DNA from: Euglena gracilis
Lineage: Eukaryota
Assembly: GCA_039621445.1 (NCBI GenBank)
Contig: CP154954.1
Span: forward strand, 31,334,012 to 31,398,011
Reading direction: 5' to 3'
DNA: 64,000 nt
The notes beneath the pieces were generated by a model. The model had not been told where the DNA came from. It ran no database searches and saw only the letters and a program-made list of their open reading frames with translations. Positions within the stretch are counted from its first letter, which is position 1, and every line of letters begins with the position of its first letter. The position numbers and the translations under genes were made by a program. Shown piece by piece: positions 1 to 64,000 of the stretch.

Positions 1-2215
1 CCCAACTGTTCGCGGGCCCCAAAATAACAAAATCCCTTGTGTTACCCACCCGATTGGGGGATCAAATCCCTTTTGTTGCCCAACTGTTCGAGGGCCCCAA
101 AATAACAAAATCCCTTGTGGTACCCACGGTTTGAGGCAACCACTCCTTGTGAACCCAACTGATTTGGGGGGCAAATCCCTTTTGTGCCCCAATGTTCGAG
201 GGCCCCAAATAACAAAATCCCTTGTGTTACCCACCACTTTGGGGGGCAAATCCCTTGTTGCCCAAACTGTTCGAGGGCCCCAAAATAACAAATCCCTTGT
301 GTTACCCACCCGTTTTGGTGGCAAATCCCTTTTGTTGCCCAACTGTTCGAGGGCCCCAAAATAACAAAATCCCTTGTGTTACCCACCCGTTTCTGTTCGA
401 GGGCCCCAAAATAACAAATCCCTTGTGTTACCCACCCGTTTTGGGGGCAAAACCCTGTTGTTGCCCAACTGTTCGAGGGTCCCAAAATAACAAAATCCCT
501 TGTGTTACCCACCCATTTCGGGGGACAAATCCCTTTTGTTGCCCAACTGTTCGAGGGCCCCAAAATAACAAAATCCCTTGTGTTACCCACCCGTTTTGAG
601 GGGCAAATCCCTTGTGAAACCCAACTGATTTGGGGGGCAAAACCCTTTTGTTGCCCAACTGTTCGAGGGTCCCAAAATAACAAAATCCCTTGTGTTACCC
701 ACCCGTTTTGGTGGCAAATCCCTTTTGTTGCCCAACTGTTCGAGGGCCCCAAAATAACAAAATCCCTTGTGTTACCCACCCGTTTTGGGGGCAAATCCCT
801 TGTGAAACCCAACTGATTTGGGGGGCAAAACCCTTTTGTTGCCCAACTGTTCGAGGGTCCCAAAATAACAAAATCCCTTGTGTTACCCACCCGTTTTGGT
901 GGCAAATCCCTTTTGTTGCCCAACTGTTCGAGGGCCCCAAAATAACAAAATCCCTTGTGTTACCCACCCGTTTTGGTGGCAACTCCCTTTTGTTGCCCAA
1001 CTGTTCGAGGGCCCCAAAATAACAAAATCCCTTGTGTTACCCACCCGTTTTGGTGGCAAATCCCTTTTGTTGCCCAACTGTTCGAGGGCCCCAAAATAAC
1101 AAAATCCCTTGTGTTACCCACCCGTTTTGGTGGCAAATCCCTTTTGTTGCCCAACTGTTCGAGGGCCCCAAAATAACAAAATCCCTTGTGTTACCCACCC
1201 GTTTTGGGGGCAAAACCCTTTTGTTGCCCAACTGTTCGAGGGCCCCAAAATAACAAAATCCCTTGTGTTACCCACCCATTTCGGGGGACAAATCCCTTTT
1301 GTTGCCCAACTGTTCGAGGGCCCCAAAATAACAAAATCCCTTGTGTTACCCACCCGTTTTGAGGGGCAAATCCCTTGTGAAACCCAACTGATTTGGGGGG
1401 CAAAACCCTTTTGTTGCCCAACTGTTCGAGGGTCCCAAAATAACAAAATCCCTTGTGTTACCCACCCGTTTTGGTGGCAAATCCCTTTTGTTGCCCAACT
1501 GTTCGAGGGCCCCAAAATAACAAAATCCCTTGTGTTACCCACCCGTTTTGGGGGCAAATCCCTTGTGTTCCCCAAATGTTCGAGGGCCCCAAACTAACAA
1601 AATCCCTTGTGTTACCCACCCATTTCGGGGGACAAATCCCTTTTGTTGCCCAACTGTTCGAGGGCCCCAAAATAACAAAATCCCCTGTGTTACCCACCCA
1701 TTTTGAGGGGCAAATCCCTTGTGAAACCCAGCTGATTTGGGGGGCAAAACCCTTTTGTTGCCCAACTGTTCGAGGGTCCCAAAATAACAAAATCCCTTGT
1801 GTTACCCACCCGTTTTGGGGGACAAATCCCTTTTGTTGCCCAATTGTTCGAGGGTCCCAAAATAACAAAATCCCTTGTGTTACCCACCCGTTTTGAGGGG
1901 CAAATCCCTTGTGAAACCCAACTGATTTGGGGGGCAAAACCCTTTTGTTGCCCAACTGTTCGAGGGTCCCAAAATAACAAAATCCCTTGTGTTACCCACC
2001 CGTTTTGGGGGACAAATCCCTTTTGTTGCCCAATTGTTCGAGGGTCCCAAAATAACAAAATCCCTTGTGTTACCCACCCGTTTTGGGGGGCAAACTGATT
2101 TGGGGGGCAAATCCCATTTGTTGCCCAACTGTTCGAGGGTCCCAAAATAACAAAATCCCTTGTGTTAGCCACCCGTTTTGGGGGGCAAAGCCCTTGTGTA
2201 ACCAAACTGATTTGG
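1..2215. repeat. Tandem satellite, ~77-bp monomer with occasional ~35-bp GAAACCCAACTGATTTGGGGG insertions
   Basis: Repeating unit CCCAACTGTTCGAGGGCCCCAAAATAACAAAATCCCTTGTGTTACCCACCCGTTTTGGTGGCAAATCCCTTTTGTTG. ORF starts recur every 77 bp (878, 955, 1032, 1109). Confidence 0.97.
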
Positions 2216-2428
2216 CGACCCTAAGTCGACCCTAGGGTTGTAGGGGGGGGGGGAGGTCGTGGGGTGGGCCGACCCTAGGGTCGGCCCACGACCCTAAGGC
2301 GACCCTGGGGTCGGCGACCCTAGGGTCGGCCCACTAGGGGGGTCTCCCGGACGGCTCCTTGGGCGACCTTTGGCGACCGTGGGCCGACCCTAGGGTCGGC
2401 CCACAACCCCCCCCCCAGGCCAGATCTA
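2216..2428. repeat. Cluster of CGACCCTAGGGTCG palindromes at the end of the satellite
   Basis: Perfect 26-bp palindrome GTGGGCCGACCCTAGGGTCGGCCCAC at 2264-2289 and 2379-2404. Degenerate copies at 12873-12898 and 32118-32142. Confidence 0.85.
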
Positions 2429-2433
2429 CCCCC

Positions 2434-2787
2434 CCCGAGCTGCTTGCCTTGGAACAAGCTGTCCACTTCGCCCATAACACTGGTCTCCATCCCTGCACTA
2501 TTATTGGTGACAACCTTTCCTCTCTCCACCTCCTTTCACACTTCACTCCCTCCCTCTCGAACCTACCCCTTTGTAAAGACCTCCGCCGTTTACTGAACTT
2601 TCTTATGCGTACCAAACTCATTGCCCACCTACTTTGGTGCCCTTCGTCCCTCCAACCTGCTGACCCGATCTCCCGTTGGAACCTGTCCCCCTACTTATCA
2701 CTCCCAAACCAATCTGTTGAAGAACGATTCTCCTCTCTCTGTCGTTCCTTCCATCAATGCCGCCCCATCGGGATCCTTCACGGGTAA
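2434..2787 (+). pseudogene. C-terminal fragment of a DIRS/Ngaro-type retrotransposon RNase H
   Basis: ELLALEQA...IIGDN...LLWCPSSLQPADPISR matches the E...DN...W.PS..N/P.AD.xSR pattern of YR-retrotransposon RNase H. The N-terminus is missing. Confidence 0.65.
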
Positions 2788-2897
2788 CGGTGGGTGTGTT
2801 GTCCATTCCCATGTGTTCCCATGCTTCGCGGATCCTACGATCCCTGATCGCCAGATCCGCGACAGTAAATTAGGTATTGGCACTGTCCATCCCCTGT

Positions 2898-3547
2898 TCT
2901 GCAGGCCCATGGCCTTTGCAGGCCACTGGGACAAAATGGTGCAACAGGACAAAAAGGTGTCACAGGGGGGCCTTTGCAGGCCCAGGGCCTTTGCAGGCCA
3001 CTGGAGCAAAATGGTGTTGGAGGGGGGCCTTTGCAGGCCCAGGGCCTTTGCAGGCCACTGGGGCAAAATGGTGCAACAGACCGAAATGATGTTACAGGGG
3101 GGCCTTTGCAGGTCCAGTGACTTTGCAGGACATTGGGGTAAAACAGTGTCACTGAGGGGTTGGGGTGGCAAAATGCTTTTCAATGTCAAGTCAAAACTGC
3201 TGCAAAAAGTGTCACTGAGGGGTTGGGGTGGCAAAATGTTTTTCAATGTCCAGCCAAAACTGCTGCAAAATGTGTCACAGCTTTTGGTGTAACATGTGCT
3301 GTGAAAACTGGGGTTTGCCACTTCAATTGATCACAGGTTTGGGATGCAATGCAGAACACAGAAAAGAAGACACTGGAGCTGAAAGTGGCACCTGATGGTT
3401 GGCAGATGGGGGGCCTTTGCAGGCCCAATGGGGGGGGCCTTTGCAGGCCCAATGGGGGGGGCCTTTGCAGGCCCAAGACGAGGGGCCTTTGCAGGCCCAG
3501 AGGGAGGGGCTTTGCAGGCCCAATGGGGGGGGGCCTTTGCAGGCCCA
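2898..3547. repeat. Degenerate tandem repeats of the near-palindrome GGCCTTTGCAGGCC
   Basis: More than 10 copies of GG(G)CCTTTGCAGGCC(C), with ~21-bp period at 3410-3547. Confidence 0.85.
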
Positions 3548-3639
3548 ATAGGAACCAGCAGGGCTGAAAAGCCCAGTAAGTCGAACTTCTGGGGCTGCAG
3601 ATAAGGGCTGAGAAACCCACTTCAACTGGAGAACTTGTC

Positions 3640-3797
3640 CTCGAACTGAACTGCACCTTGGTCTCGGCTATGAACTTGAACTTGAACTTGAACTTGAACC
3701 CTTTTTCTTTGAACTTGATACCAGTACTTGTTACTTGAATTGTTCTTGTAACTTGAACTGCCAGGGACTTCACCTTGACCAGCACTTTTAACTTGAA
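3640..3797. repeat. GAACTT microsatellite-like tract
   Basis: (GAACTT)4 at ~3672-3699 with degenerate copies on either side. Confidence 0.7.
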
Positions 3798-4740
3798 CCC
3801 CTCCAGGGGCTTTCACTTCTCGACCATGTGATATGTCGAAAAAAAATAGACACCCAGAAAGTTTTTGCGCATTAGGACTTCCCTGCCTATTGTCGGACCA
3901 GAATTCGCCCTCAGGTGACACCTCTGAACTGTGTGTGGGATCGACCGGAGACACCAAAAAAAAGTTTGAAATCCCACCCCCACCTCTTGTCTCAAGGATG
4001 CAAAAATCATCGCAGATTTTCCGAGAAAGGAGAAAATTTTTGTTTCTTCACACCAAGTGTCAATATGCCAATGGTCTCAATCAAAGATTTTCACCTGAAC
4101 TTTGCGTCCAAGTGGATGCACATGGGTTGTGCCGCAAATGCTCCAACGCTCTGAACTGGCATGGCCACAATCCATTCACCCTGTCTGCAGGCAACCAATG
4201 TCATCCCCTCAGTTTGATGATTTTTTGCCCCTTCCAAATTCCATTTACACTGAGCTTGAACTTCCAACTGACTTGTGGACCAAGGCAGTCAAGCTCCTCC
4301 TTTATCATCCCAGTGGGTGTGTCCAGGTGGGGTGGTACGGTGAATCGCAAGGGAAGTAAGGGAAGGGAATCGGCCAAACAGCCATCGACCCCTCCCACCT
4401 CCTCCCGTATTTTCGGGAGCACCAATTTTCGACCCCAAAATTTTTTCCCGGATTTGTTAAAAAAAACCTGTGAAATTGCTGCAGTGGGGTGGGTCGACCC
4501 CCCCCCCCCGGATGGGGAGTCGACCCACCCAACAGGCCCTCCCGAACTGCCCCCCAATGATCCATGGGTTTTCATTCATTTGCGGTGGACAATGGGCACT
4601 CCTTTATCTGATGGTTCCATCAGACACGCAAATGCCATGCCCCCCCCCCGAGCTGCCCCCCCCCCCCTAGCATTGCGGCGAAAGAAATATTGAAATATTT
4701 CATGAAATTTCACAAATATATTTTCTTATCGGTGAAAGAT

Positions 4741-5360
4741 TTAAAAACGTGTTCAGCCCGCCAAATGCCTGCCCTGAAATTCGTGGTCATGAACACGTTT
4801 TCAATGAGGGCATTTGTGGCAATGACACGTTTTCCATCAAGGCATCTGTGTTCAGGCACGTTTTCAATGAGGGCATTTGTGGCAATGACACGTTTTCCAT
4901 TAAGGCATCTGTGTTCAGGCACGTTTTCCATTAGGGCATCTGTGGCAACCCCGAGCAAGAAGCAAAAATCGCTGTCATGAAAAAACGGCGTGCGGTTGAG
5001 AGGCCGGGTGGTCCTCAACGGGTGAGGCGGGTCGGGGGCACTCTAACAACACGACAGAAGGCTAGGTTGCCTTGGAGCACAACGACAGGGAGTGGCGGAC
5101 TTCACGGCACACGACACGCTTTACACAAAAAAGAGCCATACTTTGGTGGCTCTTTTGCCAAATCTTGGCAATGAAAATGATATGCCAATCCGCAGGCGTC
5201 ACAGACAACTTTGTTCAGCTCCACACAATTTGGATTTTTGGGAATGGCAACACCACAAAAACCACATTTCTCGTGTTTTACGTGTTCAGGGGGCCCCCTT
5301 CGGGGCCCCCTGGCTGAACACGTTTTCAGGCTGAAATCTGGGCTCAGCCACAATTTGTAT
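4741..5360 (-). mobile_element. Shorter inverted copy of the 7513-9016 element
   Basis: 4741-5280 is the reverse complement of ~8259-9016 (TIR, 60-bp repeats, internal sequence), lacking ~8450-8630. 5281-5360 matches the 7513-7625 hairpin. Confidence 0.8.
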
Positions 5361-6001
5361 GTAGAAATGTGTACCATCCTATCAACCTATTTGAATAGGA
5401 AAAGCATGAGGAGGTCCTGGTGGATCCTTCATGGTTGCAAAAATGAAGGAAATATTTTTCAGTTTCCGAAATATTTCCGAAATGTTTCTGAAATATTTCT
5501 GAAATGAAATTTATTTTCCCAATCTTTCGAAAGATACCCAATGCCACCCCCCCTCCCGAGCTATTCCCATAGGGGGGTTGGTTCACCCCTCCCCCCCCCT
5601 CTCCGAGGGGCTCGCCACGCCATTTCCCCCCTCCCCCCCCCCTAGCCAGACCCCCTTGCCACGCCACCTGTTACATTTTGCAACCATGGTACACCCCTCC
5701 CCCCCCCTCCGAGACCCGCTCGCCACGCCATTTACCCCCTCCCCTCCCCCCTATTCGGACCCCCTCGCCACGGCGTACCAACCCCCCATAGGAGGGACGG
5801 GAATAACTCACTGTCATAGCACTTTTTATAAAGAACTTCCGAAAGAAGTGCTCAAAAATCGACCTTTTTGGGACGTTTTCAAAAATCACTTTTTGTCGAA
5901 TGTGCATTGACCATTTTTTGCAAACATCCAAAAAAAAGTTGCCAAAAATGACCCCTTTTGGGCTGCCCGAGGGTCGGGTATGGGAACAGCTCGGGGGGGG
6001 G

Positions 6002-6722
6002 GGGTACTTGTCTGTTAGTCGATCCACGGCAAAACAGGTCGATCCACACCTATTTTTACCCCCCCCCCCCCTAGTCGTACGACCACCCCTCTGCCGGCGC
6101 GAAGCGCCGGATTTTTGAAAAATGGGACATTTGGGGGGGGGTAAATCTGCCATTTTGGGACAGTTTTCACACACTTCTACGACCGCCCCCTCATCTATGA
6201 CCACCCCCCGGTCACAGGTTGCAGGTTATGGGGGTGTTATGACCACCCCCCCCCCCCCCGGTCACAGGTTGCAGGAACCCGGTCATACGACTAGGGGGGG
6301 GGGGTAGGTACCTCCACCTATTTTTGGGTCGATGGTCAGAAGGTACGGCTGGTGTCGGCACAGGAGAGAGTTATGGTTAGGGTTAGGGTTTAGGGTTTTG
6401 GGTTTGGGTTTGGGTTTAGGGTTGGGTTAGGGTTTAGGGTTTTGGGTTTGGGTTTGGGTTTAGGGTTGGGTTAGGGTTTAGGTAACCCTAACCCTAACCC
6501 AAACCCAGAACCCTAACCCTAACTCTAACCCTGATCCCTGACCCTAACCCTCACTCTCTACTCTAACCCAAACCCTTTAGACACTGTGCCGACACCAGCC
6601 GTATTCTGACCCTGTTTTGTGCTTTCCCTGTCCATCAGTGAGCCAAAGTAGGCCAAAAATAGGTGTGGATCGACTAACAGACTTGATGCACTGCTGTGGA
6701 TCGACTAACAGACAAGTACCGG
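6002..6722. mobile_element. TIR element containing two nested TIR elements (~6060-6306 and ~6343-6604)
   Basis: Outer GTACTTGTCTGTTAGTCGATCCAC / GTGGATCGACTAACAGACAAGTAC. Inner CTAGTCGTACGACC / GGTCATACGACTAG and ACGGCTGGTGTCGGCACAG / CTGTGCCGACACCAGCCGT. Confidence 0.8.
6372..6575. repeat. Interstitial telomere-like repeats in head-to-head orientation
   Basis: TTAGGG/TTTAGGG/TTTGGG units to ~6482, then CCCTAA/CCCAAA units from ~6486. Confidence 0.9.
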
Positions 6723-6787
6723 GGGACCTAGGTCCCCGAGCTGTCCCCCCCGTACTGTTCCCATTGGGGGAGTGCCAAACGGTAGAC

Positions 6788-9680
6788 TGGGGGGGGGGGT
6801 AGTGGGTAGTCGGCCGACTAGTCGGCCGACCAATTGGGTAGTCGGCCGACTAATTGGTTGGCCGACTAGTCGGCGGACCAATTGGGTAGTCGGCCGACTA
6901 CCCACTCTAATGTACTAACGGGTCAAAACCGCCGACTTTTAAGCCCCCCCCCCTGGGAATTTTTTTTGTCTAAATCGCCTCAACACCAGTCAAAACCCAC
7001 CCAAATGGCTCCAGAACCCCCAAATCGGGGGTGAATACGCAAAAAAATTGGGGGAAAATGTCCATTTTGGGCCACTTTTGACAAAAGGCCCCCCCGCACC
7101 CCCCCCTCAAATAACAAAATCCCTTCTGTGTTGGCAACATACTCGGGGGCTAAGTCGTTTTTGTGGCTTACTTTGGCATAGGCGGGGGGGGCTTCCGCCC
7201 CCCCCCCCCCGCCCCCCCCCCCTCAAATAACAAAAACCCTTCTATGTTGGCTATGGACTTGGAGGGATAAGACCCTTTTTTTGTGCAAATTTTGACTTAT
7301 ATTGAAAATTCAATGGGGAGAGGTGTACTTTGCGGAGCCCCCCCCCGCCTATGCCAAAGTGAGCCACAAAAAACGGCTTAGCCCCCGAGTATGTTGCCAG
7401 CACAGAAGGGATTTTGTTATTTGAGTCTCGGATTGGGGTGGAGGGGGGAGTTTTCTGCCTCTCGTGATGCAGAACGCAGATTGCAGATTGCATTTCTAAA
7501 GGATTTTTATACACAAATTGTGGCTGAGCCCAGATTTCAGCCTGAAAACGTGTTCAGCCAGGGGCCCCCGAAGGGGGCCCCTGAACACGTTTTCAGGCTG
7601 AAATCTGGGCTCAGCCACAATTTGTTTAAAAACGTTTTCAGAGCCCGCCAAATGCCTGCCCTGAAATTCGTGGTCATGATTCACGCAAGGGGTCAAAAAC
7701 GCGAATTTGTGAAATTCGGACCCAAAAAACGGCGCCCTCACTGAAAACGTGCCTGAACCCGGATGCCTTCACTGAAAACGTGTCATTGACACAAATGCCC
7801 TCACTGAAAACGTGCCTGAACCCGGATGCCTTCACTGAAAACGTGTCATTGCCACAAATGCCCTCACTGAAAACGTGTCACCCCCCCCCCTTTTTTTCTT
7901 TTTTTCTTTATTCCCGCAGCCTTGCCAATATGGCCAAACGCACGGCAAACTTTGTGAATGGTCTTTTGCCACCTCCCCCTAGGACGGACCCCCTTCATGG
8001 CACCTTGCTGGCACAGGGCAACACAAAGAAAAAGTCCGGCTCCGTAGGTGCAGAGCTTGCTGCTGTTGCCAACTGTTTGGAGTTCGCCAAACTGTGTCAA
8101 CATCGGCAAGCCTGTTATCCTGAGCTGGATGCTTTCTTTGTTGCCTGGACGGGATGGGAGCTGGAACCCAGCCTGTTGTTCGATGAGGCGAGCGTCATCG
8201 AACAGTGTGTGGTCCCCTGACCAACCCCCTGTGCCTCGTGCTGTGTCCCGACTGCCAATAAAACACGAGAAATGTGGTTTTTGTGGTGTTGCCATTCCCA
8301 AAAATCCAAATTGTGTGGAGCTGAACAAAGTTGTCTGTGACGCCAAACAAACAAAGTTGTCTGTGAACAAAGTTGTCTGTGATTGGCATATCATTTTCAT
8401 TGCCAAGATTTGGCAAAAGAGCCAAAGTATGGCTCTTTTGTGTCAAGAAACTGTGTTCGGGCCAAGACTTAGGGGGAGCCCAGGGGCGGGGACCGCGACG
8501 CCGAAGGCGCCGCGGTCGCCCCTGGGCCCCCCTAAAACCTTGGCCCAAAACACTGTTCTTGTTTGAAACCGTGTTTTGGGCGAAGATTTAAGACTTTTAA
8601 AGTCTCGAAATCGGCCCAAACACGGTTTCTTTGTGTAAAGCGTGTCGTGTGCCGTGATGTCCGCCACTCTGTTTCGTTGTGCTCCAAGGCAACCTAGCCT
8701 TCTGTTGTGTTGTAGAGTGCCCCCGACCCGCCTCACTCGTTGAGGACCACCCGGCCTCGCAACCACACGCCGATTTTTCATGATAGTGTTTTTTGCTTTT
8801 TACTCAGGGTTGCCACAGATGCCCTCACTGAAAACGTGCCTGAACCCGGATGCCTTCACTGAAAACGTGTCATTGACACAAATGCCCTCATTGAAAACGT
8901 GCCTGAACCCGGATGCCTTCACTGAAAACGTGTCATTGCCACAAATGCCCTCATTGAAAACGTGTTCATGACCACGAATTTCAGGGCAGGCATTTGGCGG
9001 GCTGAACACGTTTTTAATGTAATCCCTGTTTCATCATTGGTTTTTTACCCCTCCGGACCCCCATCAAGGGCCCACCGACCCCCCACTGACCAAAGATTTC
9101 CATCTGGGGGTGTTTATTTAGGCGTAAGACACTTATTTGGACCCATCCGGACCATTTCCGGGTGATTTGGGCCCGCCACAGACCATTTTTATGACCGCCG
9201 ACCAGCCACCGACTAGTTTCCATTGGATTTTGTTCATGGGGGGGGGCTTAAAAGTCGGCGGTTTTGACCCGTTAGTACATTAGAGTGGGTAGTCGGCCGA
9301 CTAGTTGGCCGACTACCCACTACCCCCCCCCCTGTCTCGCCGACTAGCTACCGACTAGGCCTAGTCGGTGGACCAATTGGGTAGTCGGCCGACTAGGGGG
9401 GGTCGGCACCCCCCTCCCCCCCCCCCCCTCACCGACCCCCTCGCCACGCCATTTTACCCCCCCCTCCCCCCCCTTTTCAGACCCCCTCGCCACGCCATGT
9501 CAGGCCCGCCAAAGAAAATTTTCTTGGTAAACCCCCGCGCACCCCTCCCCCCCCCCATCCGGGACCCCCTCGCCACGCCAAAAAACGCCAAAAACCCCCC
9601 TCCCCCCCCCCCCTAGCAGGAAACCTCGCCACGGCGGCCACCCCCTAGTCGGCCCACTACCCACTACCCCCCCCCCCAGT
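6788..9680. mobile_element. Large nested inverted-repeat structure with TAGTCGGCCGACTA subrepeats
   Basis: 6790-6952 is the reverse complement of 9238-9332 (..CTAACGGGTCAAAACCGCCGACTTTTAAGC..). 6781-6822 pairs with 9645-9686. Confidence 0.7.
7513..9016 (+). mobile_element. Composite non-autonomous element: 113-bp hairpin, ~50-bp TIRs beginning TTAAAAACG, 60-bp internal tandem repeats
   Basis: Hairpin at 7513-7625. TIRs at 7626-7679 and 8966-9016 (GCCCGCCAAATGCCTGCCCTGAAATTCGTGGTCATGA). CACTGAAAACGTG repeats at 7738-7880 and 8820-8965. Confidence 0.75.
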
Positions 9681-10949
9681 CTACCGCCTTGCGCCCATTG
9701 GGGGTGTCTCCCCCGCGTCCCCCCCCCCCTGCATCCCCCCCGCGTCCCACTTTCGAACCAAAATTTTGTTCTCGAGACAGCCAACTTTAGGAGGCTGATT
9801 CCGTCCCAAAAATGGCGTCTCCCCCGCGTCACCCCCCCCCCTCGTGTCCCCCCCCCCCGTCCCCTACACCCCATAAAGGATCCCGGGGCCGTAAGGGGTC
9901 CCAGGGCTCAGCACTACACAAAAATTGTCATGTAGGAAGGGGGGGACATGTTAATTGACGTGCCCTTTCGACCTTTTGCGGGGGGATTGGGGTTAGGGTA
10001 CCCTGTATCAACCCTTCCCTGACGTAAGTCGAAAACTGACCATAATGGAGCTTTGGCAGGGGGGGGGAGGGGGGGTCCCGAGGTCAGTTTTTTTTTGCAT
10101 TTTTTTGGCACTTTTTGCTGTACTGTCTCAACACAGGGGGGGGGGGAGGGTCCTGGGGTCCCAACTGTACTGCCAACCCCCCCTCAAAAATTGGCCAAAA
10201 ACCGGCGCCGAAGGCGCCGGAAAAATTTTTTAGGGCCTTTTTTTGGTCCAAAAAGGCCATTTTTGGTGTCAAAATTTTCATCTGTCTCGGACCGTTCGGC
10301 ACTGGGGGGGGGGTCCCAAAAATCCCAACTGTACAGGGGGGGGGAGGGGGGGGTCCCCAAAAAACCCCAACTGTACTGCCGTCGCCCCAATGGTAACCCC
10401 TCACCCTCACATTCAACCCTCAAATTCAAGCCCAACCTGAATCCTGTGTTTGACCCAAATTTGGGGGGGCCTTTGGCGTCAAAGGCGCCGAAGGAAAATG
10501 GCCACTTTGAGAAGGGGTAAACCAAAATGTGTCAAAATTTTTGGCCTGTTTGGGGGGGGGACACTTTGAGGGGGGTGAGGATATGAGTTTACTGCTTTGT
10601 ACTGTCAGAATCTTGGCTGGAGAGCATTGATAAAAGTGAGCCCACATTGGTCGGGAAGGCGTGCCCTGTAGATCTTCGGCTCAAAGATGAAATGAGCTTT
10701 GGAGCTCCCTTCGATGGGTGCAGTGATCATGCCCACACCTTTCCCTGTTGTTTTTTTAAAAAAAAATCAACAATCAAGTATTGCGGGAGTCTGCTTGACA
10801 TCATAAAACCAGAAATGTGATGGGGAACCTTTCTTGGGGAGTGCCCTTGAAAAAAGTTGTCAATGTCCGCAGAACACAAACCCTCCCTTTCCCCCCGTTT
10901 TTGTGCCCCCCCCCCCCCCGAAAGCAAGAACAGATGCTAACTCGCTTCT

Positions 10950-11150
10950 GTATGGTTCATTATGCTTCTTAAACCAAACATCCAATTCTTAAAACAAACA
11001 CAAATTTCGACTCTGATCGATCCGACGATCGCGAGCGCATCTCTGCTGCGTGCAATGTTGGGTTGAAAGCTCTTTTCAACAGACGTCCAGTGATGGTAGT
11101 CAGATTTTTCCATGCTCGGTACCCATATTCTAAAACAGGAACAATGTTCA
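10950..11150 (-). pseudogene. Possible decayed non-LTR retrotransposon fragment (post-RT region)
   Basis: NIVPVLEYGYRAW resembles the I.PxLEYG...W motif downstream of LINE RT domains. Neighbouring minus-strand sequence to ~12680 is stop-ridden. Confidence 0.35.
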
Positions 11151-11151
11151 C

Positions 11152-11819
11152 CAAAATTGGATAAACCCCCCCCCCCCATTTAAACCGACCCGTCGGTTTA
11201 GGACTTTTGGGTTGGCGGAAATCCTGGAGGGGGTCGGTTTAGACGGGGGGTCGGTTTCAGAGGGAGCACATGGCTGGCCGACGGCATGACGGAAGCAGGT
11301 TGATGTTAGCAAGGCAATTTCAATTGGCAAATGCCCAATTTGGTCGGCCAATTCCTAACTTTGAGTGACAAATGCCTAATTTGGGATGCAAATTCTTAAT
11401 TTTTGTGGGCAAATGCTGAATTTTGGGTGTAATATCCAGTTTTTTGGTGGCAAACTGCCTAATTTTGGGTACAAACTTCAAATTTTAGATAGCAAATACC
11501 AAATTTTGTAATTTTTGGTTTCAACACCAAATTTTCGGAGGAAAATGCCAAATTTGAGGTGCAAACTCCAAAATTTGGAAGCAAATGCCTGATTTTGGGT
11601 GTAAAATCCCAATTTTGGGTCATCAATACTAATTATTCAATGAACATGGACGCTCTGTCCGTTGGCGGCTTCCATTATGCTGTGCATGTTTGTCATCCAA
11701 CTTGCCATGGGTCAGTTTATTTCTTTTTTTGGTTGAAATTCTGCAATGGGTCGGTTTGGAAGGGTAGGTCGGTTTAGAAGGGGAGTCGGTTTAAATGGGG
11801 GGGGGGTTTTACCCACCCT
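11152..11819. mobile_element. MITE-like TIR element
   Basis: TAAACCCCCCCCCCCCATTTAAACCGAC near 11162 pairs with GTCGGTTTAAATGGGGGGGGGGTTTA near 11786-11811. Confidence 0.7.
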
Positions 11820-12720
11820 GGTAGTCCCCAAATGGCAAATTGCATTCTACTGCATGGTTGAAACGGTCATATCAGGACCTCAACAACCAATTTGGGCATT
11901 TTTTTGGCTCTTTTGATGACATTTGTCGTTGATGGCAGAACCGACGTTAGGAACGCCGGGTTAAAAACAGAACTGCCGTTCCTCACCCCTTTCTCACAGA
12001 CAGAACCAACGTTCCTAAAACCAGTGGGGGGGGAACGCCGGTTCTGTTGTGAACCCGGCGTCTGACGCCGGGTTAAATCTTCGCCAAACACAATTTCAGA
12101 CCAAGAAGGTTTAAGGGGGGCCCGGGGGCGCCTCGCAACCTGACCCCAGGGTACCCCAACTCCTGGCCCAAACTAATTTTGATTTTGCGAAGTTTCAGTT
12201 TGCCCTTTTTTTGACCCTCTCGTCCCTCCTTGTGGGGAGGTGTGGCTTTGGGTCATGCTCTTCCAACCCTGGCAGTGTGGGGTATCTGAGTTTACCGAAC
12301 AGCTTCAACTCTGCCCCTGAATTGAGCAGGCTGTTTTCCCTCAAAGTGGATTCCCCCTGTCGCCAGGCATTGGAAGGCGCCAGAAACCTTAACCCCCTTA
12401 AAAACCTCAACTCCGTAAGGAGGGCGTAGTTGTTCAAAAATGGCCTGTTGGCAACTCTGGACAGCCCTTATGCTGCCATTGCGGTTCCAGATATTATCCA
12501 GACCATGCCGCCAAAGGACTTCTTTGTCAGCCATAAGAAGCAGGCTGACCCGTCAATTGAAAGTAGACAGGATTGGATTTATTTCTACCGGCGCAATCTA
12601 AACAACATCGTTTCCAACTGTAAATGTATTGCAGAATGTGTTTTGGTGTAGCCTGGTGTAGCTCCTCCAGGTTAAGTGAATCGATCGTCCGGACCCACCC
12701 ACCCACCCCCAACACGACTT

Positions 12721-12797
12721 GGTAACACAAGGGATGTTGTTATTTTGGGGCCCTCGAACAGTTGAGCAACAAAAGGGATTTGCCCCCCCCCCCAAAA
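12721..12797 (-). repeat. Single inverted monomer of the 1-2215 satellite
   Basis: GGTAACACAAGGGATGTTGTTATTTTGGGGCCCTCGAACAGTTGAGCAACAAAAGGGATTTGCC is the reverse complement of the monomer. Confidence 0.9.
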
Positions 12798-13246
12798 TGT
12801 TCGTTCTTTGAGTGGCGTGGATTGAACACACAAGAAAATTCCAGTGTGTTTTTGGGGGGGTGAGGTCCTGTGGTGGGCCGACCCCAGGGTCTGCCCACTA
12901 CACAGTCCGGATCTCCTCAATATTCTACTGGAGACCTTCCACCGCTGGGCGACTGCCAGCGATATGGGCGTGCCGGTGGCGGGTATCCGACTGCCCTCCA
13001 TCAGCTTTGCGGACGATGTGGCCTTGATTGCCGCCTCGGCCACAGAAATGACGGCCCTCATCCGAGCACACCTCCAGGTGGGTGACCTGGACATTGTTTC
13101 CTCTTCAGGTTTTCGCTTTGTCGGTGTGGAGCTGGGCTTGCCAGAGCCCCAGGCCTCGGAGGTGCACTTCGCCCCTCGCCTGGGCAAGGCCTTGGAGACC
13201 CTGCGCCGGCTGAAGGCTCCCCCTGCCGTCCTCCCTGTGCTCCCTC

Positions 13247-13657
13247 CATAGTGGGCATTTTTTGTTTTTTTAAAAAAAAAACAAAACAACGTGTTTTTTT
13301 TTAAAAAAAACACTAAAAAAACATCAAAAAAAAACAAAAGGGAGATTTCATTCAGAAAACTCGTTATGAAACACCCAAACCATACTTTGAATCCTACTCA
13401 GTTCAAAAAGTGCCAAAAATGGTCGAAAGCATCCAAAAAAAGCAAAGAAATGCAATTTTATGACTTTTTCCATTTTTTACAGGAGGTAGTTTTTGGCAAA
13501 ACTGACCCAAAAGTTGCCAAAAATGACCGAAAATACACATTCAAAAAATTTTCTTTGCAAAACCTAGTGGGGTTTTTTTGTTTTTTTTTAAAAAAACATT
13601 GTTAGAAATATAAAAAACAAAAAAACAACGTCAAAAAAAACAGGCATGCCCACTATG
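13247..13657. mobile_element. hAT-type MITE (copies at 17661-18062, 25471-25872 and inverted at 36985-37384)
   Basis: TIR CATAGTGGGCAT/ATGCCCACTATG. Perfect 8-bp TSD GCTCCCTC. Confidence 0.9.
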
Positions 13658-13932
13658 GCTCCCTCCTGTGGCGCGCCACTGTCCTCCCACAGGTGTGTAC
13701 CACCCAGCGGCTCATGTCCGCCGGGGTGGCGGCCATGGGTCACAAGCCCCTGCGCTTGAACACCTGGCGCTCCCCGCTGCGGTAGTGGGGGGCCCATTGG
13801 GAGAATCTGCTGTGGCATACCCGGTCGCCACCATGCAGTTTCTGCAACTGGTATGGCTCCAGACCCTGGGCAACACCTTTGCCATCTCAGGCTTCGTCCA
13901 CCGGGAAATCGCCTGCCCGGGCCCAACCTGGG

Positions 13933-14031
13933 CAGGGTGGTGACTGAAATTTCCGGCCCCTGAAATTTCACGAAATTTCACGATTTTTTTCCTTTTCTTT
14001 CCGACCACTTTTCACGAATGTCACCATCCTA
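13933..14031. mobile_element. 99-bp hAT-type MITE (copies at 18360-18458 and 26172-26270)
   Basis: TIR CAGGGTGGTGAC/GTCACCATCCTA. TSD AACCTGGG. Confidence 0.85.
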
Positions 14032-14458
14032 AACCTGGGCAGAAACATCCTCCGCTCTGCGCTCTGCCCTCGCAGTGGGATGGCGTGTGGTGCGCAACCA
14101 GGCTTGCGCTCGTCCGGTCTGCAGCCTGGCCGCGCCTCTGCCCCGAGCAGGCCTACCCAGGACAGATTGTCCTCACGCCGGTTAATGACTTCCTCCCTCC
14201 GGGTGCCGTCTTCACAGATCACTCCTTAGCGTCCTCCGGGGGAGCCGCGGTCTGGGCCCCAGACACCGAGTCTGCCCTCACCTGTTCTGTTCCAGGTCCC
14301 TTGAGCTCCACCCTCTGCGAGTTGGTGGCCCTACGCACGGCGGCGGAGGCCTCCCCCCCCCGCCACATCTTGACAGACTTACTGACCTCCCTCCAAACGC
14401 TGGCAGGGGGGAATCTCTTCTCCCTTCCGTGTGTCCTCCAGTCTCCCCTCATGTCCCC

Positions 14459-14736
14459 ACCGGGGGGGGGGGGCAAAAATTTTGCTCTAGAGAAAATTTG
14501 CCAGACAATTTTCGCGGAAGCAAATCCCGCGAAATATTTCCAGACATTTTTAAGGAATCCCGCGAAATTTTTGTCTATGTATTTCCTTTCAGGTGCTCAA
14601 GGCTTCCCTTTTTTGCTTCACAGAAATAAATCCCGCAAAATATTTCCGGGCATTTTTAAGGAATCCCACGAAATTTGTCATCCGCGAAATTTGTCGCCGC
14701 AAAATTTCTCTGGCACGAAATCCCCCCCCCCCCGGT
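14459..14736. mobile_element. TIR insertion with CCCGCGAAAT internal repeats, inside the RNase H
   Basis: ACCGGGGGG...CCCCCCGGT ends. Coding-like sequence resumes after it (VVRQIIAAA). Confidence 0.65.
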
Positions 14737-14760
14737 AGTGCGCCAGATCATCGCCGCAGC

Positions 14761-15304
14761 CAGGCTTGTGCTTAGTCGGGTGCCTACCCCACGGGAGGGG
14801 ATGCTAAAGGCTAAAGGTGCCAAAGGCGCCGGGGGCCCGGAACAGGCTGTATTTTAGTCAGGTGCCGACCCCACCCCAGGGGGGGGGGTGCCTGCCTGGG
14901 CAGGCACTTCAAGGCACTCCCGATCCGACCCCCCCGGGGGGGGGGGGGTAGGGCACACGGCCCTACCTCAAGTGCCTAGCACAAGTGCCCTAGCACAGAC
15001 CCGGCGCCAAAGGCGCGGGGAGCCAAAAATGGCCTATTTTCAAAGGAATGTGCCTGGGCACAGGCCAAAATCCGCCCCCCCCCCAGTGCCTGCCTGGTCA
15101 GGCACTCAAAAGCACTCCGGACCCCCCCCCCCCCCCCGGGGGTGGTAAAAAAAAACAGCCTGGCCCGGAAAAGGCCTTTTTCAATGAGAATTTTCTGGGC
15201 CCCCCCGGCCCCCCCCCCCCCGGGGGTGTGCCTTCTTGGGGCAGGCACCCCATAGCACCCCCCCACCCCCCCCCCCCCCCCCCCGGTCGGTAAGCACAAG
15301 CCTG
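14761..15304. mobile_element. hAT-type MITE with nested hAT-type MITE at 14843-15162 (copy at 27000-27540)
   Basis: Outer TIR CAGGCTTGTGCTTA/TAAGCACAAGCCTG, TSD GCCGCAGC. Inner TIR CAGGCTGT/ACAGCCTG, TSD GCCCGGAA. Confidence 0.9.
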
Positions 15305-16662
15305 GCCGCAGCCTCCTCCCTCTCAACGGCGCCACTCCTGGAGAAGGTGCGGGCGCATGACACGGCCGCCATTGAGACCGGTCATCCCAAGGCAGTGGGG
15401 AACGACTCCGCCGATTTCTGGGCCAAGGAGGCTGCCCTTGGCCGGGCCGCATCAACGTGGTCTCCTCCCCCCCCCATGCTTTGACGATCCCTTGCTCCTG
15501 CAAGACGCCTCAGGGTTGACGATCTACGACCTCCCCGCAGCGTTCGCCTGGGCCTGGTGGCTCAGGTGCCTGGTCTCCTGGGAGAAGCGCTCATCATTAC
15601 GCCTCCTCATTTTGTTTCCCGGCATCCACCCCAATCGCCGTTTCCCGGCAGGGTTGTTCGATTAATCGAAAGTCGATCAATCGGTCAAGACCCCCCCAAT
15701 CATCGTTCATTCGTCCGGTGATCGATTAATCGATTTTCAATGCCGCACATCCCGATTTTTCCGCACTCCACACCGTATTTTTTGCACTTCCGGTCAACAT
15801 TTTGCACTTTATCTCAAAAATGTTTGCACATGTTAAAAATTTGTTCACACTTTATCTCAAAAATGTTTGGCATTTTATCTCAAAAATATTTGCCTACGTT
15901 CCGAAATTTTTTGCACACGTATCGGGTGTTTTGCACTTTTGCCCTTAAAGTCCACGTCTTAGGTGCAGGGACTCAGGACAAGGTGTGCGTCTACGCCGCC
16001 GGACTTCAGGCACGAGGTCCGTGTCCTAAAACACAGTCTCCATCCAAAATGCTGCGTCATGAATAATGATTTTGTTGGAACCCCCCAAAGCCGACCAAAA
16101 TGGTTCAGAAAGCGGAAATGAATGGTTTGAAATGGAAATGCCATTGCTCCAAAAGCGCATTGACCTCAGAATTTGTCCCACTTCATTCCAACCTTTGACA
16201 AATGAGTTACATTGGTTCGTTTCAAGCCGTTTTGAGCCGTTTTTCGAATACAAATCGTTGTAAATGGACAATACAACTCCAACGCCAACATGTGGTAGAG
16301 AAATGATGTAGAAAAGATGTCAGAGAGAAAAATCAAAGACAGGAGTCCTTGGACATTCCCAAATACCAATTTGTGGTTTTGGAGTTTGCGCATTCATTCA
16401 TGGTTGGGAAAAATCTTGACCATCACAAATGCACTGCTCAAAGAAGCGCATTGAGTGTTTGTTGCGCTCAATGTTAGAAAGGAGAGACATAGCGATGTGA
16501 TGTAGTGTGATGATTTTTTGGCAAAGAAAAGCACTGCATATGTGGACAGCTTGCATCAAAACCCCAAATATTTTGCTTTTTTGGCTGGCCATTTCAGGCA
16601 GTTTTTTTTTGCAATAATTTTTAGCATTTTTGGAATTTTTGGGGTCAATCCATGGTCATCAT

Positions 16663-16943
16663 CAGGGGTTTTTTTTTAAAACAGGGGGGGGTCCCCCCCA
16701 CCCACCCACCCCCTGGGGGGTCCCCCCCGGGGGGGGGGTCCCGGAGGACCCACAAAAAATGGCCGAAAATCGCGAAAAGTGCTAAAAATAGATTTTTTTT
16801 TGGCGCCTGCGGCGCTGAAAAGTATATCCCACCCCCCTCCAAGGGGACCCCCCCCCCCCCCCCGGGTGGGGCTCAACCGGACCCACCCACCCTGCCCCCC
16901 CCTTCCCCCCACCCCCGGGGGTCCACGACTAAAAAAACCCCTG
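16663..16943. mobile_element. hAT-type MITE (copy at 24474-24749, truncated copy from ~28880)
   Basis: TIR CAGGGGTTTTTTT/AAAAAAACCCCTG. TSD GTCATCAT. Confidence 0.9.
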
Positions 16944-17320
16944 GTCATCATGGATTTTTTGATGTCGTGTTCAATCCATTGAGGCTTCATTTTGGGCAAA
17001 TTTCTGGCAGATCGTCAATCATTTTTTTGGGATGTTTTCAAATATTTTTAATAAGTTTAGGAAATGCTGGGCCTTTTATGTCATTTTTCTGACCTTTTTT
17101 GAACTGTGTCCATCCATTTTGGCCATTTTGGCTGCTTGCACAAGGCCTCCCAGTTGGCTTTAGACAAATAGGGTGTTCACCGACTCTCGATTTGCCCCCC
17201 TCCCCAAAATGTTCGTTCTTTGAGTGGCGTGGATTGAACACACAAGAAAATTCCAGTGTGTTTTTGGGGGGGGGTGAGGTCGTGTGGTGGGCCGACCCCA
17301 GGGTCTGCGCACAACACAGC

Positions 17321-18758
17321 CCGGATCTCCTCAATATTCTATTGGAGACCTTCCACCGCTGGGCGGCTGCCAGCGATATGGGCGTGCCGGTGGCGGGTAT
17401 CCGACTGCCCTCCATCAGCTTCACGGACGATGTGGCCTTGATTGCCGCCTCGGCCACAGAAATGACGGCCCTCATCCGAGCATGCCTCCAGCTGGGCGAC
17501 CTGGACATTGTTTCCTCTTCAGGTTTTCGCTTTGTCGGTGTGGAGCTGGGCTTGCCAGAGCCCCAGGCCTCGGAGGTGCACTTCGCCCCTCGCCTGGGCA
17601 AGGCCTTGGAGACCCTGCGCCGGCTGAAGGCTCCCCCTGCCGTCCTCCCTGTGCTCCCTCCATAGTGGGCATTTTTTTTAAAAAAAAACAAAACAACGTG
17701 TTTTTTTTAAAAAAAACCACTAAAAAAACATCAAAAAGCAAAAGGGAGATTTCATTCAGAAAACTCATTATGAAACTCCCAAACCATATTTTGAATCCTA
17801 CTCAGTTCAAAAGTGCCAAAAATGGTCGAAAACATCCAAAAAAGCAAAAAAATGCAATTTTATGACTTTTTCCATTTTTTACAGGAGGTAGTTTTTGGCA
17901 AAACTGACCCAAAAGTTGCCAAAAATGACCGAAAATACACATTCAAAAAATTTTCTCTGCAAAACCTAGTGGGCGTTTTTTTTGTTTTTTTTTTTAAAAA
18001 AACATTGTTAGAAATAAAAAAACAAAAAAACAACGTCAAAAAAAACAGGCGTGCCCACTATGGCTCCCTCCTGTGGCGTGCCACTGTCCTCCCACAGGTG
18101 TGTACCAGATCCGGGATCTCAAGCCGATGGCCCCCCAGCGGCTCATGTCCGCCGGGGTGGCGGCCATGGGTCACAAGCCCCTGCGCTTGAACACCTGGCG
18201 CTCCCCGCTGCGGCAGTGGGGGGCCCGTTGGGAGAATCTGCTGTGGCACACCCGGTCGCCCATGCGGTTTCTGCAATTGGTATGGCTCCAGACCCTGGGC
18301 AACACCTTTGCCATCTGGCTTCGTCCACCGGGCAATCGCCTGCCCGGGCCCAACCTGGGCAGGGTGGTGACTGAAATTTCCGGCCCCTGAAATTTCACGA
18401 AATTTCACGATTTTTTTCCTTTTCTTTCCGACCACTTTTCACGAATGTCATTATCCTAAACCTGGGCAGAAACATCCTCCGCTCTGCGCTCTGCCCTCGC
18501 AGTGGGATGGCGTGTGGTGCGCAACCAGGCTTGCGCTCGTCCGGTCTGCAGCCTGGCCGCGCCTCTGCCCCGAGCAGGCCTACCCAGGACAGATTGTCCT
18601 CACGCCGGTTAATGACTTCCTCCCTCCGGGTGCCGTCTTCACAGATGACTCTTTAGCGTCCTCCGGGGGAGCCGCGGTCTGGGCCCCAGACAGCGAGTCT
18701 GCCCTCACCTGTTCTGTTCCAGGTCCCTTGAGCTCCACCCTCTGCGAGTTGGTGGCCT
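17321..18758 (+). pseudogene. RT/RNase H fragment, copy B (C-terminal RNase H part resumes at ~23115-23458)
   Basis: Same peptide as copy A with SFTDD. A deletion follows STLCELVA. Confidence 0.8.
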
Positions 18759-19139
18759 AGCACAGACCCGGCGCCAAAGGCGCGGGGAGCCAAAAATGGC
18801 CTATTTTCAAAGGAATGTGCTTGGGCACAGGCCAAAATCCGACCCCCCCCCCAGTGCCTGCCTGGTCAGGCACTCAAAAGCACTCCGGACCCCCCCCTCC
18901 CCCCCGGGGTTGGTACCTCCCCCCAAGCCCAACGAACACCCTTGCCCAATGAACAGGGGGTGTTCGGACCGTCTAGATTGTCACCATATACTTTTTTTGC
19001 GTCGGCAAGAAAATATTCCTTTGTTGCTTGTCCTCTCCTTGCAGATGAGTTCCTCCCAGTTTTCTTTTGGTGATAAAAACCGCCGTTCCGACGGCTCCTC
19101 CGTAGCCGCTGTTGTGCTCGGTCCCTCGGAACGTGGGCC

Positions 19140-19375
19140 CAGGGCGGTGCTTAAAGGACAGAATTTTTTTTTGTTTGCTTCAGGACCGCCCCCCTTTTGG
19201 CCAAGGCTCCGACAAAGTTCTGGACTGGGATTTGAACACATTTTTTGATGCGCTGGGTGGATGGATGGATCACTTTTTTTCCTGATGTCGACCTGTTGTC
19301 GCTGAAGAATGCCATTTACTTGTGTATTTTCATTGAATTTGCTGGGACAGCGGAGTTTTATAAAGGACCGCTCTG
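19140..19375. mobile_element. hAT-type MITE (family members at 29631-29945, ~38176-38493, ~41969-42275)
   Basis: TIR CAGGGCGGT/ACCGCTCTG. TSD CGTGGGCC. Confidence 0.85.
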
Positions 19376-19458
19376 CGTGGGCCACAGTACATCGCCTTGC
19401 GCTACAACCGAGCGGGCAAGCTCGTGTACCATGACCGTGACGAGGTGGCGGACGTCAC

Positions 19459-19770
19459 GGGGGGGGGAAGGGGTTTGGGGGGGTGGGGGGGGGGGGGGGG
19501 GCAAGGGGGGGGCGGCGGGGGGGGCAGGGAGGAGGGGGGGGGGGGGGGGGAGTAGTGGGGAGGCGGGTGGGGGGAGGGGGGGGGACGGGGGGGGGAAGGG
19601 GAGGGGGCGCGGTGGCGTGGGGTGGGAACGGGTAGGAGCGGGGGGAGGGGGGGGTGGGGGGGTGGGGCTGGGGTCGGGGGGGGGTGTCGGAGGGGGCGGG
19701 GGGGGGGGGAAAGCGAGGGAGGGGGTGGCGGGCCGGCGGGGGGGGGGGGGGGGGGGGGGCGGGGGACGCG
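19459..19770 (+). repeat. Extremely G-rich low-complexity tract
   Basis: Many consecutive G runs, several longer than 10 nt. Confidence 0.9.
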
Positions 19771-19771
19771 C

Positions 19772-22054
19772 GAGGAGAGAGAAATCCGGCCCCTTCGACA
19801 ATCCCGAGATTTTGGATTCAAGTTGAAGGTTGTTGAATGTGCCGCTGCTTTTGGTGTGGATTTTATTTCCAATCCCTGGTTGTATGTCTGTTGTATTTAC
19901 AGGCGTGCGTGCTGCTGCACGGAAGTTCAAAGTGTCTGTAGGATCGGTCGCAGATTGGAAGAGCAAGTGGGCTGAAATCAAATCAAAGCGAAAGGCAAAG
20001 GTGCTTGTTTTGTTTGATTTATGTCCCAATGATATTTGCTATAGAGCGCAAAAAGAAGAGTTTGCACAAAGGAAAGCGCTCCAAGTACCATTTCACGGAG
20101 AGGGTTTTGCAGAAGTGGATTCAATCCAAAAGAAACAAGCGCGTCACAGTCACAAGATGGTTATTGCAAAGGTGTTTTTTCCTTTTACATTGGTCTTGTT
20201 TTTCTGTTATTTGCTCACGCCAGGCAAAAGAGCTTCGCGGAGAAATTCGTGAGTTGCCCTGATCAACTCGCCCGCTGGTGGTGTGATTTCCGGCGAAGAA
20301 GTGGAATCACCACGGAAGATTTCGTCCCTTCGGCGCATGCACGACGACGTTGTTTGCCATTGGTGCAGCGTTACCGGTGTTTTTTTGATATTGTGGCAAT
20401 GGCTAATCGGTTCATGAAGGATGATGTTCATGATGTCGCAATCCATTGCATCCGTTGCATTTCCAGTTTTTTTGTTCTAGAGCCAACCTCCACCGCGCAG
20501 TCCGAGAGGGCAAAGTCCGTGTACTGGCCAAGCGGACGAGACTGCGGTCCCGTTGGAGCCGGTGCCAAACAGGATTTCATCTTTGCGCTTTCCTCCTGGA
20601 CGACTGGTTGATGGATTCTGTCGCCTGCAAGAGGGGGGGAAGATGTAACGTCGATGTGTGCCCATTCCGTTCCCTGTGCCCCGTGTCCCTCCCCCATTTA
20701 CCCTTGGCCCACCCCACCTTGATTTTTTTTATCCGTAATGTCAATTGCCTGGGGACGAGACTGCGGTGCCCGTGCCTGCATCTTTGCCTGACTTTTCCTG
20801 GAGTTGGATGACTTGGTTGGATGGTCTTGATAATTCTGTCGCCTGTTTGCTCAAGATAAAGTTCTGTGGGGAAGTACAGGTCGACTTGAAGGACGCCATC
20901 CGCACCCGGTTCGTGTGAGAGGACACTAGATTCACTTGGTACACATGGACCCCCTTGGTTGCATTTGGATGTAGGTGATGCCTGTTGGGTTTGGCTGATT
21001 GCCGCAGTGAATTTGTTAAGCCGACGGTATCGGGACCATGTCACCGTCTACCTCAGTTTCTTGCTGGAGATTGCAGTTGGCCCGATGCTGACTCTGACCC
21101 TGCCGTTGTGTTGGGCACGTTCACCGCCCCGCTCCTGTCAGTGTGGGGAAAGGGCTTCACCGAGGGAAGGTCCACAGGAGGTAAACTCTGTGAAGGCGAA
21201 GGGAATTGCCCAAGGAGTGGAACATGTTGTTACAGCGCGTGGCCAGACCACAGCTGTGGCAATGGTGGATCTGCTCAACACCACCTTGCGCCCGTGCGAA
21301 AAATTTGCCGTTGCCAAGGTTGTACATGGTGGATGGGGCACCTTCGCATATGGTTCCAGATGTTTGCAAATTGCTCGCAGACCAAAACTGGGGCTTGTAC
21401 ATATCGCCACCCAATAGCACGGTTTATGCACAAGCCATGGACAAAGTTCACATAAATGCTAAGTTCCGCCGCGAAGTGGAGGAACGGTACTGCGCGTGGT
21501 TTGCAAAAGAGATTGAACATCTGGAACCCCACTCCCCTGCTCCTGCTCCGTCAAGGGCTGTGTTGTCTAGGTGGGTCAAGGAGGCATTTGACACTATCAC
21601 GGATCAGGATATCCTTGCGGCTTGTCGTGCAGCTTACTTCCCGAAAGGCCTGAAATTGACCCAACTGGAGGACATAGCTTTTTTCTCTAACCAAATGTGC
21701 GAGGATGCCAGTGATTCTGATTCAGGTCACGGTACTGATTCCAGTCAGGCTTTTGCTTCCGGATTTGTGGGGTTTGCCCGATGCGCTCCACCCGCCAAAG
21801 ACGGTAAAGCAGAGCCTGCCCCCGGTTCATCCGCAACCTCTGATTCCTCCATCTCTGACCTGTCGTCTGATTCAGAGGAAGGGGAGGAGGGAGAAGGGGG
21901 GAGGAGCAGGACAGTGAAGTGGAAGTGGTGTGGGCAAAAGCAGCCAGAGGGGTCTGGGGGTTTTGCCAACAAGGAGAATCAGCTCTACCTGACAAGAGAG
22001 CTCATCTGCCTCGCGGATGTCAAAAACCGGGTGCCGCAGGCACCCGGGGAATGA
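19772..22054 (+). pseudogene. pogo-superfamily transposase (Brinker-like HTH, CENP-B/Tc5 HTH, DDE_1 with D35D), intron-containing and frameshifted
   Basis: Spliced FKLKVVECAAAF|GVRAAARKFKVSVGSVADWK; KRSKYHFTERVLQKWIQSKR; WWCDFRRRSGIT; ADETAVPLE; YMVDGAPSH...ISPPNSTVYAQAMD with 35 residues between the two Ds; WVKEAFDTIT. GT-AG introns at 19854-19902, 20001-20044 and 20172-20223. Confidence 0.85.
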
Positions 22055-22409
22055 TGCAAGAGGCAACGGCCAGGGAGGGAGCAAGGAAGGATCAAAGGAG
22101 GGAGGTCGCCGCTCTGCAGTCTTTGTCACTTTCTTTCTAGCTTCCGTTTGCTGTTCTCAGTGGGGTTAGTTTATTGCTTTTTTCTCCTTTCTCCGACCTT
22201 GTGTCCTCTGACATGGCACTCTGATGCCCTCACCTTTTTTTCGTTTTTTTTTTCTTCAAACGTTGCATTTGCTGTCATTGTTGAGCGATCATGCCACTGT
22301 TTCTGTTCAAGGTTACTCTGAGAAGGTGACAGAATTGTGCCACCCCCCCAAACGCCCCGTTCGGACCGTCTTCACAGTTTCGTCTTTAGGTTCACAGCGG
22401 CCCGAATCT

Positions 22410-22965
22410 TGTCCACCCTCCCCCTCCCCTCCCCCCCCGTCCCCCTGCCCCTTCTTGTCACCCTTTCCCCCCCCCCCTCCCCCCCCCTCCCCCCCCCCGC
22501 CTTTCTTTACTTCAACCCATCCCCTCCCACTCATCACCCTTGCAAACTCCCAATATTGCTCTGAAAATTTATCCCCCCCTCATTCATCCCCTATTCCTCC
22601 TCCGGGGGGGGGGTTCGCCCGGTGGCTTCTTTCTCCCCGCTCCCTTCCCCTTTGTCCCACCAAAAATCATCGTTGCAATTTCACCCCCCCCCCCCCCCCC
22701 ACCAGTCCTCGCCAACCCCACTCTCAGTTCAAAATCCCCCCCCATTTCTTTCAACCCCCCTCGGGGAGGGGGGGGGGGGGATCAATTGTCACCCCAAGGG
22801 GGGGGGGGGGGGGTAGGGGCACCTGCACTTCCTCCCAACCTCTCACGTCCAAACCAACCCCCCCATTTCCCAGCACCCCCCCTCCCGCCAAACCCCTCCC
22901 CCTCCCCCGCCCCCTCTGCCACCCCCCCCCCAGTCCCTCCCCCTCCGCCCCCCCCGTCCCCCCAC
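22410..22965 (+). repeat. C-rich low-complexity tract at the right edge of the pogo-containing insertion
   Basis: Many C runs, with partial resemblance to 14500-15150. Confidence 0.75.
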
Positions 22966-25127
22966 CAAAAAAAACAGCCTGGCCCGGAAAAGGCCTTTTT
23001 CAATGAGAATTTTCTGGGTCCCCCTGGACCCCCCCCCCCGGGTTTGTCCCTTCTTGGGCCAGGCACCCACCCCCCCCCCCCCCCCCCCCCCCCCCGGTCG
23101 GTAAGCACAAGCCTGGCCGCAGCCTCCTCCCTCTCAACGGCGCCACTCCTGGAGAAGGTGCGGGCGCATGACACGGCCGCCATTGAGACCGGTCATCCCA
23201 AGGCAGTGGGGAACGACTCCGCCGATTTCTGGGCCAAGGAGGCTGCCCTTGGCCGGGCCGCATCAACGTGGTCTCCTCCCCCCCCATGCTTTGACGATCC
23301 CTTGCTCCTGCAAGACGCCTCAGGGTTGACGATCTACGACCTCCCCGCAGCGTTCGCCTGGGCCTGGTGGCTCAGGTGCCTGGTCTCCTGGGAGAAGCGC
23401 TCATCATTACGCCTCCTCATTTTGTTACCCGGCATCCACCCCAATCGCTGTTTCCCGGCAGGGTTGTTCGATTAATCGAAAGTCGATCAATCGGTCAAGA
23501 CCCCCCCAATCATCGTTCATTCGTCCGGTGATCGATTAATCGATTTTCAATGCCGCACATCCCGATTTTTCCGCACTCCACACCGTATTTTTTTGCATTT
23601 CCGGTCAACATTTTGCACTTTATCTCAAAAATGTTTGCACATGTTAAAAATTTGTTCACACTTTATCTCAAAAATGTTTGGCATTTTATCTCAAAAATAT
23701 TTGCCTACGTTCCGAAATTTTTTGCACACGTATCGGGTGTTTTGCACTTTTGCCCTTAAAGTCCACGTCTTAGGTGCAGGGACTCAGGACAAGGTGTGCG
23801 TCTACGCCGCCGGACTTCAGGCATGAGGTCCGTGTCCTAAAACGCAGTCTCCATCCAAAATGCTGCGTCATGAATAATGATTTTGTTGGAACCCCCCAAA
23901 GCCGACCAAAATGGTTCAGAAAGCGGAAATGAATGGTTTGAAATGGAAATGCCATTGCTCCAAAAGCGCATTGACCTCAGAATTTGTCCCACTTCATTCC
24001 AACCTTTGACAAATGAGTTACATTGGTTCGTTTCAAGCCGTTTTGAGCCGTTTTTCGAATACAAATCGTTGTAAATGGACAATACAACTCCAACGCCAAC
24101 ATGTGGTAGAGAAATGATATAAAAAAGATGTCATAGAGAAAAATCAAAGACAGGAGTCCTTGGACATTCCCAAATACCAATTTGTGGTTTTGGAGTTTGC
24201 GCATTCATTCATGGTTGGGAAAAATCTTGACCATCACAAATGCACTGCTCAAAGAAGCGCATTGAGTGTTTGTTGCGCTCAATGTTAGAAAGGAGAGACA
24301 TAGCGATGTGATGTAGTGTGATGATTTTTTGGCAAAGAAAAGCACTGCATATGTGGACAGCTTGCATCAAAACCCCAAATATTTTGCTTTTTTGGCTGGC
24401 CATTTCAGGCAGTTTTTTTTTGCAATAATTTTTAGCATTTTTGGAATTTTTGGGGTCAATCCATGGTCATCATCAGGGGTTTTTTTTTAAAAACAGGGGG
24501 GGTCCCCCCCACCCACCCACCCCCTGGGGGGTCCCCCCGGGGGGGGGGGGTCCCGGAGGACCCACAAAAAATGGCCGAAAATCGCGAAAAGTGCTAAAAA
24601 TAGAATTTTTTTGGCGCCTGCGGCGCTGAAAAGTATATCCCACCCCCCTCCAAGGGGACCCCCCCCCCCCGGGGGGGGCTCAGCCGGAACCACCCACCCC
24701 GCAACCCCCCCCCCCCCACCCGGGGGGCCACGCCTTAAAAAAACCCCTGGTCATCATGGATTTTTTGATGTCGTGTTCAATCCATTGAGGCTTCATTTTG
24801 GGCAAATTTCTGGCAGATCGTCAATCATTTTTTTGGGATGTTTTCAAATATTTTTAATAAGTTTAGGAAATGCTGGGCCTTTTATGTCATTTTTCTGACC
24901 TTTTTTGAACTGTGTCCATCCATTTTGGCCATTTTGGCTGCTTGCACAAGGCCTCCCAGTTGGCTTTAGACAAATAGGGTGTTCACCGACTCTCGATTTG
25001 CCCCCCTCCCCAAAATGTTCGTTCTTTGAGTGGCGTGGATTGAACACACAAGAAAATTCCAGTGTGTTTTTGGGGGGGGGGTGAGGTCGTGTGGTGGGCC
25101 GACCCCAGGGTCTGCGCACAACACAGC

Positions 25128-27887
25128 CCGGATCTCCTCAATATTCTATTGGAGACCTTCCACCGCTGGGCGGCTGCCAGCGATATGGGCGTGCCGGTGG
25201 CGGGTATCCGACTGCCCTCCATCAGCTTCGCGGACGATGTGGCCTTGATTGCCGCCTCGGCCACAGAAATGACGGCCCTCATCCGAGCATGCCTCCAGCT
25301 GGGCGACCTGGACATTGTTTCCTCTTCAGGTTTTCGCTTTGTCGGTGTGGAGCTGGGCTTGCCAGAGCCCCAGGCCTCGGAGGTGCACTTCGCCCCTCGC
25401 CTGGGCAAGGCCTTGGAGACCCTGCGCCGGCTGCTGAAGGCTCCCCCTGCCGTCCTCCCTGTGCTCCCTCCATAGTGGGCATTTTTTTTAAAAAAAAACA
25501 AAACAACGTGTTTTTTTTAAAAAAAACCACTAAAAAAACATCAAAAAGCAAAAGGGAGATTTCATTCAGAAAACTCATTATGAAACTCCCAAACCATATT
25601 TTGAATCCTACTCAGTTCAAAAGTGCCAAAAATGGTCGAAAACATCCAAAAAAGCAAAAAAATGCAATTTTATGACTTTTTCCATTTTTTACAGGAGGTA
25701 GTTTTTGGTAAAACTGACCCAAAAGTTGCCAAAAATGACCGAAAATACACATTCAAAAAATTTTCTCTGCAAAACCTAGTGGGCGTGTTTTTTGTTTTTT
25801 TTTTTAAAAAAACATTGTTAGAAATAAAAAAACAAAAAAACAACGTCAAAAAAAACAGGCGTGCCCACTATGGCTCCCTCCTGTGGCGCGCCACTGTCCT
25901 CCCACAGGTGTGTACCAGATCCGGGATCTCAAGCCGATGGCCCCCCAGCGGCTCATGTCCGCCGGGGTGGCGGCCATGGGTCACAAGCCCCTGCGCTTGA
26001 ACACCTGGCGCTCCCCGCTGCGGCAGTGGGGGGCCCGTTGGGAGAATCTGCTGTGGCACACCCGGTCGCCCATGCGGTTTCTGCAATTGGTATGGCTCCA
26101 GACCCTGGGCAACACCTTTGCCATCTCAGGCTTCGTCCACCGGGCAATCGCCTGCCCGGGCCCAACCTGGGCAGGGTGGTGACTGAAATTTCCGGCCCCT
26201 GAAATTTCACGAAATTTCACGATTTTTTTCCTTTTCTTTCCGACCACTTTTCACGAATGTCATTATCCTAAACCTGGGCAGAAACATCCTCCGCTCTGCG
26301 CTCTGCCCTCGCAGTGGGATGGCGTGTGGTGCGCAACCAGGCTTGCGCTCGTCCGGTCTGCAGCCTGGCCGCGCCTCTGCCCCGAGCAGGCCTACCCAGG
26401 ACAGATTGTCCTCACGCCGGTTAATGACTTCCTCCCTCCGGGTGCCGTCTTCACAGATGACTCCTTAGCGTCCTCCGGGGGAGCCGCGGTCTGGGCCCCA
26501 GACACCGAGTCTGCCCTCACCTGTTCTGTTCCAGGTCCCTTGAGCTCCACCCTCTGCGAGTTGGTGGCCCTACGCACGGCGGCGGAGGCCTCCCCCCCGC
26601 ACATCTTGACAGACTTACTGACCTCCCTCCAAACGCTGGCAGGGGGGAATCTCTTCTCCCTTCCGTGTGTCCTCCAGTCTCCCCTCATGTCCCCACCGGG
26701 GGGGGGGGGGGAAAAATTTTTGCTCTAGAGAAAATTTGCCAGACAATTTTCGCGGAAGCAAATCCCGCGAAATATTTCCAGACATTTTTAAGGAATCCCG
26801 CGAAATTTTTGTCTGTGTATTTCCTTTCAGGTGCTCAAGGCTTCCCTTTTTTGCTTCACAGAAAAAAAATCCCGCAAAATATTTTCGGGCATTTTTAAGG
26901 AATCCCACGAAATTTGTCATCCGCGAAATTTGTCGCCGCAAAATTTCTCTGGCACGAAATCCCCCCCCCCCCGGTAGTGCGCCAGATCATCGCCGCAGCC
27001 AGGCTTGTGCTTAGTCGGGTGCCTACCCCACGGGAGGGGATGCTAAAGGCTAAAGGTGCCAAAGGCGCCGGGGGCCCGGAACAGGCTGTATTTTAGTCAG
27101 GTGCCGACCCCACCCCAGGGGGGGGGGGTGCCTGCCTGGGCAGGCACTTCAAGGCACTCCCGATCCGACCCCCCCGGGGGGGGGGGGTAGGGCACACGGC
27201 CCTACCTCAAGTGCCTAGCACAAGTGCCCTAGCACAGACCCGGCGCCAAAGGCGCGGGGAGCCAAAAATGGCCTATTTTCAAAGGAATGTGCCTGGGCAC
27301 AGGCCAAAATCCGACCCCCCCCCCAGTGCCTGCCTGGTCAGGCACTCAAAAGCACTCCGGACCCCCCCCTCCCCCCCGGGGTTGGTAAAAAAACAGCCTG
27401 GCCCGGAAAAGGCCTTTTTCAATGAGAATTTTCTGGGTCCCCCCGGCCCCCCCCCCCCGGGGGTGTCCCTTCTTGGGGCAGGCACCCCATAGCACCCACC
27501 CACCCCCCTCCCCCCCCCCCGGTCGGTAAGCACAAGCCTGGCCGCAGCCTCCTCCCTCTCAACGGCGCCACTCCTGGAGAAGGTGCGGGCGCATGACACG
27601 GCCGCCATTGAGACCGGTCATCCCAAGGCAGTGGGGAACGACTCCGCCGATTTCTGGGCCAAGGAGGCTGCCCTTGGCCGGGCCGCATCAACGTGGTCTC
27701 CTCCCCCCCCCCCATGCTTTGACGATCCCTTGCTCCTGCAAGACGCCTCAGGGTTGACGATCTACGACCTCCCCGCAGCGTTCGCCTGGGCCTGGTGGCT
27801 CAGGTGCCTGGTCTCCTGGGAGAAGCGCTCATCATTACGCCTCCTCATTTTGTTTCCCGGCATCCACCCCAATCGCCGTTTCCCGGC
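25128..27887 (+). pseudogene. RT/RNase H, copy C, with the same MITE insertions
   Basis: SFADDVAL, VFTDDS, CELVAL, KVRAH and GNDSAD motifs. Confidence 0.85.
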
Positions 27888-29630
27888 AGGGTTGTTCGAT
27901 TAATCGAAAGTCGATCAATCGGTCAAGACCCCCCCAATCATCGTTCGTTCGTCCGGTGATCGATTAATCGATTTTCAATGCCGCACATCCCGATTTTTCC
28001 GCACTCCACACCGTATTTTTTTGCACTTCCGGTCAATATTTTGCACTTTATCTCAAAAATGTTTGCACATGTTAAAAATTTGTTCACATTTTGTCTCAAA
28101 AATGTTTGGCATTTTATCTCAAAATATTTGCCTACGTTCCGAAATTTTTTGCACACGGATCGGGTGTTTTGCACTTTTGCCCTTAAAGTCCGCGTCTTAG
28201 GTGCAGGGACTCAGGACAGGGTGTGCGTCTACGCCGCCGGACTTCAGGCATGAGGCCTGTGTCTTAAAACGCAGTCTCCGTCCAAAATGCTGCGTCATGA
28301 ATAATGATTTTGTTGGAACCCCCCAAAACCGACCAAAATGGTTCAGAAAGCGGAAATGAATGGTTTGAAATGGAAATGTCATTGCTGCAAAAGCGCATTG
28401 ACCTCAGAATTTGTCCCACTTCATTCCAACCTTTGACAAATGAGTTACATTGGTTCGTTTCAAGCCGTTTTGAGCCGTTTTTCGAATACAAATCGTTGTA
28501 AATGGACAATACAACTCCAACGCCAACATGTGGTATAGAGAAAAATCAAAGACAGGAGTTCTTGGACATTTCCAAATACCAATTTCTGGTTTTGGAGTTT
28601 GCGCATTCATTCACGGTTGGGAAAAATCTTGACCATCACAAATGCACTGATCAAAGAAGCGCATTGAGTGTTTGTCGCGCTCAATGTTAGAAAGGAGAGA
28701 CATAGCGATGTGATGTAGTGTGATGATTTTTGGCAAAGAAAAGCACTGCATATGTGGGCAGCTTGCATCAAAACCCCAAATATTTTGCATTTTTGGCTGG
28801 TTTTCTGCCATTTCAGGTTTTTTTTTTGCAATAATTTTTAGCATTTTTGGAATTTTTGGGGTCAATTCATGGTCATCATCAGGGGCTTTTTTTAAAACAG
28901 GGGGGGGGAGGGGGGGTCCCCCCCCACCCCCCCACCCCCTGGGGGGGCCCCGCCGGGGGGGGGGGGGTCCCGGGGGACCCACAAAATCGCGAAAAGTGCT
29001 AAAAATAGCATTTTTTTGGCGCCTGCGGCGCTGAAAAGTATATCCCATTTTTTCCCCTATTGTCCATGTTGTCCACATTGTCCGTATGTCAAAAACAAAC
29101 TCGACATTGGTGTTCTTCAACACCGTTCTTCAACACCAACCAAACCACATGCTCACCGAATTTTGCCCACGTTCAACTAACCCATTTGTATAACCAACGA
29201 ACCCATTTCCGCACTTTTTTTACCACCCAAGGGACCTGCCTCAAGAAAAAACCCTTGGGTGATGAGTGGGTACTCATCCAATGATGATGAGGACACTAGG
29301 GTTTTCAGAGACCCCACATCGAATTCTACTCCCCTGGTCACAAGTGAGGGGCACCATGGCTGACATTGTCGGTTATGGTGAACAGAGAGTGACGCCTTGC
29401 TTGTGCATTTTTTTTTTAACCAAAAATGCCTTCATTTCAGCTGTTTTTGGTAATTTTGGTTTGATTTTGGGCTTATTGTTGGAAATTTTTCTCAGTCTTT
29501 TTTCCCTTAGGAATGTACAAACTCAGCGCATTTTTTGCGCATTTTTTTGCGCATTTTTGCGCATTTTTTCCGAGGGCCGTCCAGCGCATTCCCCCCCCCC
29601 CCTGTCCACTGGTCCACTGCAGGTGAGCAA

Positions 29631-29945
29631 CAGGGCGGTCCTTAGGGGACAGGAAAGTTTTTTTTTATATTTCCTTAAGGACCGCCCCCCTTTCGGCCAA
29701 AGGGCCAACCAAGGGCTGGACTAGGACTTGGAAAAGGCAAAAATTAAAAAGTCGAAAAACACAGTTTTTGATGATTTGGGTGGATGGATGATGGTCCAAG
29801 GGTGCCAGGAATCAATTTTTTTCCTGATGTCGACCTGTTCTCGCTGAAAAATGCCAAAATTTATTTGCCCATTTTCCGGTAAATTTTTCACTGAGTGTGC
29901 TGGGACAGCGGAGTTTTTTTTTTTATTTGCTTAAGGACCGCCCTG
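29631..29945. mobile_element. hAT-type MITE
   Basis: TIR CAGGGCGGTCCTTA/TAAGGACCGCCCTG. TSD GTGAGCAA. Confidence 0.92.
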
Positions 29946-29953
29946 GTGAGCAA

Positions 29954-31979
29954 TGCCGCCTTCCCTGCCTTTGCCGCCGGAGGACTGGGTGGCGTCCTTC
30001 CACAATCCCCTCGCAGCTGCACTGTTGCCGGAGTCCCACCTGCCTGCCCCTTGTCCCCATCGGATGCCCAGCGCTTCCTCGCTCGTTTGCATTGCCTGCT
30101 CGCAGAACGCCTGGCCAAGTGGATGAGTCGCCGCTGCGAGCTGATTGCCGCCGCCCCACAACGTGTCCCGGACGGTCTGGGCCTGGTACCCCAGGAATGG
30201 GTGCTGGGACAACGCCAGCCTTCGCACCTGCCACCGGAGCGCCGCCTCACGGTGACGGAGTTGTGACAGGCAGAGGGTGCCTGCCCGCCCGGTTTTGGCC
30301 CGAAACCGGGGGGGGGTATTATTTTGGCGGCTGAAGTCGGATCCCAATGGGGGGGGTATTATTTGGGGGGTTTACATACCTCTGGACACCTCCGTCGGCA
30401 ACACGGAAATATTCAGAGCCTAAAAAAGCAACAAAAGGGCCAAAATTCACCTGGCCCGTGTAGCACCATCTGGGGAGAGAGGGCCCCCCGACACACTGCA
30501 ACCTGTAACACATCACAGGGATTGTCACAAGCTCAGGGGCTTCCATTACACATTGCTGTTGGTAAATGTTGCGCCCGCACAACAGTTATCCATTGCGCGT
30601 ATGCGCAATGTAAAACTGTTGCGCATGTGCGCAATGTCTTTTTTCATGCGGTCTCCCCACCTCCTTTGCCATCATCCCAGGTCCCATCCAGGCTTGTGCT
30701 TAGTCGGGTGCCTACCCCACGGGGGGGGGGTGCCAGGGGCAGACACCCCATAGCACCCGATCCGACCCCCCCGGGGGGGGGTAGGGTTTTGGGGGGTGCC
30801 TGCCCCTAGCAGGCACCCCCCTCCGACCCCGGCGCCTTCGGCGCTGGGGCCTGGAAAAGGCCATTTTCAATGAAAATTTTCTGGGTCCCCCCCGGGTGTG
30901 CCTGCTAGGGCAGGCACCCTATAGCCCCCCCCCCCTCCCCCCCCCCGGTCGGTAAGCACAAGCATGGTCCCATCGTGTGGCCCCGTTCGCCTGAAGTGGC
31001 TGCGGGAGCGCCTGGTCCTTTTACAGGAGGAGACGGAGACCTGCCCATCAGCTGCTGGGTCTTCAGTAGAGGTCTTGCTGGCTCTCTTCGAACGCAGCAC
31101 CGGTGAGTCCTTCCAACCCCAGGGGTGAATGTGCAGCAACGTGACGGCTCCATTGGCTGCGTGTTGGGCCTCCTGTGTCTGCACCCCCCGCCCTCGTTGT
31201 CCCCTCTGCTGTCCCGAGTTCCCAAGGCAGGGGAGGTGCCTCCAGCCAACAGCTGGTACCAGCACTGCAGGCGCGCAAAAGCTGCAGCAAACGCCACCCT
31301 GGCCGCCTGGCTGCGGTGCCACCGGTTTCTGAAGCCGGTGGCACCCGAGGAGGGCGAGTCCGGGATGGCCCTTCTCCTCTTGTGGGAGGTTGACCATGGC
31401 TGCGCCTTCCCCAGCGACGCTGGGGATAGATCCTCTTCCTTGTTGGCAGGCTTTTCGCGGCGGCTGAAAACCACAGCAGAGCAAGACTCCGAGCTGCAGA
31501 CCTGGTTCGTCCCGAAAGACATGCAGTGCCCTCTCCACCCAGGTCTCCGACCTTCCCATCAGGTGCGTTGGCCTGTGAAAGTCATCACCTCCGGCGGTAT
31601 GTCGGAAACGTGGTTCAGCCATTTTTCGGGACGATGGAAAGCCTACTTTTTGTCCCTTGTGTGTCCAGCATCACAGGCCGCACCAGCGCTGCCGTCCGCC
31701 GGAGCTACATCGAGTTCAGATGCTCTTGCACAGGGGCAGCTGCCGGGGAGCCAGCCCTGAAACACAGGAGGACGGCTCCTCCCGTGCGCCCAGCCGAAAT
31801 GACAACGAGTTCAGCTGGGGCCACCTCGCCCGCGGCGCCGGCAATTCGGCGCCCCTTCATCCACCGTGTCGTCGCAGGCACCACCGCGGAAGAGGCGGGT
31901 CACTCTCGGGTCCTGGCTGCAACCACAGCGGCCACCTGAGGGAGCCCATGGCAGAGCTGCACAGGGGCCGCCCACCTAA
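29954..31979 (+). pseudogene. GC-rich coding-like remnant, possibly the 3' part of the same non-LTR element
   Basis: Long open frames (AQRFLARLHCLLAERLAKWMSRRCEL; LKWLRERL...WLRCHRFL...LLLLWEVDHG...WKAYF) with composition like the RT/RH segment and on the same strand. No domain recognised. Confidence 0.45.
30689..30966. mobile_element. hAT-type MITE (14761 family, no nested insert)
   Basis: TIR CAGGCTTGTGCTTA/TAAGCACAAGCATG. TSD GTCCCATC. Confidence 0.9.
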
Positions 31980-32361
31980 CGGGGACTGGGACGCGGGCAA
32001 TTCCCAGGTGACCCCTAGGGAGCCCAGCTGGCGCCCCAGGTGCGCAAGCACCGCCGACCGAACCCCCCCCCCCACTACACAGCCTGGGGGGTCGACCCCA
32101 GCGACCCTAGGGTCGTAGTGGGCCAACCTGGGGTCGGCCCACTGTCCCCCCTCCCCCCAGGCCAGATCCAGGAGCCCAGAGGGTCAGAGAATTCTTTCCA
32201 GCATTTTCGGCCAATTTTGGCTGGATTTTGGGTGGGTGGGTGAGTGGTTGACCCACGGTGATTGTGGGTGGGTGGGTGGGTTTTCAAAAAAAAAGTGGGT
32301 GGGTGGGTTTGGGCCTGGGAAGAATGCTCCCCCAGGTCACTAAGTGAATGTTTGTCCAGAC

Positions 32362-33066
32362 CAGGCTGTTTTTTTTTAGTCGGGTGCCGACCCCACCCCG
32401 GGGGGGGGGTGCCTGCCTGGGCAGGCATTCCAAGGCACTCCAAATCCGACTCCCCCCCGGGGGGGGCGGGGGCTAGGGCAAACTGCCAAAAGTGCCCTGG
32501 CACAACCCCGGCGCCAAAGGCGCCGGGGAGCCAAAAATGGCCTATTTTCAAAGGAATGTGCCTGGGCACTGGCCGAAATCCGACCCCCCGGGGGGGTAGT
32601 GCAGGGTTTGATATAAGGAGGGCGTACATGGTTTAGGTGGGGGGGGTGTCCCCCCCACCCCCCCCTCCTGGCCCGCAGGGGGGGGGGTCCGGACCACTCC
32701 CCCCCACCTGCCAGGGGGGTCCGGACCGACCCTCGGGGGGATTCCCGGGACCCCCCCCAAAAAGGGTCGATTTTTTCCTCCGGCGCTTTGCGCCGAAAAT
32801 TTTTTGCATTTTTGGCACATTTTTTTGCCCAAAAAGTGCCCAAAATGGCACTTTTGGTCGTTTTGGGGTGTCAAAATTTTTCGGTAACCCAGACCGCGCA
32901 CCTGTTTAGGTGTGGGGGCGGTGTCCCCACCACCACCCCCCTCCTGGCCCGCAGGGGGGGGGGTCCGGACCACCCCCCCACCTGTCCTTATATCGAACCC
33001 TGGGGTAGTGCCTGCCTGGGCAGGCACTCCGGACCCCCCCCCCCTGGGGTTGGTAAAAACAGCATG
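32362..33066. mobile_element. hAT-type MITE (14843 family) with nested MITE at 32602-33002
   Basis: Outer CAGGCTGTTTT/AAAACAGCATG, TSD GTCCAGAC/ATCCAGAC. Inner CAGGGTTTGATATA/TATATCGAACCCTG, TSD GGGTAGTG. Confidence 0.9.
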
Positions 33067-33108
33067 ATCCAGACCCCCGAGTCGTAAGAACACCACCATC
33101 AGAGGCGC

Positions 33109-33114
33109 ATGCCA
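33109..33114 (+). CDS. Putative start (ATG CCA) of the CCCH zinc-finger gene
   Basis: Followed by AAC-CAG at 33115. In frame with 33194 if 33115-33193 is an intron. An in-frame TAA lies upstream at 33085. Confidence 0.35.
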
Positions 33115-33193
33115 AACCAGGGAATTCCCCTTCCTTGGAACCAAAAACTGGGTACGAAGTCTAGAGAAAAAAGGATGTATTTCCTCTGACAGT

Positions 33194-33241
33194 CACCTGC
33201 CTGCCAATCACAGTGCAGTGGTGCAGCCACCAGAAGGGGCT
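33194..33241 (+). CDS. Putative exon HLPANHSAVVQPPEGA of the CCCH gene
   Basis: 48 nt bounded by CTG-ACAGT| and |GAC-CAG. Joins 33817 in frame. Confidence 0.5.
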
Positions 33242-33816
33242 GACCAGGCTTTTGCTGAAGGGATTGTAGTACCCCCCCCCCCCCCCCGGGGGGGGCTGGA
33301 CTGCAGATAGTCCAAATTTGGCTAGTGGGATTTCTAGCAGACCCCCCCGGGGGGGGGGTCTGCTAGCAGGGCTAGCCAGTGGAAAATTTTTTTCCAGTGA
33401 CCGGCGCGAAGCACTGAATTTTTGTTGGGACCCCCAAAAATGGCCAAAAATGCCTGCTTTTGGCCATTTGGGAATTTTTGGATCAAAATCAGCCAAAAAC
33501 CTATTAAAAACCTCATTTCCACCTCAGCGCACAGCGCCGGAGGAAATTTTTTTCCAGTTGGGGGGACCCCCCTTCCCCCCGGGGGAGGAGAGGGTCTAGC
33601 TGGTCCATTTTTTTCCAGTGTCTAGCCGATTGGCTAGCCAGGGAGTCCAACCAGCTTCTGAAAAGTTGGCGGAAAAAATTCCAATCCAGCTGGGTTGAGA
33701 TTGTTAAGCCAAAATTTTGCGGAGAAAATGCCATTTCCCCCTATTTTTGACCCTCTTTTTTTTCCAAGGAAAGAATCCTGGTTTCTTCTGGGTTGGGCGT
33801 ATCCAACCCTGAGACC

Positions 33817-33990
33817 AAGGCCAAGAGGAATGCAAAGGCCGCCAAGGTTTCGGGCACCCATCACGATGATCACTCAGTGGACCACAACAAGTACAAGACG
33901 CGCCTGTGTCGCAATTGGAAGGAGACTGGGAAGTGCCCTTACGGGGACACCTGTGTCTATGCCCATGGGGCTAAGGAAATGCGCTGCAGG
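33817..33990 (+). CDS. Exon encoding a C-x8-C-x5-C-x3-H zinc finger (TTP/ZC3H-like RNA-binding protein)
   Basis: [32 protein letters not shown] with no stops. 174 nt bounded by CTG-AGACC| and |GAG-CAG. Confidence 0.9.
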
Positions 33991-34667
33991 GAGCAGGCTT
34001 TTTTGAATGTGACCCCGCCACTGGCATTTTCAAAGTTTCCCCTCTTCTGGGAGGGGGTCGGTTTTTGGGATGGGGAGTGTCAAAGCACCATCAATGTTCA
34101 GGCCAGGCACCATCAATGTTCAGGTCAGGCAAACAAAGAGATATTCTTTTCTGCTGCAATTCTCGCCTTTGTTTCGTGTTTTCGGTTGGGGCTGGTTTTT
34201 TTTTGTAACAGAATTCCAACTGGCCAAATTTGGACAAGCTGCAGTTGAGCCCCCCCCCCCCTCCAGGGGGTGCTGAACCCTTAAGCAGAAGCCTGGACAA
34301 TGCTCAATCTCAAACAAATGGACACAGCAACGAAGGTGTCCATGTTTTTTTGTCCCGCTTCGCCCTTAGACAAAAAAACACCGGCCCCTAATTTTCGTTT
34401 TTCAAACTGGTAAAAACCCATGAAAGAGGTTTCTGAGATTTTTGCTTTCCCCTGCACGGACTCTCAGACCAGGAACTGCCAATCAGCCCCCTTTTCAATT
34501 TTGTGTGTGTGTTTTTTGTGATATTCGGGCTGCAAAGCATCGTCTCTGTGGATCGCCGAAAACGTGCCACCACCAAAAAAAACAGAGAAGGGGGGTTTTG
34601 CGCATCTCCCTGGGGGTGGTGCTTTGGGCAAGGACCACCTGGGGTCAGAGAAGAGAAGCCTGGCTGG
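33991..34667 (+). other. Non-canonical (non GT-AG) intron coinciding with a decayed hAT-type MITE
   Basis: CAGGCTT at +4 and AAGCCTG ending at -6. Flanking 8-mers GCAGGGAG/GCTGGGAG. Removal gives in-frame EMRCR|EDNEAAVMSL. Confidence 0.75.
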
Positions 34668-34765
34668 GAGGACAATGAAGCGGCTGTCATGTCGTTAACC
34701 AAGCTGGCCGACCACCTTTCTCGCCAGCGAACAGCAGCCCGGCTTCCTCCAGCAAAACAGATGCC
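34668..34765 (+). CDS. Exon EDNEAAVMSLTKLADHLSRQRTAARLPPAKQM of the CCCH gene
   Basis: In frame with the zinc-finger exon. 3' boundary inferred at CC|AGA-CAG. Confidence 0.7.
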
Positions 34766-35150
34766 AGACAGGCAACCTCAATGGGGGGCAAACTTGTAAT
34801 GTCGTTTCAAAAAGGGTCCGTCCTTGGCTTCTTTTTGTCCTCAGTTGATGGAAACTTTTATTTATTTATTCAATGAAAGATTCAATGAAAGAAAGAGCAC
34901 AGGACTTTCTGGACCTAAAAAAAATAACACAGATCGCCATTTGTTTTTTTTCTTTCAAAAGGGGCAAAAAATGGCCTAAAATTATTATTTTTGGCTGTTT
35001 GAGGTATTTTTGGATTTGACCTGGGTTTTTGACTCAAAAAAGTTCCAACCCAACTGGACTGGGCCAAAAGAAAATGCTTTTTCCAAAAAAAAATCCGAAA
35101 ATGTGAAGAAAAATCAATTCTGGCTGTAAGTTCCAACACCTTCTGTATGA

Positions 35151-35161
35151 GGTGCCCACCA
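35151..35161 (+). CDS. Putative 11-nt micro-exon
   Basis: Bounded by CTG-TATGA| and |AAT-CAG. Supplies the phase linking 34765 to 35873. Confidence 0.3.
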
Positions 35162-35325
35162 AATCAGGTATCAGAAGAGTGTGTCGCCTTTTGACACTGT
35201 TTAGAGTAGGAAACCCCTAGAGGAGGGTGTAAAAAGTGGGGTGTAGGGTGTAAGGGTGCAAGGAGGGTGTGAGGGGTTTCGGTGGAGGGGTGCCCTCCTC
35301 CTGGACCAGGTGAGAGGGCGGACAC

Positions 35326-35646
35326 CAGGCTTGTGCTTAGTCGGGTGCCTACCCCACGGGGGGGGGGGGGGGGGGGGGAGGGGGAGCCCCCCCCTAGCCC
35401 CCGATCCGCCCCCCCCCCCCCCGGGGGGGGGTAGGGTTTTGGGGGGTGCCTGCCCCTAGCAGGCACCCCCCTCCGACCCCGGCGCCGAAGGCGCCGGGGG
35501 CCCGGAAAAGGCCATTTTCAATGAAAATTTTCTGGGTCCGGCCCGGACCCCTATCCCCCCCCCCGGGGGGGGTGTGCCTGCTAGGGGCAGGCACCCTATA
35601 GCACCCACCCCCCCCTCCCCCCCCCCGGTTGGTAAGCACAAGCATG
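35326..35646. mobile_element. hAT-type MITE (14761 family) inside a predicted intron
   Basis: TIR CAGGCTTGTGCTTA/TAAGCACAAGCATG. TSD GCGGACAC. Confidence 0.92.
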
Positions 35647-35872
35647 GCGGACACCCCCTGTCTTGAAAAACCCCTGCCCGGGACCCACCCCAAAAGGTCT
35701 TTTCCTTCCGGTTTTTTCCCCCTTCTGGTGCTTTCCACCGAAAATTTTTCGCATTTTTGACAGTTTTTTTCCCCCAAAAGTCTCCAAAATAGCATTCTGC
35801 AGATTTTGGGAGGTGAATATTTTCGGTCACCTCATCGACCCCCCACCTGCCGTTGTATCGAACCCTGGTCCA

Positions 35873-35906
35873 CCCTGGCAGCCGGTGGGATCCTGCACCC
35901 CCCCCC
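35873..35906 (+). CDS. Putative short exon (T)LAAGGILHPP
   Basis: Follows AACCCTG-GTCCA|. The 3' boundary lies in a C14 run and is uncertain. Confidence 0.35.
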
Positions 35907-36020
35907 CCCCCGGGTTGCACCAGCACCTTTTTTCAACCCCTCAGCTCGCACAGAAAAAATGGCTTGAACTCAGCATTCCTTTTTTTTGGTGAGCCAACAG
36001 CAGATTTGCACCCTGTCGCA

Positions 36021-36083
36021 ACCACAGATGGGCATCTGGCCTAACTCGAGCCCTCTCTCCCACGCGGCGTATGCCCCTGCCGC
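36021..36083 (+). CDS. Putative exon PQMGIWPNSSPLSHAAYAPAA
   Basis: Bounded by CTG-TCGCA| and C|GCC-CAG. P/Q/A/S-rich peptide typical of RNA-binding protein tails. Confidence 0.5.
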
Positions 36084-36984
36084 GCCCAGGCAGACCCAAG
36101 TGCCAATGTTTGGGTTTGAAAGCCCTGGCTTGGCCCGAGGTATCTTCCGCCAGGGTGACTCCCGGAATTTCTTGGGAAAAAATCAACGCCATGATGAGGC
36201 CCTTTTGAGGAATTTTTTGACTCTTGGGTGCTTGGGCAGGGAATGAGTGGAGTGGAATGAGTGGAATGAATGAGTGGAGTGAGCGAAGCTGCGATTTTGG
36301 CTTTGGGTTTCGGTTCTCTCGGGTCACATTCAGTTGGTTCAAATGCAGGGGTGGGGAATTGATAACCACAATTTTCCCGCAATTTCTGCAGTTGTCCACC
36401 ATTTTTGAAGCTTTTCCACAATTTTTCCGCATGAACCTGAAACGGATGGCGAAGTGAGTTCCGGCCATGCCTTGAGCGTTTCATGAGGGAACCCTGGTGC
36501 ATTTTTTTGATATTTTGTTGCCAATTTGCCAAAGTTTGCCAATTTTTACAAATTATTTATAATTATTTCTGAAATCAGTGTGTTCCAGAAAGTACAAAAT
36601 CCTTTGTCTGGGTTTTTTGTTGGAAAAAGTGTCAATAACATCTCAAAGCAATCACCAATTTGACAAAAATAGCTGCAATTCCCACAATTTTCCCTCTGTT
36701 TTCCCCCACACATTTTTCCTCTTTCTTTTCCCGCAGTTTTCCTGCAATTTTTCTCAAGGCTTCCCTGGAAAATGAAGGGTAAAAAGGCTTCCCTGCAAAA
36801 TGGGTCACCACCATCCTTTTCAAGGTTGGATGCCCGTTGCGAGTCCTCCTCCTGCAATGAGGGTTATCTGGATGAGGGTCATCTGGTGTTCACCCCAAGG
36901 TGGCTTCCGCTTCCAGCTCTGATTATTTATGAAATCCTCACAACACGTTCGTTATCAAACGGAGTTCAAATTTGACAAGTTAAT

Positions 36985-37384
36985 CATTGTGGGCAGCCTG
37001 TTTTTATTGAGGTTGTTTTTTTGTTTGCTTTTTTAAAATTTGACAATATTAAAAAAACAAAAAAACGCCCATGAGGTTTTGCACAAAAAAATTTTATATG
37101 TTTATTTTCAATCATTTTGGCAACCTCTGGGTATTTTCTGCCAAAAACTCATTTCCACAAACATGAAAAACGTCATAAAATTGCATTTTTCTGCATTTTG
37201 ACCCATGTTTTGGCAGTTTTTGAACTTAGTAGGATTCAAAGTATCTTATCTTAAAGAGTATGGTTTGGGTGTTTCATAACGAGTTTTTTCAAAGAAATTT
37301 CCCTTTTGTCTTTTTAATGGTTTTTTTTGGTGTTTTTTCTTCTTCAAGAAACACATTGTTTTTTTTAAAAAAATGCCCACTATG
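36985..37384 (-). mobile_element. Older inverted copy of the 13247 MITE
   Basis: CATTGTGGGCA/TGCCCACTATG ends. Degenerate TSD AAGTTAAT/AAGTCAAC. Internal TTTTTGAACTTAGTAGGATTCAAAGTA shared in reverse complement. Confidence 0.8.
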
Positions 37385-40010
37385 AAGTCAACAGGTCGAG
37401 AGGATTGGGGGGACTGCTACCTGAGAATTGGCAATCCAGAGATGTGTTTCCCTTGGGGGTTGGTATGTGGGATGCCGTCAGGTGATATCCTGAGCGGAGG
37501 TCAGCACACCAGTCCTTTTGATGTACATTGGAATCCCCATTTCACATTTCATCCTTTTGCTGCAAATGATGGAGGTGGATTGAGCGTCTGCGAAGCGGTG
37601 TAATGTTGGGTTTCTTTTTTTTTTGAACAAGGCATCTTCTCATTTTGGTGGTTTTTTATTCTGTGAGGTTTTGGTTCAGGTCCTCCCCCAGCGATCCCCC
37701 CAGCACTTTTTTTTAATTTGGTTTTCGTCGAAACAGATGGAACTCATTTTGGTCCGACCCTTTTTTAAAGAAATTGGTTCAAATGCATAATATCAAATGG
37801 ATGAGGTGTGTGAGATTTTTTTTAAGGACCCGGGGGGGGGGTCGGCACCAAACCAGCCCCTGGGGTGGGACAGGGGATTTGGGGGTCAATTTTGTCCCAA
37901 AAATGTTAGTTCTTCGCACTGAAAAAAAAGAGGGACCCCCATCCATCGTGGGGTGGGCTGAGCTGGGACCCCTCCCGCCGTGAAAAATAATTTAATAAAA
38001 AATAATAATAATGATTCCTTGAGATCCACCCAATGGATGACGCAATGCGTTCTGATAATTCGTCAAATGGGTCTCAAGGCAGGGGAGGGCACAAGCGCCT
38101 TTTCTGCATTTGTGTATTTTTTGATTTTTGGCGGAATTTGCCAGGGGCTGTACAGAACTGTGTGTGGGGGGGGGTCAGGGCGGTCCTTTGAAACCGGAAG
38201 GGTCAGGAAAGTTTTTTTTCGTTTTCTTAAGGACTGCCCCCCCCCTTTCTGCCGACCAAGGGCTGGACTGGGACTTGAACGGGGTCAAAAACTCAAAAGC
38301 CGAAATGCACATTTTTTGATGATTTGGGTGGATGGGCGATAGTCCAAGGATGCCAGGGATTATTTTTTTCCTGGTGTCGACCTCTTCTTGCCGGAAAATA
38401 CCAATTTTTCTTGCCCACTTCCCTGGTTTTTTTTCCATTGACTGTGCTGGAACAGCGGAGTTTTTTTTTTAAATTTTGTAAAGGACCGCTGTGGGGTGGG
38501 GTCCCCCCCCCAGGGATGGATGGGAAGCCCTTCGGTATTGAGGTAGGTGGTAGGGGGGGGGTCCCCACCACCCCCCTGGGGGGATAAGGTGGTAGGGGGG
38601 GGCGGACCACCCCTCCTTAACAGGTGCCAAAAATAGCAGAAAATTTTCTTCCGGCGCACAGCGCCGGAAAATGAGCAAAACCCCCCCTTTTGCTGACTTT
38701 TGGACATATTGCCCACTTTTTGACGTGTTGGTGTTCCCCCCCCCCAAAAAAATGTTCAAAAAATTTCAAAAATGAGCATTTTTGGATTGATTTTCAAAGA
38801 AAAATCAGGGATTTTTGACCGATTTCAAACAGATTTCCGGCCCTTTGCCCGTCCATGAAATCGAAAAATTTTCGGCCCTCCCTCAGTTTCGAGTAGGAGG
38901 GGGGGGGGTCCGACCCTCAAGGCTTCCCATCCATCCCTGGCCCCCCACCAGGCCTTTCCATTTTTCTGGGGGGTGCCGATTTCTACGCCAAACTTTTCCC
39001 TCAGCTCCCCTATGATTTTTTTTGTTCCCAAGGGGACCCTTCGTGCCAAGTTTGCCCCTCCCCCCCAGTTCTGCTGGGAATTTTTTTTCAACTTGGAAAA
39101 AATTGGCACTTTGAGCCTGAGGTGATTTTTTCCTCTTCAGTGGAAATGTGTTCTCAGTATGAGCTTTTCTGCAGTCATCCATAATTTTCTTGAAGGTTCC
39201 AATGTCATCCCACCCAACTCACCACAGCCCCCATACCTCCTTCCTTTGCCCGCTAACCACCCATGAACAACGACCACCCCCCAGTTGGGGGATACAGTTT
39301 CGGGGGTACATACGACCACCCTGGCCGGGGTTGTAGGTGGCTTTGAAAACTGGGTTGTTTTTTTGTTTTTGTACTCAGCCGTCCGACCACCCCCTGGTCG
39401 GGGGTGGTGGGTTGGGTGGCGTGTATGACCCCCCCCCCCCGGTCAGGGGTCATAGGAACCCGGTCGGTGGGCAAAGGGGGGGGGTACATGAGCCCTGGGT
39501 GTTCACATGTCAGTGTGCCATTTTGAAGAGTCGGACAAAGGGTGCTCCCGCATTTTTTAAAGTATTTTGCGCCTTCTGTTGTAGAGCGGCACCCGTTGGG
39601 TCCTTTTTACAGCGTTCCCGCCGAACGCTGACCACTCCCCTCTCTGCCGTCTGTAATGAGCCCAACATTCAGTTTTCTCAAACCCAGGGCTGTTATCTTC
39701 CCTCACAGTTTAGCCTCATATTCCTTTTTAACGATCATGTGGAAACTTGGCCTCCTTCAAAGTTGGTTCCTCACCTAGAGGCCAGATATATTTATGGCTG
39801 TTGATGCCCCAAGGCTGCATAATTCTTTTGAAGAATTGCAGACAAGGCTTGCTGTTGAAAACCTTCAATATGCCACAGAAGCAACAATATTGCATATCAA
39901 TTTATCATTTCAAAAAATTACCATATCAATGAAGGGTTGCATCAAATTCTCGAAATTTGATGTGCAACAGTTTTCTTTCAACAATCCACCCATTCCTTAA
40001 GGGTTCCCCG

Positions 40011-40303
40011 CAGGCTTCTTTTTAATTCACCTGCCCCCCCCCCCCCCCGGGGGGAGGGGGGGTGGGGGTGTGTTCCCGGCCGGTCACCCCCCCCCCGGGG
40101 GGGGGGGGGGGGGTCCCGCGCCGGAGGCGCTGGGTATACCTTTTCGGCGCGAAGTGCCGAAAATTTTTGAAAATTGCCTTTAACGGGCCCGATTTTGGGG
40201 GGGTCCCCGGACCCCCCCCCCTTGGGGGGGGTCCCGCCCCACCCTGGGTGGGTGGGGGGGACCCCCCCCCGCCCCCCCCCCGGGGGACTTAAAAAGAAGC
40301 CTG
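40011..40303. mobile_element. hAT-type MITE
   Basis: TIR CAGGCTTCTTTTTAA/TTAAAAAGAAGCCTG. TSD GTTCCCCG/GTTCACAG (6/8). Confidence 0.85.
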
Positions 40304-40663
40304 GTTCACAGTAGGCCAAATTTGGCGAGCGAAATCCCAATGACCTCCCTGGAGGGGGTCCGCTAGCAATTTTTACAGTGACCGGCGCGAAGTGCCGCAA
40401 TTTTTTGGAGGACTCCCAAAACCTGCCAAACAGGCCCATTTTTGGCCATTTTTGGGATTTTTGCAAAATCAGCCAAAAAAATGTATTAAAAACTTCATTT
40501 CTTTCCTGGAGAAAAAATTTTTCCTGGGGGGGGGTGGCTGGTCTAGCTCCTTTTTTCCAGTGTCTAGTGAAATGGCTAACCAGTGACCCTCCTGGGGACC
40601 TTAAGCAATAGCCTGGCAACAATGCATAGACCAAGAATGTGTTATTTTCAATGTATACAGATA

Positions 40664-41052
40664 CAGGGGCATTTCGCATTTTTTCGCAGTTTTTGCGCAT
40701 TTTTTCAAATTTTCCAAAATGCGCATTTTTTTCGCATTTTTTGCGCATTCTTTCATTTTTTTTCAGCGCATTTTTTTGCTTTTTGGCACATTTTTTCGTG
40801 ATTTTCCAAAATTTTCGCATTTTTTGACCATTTTTGCAATTTTTTTTGCAAAAATTTGAAATTTTCGACTTTTTTTAAAACTTACATTTTCCTCATTATT
40901 CTACATAATTTCTTCAAATTTGGTGCCATTTTTGCATGGTTTTGGGTAATTTTTGCATTTTCGTGATTTTTGCGCATTTTTTTTGCGCATTTTTTTGCGC
41001 ATTTTTGCGCATTTTTTCCGAGGCCGGGCGAGCGCATTCCCCCCCCCCCCTG
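40664..41052. mobile_element. TIR element rich in GCGCATTTTTT repeats (partial copy at 29523-29604)
   Basis: CAGGGG...CCCCTG ends flanked by CAGATA on both sides. The 3' ~80 bp is shared with 29525-29604. Confidence 0.65.
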
Positions 41053-41199
41053 CAGATATGTGCACAGATATTCATGCATAATATGAAATTCCAGGTGACA
41101 AAAGTTGTGATCCGAACAGGGACCAGGACGTTTGTTAGATTGGGGGGGAGCAGGTGTGGACGTGCGTACCTATTGCACACATACCTCCCTCCCTCCCAT

Positions 41200-41490
41200 T
41201 GGAAACTGTCATGCCTGAGAACCTGTCAGGGTCCTGCTCGTGAAACTGTCAGGGTCCCCGTCACCGGCCAACCTGTCAGTTTAGGAAGTTGTCAGGGTCC
41301 CTGGTGCTGACCAACCTGTCAGGGTCTTTTTTTTTTCCATTGATTTTCCCTTAAAATGCCCTCCCCAGGAAACTGTCAAGGCCCCCCTCCTTGGAAACTG
41401 TCAGGGTCTTGGGTGCTGGCCAACCTGTCATGATAGGAAGCTGTCAGGGTCCTCAGCACTGGCCGACCTGTCAGGTGACAGTTTCCCAGG
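41200..41490. repeat. Dispersed tandem ACCTGTCAGGGTC motif repeats
   Basis: About 10 copies of (A/C)CTGTCAG. Confidence 0.7.
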
Positions 41491-42499
41491 CAGAGGGGAC
41501 ACATGTACATTGATGAAATTTGACAATCCAATTTGACAATCACCCAGATGAATTGTCAAAAGTGAAATTTCCATTCCAGGTGGCGTGGCAGCATCCGCTT
41601 CCTGTATTCAAACTCATATTGCTTTGTATACCCTCTTGCTGCCTAAAATTCTGTTTTCTCTGGGCATCCCACAAAATTGATTTCTTTCGCCGAGTTCACA
41701 CCCCACTTTGATGACCTTTGGACAAATGAACATTGTGGACCCCCCAAATGATCCCCCCTGAAAGACTGCCACAATGGGACGTGGTTCAGTAAGCAAACTG
41801 TGGGGCGGTGTTGCAGTTCCAATCCACATGACCCATGAAAAGTTCAAAAGGGCATTGCCAAGGGTGGATGCCCCTCCATTTTGAAAGAAAGGTCAAGAGG
41901 GACTTCCCTTACATGTGGCCATTAAGGTAGGCACCATGTTCTGAGACAGGGGCAAGGGCAGGGGATGTCAAGGCGGCCAATAAGGGACGGGAAGGTTGGT
42001 TTTTATTTTCAAAGTCCACCCCAAAGGGATCTTCAGGCCCCAGGGACGGCCAACGGCCGATCCAGGGATCGAACGGGGTCAAAAATTAAGAAGTCGAAAA
42101 GTGCAGTTTTATATTTTGGGTGGATGGACGATGTGTGAAGATGCAAGGAATAGCCTTTTCCCCCGAAATCGACACATTTTTTTTGCCAAAATATGATTAT
42201 TTTCCAAACCATTTTGTTTTTTTCATTGAATGTGTTGAGACAGGATTTTTTTTTTTTTTTTTAAGGAGCGCCATGGGGAATTTACAGAAATCCCAAAACC
42301 CTGAGGGTGGGGGTGGGGGGGGTTTACAGCCCTCACAGGAGGTGAAATTTGAGAGCTGCTAGTGAGAAATAATTGAAAATTGTCGCCCTAAATTTTTGGT
42401 TTTCCCAAGCATTCAGTTATCACTGTCAACCATTGCCCCCCCCCCCACATTCTCTTACACACCCTTGCACACCCTCAAATTGTCCTGTGTTCTTTTCCA

Positions 42500-45110
42500 T
42501 TGTGCCTGATCCATTCTAACAGAAGTTTGGACCGCCATTCATCTGTACAGCACCGTTCCACCCACCCCCATCACCCCCTTGGCAAGCCTTCTGTGGCTGC
42601 TTTGAGACCAGCACCTCCACCCAGACAAGTCAGAACCCCCCCCTTAGATCTGCTGTCAAGCACCTGTCCAGGAGGCATCCCCTGCTGGGGGTGTCCTTGG
42701 ATTTCTGCCTGGTCAGGGGAAAGGGGGGGCAGCTTTGCTTCATCAAACGGACAGTTTGCATTGCATCCCTGGGGGTGGCACATTGCCGAAGTGCCTGAGC
42801 ATTTCTGGCAAGCCCCATGTTCCAACTTGGGGGGGGTGATCAAATACCAGAAATGATTGTGATTTTTGAAGGCCTAATGGCACTCTCTTTCACCCTGGCA
42901 GGGATTGAAAATTCCAATACCTTCACACGGGTGTAGACTGTCCACTGGGATCCCAGTGAACGTTCAACAGAGTTTGGATTCCCAGGGGAAGATTATGGGT
43001 CCATCTGGCTGCCAAGGCTTGTGCCATTGCGCAATGGCGGTGCTGTCAGGGACATTGGCAGGCACGCTTTTGGCTGAACTGGAAATATTGGAGTGTGCTG
43101 CCTGTGCTCCTGTAGTGTAGTCCCAGCAGGGGCAGGAGGGCAGTTGGCAGATATTTCTCTTTTTTCTAACATCATTTGTTCATTTCTTGTGGCGGCTATA
43201 TACATATTCAGGCAAAGTAATATCGAATTGTCACTTGAGCTTAAGGAAATTTTGGGCCTCAACACTTCATTTCTTTAGAAAAAAGTATAAATTCAACAAA
43301 AAAAAAACTCTAAAAAACAAGCTAGTTGGGGTCAACCAGCGGCCGTAGTGGTTGATCCAGAACTTGGTTTTTGGGGGGGAAATGTCTGATGCCACAATGC
43401 CCATTTATCGGCCCATAATTCAAAAATCTTCTTCCTCAGGCGGAAAACTGCTCAAAGTGCAACAATTCTTGAAGTCAAAATCACACGTTTGCATGGATCG
43501 GGATGTCAATTCTTCCGCAATGACTCCAGGGTCAATTCAGGGGCCGGAAGTGTTTTGGTTCTGGCTGCCCTCTGCCCCTGGCCGTTCTCGCTTTTGGGCA
43601 GTCGTCCCCTGTCTATTTCATACCGCTCTGTAGCTCCCACTTGTCCCCCAGCCGGTGCACATCCTGGGAAGTCAACAGTCAAGTTCAGGTCGGTCAGGTT
43701 CTAGGGGGGAGACCGGGGGGGGGGTCCAAAAGTCAACCAGATCCGGATTACTCACCTCCTGGGGTTTTGGCCTCACGCTCGAATCTGCAGTAACCATCAT
43801 ATGCTTGTTCTGGACCTTGGCATCAACTTTGTTTGTTTTTTTTTTGCTATTTCCGCAAATTTCCGAAAATTATTCTGCAAAATGTCGCAATTTCGCAACA
43901 GTGATTGTTTAAAGTCTCCATCCATATCCTTCCTGATCTGTGTACATTTGCTTAAAAAATTCTGATCAAAAATGCTACATTCCACATCATGGATGCATTT
44001 CTCTGATGTAAAGAAGTCAATAAATCCACCATTGGGCACCATTGGGCATTGCATGCATTGTTTGGCACCGGTTGCCTCTTGTTGACTTAACCCCCAATTA
44101 GAAGCCCCCCGGATTTCACTCTGCGGAAAACCCGAGTGGGGTGCGCCACGGGTCAGGTTTTTGCCGGCCAAAGGCCAGGCCGGAAAATTTTTTTCCAGCA
44201 TTTTCGGTCGACGTTGGCTGGGTTTTGGGTGGCTGGGTGGGTGGGTGGTGTTGACCCCCCCCCCGGAGTTGTGGGTGGGTGGTTTTTTTTTTGGTGGTTT
44301 TGGTTTTCAAAAAGTGGGTGGGTGGGTTTGGGTCCCATCCAAGGGGGGGTCACCAAGTGTCTCTATGGTCCCAACCACTCCTCCTGACCCTTGGTCTGGA
44401 CAGAGTCCTTGACATAGCAAAACGTGGTTTGCCCAGTTGTTGTGCCCTTGCCTGGTTTCCATGGGAATGTGCATGGTTGCTGGAACCCAATGTGCATTGC
44501 CTTGGCAATGATGCAGGAAGTTCCCATTTGGGTGGTTTGGTTTGATTTGACGAACCAGCAGGTTGCAAGGTTAGGGTCAGTGTTTGCCCCCAATGGGATT
44601 GGGGCACTGGCTGGTGTCTTTCAACCCTGCAGCACGGTTGCCTCACACTCCTCCAGGCTTGCGTTGTAGAAAGGAATGGTTGCTGATTCTCTTTTACCCA
44701 CTGAAAAAAAATGGGCATTCCATCCTCTGGTAATGAGCAGACATGTTTTTGCCATGGGATGAAGTCTTTTGTAATCCAATGCCACTGCACTTATTTTTCC
44801 CCCTTTTGTGATCCGCAAAAAAAATTATCTGTGACTCGGTAAACGTTTGTCATGTGCTCCGGAGCGGTTTCATTTGCAGCCCAGCCCTCAGGAACAATTT
44901 GCTGATTTTGCCCTTTTGAAACAGACTCAAAAATTGCTCAAGAAGGTAAAGAAACTGGGCTCCAATTGTGGATTTCAGTTCTTTTTGGCATTTGCAAATA
45001 GTGTTCAACAACAAGTCTATTCTTTTTTTTGCAGCGGTTCACCAAACTTTGTCGGCATCGTTGGCAAATGGAACTCGTGAGGGAACAAGCGGAAGAGGAA
45101 CTCCTGAGGG
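42500..45110 (-). pseudogene. Possible highly decayed non-LTR retrotransposon remnant
   Basis: VPFANDAD...IDLLLNTI (FADD-like) near 45000-45075, PMVPNGG near 44030, and a Cys-containing segment near 43140. Many stops and insertions. Confidence 0.3.
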
Positions 45111-45139
45111 GGAAACTGCCGCAAATGGTGGAAGGGGCA

Positions 45140-45244
45140 ATACACACACACACACACATACACACATATATGTACATGCATATGGATTGTATGTATGCAT
45201 GTATATGTATGTATGTACACACACATATATATATTATGTGTGTT
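45140..45244. repeat. (CA)n/(TA)n/(TG)n purine-pyrimidine microsatellite
   Basis: Alternating RY tract that begins with CA repeats and ends with TG repeats. Confidence 0.9.
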
Positions 45245-45256
45245 TTTGGCAAGTGT

Positions 45257-45447
45257 ACCCTTTGATACCCCCTTTGACCTGGAGGGGATTTTTGGGTTAT
45301 TGAAAGAACAGGGTTGGGGTCAGCCTTGGGCTCTTAGACCTAATTTATAGATTAGTGTTAGGCCTGCGCATGAGTCTAAACTTAGGCCCAACCCTCATCC
45401 TATTCCTTCAAAAACCCAAAAATCTGCTCTGGGGGGTACCAAAGGGA
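45257..45447. mobile_element. Short foldback element
   Basis: CCCTTTGATACCCCC/GGGGGTACCAAAGGG, with inner arms TTTTTGGGTT/AACCCAAAAA. Confidence 0.6.
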
Positions 45448-47301
45448 CCCTGGCTTGAGACTGGACAGCTGGGAAAGGTTGGTTGTTCTTCTTCTTAGGT
45501 CTCAAAGTGGGCCTAGCCTCCGAACGGCCCCATCCGTCACTTGCGACGCTATTCCGCCACTATAAGGGTGACAGGGGGTGTCATATGCCTGGCTGGGCCG
45601 GCCAGGGCTTGTCTGCGTGACGTCGCTCCGCACAACAAAACACGGGGAACCGGTGGGTAGTGTCTGGCTCAGACACCGTCCCTCCCTGCCCTACCCCGGG
45701 GCCCATATGTGCAAATGCCAAACCAACCCCGGTGGGAGTCGCTTCCACACCAGCGGAACGCTGTCCTCGCTGCCCCCTGCAGTCCACTCTGTATGATATT
45801 CGCTTCTGCTGGGGCATTTGATGACATCAAAGCAGTAGGTGAAAGGCTCGTGCACATAAGGTAATAACAGGCCACCAACCGGCATTTGTCGCTTGATCTG
45901 CCCACACTTTCACAACCAATGCCCCCATCACATCACATCACCTGTGCTCCAGCTGGACTATATACCTCTCTTCCTGATCTGGTGCTTTCCTGATTCCTCA
46001 TTTCATTTGTTGGCTTATTTGTTTAGTTGGCACCCCTCTCCGTCCGGAGGAGGGTTTATTTGTCGAAAATGTCCAAGTGTGTGAGAATCTGGGAATGAAC
46101 CTCAAAAATGACTCCCGAAAGCGAGTCCCTGTCTTGAAGGCGGATTGTGGGTGTTCAATTGACTCTTTTGCCCCCAATCTTTTGTGCTAGCATTGGCCAT
46201 TGGCCATTGCTGAAGCTGAAAGGGGCCAAACCCCCTTTCCCCCTCCCCCTGGGGGTCAGCAAACTTGTATGGTCCGGGGGCAGGCTTTTTTTAAGGGAAG
46301 TCGCACCCCCCCCCCTGGGGGCAGGGGGTTGGGCATTTTCGACCCCGGGGGGGGGGGTGGGTGGGTGGGACCGCCCAAACCAACCCCGGACAGGGCACGG
46401 AGCGCAGGTACCAGTATGTAAGGAACTACTGGTACCCAGCAGCACACTACCCACCCGCCACCCGCCCTAAGGCCGAGACTTGGTGACCCGGGTTTACCTA
46501 AGCCGCGGGACCGTGAGGCCACATTGGAATTTTTCAAGTCATGGCGTTGAGCCTGCGCCATGCATCCCCCACACAGAAAAGTGGGAAGAGGGCAGGAGGC
46601 AAGGGCGGCACTGGGGCGCAAGGGTGTAGACCCACCCACGGGAACCACACCAACCACACAAGGTGAGTGTATGTCCCTACAGCGCTGGAATTACACCAGA
46701 GTTACTCACCCGGCCAGGGGGAGCAACAAAAGAGGACTGGTGTAAGGGGTCCCTGGCCACTCACCACGCAAACTGGGCCAGAAGCGAAGTTAGCCCCGGC
46801 CATAAACAGACAAGAAGCCTTAGTGCAGCTAAGGGGGGTGGGCGGGTTTTGGGGTGGGTAGTGCAAGAGCACCCCCCCCCCCTCCTCCGGCGCCAAAGCG
46901 CCCGGGCTCGCCGGGGCCCGAAAATGGCCATTTTTAAAAGAAATTTGCCTTGGCCGGGAGGCACCGGGGCCCGAAACTGACCCCCCCCCCAAGGGGTGTG
47001 CCTGCTATGGGCAGGCATCCCATAGCACAAGGCACCCCTTCCCCCCTGGGGTTGGTCAAGAGAAGCGTGGTCTGGGGAGGGGGCCAGCCCACGGGTCGCA
47101 GCCGGCCATGCGCAGCCGGGCTGTGGTCCGGCCACGCACCCGGCCCCTGCCCCAGTATTCCTATTTCACTGCAGTGTCCGGTTGGGCAGGTGACGCCTTG
47201 GTTGTTGTTTTCCGGCAATGCCAAGGCACGGCCCTTCTGGGGCGAAGGACGTTCATCTTTGATCTCCGTAACGTCACTGGTACGCCACGATACGTCACGA
47301 T

Positions 47302-48089
47302 CAGGGAATTTCTTAAGCCGGAGGGTGCCCTACCCCCCCCCCCCCCCCCCCGGGGGGTCCATCCAGCCAGCAGCTCAAATCCAGCCAGCAGCCCAAATTC
47401 GGGCTGGGAGCCCCCACCCCCCCCCAGGGGTCGAGTGAAATAAAGTCGGGTCCAGCCCGGCCGGAGGCCGGGCCAGCCGGCCGCAGGCTGGACAGCCAAC
47501 TGGGCTGCCCAGCTCACCTATCCATGCATTTTTCCCCCCTCATCACAGCTTCCTCCATCACAGCCCCCAGCCTTGATCTAGCTCCATCCATCAAAATGTC
47601 TAAAATGGCAAAAATGTTTTAGAAAATTTTGTTTTTCATCGACCCAGCCCAGCCCAGCCTCCTCCAGCCCCCGACCCCCCCCCCCCGGGAGGGTCCAGCC
47701 AGCTGCTCATTCAGGGGTTTTTTTAGTCGTGGACCCCCGGGGGGGGGGGGGGGGGTGGGGGGGGTGGGCCCGGCCGGGCCCCCCCCCCCCCCGGGGAGTC
47801 CCCTCGGAGGGGGGTGGGATATACTTTTTGGCGCTGAAGGCGCCGAAAATTTTGGAAAAGTGCTATTTTCAGCAATTTTCGCAATTTTTCGGCCATTTTT
47901 TGTGGGTCCCAGGACCCCCCCCCCCGGGGGGGCCCCTGGGGGGACCCCCAGGAGGGGGGTGGGCGGGTGGGGGGGGACCCCCCTCCCCCCCCGGTCTTAA
48001 AAAAACCCCTGTGCTCATTTCCAGCCAGCAGCCTTTTTGCCAGCCGGAGGCTGGACCCCCCTCCCCTGGGGGTCCTTAAGAATTCCCTG
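47302..48089. mobile_element. hAT-type MITE with nested MITE at 47712-48011
   Basis: Outer CAGGGAATT/AATTCCCTG, TSD GTCACGAT. Inner CAGGGGTTTTT/AAAAACCCCTG, TSD TGCTCATT. Confidence 0.92.
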
Positions 48090-50348
48090 GTCACGATACG
48101 AGGTCCGTCCAGCCGATGCCTTTTCCGGTGCGGACCTCCCAGCCAGGTGGCGACCAAAGGGATCCACTGGAAAAAAAATGCCGGGGCCAGCCTGGTGTGG
48201 CCGGGCTGGATACCAGCATTTTCGGCGCAAAATGCCAAAGAACAATTGAAATAGGGGTCATTTTTCTATCAGCTTTGCGCAGACTTCCAAGAAAAAAGTT
48301 TGTTTGTTGATTTTTTTTGCCTGGTGATTCATTGTTCATTTGAGGTTTTTGAGATCCGTATTAATGGTCTCCACCCCACGTTTTTTGCACCCCACAGGGT
48401 ATTAGGTGAGCAGTGGTTTTGTGAAGTGGGGAGGGGGGTCCAGACCACCCCCACCCCCCCTTCGGACTGAGGGGGGGGGGTGGGTCCGGAACCTCCCCAA
48501 AAAATTCCAGCGCTTCCCGCGGGAAAAGATGAAAAATTGGTGCATATTTTGACCAATCTTTTCAAAAAAAGTTTGTGAAACCACGATCTTTGGACATTTT
48601 TCAAGGCCCAAAAGCTTTTTCTGGCGCTTTGGGGATATGCATTTTTTTCACAAGAGGGGCGGGTCCAACCCACCCCCCCGTGGGGGGGCAAGGGGGGTCC
48701 ATACCCCCCCCCCTCCCCACTCATTTAATTCCCTGGCCCCCATGTCCAGGCCTTTCTCACCACTCCTCAGGCCCAAGAACGAGCTGACAAGCACACAGAC
48801 GTTGTCCAACAATTTAAACGTTAAAGGGTGCCTTCTGGGCAGGGGGGTGTGAATATTTATGGACACCATTGTGGCTGTTGGCTCGAGTTTCCAGAGGTCC
48901 AGCATTCAGCCTTGGCATGCCGTTTGTTTTGCTGAATGCGGGATTGCCCCCGTCCATTTGTACACCCTCGCCATTTCCGTCCTGAATCATGGTTATATAT
49001 TTGCTCCACCCTCGGGGTGTCTTTCTGTCCCGGGTGGCTAGGCCGAGACGAGCAGCCATTGCGACCAGGGCGTGATTTGAGCGGAAGGGGAACCAAACTG
49101 GGGGGTCCAGCCTGCCAGCATTGTTTTCTCCAGCCTGAAATGTTTTTCCAGCCCCCCCATCAACAAATTTTGTTTGCTGAATGCATTCATCAAATGGTCA
49201 TGGAGTTTTGCTTTTGGAGGTGCAAAATGGGTTGAAAATGGGCTGGCCAGGTAAGTGTAACAAGATTTTTGAATAATTGGCAGCTTTTTGGGGGTATTTA
49301 TGTAGTTTCGCTTTTTTTTCTAACACCCAGTTTGACCCTGGGTCAGGCTCAGTCCCAGCTGGGTGACCCCTATGGGTCAGCATCCTTTTTCCAGCCAGCC
49401 CATTTTTTTTTTAGCCTCGGGGTTGGACCCCCCCCCCCAGGGGTCGTTAAAAGACGCCCTGATTGTGGCAGGAACGTGCGGTTGACACCCCTCACAGTGT
49501 GATGTGTCTGCCTCGACCCTCAACTTAGATGGCGTCTCGCACTCAAGGATTTTTGTGTCGGTGTGTCCACACACCGACACAATTTTTAATTTTGGAGAAT
49601 TGGTATCCATGTCTTTGAACTGCTTCTGACACTCAGGGGAATGGTGCACATTGACCCTCTGAAACGTCGCCGAGTTGTGAAACCCCCAGGACTGACCTCC
49701 TCAAAGAGAGAAATTCACCAAAAATACACGAAAACCCCGGTGCCTCCCTGTCCAAGACACACCGTATCGTTGGTACCCCCCCCCCCCCCTTGTCCACCAA
49801 CCACCCCTATGTACCGACCACCGCCCAGTTGGGGGTTGCAGACAAGGGGATGCGCAACTGCCAGCGCCAGTGGGGTGACAGGCCCACCCCTTCCCTTGAT
49901 TTCCGAAGCACTACGGCACGTTGTAGAGGCTTTTGAAGCTGGTTATGAAAAGGGGTGGAGGTTTGTATGTAACAAATGAAGCAGGAAGAAATGGGTTGTC
50001 AGGGAACTCTGCCAGTGGTGGTTGATGAGGGGGATGAAGAAGGAGGACTGCCACCAGTTTAACCCCCCCAATAGAAGTGCGGGGCCGCACTGCAAGCGCA
50101 GGGTCCAAATAAAAGCGCACCTCCCTGCCGCCGAAGGCAGGGTCCGTTACAAGCGCCCCCCTCCCCCCATTTTGGTGGTATCTCAAAAGGAAAGCAACAA
50201 AAATCACCAGGTGGGGTCCGGTTAGAAGCGCACCCCCCACCGCTGGAGTCGGCGGTCCACCATAAGCCCGTGCTTTTATCAGGTGGTTACCTTGTTGAGT
50301 TCAGTGGCAGGTTTTCCATCACCACACTGATGTTTCAGCCTCTACCCT

Positions 50349-50756
50349 CCCCCCCCCTATGTCCAATGACCGGTAACCTCTGTCCTCTGACCGGGGGGGT
50401 GGTCGTTGGACATAGGGTAGTGACCAAAAAGGTGTCCTCTGACCGGGGGGGTGGTCGTTGGACATGGGATCAAAAAAAAGTTGGTGGGTACCCGGGTCCC
50501 TACCCACCCAAAAATGCCCAAATTTTCCCTTCCGGCGCTTTGCGCCGAAAATTTTGGGCAATTTTGACAAATTTTTGTCCAAAAAAGTGTCAAAAATGGC
50601 ATTTTGGCCAAATTTTTGGCCAATTTTTGGGCAAAATTTTTCGTCCCGGCGCTTCACGCCGGGACCAAAAATTTGGTCAAACCTCCGAAAAGGTGTCCTC
50701 TGACCGGGGGGGTGGTCATTGGACATAGGGGGGTCGTTGGACATAGGGGGGGGGGT
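50349..50756. mobile_element. TIR element with internal GTGTCCTCTGACCGGGGGGGTGGTC repeats
   Basis: CCCCCCTATGTCCAATGACC / GGTCGTTGGACATAGGGGGG. Confidence 0.75.
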
Positions 50757-51661
50757 GTGACACCCACTCAACAGCAAAAAAACAACCAACGTATTTGCGC
50801 ACACGTCGAAAATTTTTCAAGCCTCCTATGTCAGTGCATTTGGAGCTGGAAGCTGAATGTGATGAAACTGTGGTATTCCCTCCAAAAAGTTCTTTTTTTT
50901 TTAAGCTTTGGTGACCCGGGGGCGGAGGGGGGAAATGGGTCTGGGCTGCCCCCCCCCCCATTTTTTTCATCAAAGGACTCTCACTGCCTGGCCAGGTCTC
51001 TTTCATTTTTTCATGGTCTCTCGCTTGGTGGAGAAAATGACAGCACCAGGATTGCCAAACGGGTCCTCTCCACAGCAAATTTCGGATGAATCAGTGAATT
51101 TAGTTCGCTGAAAAACCAAAAACCTGCAATCCAAAGCTCTTTCTAAGCAGTTCCACTTTTTTTGCGTCATTTTTTTTGCATTCTCTTTCAGGAGGGCTGG
51201 GCTGTCTGGTTCTTTTTTTATTTCAGCATCAGTTTTTTTGTGCGGTACATTAATTGGATTGTACCGGCCGACCTGGATGCATTTTTTTTTAACTGGGTCA
51301 GTGCTTCAATCCAAAAATTCCAAGAGCCTGATGGTAATGTTTCCCTCCCTTTCACTTTCCCCGTATGTCCGGGGGCGTATCTGCTTCAGAATTTGTGTGT
51401 TGTCCCCCAGGGGACAACACACTTGTTGCCACTTTGTGGCCACTTGTGGCCCCCCAAGGGGGGCTTCAAGGGGAACCACTTTTGGAGAGTAATTTTGTGG
51501 TCAAAAAAAAGTTCCGTGCTTTGCGCCGAAAATAAAGGAAAACCCCACCTCCAGATGCCCCCCCCCCCGTAGCCCGGGCCATGATTGAAGGTAAGGCCAG
51601 GGGGACAACGAGGCCAAGTTTGGGCCAAGGTAAGAATTTTGTTGTCCATGTGCAAAAGGCC

Positions 51662-51745
51662 TGTAGATGGATGGATGGATGGATGGATGGATGGATAGGC
51701 AGATCTTTCTATCTATCTATCGATCTATCCATCTGTCTATCTACA
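51662..51745. repeat. (GATG)n followed by (ATCT/ATCC)n, an imperfect foldback
   Basis: TGTAGATGGATGG...CTATCTACA. Confidence 0.85.
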
Positions 51746-51764
51746 TTATTCAGAAAAACGAGTC

Positions 51765-52067
51765 ATGGCCAGTTTCCCCCCCCCAGGACCCCCCCAGGAC
51801 CCCCCCCAGGACCCCCCCAGGACCCCCCCAAGACCCCCCCCAGGACCCACCGGGGGGCGGTACCCAGATGACCCACTGACCATGGAGTTCCGGGCGCCTT
51901 CGGCGCCCGCTACCGGGGGGGCTCCCGCCCCCCCCAGACCCCCCCGGGCTTCAAAATAACCTCATCTTGTGCTGCAAAAATTTTGCCAAAAAGTTGCGGG
52001 ACCCCCCCCCCCCAGGACCCCCCCAGGACCCCCCCAGGACAGGGTCCTGGGGGGGGGAAACTGGCCA
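51765..52067. mobile_element. TIR element with CCCCCCAGGAC subrepeats
   Basis: TGGCCAGTTTCCCCCCCCCAGGACCC / GGGTCCTGGGGGGGGGAAACTGGCCA. Confidence 0.8.
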
Positions 52068-52127
52068 TAAGTGAGAAAAACTGATCTAGAAGAAATTTAT
52101 GGCACATTTCTAATTGCACACACTGAC

Positions 52128-52425
52128 CAGGGGTTTTTTTTAGTCTTGGACCCCCTCCCCCGGGGGGGGTAGGGTGGGTGGGTCCCTTGGACCCTCCTCC
52201 CCCCCCCCCGGGGGGTGGGGGTGGGGGCTGGTGGGTATATCTTTTTAGGCGCCTTTGGCGCCGAAAATTTTGAAAAGGTGCTTTTTTTAGCATTTTCGGG
52301 CAAAAGTGGGTCCCCGGGACCCCCCCCCCCTCCCCCGGGGGGCCCCACCCCAGGGGGGGGGGGGGTGGGTGGGTGGGTGCCGACACCCTCCCCCCTCCCC
52401 CCCCCGGGCTTAAAAAAAACCCCTG
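52128..52425. mobile_element. hAT-type MITE (16663/47712 family)
   Basis: TIR CAGGGGTTTTTTT/AAAAAAACCCCTG. TSD ACACTGAC. Confidence 0.92.
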
Positions 52426-53619
52426 ACACTGACCTAAATGTTGTTTTAGCTTTGGGACCTTAACAACAGGGATTTCTGAGACAAGAGATGTGAAAAAACA
52501 GGAGGAGAGCAGCGTCTACAAAGTGGAGGTGTTGTGCAGTATGTCTGACAGGTGAAATAAAGTGTCGGGGTGTTACATTTTATGCCCCCCCTGAACCCAG
52601 GGATTTTTAAGTGAGTAGACACATCCAGTTACAGCCAAATGCATTTTGCCTCGCTTTCGGACCAAAATACTGGGGCTGAGGGGCAGCTTTAAACTAAATT
52701 TTCAAGGATGGCACTGGACATGCCGTTTTGATGATTTTTTTTGTTTTTTATATATTTTGCTTCTTTGAAAATTCTTTTGCATATGTTCAATCACCGATGC
52801 CCACATTCGGGCCCAGAAGCTGGTCTTTTTGTGGTATTTGACTTTTGTGAAATATCTGGCATTTAAGGATTTTCAAATCGCAGCAATGCTGAATTTCAGA
52901 CAGCCTGTTTGCGCATTTGTGCAAACCAACCACTTGTACAACTCACAAGCACACCACTTTCAGCTTGTATTGTGGCCCGTTTACGCATTTGCACAAATGA
53001 TTGATTTGCATATTTGCGCGCATCATTCGCTTGCACAAAAGTGCACACCAACCATTGAATTCTCACACGGTCAAAATTTTGGGGGCATCGTTTCTGGCTA
53101 AGTCTCACGTGCCCCCAAATTTTTCTGGCAACATCCCATGCGGCAGCCATTTCAAGGTTCCCAAACACACATGCTGGGTATTATGCATCTTCTGTGGTGG
53201 CATCTGCTCTTGGGCACCCTAACTGCAAAGTCCCTGCTTCCATCTCCGCCTCCACATATTTGACTTCAGGATCCAGGTGTAGTCATTTTGAAGGGAAAAA
53301 AGCGTTGATTTGCGCAAATGTGCACACAAAGCAAAAGCCGTATATTGCGAGATCCGCCACCTAAGCTTGAGCACGCACCTGCCTTGTGGCCCATTGCATA
53401 AGCTTGCCAGACTGGATTTGAGCCTCGTCGATGTGATGCAGTGCTCTTTGGTGCAGTCGGGGAGTCTCTGTCTTTGCCTTCAATCCAGGTAGAACTTGTT
53501 GGGGAATTGCCATTTTATTCAGCCTCCGAGGAAGCCCAGGTTCTCTTCACCCCCAAGGTTCCACCTTCTTACATCCGTTTATTATGCAACTTTTTTTTTT
53601 AAAAAAAAACATGCACCGA

Positions 53620-56600
53620 GGACCCACCTCGCACGTGAAGCCAACAAGCGTCCAGGGGCGAGCCCTGGCCGACACCGCGGACTCCGCACTTTGCCCTTGT
53701 GAGGCCATGCCTTGCTCGCTGGCGGTGTTGTTTGGATTGTTTGCTGCGTTGGACTAGGACACCTCGGGCTCCGCACTTTGCCATTGTGAGGCCATGCCTT
53801 GCTCGCCGGCGGTTTGCTGTGATTGTTTTGGTGCGCTTGGTTAGGAGGCCCCGCTTAGTGCCTTGTTCGCCGGAGTTGGCTGATTCCTAAATTGCCCTTC
53901 GACACCCAGAAGAAAGGAAAAGAGCTCGCCGACGAGGAAGAACCGAGAACAGCAGTCAATATCAGTTCAATATCCAGAAGAGCACGAACCAGACGAATAT
54001 CAATTGAGAATTCACTTGTCAATTTTCAATTTGACTTCAATGAGCAATGAAGTGGAGAAGAAATTGTAATTGCATGGCCACGGACGTCCTGGAGCAGTGG
54101 CCGCAGAAGCTGGAGAACTTGGAGATGCGGTCAACACGCGGCAAACCGTGGCCGTTTTCCCCCCCCAGACCCCCACCCCAAAAATTTCCCAGCCCAAAAC
54201 CCCCCCCAGTGACGGCCACGGTCCTTGGAACACTGTGGCCAGAAGGCCCCAGCCCTTGGTGGGCACAGGAGGGGCCAGGGGGGCCCAAAATGCTCCACAA
54301 TTGAACAACCACAGCCCACACATGTGGGGCATCTCCCCCAAAGGCGCCCAGTCGCCTATACACAAATTGGCCAAAGGATGGGGAGATGGAATCAAGGCGA
54401 AGGAGGTCAACACTAAAAGGGCCATGGGGGCCAGTTTTACAAGCAAATCCACTCAGGAAGGGGCAGAAAAGGTCTGTCAAACCCCCCCAATTCATCTATC
54501 ACAACAGCCCCTCTCAAGGGGAAAAGGGGGGGCCACAGCAGCCCCCCCAGATTTCAAGTGGGGTTGGAGGCCAAATCAAGGCCTGGAAGACCTACAGAAG
54601 GATTATGGAAAAAAAATTACACATGGAGACCTTGGAGTCCAGCAGGGTGGACCCACAGTGGCCACCAAGAAGCTAAGGGACATCATCCCCAACCAGCAGA
54701 GTGGACCCACAGTGGCCAGCTAAGAAAGCTGCTGGAGAAATCCCCCGAGGGACCCACAGAGGCCCTCTGCCAAAAAAGGGGGAAAAGGGGACCCACAGTG
54801 GCCCCTTCAATGACCCAGCCTCAGGAGGAAAAGGGACCCACAGTGGCCCTTTTGGAGGAAGGGGCAGGAACCCCCCCAACATTTATTTCTCAATTCCCGA
54901 TCAATCAATCAAGGGGGGGAACCACAGAGGCCCCCCTATGGTATGTCAACCAACCACATCAACATGGAGAAGACCAAATAGGCAAACAGGGGCATTAAGC
55001 CCTATGGTATGTCTTCCAACAGCAAGATCATCCAGAGGAGAGAGTGCATGCACGTCCCCCCAGAAAAAATTTCTTTTTCCAACGGCCCAAGCCCTAGGGG
55101 ACCTAGGGGTGCAATGTCCAACACCCCCAACCCAGCCCCCCCAGAATCATCTTATCCAGAACATAAATTCAATGGAGGAAATAGGGGGAGACACCCCCCT
55201 CCATCAAAGGTTGCAAAAAAGCCTAAAATGTCCAACACCCCCAGCCCAGCCCCCCCAAAATCATCTCATCCAAGAAATAAATTCCATGGAGGAAAAATGG
55301 GGAGACACCCCCCTCCATCAAAGGCTGCAAAACAGCCTGAAATGGTGGACAAAAAATGCCCTCCCAACAACATGTCAACTCATCAGGGATGGCATTCAAC
55401 CCCCCTGGGTCAGTCCACCAAAATTGTCCACCCACCCAAAAATCAGAGCAAATTTGAACCTACCCCAAGCAGAAAAAATACTGCTGGATTACGAAAAATC
55501 TGGATCCGTAAAGAGGGTGAGGGACTCAACTACCCAGCACCTGATCACCTGGTTTCTGATTTCCAAACCAGAGGGGGGGCAGACAAAATGGAGATTAACA
55601 AGCGATTGCAGGGAAATAAATCAAAGGTTCCAAGTGAAACCTTTCAAGCTGAATCACATCCAGCACATTTTTCCAGTTTTGGAAAAAGGCCACTGGGCAG
55701 CAAAAATAGACCTGAAGGATGCCTATTTTCATATTCCAGTAAGTCCAGGCCTAAGGCCATTTTTAAGGCATCAGGTGGGGGGCAGACCTGGGAATTCCAG
55801 GCAGGCTGTTTTGGCCTGAATTTAATGCCCCAAATTTTCATGTCAGTGATGAAAACATTCGAAAAGCTGTGGAGGAAAAAGGGCATCCAGGTATTTATTT
55901 ACCTGGACGACATTTTACTGGTGGCCCCAACACAAATCATCTTACAAAATCACCTGAACACAGTGGTCAGGGATTTAATCAAATAAGGATTCAAAATCAA
56001 TGTAAAAAAGTCCACCCTGCAGCCCACCCAAATCGTAAATGATCTTGGATTTCAACTAAACTTCCAAGAGGGAAAATTACAGGTGCCCCCCCAGAAAATA
56101 AAAACAGTAAGAAAGGAGCTGGGAAAAATGGTGAAAAAAGATTACATGTCAAAAAGGCAACTGGCTGCCATTTTGGGCCAAATCAGATGCAATCTAATGG
56201 CCTTGCCCTTTCTAAGGGCCTGTACGGATGCCCTGGCAAAATTTTTGGTGGAAAATTCCACAGCCTCCTGGGATTCAAAACACCCCATTTCACAAAGAAT
56301 AAAGGACCAATTAAGAGAAATAAAAATTCTGCTGGACACCTGGGGGGGCAGACCCTTCCCCCAAAGTGCAACCAGGGAGTTGCACTCAGACAGCAGCACC
56401 CATGCCTGGGGGTGGCTAGACATTCGAACAGGCAAAATTGTGCAAGAATTTTGGAGGGAAAACTACATTTTGCACATAAATGTCAAAGAATTAAGTGCAG
56501 CAATAAGCACAGTTCAAAGCCTCAGCCAGCCAGGGGAAACTGTGTCCCTATCCGTGGACAATCAAGTAATTTACTATTACTTAACAAAAGGGGGGGGGGC

Positions 56601-57170
56601 AGAAAGGACCCTTTCAATTTCATGCTAAGACCCTTCTTCAAATGGTGCATGGAACACAACATAAACCTGCAAGTAAAGTGGGTCCCCTCAAAAGAATGCC
56701 TGGAAGACCCCATAAGCAGGTGGGAAATGGACAGGGGGGATTACTCACTGGACCACCAACTTTTTCAATGGCTGAGGCAGCAGTTCAAAAATTACGTCAG
56801 CCTAAAAAAAGGCCTTTTTGCCTCACCAAGCAACAAAAAGCTGCCACAATTTGTGGCCAGGTGGCCCCACTGGGGAGCCACAGCAGTAGATGCATTACAA
56901 TGTCCACTGGACAACATGGGGGATCTTTATGCAAACCCCCCCGGTCTGTAAACCAAAAATTTCTCCCCAGATAAAAAATGTTTCCACAGGCCAAAGCTTT
57001 GATGGTCACCCCTACTGGGCTTCAGCCACGTGGTGGCCCCAGTTAATAAAAATGAAAGTTCCAGGGACCCCCTGCCTGAAAATTACCCCTTACAAGGGTA
57101 TGTTCACCAATTGCAGGGGGGGGGGAAATGCCACCCCCCAGGTGGCCCCTACTTTGCATGATCTGCATGG
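53620..57170 (+). mobile_element. DIRS-type retrotransposon copy 1 (terminal repeat, gag-like, RT, RNase H, adenine-methyltransferase-like; truncated at the YR start)
   Basis: Domain order as in the pol feature. 5' repeat shared with 57186-57285 and 62340-62900. 57127-57166 matches the start of the minus-strand YR region at ~63820-63863. Confidence 0.85.
55300..57120 (+). pseudogene. DIRS pol: RT + RNase H + MTase-like domain, frameshifted
   Basis: RT: FLISKP..WRL.SDCREIN; KIDLKDAYFHIPV; CFGL..PQIF; IYLDDILL. RNase H: LHSDSSTHAWG; HINVKEL; VDNQV; WVPSKECLEDPISR. MTase-like: LFASPSNKKL..VDAL..YANPP..PYWASATWWPQL. Confidence 0.92.
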
Positions 57171-59703
57171 CCTCACAATGTCTTTGTGCTTCGCCCTCGG
57201 TGTCCCTTCTTCCCTTCTCGGTCTTCCTCGAGGGAGTACGAGAGTCCCTGCTTAGTGCCTTTTTCACCGGAGTTAGCTGATCCTGAATTTGCCATTCGAC
57301 ACCAAGAAGACAGGAACGTCAAAGGAACGTCAATCAATCAAGTAAATTATCAAGAAAAGGACGCTCGTGCTAAGTCTCCAAGCTGAAATTGTTGAAGTTC
57401 CTGAAAGATTTCAATGGCAGATGCAATTTCCAAGGCGAATAGCGCTGGAGAACTTCAAGAGGGAGCAGCAGAAGCAGCAGCAGCTGGACAACCTGAGGGC
57501 GCGGGTGGACTGTGGCGAACCGTGGCTGCCCCTTCCCCAAAAGAAAATTCCCCAAAAGAAACTTCCACAACCCAAACCCCCAAAAGTGATGGCCACGGAT
57601 CCTTTCAGACAGTGGTCAGAAGACACCGCAAGGGGCAGAGACAACAACCAGCAGGCCACTACGGCCATTGGAACCAGGGCCATGGGGGCCAACGATTCAA
57701 AACACAAAATGCATTTAAGCGGTGCCATGGCATCCAAAACCGCACAGGCCGCGAAGGCAACAAGGGCCATGACGGCACAACCGGCCATGAAGGCATCTAC
57801 ATCATCAACAGTAGCTGGAACAAAGGCCCAGGTGGCCACCAGTACCCAGACCCCACATGACACGGCAGGGGTAGAAAAGATCAGACACGCCATCCCCATC
57901 CTTTCTCAATCGCACCCCCCCCCAGGGGTCATGGGTGGGACCCAAAGAACCCCTCAAGATTTCAAACGGGCATGGCGACTCAGAACCCAATCAGGCCATT
58001 TGGGCCTTTATCATCAAGGCCACTGGGGCCAGAAAGTTCAACAAGAAGATCAGAAATTACAAAAAAGCCACACGGGGGGTCCTTCACAGGCCCCCCAGAA
58101 GCTAATGGACAGCCCTGCAAGGGCTTTGAATTTAAATGGGCAGCCCCCTGCCCAGCCCCAGGAGGAAGATTCCCCCGCATGGGCCAGCTGGCAACAAGAA
58201 GGGGGAGACTTCCCACTAGCATTTATTCAATCAACAAGGGGGGGACCCCAAGAGGCCCCCCTATGGTATGGCTACCAACCCCATCAACGTCAAGCAGACC
58301 AGATAGGCCAAACAGGGGCAGTAAGCCCTATGGTATGTATTCCAACAACAAGATCTTCCAGAGAGAGAGTGTGTGAGAAGAGAGGAGAGTGCATGCACAT
58401 CCCCCCAGGAACTTCTTTTTCCAAGGGCTCAAGCCCTAGGGGCTCTAGGGGCTGTGAAATGTCCAACACCCCCCACCCAGCCCCAAAAGAATCATCTAAC
58501 TCAGGAAATAAATTCCACGGAGGAAAAATGGGGAGACACCCCGCTGTACGAGAGACTTCAGAAAAATCTAAAATGGTGGTCAAAAAATGCCCCCCCCCCC
58601 CAGCAACATGTCAGTTGATAAAAAAAAATGGAATTCAACCCCCCTGGGTAAACCCCCCCAAGTTGTCCACCCACCCAAAACCCAGAGCCAACGTGGACCT
58701 GAACCAGGCAGAAAAAATCCTATTGGACAACGAAAAAACTGGGTCAATAAAACCAGTTTCAGCTGCAGGCACCCAGCATTTAGTCCATTGGTTTCGAATT
58801 TCGAAACCATAAGGGGGAACAACAAAATGGAGAATGATCAGCGACCGCAGAGAAAAAAATCAGCAGTTTCAAGTAAAGCCTTTCAATCTGGATCATATCC
58901 AGCACATTTTTTGCAGTTTTGGAAAAGGCCACTGGGCAGCAACCTGAAAGGTGCCTATTTTCATGTTCCATTAAGTCCAGGCCTAAGGCCATTTTTGAGA
59001 CATCAGGTGGGGGGGAAGACCTGGGAATTTCAAACATGCTGCTTTGGCCTGAATGCAATGCCCCAAATTTTCATGTCAGTCATGAAAACTTTCGGAAAAT
59101 TGTTGAGAAAAAGAGGCATACAGGTGTTTATTTACCTGGACGACTTTTTACTGGTGGCAGCCACCCAAAACACTTTGCAAAATCACCTGAACAGAGTCTT
59201 CAAAGACTTGCTGAATTCAGGGTTCAAAAACAATGTGAAAAAGTCCACCCTGCAGCTCACACAAGCGGCAACCCATCTGGGTTTTCAACCAAACTTCCAG
59301 GAAGGAAAGTTACAGGTGCCCCCGCACAAAGTCAAAACATTCGAAAAGGAACTGGGAAATATTTTGAAAAAAGATTACATGTCAAAAAGGCAGTTGGCTG
59401 CCATTTTGGGTCAAATAAGATGCAATCTAATGGCCCTGCCCTTTTTAAGGGCTTTTGCGGACACCCTGGAAATTTTTTTTGGTGGCAAACGTCCACAGCC
59501 CCCTGAGACTCAAAACACCTCATTTCCCAGGAAATAAAGGCGCAATTAAGGGACATAAAAATTCAACTGGACACCTGGGGGGGCAGACCCTTCCCCCAAA
59601 ATGCAACCAGGGAGTTACACTCAGACAGCAGCAGCCATGCCTGGGGGGAGGGGGCTGGCTGGACATCCACACAGGAGAACTAGTGCAGGAATTTTGGAGA
59701 GAT
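57171..59703 (+). mobile_element. DIRS-type copy 2 (gag-like ORF at 57367-58400, decayed RT, truncated in RNase H)
   Basis: LKGAYFHVPL, CFGL, IYLDDFLL and LHSDSS motifs. Paralogous to copy 1. Confidence 0.88.
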
Positions 59704-59704
59704 T

Positions 59705-61290
59705 TTGGAGATGCTTATTTTCACTTAAAGCTGCTGCAGCTTGAAAAAAACATGTTTTCATGCAAGTGGGGTGGGGGAGACTTGTTAATTTCAAGATGCA
59801 AGCTTTGGTATAAGCAGCCTGCCACAAAAAGTTATGACTCTGAGGAGAGTCTGGGAAAGAAAATGGAGAAAGGAAGGAAAGTTAGTTTTCATCTACCTGG
59901 ACGACATTTTTCTGCTGGAGTCCAGCAAAAAGACAGCAGCCCAACATTTGGCAGAAATGAAAAAGGACCTTTTACTGGCAGGTTTCATATAAAACCTCCC
60001 CAAATCCTGTCTGGAACCCACACAGGAAATAAAGGATTTGAGCCAGTGGATCAGTTTGAAAAGAGAACAACTTGAAATTCCTCAGGAAAAACTGAAATTC
60101 TTGAGAAAGGAGCTAGGCAAAGTGCTCACAGCACAAAAAATGAGCTGCATATAACTCAGTTCTATTGTGGGGAAAATCAGAATTTATTTAGTTCAATGCC
60201 ATTTCTAAGAATTCTGACAGAGAAACTTTGAAAAGTGGTGGAGCTACACACCAAGTGGGGTTGGGACCACACCCTGACCATTCATTCCACAAGGGGTCAA
60301 GGATAAATATTGTGGAACTGAAAGAATCTTTACAGCAGGTGTGGGCAGGACATTTCAATCCCAGGCATCACAAGAACTGTACTCAGACAGCAGCACCTGG
60401 AAGTGGGGGGGGGGGGGCTGGAAAAAAAACTCAGGTCAAGAGGTCCAAGATTTCTGGAGGGACCTGCATTTCCTTCACATCAATCAAAAAGAGTTGCAGG
60501 CTGCATTGGAAACAGTAAAAGCTTTGGCCAAACCAAAACAAACTATTGTGATTGATGTGGACAGCCATGTGGCTGTACGCTATTTAACAAAATGTGGAGT
60601 CAAAAAGCCATACCAAAATTCCATCATAAAACTCCTTCTGTACCATTGTCAAGAAAAGCAAATCAATTTGCAGGTGGTTTGGGTTCCCACCCAGGAGCAA
60701 TTGGCAGACCCCCTGACCAGGGAGCAAAAAGAACCAGAACCATATCTTAATTAGGATTAAGATAATCCTAACCTTATTAGGATTATCCTAATCCTAATAA
60801 GGTGTAGGATTATACCTAAACCTACACATTTTTCACCAGATTCTGGAGTTTTGCAAAAAAGACATCACCCCAGAGGTGGACATGCTTTGCACACCCAGCA
60901 ACAAAAAAATTCACCAGGTTCATTTGCCGATTCCCGCACCAAGGGGCTGCTGGTGGATGCCTTAAAGGCAAATTTAAGGAGTATCCTCCCAGTTTATGCA
61001 AACCCTCCCTGGAGAATCATCCCACAGTGGGTCCAGAGATTAATGCTGAATACAGAACTAATTTTTCTGCTGATGGTACACAACTGGGCTTCGACATCAT
61101 GTTTGGTGGCGCCAATTAATGTCAATCAGGCAGCCAGGGAGCAAAGTTTTGCTGGTACCCCCCACCAGTGCGGTTTGTTCACCATCTGCTGGTAGGAGAA
61201 GATGCCCCTCACCCAAGGTGGAATTTTTCCTGGTTGATTGTGTCAGGCAAATATTACAATCCCAGGAAGTTTCGATGTCCAGTGTCGACA
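59705..61290 (+). pseudogene. Divergent DIRS RT-RNase H-MTase remnant (copy 3)
   Basis: DAYFHL; YLDDI at ~59894; LYSDSSTWKWG; HINQKEL; WVPTQEQLADPLTR; VDAL..YANPPW. Confidence 0.85.
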
Positions 61291-61419
61291 CTTACATAAA
61301 AGTAGGCCTCATCATCGCCAACTCCGGCAACAAAGGCGCAAGTAAGAAGCACCCCCCGCGCACACACAAACACACCAGGACAGAACAGCCGGCAAGAAAA
61401 GCAGGACATCACCATCTTC

Positions 61420-62060
61420 TCGTGCTTCGCCCTCTTGGTCTCTTCATCCCCCTTCCTGTGTCGGGGGAGTCCGAAAGACAGACACGTTGGACAGTAGAAT
61501 TGGCAGGCACAAAGACCATGCGACATCAATATCAGGAACCTTTGGCAACAGACAGAAAGCAAGCTAAAAAGGATTTTCAAGTTTTAAAGGAGGAGACATT
61601 GTAATTATCAACTCGACACCCTGGAAAAAGTGCAGAGCAAGCAACGTCAGCTAGAGGACCTGCGGGTGCGTTTTTTAACCATGGCCAACACAACAACTAC
61701 CCAATCCCCACCGCCCCCCCCACAATCTCCAAAGAATGTTTTCAGCAGCAGCAAACCTAGGACCACGAACGCGGGAAAACAGGGGGCAAAAAGCCAAGAC
61801 AAAAACGGAATAAAAAGGCATTTCGAACTTGGGTGCAGAAAACCCTCCCTACATCTTCAGATGGAATCAGGGGCAAGGGAGGCCTACTAGCAGGGCTCCG
61901 CATATTTCAAATTGGCCTTGAAAGAAACCCGAATTTACATCCCCGGCCATGGAGGCAAGCCAAGGCGGCCTAACAAAAGGGCTATGGCTAAATGGGTGGA
62001 CCTCCAAAGGTCCGTCAGAAGCTGAGGGGCAGCCAAGTAGGGGCTTTGTATTTAAATCGT
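61420..62060 (+). pseudogene. Further DIRS 5' repeat plus gag-like fragment
   Basis: GTGCTTCGCCCTC motif shared with 57186. QSKQRQLEDLRVR parallels QQKQQQLDNLRAR in copy 2. Confidence 0.5.
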
Positions 62061-62339
62061 CAAGCCAAGGAGGAAGAGGGACCTGGCCTTTCTGGATAGA
62101 AAGGGGCGGATAGTGCTTCGGATTTTGAAGAAAATGCCAGATTTGCCCCAAAAGTCGCAGAGCTGGCGAAGGTGGCCGGGGGCGTCCGGAAAGAGGACAG
62201 TTATCGCCGGTGCTTGATTGCGATTTTCGGTGCTTTTCCCCCCATTGGGCTGTTGGTTTTCTCCCCATACTCTAAAGGGCGTCGTACTCCCTTGAGGAAT
62301 AACCCACCATGGGGGAGGGGGCATCAATGCGAGTTTCTG

Positions 62340-62900
62340 GTGCGGTGGTTCGGAGTCCCTGCTTGGTGCCTTTTTCGCCGGAGTTGGCTGATGATGATTT
62401 TTGCTCTTCGACAAAAGAAAACCTCGCCAGCGAACAAGGCATGGCCTCACAAGGACAAAGTGCGGAGCCCCGGGTGTCGCCATTGGCGCGGATTTGTGGT
62501 TGCTTCATGCCAAGATATCGTACTCCCTCGAGGACAACCGACCAGGGAGGAAGGGACACCGAGTGCTAAGCACAAAGACCTTGTGAGGCCATGCCTTGCT
62601 CGCCAGCGGTGTTGTTTGGATTGTTTGCTGCGTTGGGCTAGGAGTCCCTTCTTAGTGCCGCCTCGCCAGAGTTGGCTGACGATGATGCTCCGACTTGGCG
62701 ACGTGACTTCTGGCCCCTGGCCCCCCCCTGGCACACATTTTCTGACCGAGGGCTTTTGAAGACAAATTTTCTTTTACGGGTGGGGGGGTCGGGCTCACAA
62801 GGTCTTTGTGCTTCGCCCTCGGTGTCCCTTCCTCCCTGGTCAGTTGTCCTCGAGGGAGTATGAGACACCTCGGGCTCCGCACTTTGCCCATGTGAGGCCG
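62340..62900. repeat. DIRS terminal repeats / internal complementary region
   Basis: 62443-62587 is largely the reverse complement of 62795-62899. Blocks are shared with 53680-53885 and 57186-57285. Confidence 0.75.
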
Positions 62901-62929
62901 GATTGTGCACTGAAATTATGGGAGCCAGG

Positions 62930-63860
62930 GCATTTTCCAGGGCACCTTGGACACCAAATCGTTGATAATGGGCTGCAAAATCCTCCACCCCCTTCCACTG
63001 TCCATTCTCGTAAACTTCTTGGGCCAAAAGGCCCAATTTTTTGAGTAAACCAACTCCTGCTCCTCTGGTGGAGTGTGCCCCACACACCTGGGGGGGTACC
63101 CCCTGTTTGGCCAAAAATCTTTTGTGATAGAATCCACGGTGTCTGCACTTATGGCCCTGAAGGGGGGTTTTAATGGTATCAGAAGGGGGCCCCCCGGTCT
63201 GACGAATGAACGTGTGGCAGCAACATAGGACATAATTAAATGAAAGGGGCTTATTTGTGGACATTGGGGAATGGACACGACCCTTACCCACTTGTGAAAC
63301 TTCTGGCCTTTACGCTTAATTTTTATATGGGGTGCCCTACCCAACACACTGGTGGTTCGTTTGACTTGTGCCAAGTCAGAGGATCTGTATAAACAGAGGT
63401 TTCGTGAGCAAAAAATAAGTTGTGTAGGTAATGTAGAAATATCAGTGGGCATAGGGGCCTTGGCCAGCCCCAAGAGGATTGGGAGGGGATCCAAAAATGC
63501 CCCGTACTTCTCCAGATTTTTGTTTCAAAGCCTCTTGTAAGGTGTAAACAGCGTGTGGAATCTTAGACCACCAAACCCAGGAATCCAAAGCATTGCACTA
63601 TATGAATTACGGGCTTGGGCCTTGGAAAACTGGAATAATTGTATTAAAGCGTCAGCCACTTGGTCTGTGGTGGATTCGGGGCGGGGCACCCCCATTTGCT
63701 CCAAAATTACCCACAGAAGTGCAAAAGCACTCTGATAACGTTTTAAACTGGGGTTTCTCCCCAAGAAATCATCAATGATTTTAACCTGAATTTGTTTCCC
63801 CTCCAATATTTGCCTGTACAAATCATGCAAAGAAGGGGCCACCTGGGGGGGGGGGTGGCA
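62930..63860 (-). pseudogene. Tyrosine recombinase of a DIRS element, frameshifted
   Basis: LCLYRSSDLA (R), IKIKRKG (K), AHSTRGAG (HxxR), GQW and AAHYQR (Y), spread over three frames. Confidence 0.9.
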
Positions 63861-64000
63861 TTTGAAGGTACGTCCCCTGACTCTATCCCCACTGCCTGTC
63901 GGCCTAGTTAGACCCTCCCGTGTGAACAGAACCAGGAGAGTAACAAAAAAGAAAGTCTTTCACTTAACTATTAGTTTTTATTGCCTTTGGGCTTATGCAG

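Follow-up and report, generated by a model that had tools for sequence, protein, structure and literature searches.

The origin of the nonconventional introns of euglenids, and the mechanism of their removal, have been questions since the 1990s, and a 2025 discussion states that intron origin "remains unclear" (PMC12501133). These introns pair a CAG at positions +4 to +6 with a CTG at positions -8 to -6 (PMC11282704, PMC12501133). The 3-nt and 5-nt spacers were demonstrated by experiment in 2025, and a purine is needed after the 3' splice site (PMC12501133). As the initial annotation of this DNA noted, a transposon origin has been suggested in general terms before: the MITE idea has been in print since 2013, and a MITE-like origin was put forward as a hypothesis in PMC3935182 (Milanowski et al. 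2014), a paper stating that transposable elements were at that time still unidentified in euglenids. The review PMC11282704 speaks of TIRs and "TSD-like sequences". The locus studied here lies in a 64-kb window, the whole stretch of DNA that was analysed, and raises the question in concrete form: did an intron of a small zinc-finger gene begin as a MITE, as the initial annotation proposed?

A nonconventional intron in a CCCH zinc-finger gene

The intron at the center of the proposal, J1, spans 33991-34667 on the forward strand (677 nt). In raw RNA-seq run X21, its joint 33988->34666 was carried by 125 + 91 = 216 reads with 100 start places, and the same joint was present in one contig each of RNA contig sets X1 and X3, which come from other studies. 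The joined form was found in 0 contigs of DNA run X20, which covers 90% of the stretch. The Euglena gracilis transcript protein P0003 (EG_transcript_18911) reads ...EMRCREDNEAAV... across the junction, and two orthologues, P0004 and P0005, align over the site without an indel. The window is E. gracilis nuclear DNA, a species assignment that follows the name given by one source to this matching transcript protein. The predicted in-frame join EMRCR|EDNEAAV is thus right, with the checked frame, the RNA reads and contigs and P0003 all in agreement. J1 boundaries slide over 5 nt, from 33989-34665 to 33994-34670, giving six registers; the predicted cut at 33990|33991 falls within this ambiguity, and GT-AG and GC-AG ends are absent at 6/6 registers on either strand; the initial annotation had already noted the lack of GT-AG ends in the interval after the zinc-finger exon. 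Register 33991-34667 places CAG at +4 to +6 and CTG at -8 to -6, in keeping with the published euglenid rule, and the next exon opens with a purine, G at 34668. J1 is a genuine intron of the nonconventional, non-spliceosomal type.

Because X21 is unstranded (mate directions are about equal), the strand was assigned from the protein. RNA joints were taken from the best 15 of 2076, so that rare isoforms may exist, and the RNA nature of 19 small-share contig runs, whose RNA label was a guess, was deduced from their spliced contigs. The chance that the joined RNA came from an intron-less paralogue or retrocopy, and not from splicing at this locus, is practically negligible. Three residues of P0003 disagree with the window, so there must be at least two alleles or copies, but among 984 million letters of X20 DNA contigs, covering 0.90 of words, there were 0 contigs with any of the gene's 14 RNA joints.

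The gene starts at 4198 and encodes a single CCCH zinc finger. Its upstream coding exons (4198-4278, 10605-10730, 12250-12324 and 12454-12564, all on the forward strand) were placed from protein only, by tblastn of P0003 against the window. They are followed by the ~21-kb intron J0 (12565-33816, forward strand), across which P0003 reads ...DPSIES|KAKRN; 229 X21 reads have a loose end at 33817. J0 obeys the CAG +4 to +6 / CTG -8 to -6 rule and contains nested MITEs throughout. The zinc finger (Pfam zf-CCCH, E=4.2e-13) lies in the forward-strand coding exon 33817-33990, which is 100% identical to P0003 across 58 aa and is represented by RNA contig piece 33817-33988. Beyond J1, the forward-strand coding exon 34668-34778 (EDNEAAV...DRQPQ; contig piece 34666-34778; 100% tblastn identity to P0003) leads into the nonconventional intron J2 (34779-36018, forward strand, 1240 nt, with a shift of up to +3). 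The J2 joint 34778->36019 was carried by 89 + 66 = 155 X21 reads and by X1 and X3 contigs, with 0 in DNA, and P0003 reads DRQPQ|PQMGIW across it. The last fully coding exon, 36019-36147 on the forward strand, has RNA and tblastn support and holds the P0003 end ...GIFQ; the stop codon lies in exon 36855-36894. We searched the exons past the stop codon for a second coding gene and found none, exon 45521-45807 having stops in six of six frames, and these exons were treated as a non-coding tail.

This structure replaces most of the models first drawn around J1. Introns 33115-33193 and 33242-33816 leave the frame open, but RNA links the exon at 33817 to the exon ending at 12564. Similarly, introns 34766-35150, 35162-35872 and 35907-36020 keep an open frame, but RNA shows a single intron, 34779-36018. 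P0003 contains neither the start codon at 33109 nor exon 33194-41, nor does it contain the micro-exons at 35151-35161 and 35873-35906. Among the 3' ends proposed for these introns, 33816 and 36020 match real ones and the others do not. Position 35872 was rejected as a splice site, being absent among the best 15 of 2076 joints; it lies 5 nt beyond the right end (...ATCGAACCCTG, ending at 35867) of a degenerate 32602-type MITE nested in J2.

CAGG-ended MITE families of the window

Perfect-TSD MITEs with CAG...CTG ends had been reported here, and they exist. Scanning the window for 7/7 TIRs abutted by flank repeats, we found 11 elements whose repeat is exactly 8 bp long, compared with 0 elements at repeat lengths of 5, 6, 7 or 9-12. 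With a relaxed TIR, 15 CAG-ended elements (12 independent) had perfect 8-bp flank repeats, compared with 0-2 in 11 displaced-register scans and 0 in the reversed sequence. A scan for TIRs and TSDs without the CAG filter was swamped by G/C homopolymer matches, with equally many in controls, and the search was therefore restricted to CAG starts. The 15 elements combine TIRs, a TSD of fixed length, multiple copies and nesting, as expected of MITEs; they measure 240-790 bp and have perfect TIRs of 13-15 bp.

Several families are represented. The element at 14761-15304 (CAGGCTT...AAGCCTG, 14/14 TIR, TSD GCCGCAGC) holds a nested MITE at 14843-15162 and is duplicated at 27000-27540. J0 contains a MITE with CAGGGTTyGATATA ends at 32602-33002 (perfect TSD GGGTAGTG), and J2 contains a member of the CAGGCTTGTGCTTA family at 35326-35646, with a perfect 8-bp TSD, GCGGACAC, and a right end of CATG. 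The MITE at 29631-29945 (CAGGGCGGTCCTTA, 14/14 TIR, perfect TSD GTGAGCAA) has related copies at 38176-38489, 41969-42275 and 19140-19375. A further element at 47302-48089 (TSD GTCACGAT) contains a nested MITE of the CAGGGGTTTTTTTA family at 47712-48011 (TSD TGCTCATT), a family also found at 16663-16943, 24474-24749 and 52128-52425.

We asked which superfamily these MITEs represent. Transposons of the hAT superfamily have the end consensus YARNG and the target pattern nTnnnnAn, and hAT MITEs have 8-bp TSDs, short TIRs and ends starting with CAG. The window MITEs are alike in all three respects, with 11 elements at 8 bp and none at 5-7 or 9-12 bp. CAGGG ends fit YARNG, whereas CAGGC ends fit 4/5 positions and deviate at position 5. 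The target pattern is matched by 3/12 independent TSDs (GTCATCAT, GTGAGCAA and GTCACGAT; counted by hand), compared with ~0.75 expected. A Pfam scan of 19 of the window's 103 ORFs of at least 140 aa matched RVT_1 and zf-CCCH only, with no hAT transposase domain, and no transposase is linked to the elements here. Judged solely by the length of their TSDs and by their end bases, the MITEs are probably hAT-like, a provisional assignment. It is unlikely that they, and the presumed ancestor of J1 with them, belong to another superfamily with 8-bp TSDs, such as Merlin or a P-like or Mutator-like group. For E. gracilis, we found no DNA transposon superfamily documented other than Merlin, whose two described families there both have 8-bp TSDs (PMC8101967), and the 19 scanned ORFs without a hAT transposase domain suit that alternative as well. 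Merlin TIRs, however, have a conserved terminal 5'-GG-3' (PMC8101967), whereas the window elements start with CAGG and their repeat abuts the C; the CAG starts and 8-bp TSDs fit hAT, and so do the target patterns of the 3/12 independent TSDs.

The same elements bear on the direction of any relationship between repeats and introns. Nonconventional introns could themselves have become mobile, for example through the excised circular RNA reported for them (cited in PMC11282704 and PMC12501133), and the CAGG...CCTG ends are common to repeats and introns. This reverse order is very unlikely. The strict 8-bp duplication, perfect 13-15-bp TIRs and sizes of 240-790 bp are marks of cut-and-paste DNA transposition, as is consistent with the nesting of 14843 in 14761 and of 47712 in 47302. 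Moreover, an excised RNA would bear 3+5 extra bases, and the genomic copies lack these within the element.

Ends, flanks and proposed origin of J1

J1 begins and ends as described for the proposed MITE, with CAGGCTT at 33994-34000 and AAGCCTG at 34656-34662 forming a 7/7 terminal inverted repeat. The left arm (33994-34016, forward strand) continues from the perfect CAGGCTT through a T-rich stretch to TGACCCC, and it pairs in the predicted fold with the right arm (34641-34662, forward strand; GGGGTCA...AAGCCTG). Folding predicts a stem of 33995-34004 with 34652-34661, with core pair probabilities of 0.97-1.0, and additional pairing of 34010-34016 with the right arm; the end pairing CAGGCUU.../...AAGCCUG would reach ~22 nt by means of U-G wobbles. 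The fold of the whole intron has z=-2.4 (20 shuffles), and as DNA the arms are only ~16/23 identical (aligned by eye). Removal from mRNA, non-canonical borders, 3-nt and 5-nt spacers, a predicted stem and a 3' purine identify J1 as one of the nonconventional introns whose presence in the organism the proposal presupposes. It shares every feature tested with the euglenid introns described in PMC3935182, PMC4770533 (Milanowski et al. 2016) and PMC12501133, including a direct repeat over which the junction can slide. No nonconventional intron can function without a 7-bp CAGG stem, and therefore the inverted repeat alone is not proof of transposon ancestry.

Beyond the features of known nonconventional introns, J1 is flanked at the transposon register by a nearly intact 8-bp repeat and shares its locus with MITEs that have matching ends. 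The left 8-mer, GCAGGGAG (33986-33993, forward strand), has 5 exonic and 3 intronic nucleotides; the right one, GCTGGGAG (34663-34670, forward strand), has 5 intronic and 3 exonic nucleotides. The repeat between them, claimed at the outset, is real, with a 7/8 match at the 8-bp register abutting the ends. At the register fixed by CAG and CTG, randomly chosen pairs of window positions match at 7/8 or better in 0.16% of cases, and the chance of one such match over 18 introns is ~3%, J1 having been chosen by eye. Among the gene's 18 introns, J1 is the sole one with a clear 8-bp flank repeat (three protein-inferred introns were judged by inspection). Its 7 terminal bases are those of the MITE family at 14761-15304. 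When scored against a MITE-end profile, one J1 end ranks within the best 6% of 841 CAGG sites and the other within the best 10%. This support is weak, since other MITE ends are among the background sites and there are few families.

The J1 interior tells less of a transposon. Within the 64-kb window, blastn matched it to no MITE, the only match being a nested 48-nt piece (34210-34257) that is an inverted copy of 33288-33335 at 85%. At both ends of J1 the DNA contigs have a depth of ~50, as expected of single-copy sequence, and MITE-rich bins reach 10^5. J1 therefore lacks the multi-copy character of a MITE by both measures, the 64-kb window and DNA depth; old or low-copy relatives may exist elsewhere in the genome. 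Orthologous DNA that might date J1 was sought in metagenomes, and the 3 loci recovered were all unrelated multi-CCCH genes.

Together, these results suggest, with a probability that we put at about 0.55, that J1 derives from a CAGG...CCTG non-autonomous DNA transposon that inserted in an exon with an 8-bp duplication. Transposon origin is partly supported, J1 being a single case. Of the original proposal that MITEs were converted into introns, the anatomy and splicing of J1 stand, and the five other intron models do not; nor does the J1 interior match a MITE of the window. The competing account takes J1 for an ordinary nonconventional intron whose origin is unknown or other than a transposon, its stem being demanded by the splicing code and its flanks reflecting chance and short direct repeats; we regard this account as doubtful. 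Such repeats could come from repair-mediated intron gain or from junction sliding, and a frequency of 84.4% is reported for direct repeats among E. agilis introns (PMC12501133). In J1, five of the seven matching flank bases are contiguous and lie at the junction, resembling the microhomology of at least 3 nt seen in 5/15 joints (the best 15 of 2076) compared with 6.5% expected (p=0.002). The single-copy interior unrelated to window MITEs, the missing 8-bp repeat in the other 17 introns and the selection of J1 by eye from 64 kb also favor this account. Against it, the J1 repeat has the register and length of all 15 window MITEs, extends past the 5-nt run (GC.GGGAG) and accompanies the terminal 7 bases of a resident family, and a fixed-register match is rare by chance.

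In the transposon scenario, a non-autonomous element resembling its neighbors, with CAGG...CCTG ends, inverted repeats of 13-15 bp and an obligatory 8-bp target duplication, would have inserted in the exon at GCAGGGAG. Splicing with a 3-nt spacer ahead of CAG and a 5-nt spacer behind CTG would then remove the paired element plus 8 bases. Because the splicing code measures 3+5 = 8 nt out from the CAG/CTG stem, an element inserted in either orientation would be lost together with precisely one of the two duplicate copies; the original mRNA would be restored, and the insertion would therefore be harmless from the start. Afterwards the interior and arms would have drifted, with pairing held partly by wobble pairs, and of the eight duplicated bases within the intron, one would have changed since insertion. 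The underlying arithmetic, that 3+5 equals one TSD and leaves no scar in either orientation, is sound, because J1 is cut at CAG-3/CTG+5 and regional mobile elements with CAGGCTT or CAGGG... ends duplicate 8 bp at that place; it also agrees with the knock-in results in PMC12501133. A broader reading, in which the nonconventional splicing code amounts to RNA-level precise excision fitted to a single class of DNA transposon, with J1 a young-to-middle-aged example and the window MITEs the source, is tentative and falls a little short of even odds. If it is true, any exonic CAGG...CCTG MITE insertion would be silent at birth, and such silent insertions would explain the ~70% nonconventional share of Euglena introns. 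Euglena would then neutralize transposon insertions in RNA, paralleling the precise DNA-level excision of ciliates.

The MITE-like hypothesis of PMC3935182, PMC11282704 and PMC12501133 holds the same idea, that inverted-repeat transposons inserted in exons became introns; the passages that set it out give no TSD length, superfamily, link from 3+5 to 8 or actual MITE families. With the introners and transposon-derived introns of Micromonas, dinoflagellates, Fritillaria and other organisms, the transcript likewise loses the element and its target duplication with restoration of the mRNA, and these introns are removed by the spliceosome, take splice sites from the element plus TSD and form large near-identical families (PMC11282704). 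J1 is unlike them in its stem-measured nonconventional code and in being single-copy; J1 lies in single-copy DNA, as do the small introns J8 and J9 (depth bins 57-95 for the three), with no introner-like family. A literature search, mainly of open texts, found no link between hAT elements or an 8-bp duplication and the 3+5 offsets, and no description of CAGG-ended MITE families in Euglena. Relevant data may already be contained in the sliding-distance chart of PMC12501133 (Fig. 1B and SI). The locus makes a vague MITE-like idea quantitative, in that the 3+5 splice offsets should equal the 8-bp duplication of resident CAGG-ended transposons. Genome-wide, 8-mers at -5 to +3 of the two splice sites should match above chance, MITE families should count some introns among their full members, and perfect-TSD MITEs in transcripts should be removed at a-3/b+5. 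The locus also points to natural substrates for the published knock-in assay.

The remaining introns of the gene

A gradient had been described from perfect-TSD MITEs to introns keeping only CAG/CTG, and in the corrected gene it reduces to J1. The full CAG/CTG rule is obeyed by 3/18 introns, whose flanks at the MITE register match at 7/8 (J1), 5/8 and 3/8 (the latter two by hand). The 3/8 match, in J0, amounts to no repeat, and the J0 terminal inverted repeat is 10/14 (by hand). Intron 43123-43581 has a 16-17-nt CAGGGG TIR (by eye), yet it is cut at element+5. By hand alignment, J9 is element+5 and J3 is element+3 despite good stems, so that element+8 is not followed. GC-AG ends on the minus strand of J6 and J7 were judged to be chance, a pyrimidine tract not being seen. 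Finally, the joint 40719->40996, the only one present in DNA contigs, is an indel in a T-rich repeat.

Splicing and structure of the zinc-finger gene

The analysis drew on the 64-kb window, public reads, protein databases and published papers. We mapped four public runs onto positions 28500-48499: two contig sets from different studies (X1 and X3, whose RNA nature is a guess), raw RNA-seq reads (X21, ~5% of the run read) and a DNA run (X20, with 0.90 of words present). The best-supported joint in these runs, 33988->34666, skips 677 nt, with 5 nt placeable on either side. It was found in X21 (125 + 91 reads, 100 start places) and in one contig each of X1 and X3, and no such joint was present in X20 at 0.90 of words. 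The cut proposed by the initial annotation, between 33990 and 33991, is one of the six registers at which this joint can be placed. GT-AG and GC-AG borders are absent from all six on both strands. With the intron, J1, set at 33991-34667, CAG occupies +4 to +6 and CTG -8 to -6; the minus strand also follows this rule at register 33989-34665.

Deleting 33991-34667 gives the in-frame translation ...EMRCR/EDNEAAV... that had been predicted. The transcript-derived protein P0003 (270 aa; source name EG_transcript_18911) provides independent confirmation: it matches exon 33817-33990 at 100% identity and reads ...EMRCREDNEAAV... across the J1 junction. The label given by its source identifies the organism as Euglena gracilis. 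This exon encodes a single CCCH zinc finger (Pfam zf-CCCH, E=4.2e-13), and two orthologues (P0004 and P0005) align without gaps through the J1 site. Because the RNA joint, the non-GT-AG borders and P0003 agree, J1 is a true nonconventional intron, and it is removed from 3 nt before CAG to 5 nt after CTG. Two Logan-derived ORFs from other public contigs (P0001 and P0002) run from the end of the preceding intron through exon 33817-33990 into J1. Their exon part is 100% identical and their intron-derived parts have diverged; the locus with its intron is therefore carried by one or more further alleles, copies or strains.

The gene model initially drawn around J1 was refuted by the RNA joints and P0003. 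A total of 229 X21 reads beginning at 33817 carry upstream sequence that is absent from 28500-33816 and was located at 12541-12564, and therefore the preceding intron, J0, spans 12565-33816 (~21 kb). Downstream, the joint 34778->36019 (89 + 66 X21 reads) removes 1240 nt as intron J2. Three introns separated by 11-nt and 34-nt micro-exons had been proposed, and these were not among the best 15 of 2076 joints, the set reported here; rare isoforms could lie among the remainder. The only 3' ends in the earlier model that match real ones are 33816 and 36020. P0003 reads ...DPSIES/KAKRN... across J0 and ...DRQPQ/PQMGIW... across J2, and ends in ...GIFQ. A tblastn search of the window with P0003 put the gene's start codon at position 4198 and identified additional upstream exons at 10605-10730, 12250-12324 and 12454-12564.

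The stop codon lies in the exon that follows 36019-36147, namely 36855-36894, and the same RNA continues past it through at least 10 short exons of 31-287 nt. The introns between these exons are non-GT-AG, with read support close to that of the coding part, and all six reading frames of exon 45521-45807 contain stops. The region 36148-47092 resembles an extended 3' UTR with many introns, or a non-coding tail. Within it, a 276-nt presence/absence difference at 40719-40996, in a T-rich TTTTGCGCATTTT-type repeat, was seen in five X20 DNA contigs and one X1 contig. This is variation in repeat copies rather than splicing.

CAG-ended MITEs in the window

CAG-ended MITEs with perfect 8-bp flank repeats are real within the window, as first described. 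Twelve elements of 60-2000 bp combine a 7/7 terminal inverted repeat (TIR) starting with CAG with flanks that match at 7/8 or better; the same scan gave 0 matches on the reversed sequence and 1 across 20 shuffles. Perfect flank repeats gave 11 matches at length 8 and 0 at lengths 5, 6, 7, 9, 10, 11 and 12. Relaxing the TIR to at least 10/14 gave 15 elements, compared to 0-2 in eleven displaced-repeat controls and 0 in the reversed sequence; three of the 15 are copies inside a larger duplication, leaving 12 independent insertions. MITE families were recovered by blastn, with perfect terminal repeats of 13-15 bp and the ends CAGGGGTTTTTTTA, CAGGGCGGTCCTTA, CAGGCTTGTGCTTA, CAGGGTTyGATATA and CAGGGAATTTCTTA.

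Some of these MITEs sit inside others. J0 is crowded with such nested MITEs, and it also contains a duplicated block. Its duplicated pairs (14761/27000, 14843/27082 and 16663/24474) have target-site duplications (TSDs) in common and are 92-98% identical. The flank GCTCCCTC is common to three CATAGTG-ended elements (13247, 17661 and 25471). Two CAGGCTTGTGCTTA-family MITEs, at 30689-30966 and 35326-35646, have perfect 8-bp TSDs and terminal CATG in place of CCTG. These copies are natural analogues of CTG mutants, which abolish nonconventional splicing in a published assay.

Transposons of the hAT superfamily make 8-bp duplications and start with CAG. By these features, hAT would fit the elements described here. 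A Pfam scan of 19 of the window's 103 long ORFs found no transposase domain. Reverse transcriptase pieces (Pfam RVT_1, best E=5.8e-15) occur in three different frames at 54677-59537 (+), on an A-rich strand, and mark a degenerate retroelement.

Origin of J1

J1 has CAGGCTT at 33994-34000 and AAGCCTG at 34656-34662, abutted by the flanks GCAGGGAG (33986-33993) and GCTGGGAG (34663-34670), which are 7/8 identical. The central observation of the initial annotation, namely these ends, the 8-bp flank repeat and splicing at 3+5, is confirmed. The flank repeat falls at the same register as in all 15 MITEs, directly abutting the element ends, and a match of at least 7/8 at fixed register occurs in 0.16% of random position pairs from the window. 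The seven terminal bases are exactly those of one MITE family, and when 841 CAGG sites were scored with a MITE-end profile, the two ends of J1 fell within the top 6% and 10%. J1 resembles the window MITEs at its ends only. Its interior has no blastn match in the window save a 48-nt nested fragment, and DNA contigs over both ends have a depth of ~50, the single-copy level, versus up to 10^5 in MITE-rich bins. We estimate the probability that J1 is of transposon origin at roughly 0.55.

The arms of J1 reach ~22 nt (CAGGCTT...TGACCCC) and folding predicts that they can pair in RNA, with core pair probabilities of 0.97-1.0 and U-G wobbles where the DNA arms differ. A CAGG...CCTG element landing in an exon with an 8-bp duplication would already satisfy the published splicing code. 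Splicing out such an element would remove one duplication copy, and because that copy leaves with the element, the mRNA would be restored in either orientation.

Milanowski et al. (PMC3935182) proposed MITE-like insertions as a source of nonconventional introns, in a text that describes transposable elements as not yet identified in euglenids at that date. A 2024 review (PMC11282704) calls the CAG/CTG ends TIRs and mentions "TSD-like sequences". According to a 2025 knock-in study (PMC12501133), CAG, CTG, the 3-nt donor spacer, the 5-nt acceptor spacer and a post-intron purine are all required, 84.4% of E. agilis introns have direct repeats, and intron origin is still called unclear. PMC8101967 reports Merlin transposons from E. 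gracilis that make 8-bp duplications and have GG at their termini. A literature search that left figures, supplements and most subscription journals outside its reach found no paper equating 3+5 with the 8-bp duplication, naming hAT for these introns, or describing CAGG-ended MITE families in Euglena. The present interpretation is a sharper, testable version of the published MITE-origin hypothesis, supported by one good case and by MITE families with matching ends, shown first-hand at the J1 locus.

The splicing code in the other introns

On the coding strand, all 18 introns of the gene lack GT-AG borders. The full CAG/CTG motif occurs in three (J0, J1 and J8 at 42606-43050), versus 0.07% of random intervals, and five more carry half of it. 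At the MITE register, the flanks match at 3/8 in J0, 7/8 in J1 and 5/8 in J8 (J0 and J8 counted by hand), and J1 alone among the 18 has a flank repeat of the 8-bp type. J0 has a 10/14 terminal repeat similar to 32602-type MITE ends (aligned by eye). Intron J9 (43123-43581) has a 16-17-nt terminal inverted repeat starting CAGGGG, as in a MITE family of this locus; it is single-copy, its flanks show no repeat, and its cut falls at element+5, not +8. Intron J3 is cut at element+3 and the 129-nt intron 12325-12453 at 2+6 (all three cuts placed by hand). Junction microhomology of at least 3 nt was found at 5 of 15 RNA joints versus 6.5% expected (p=0.002).

The splicing code is weakly conserved in this gene, with one near-intact duplication. 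Most introns of the initial annotation do not stand as drawn, and with 1/18 introns carrying a near-intact duplication, the postulated gradient from perfect-TSD MITEs to introns was not demonstrated. A general link between the nonconventional splicing code and transposons with 8-bp TSDs is a tentative proposal, somewhat less probable than a transposon origin for J1 itself. One intron is spliced through two joints, 43641->44619 (42 X21 reads) and 43642->44623 (90 X21 reads), with ends 1 and 4 nt apart.
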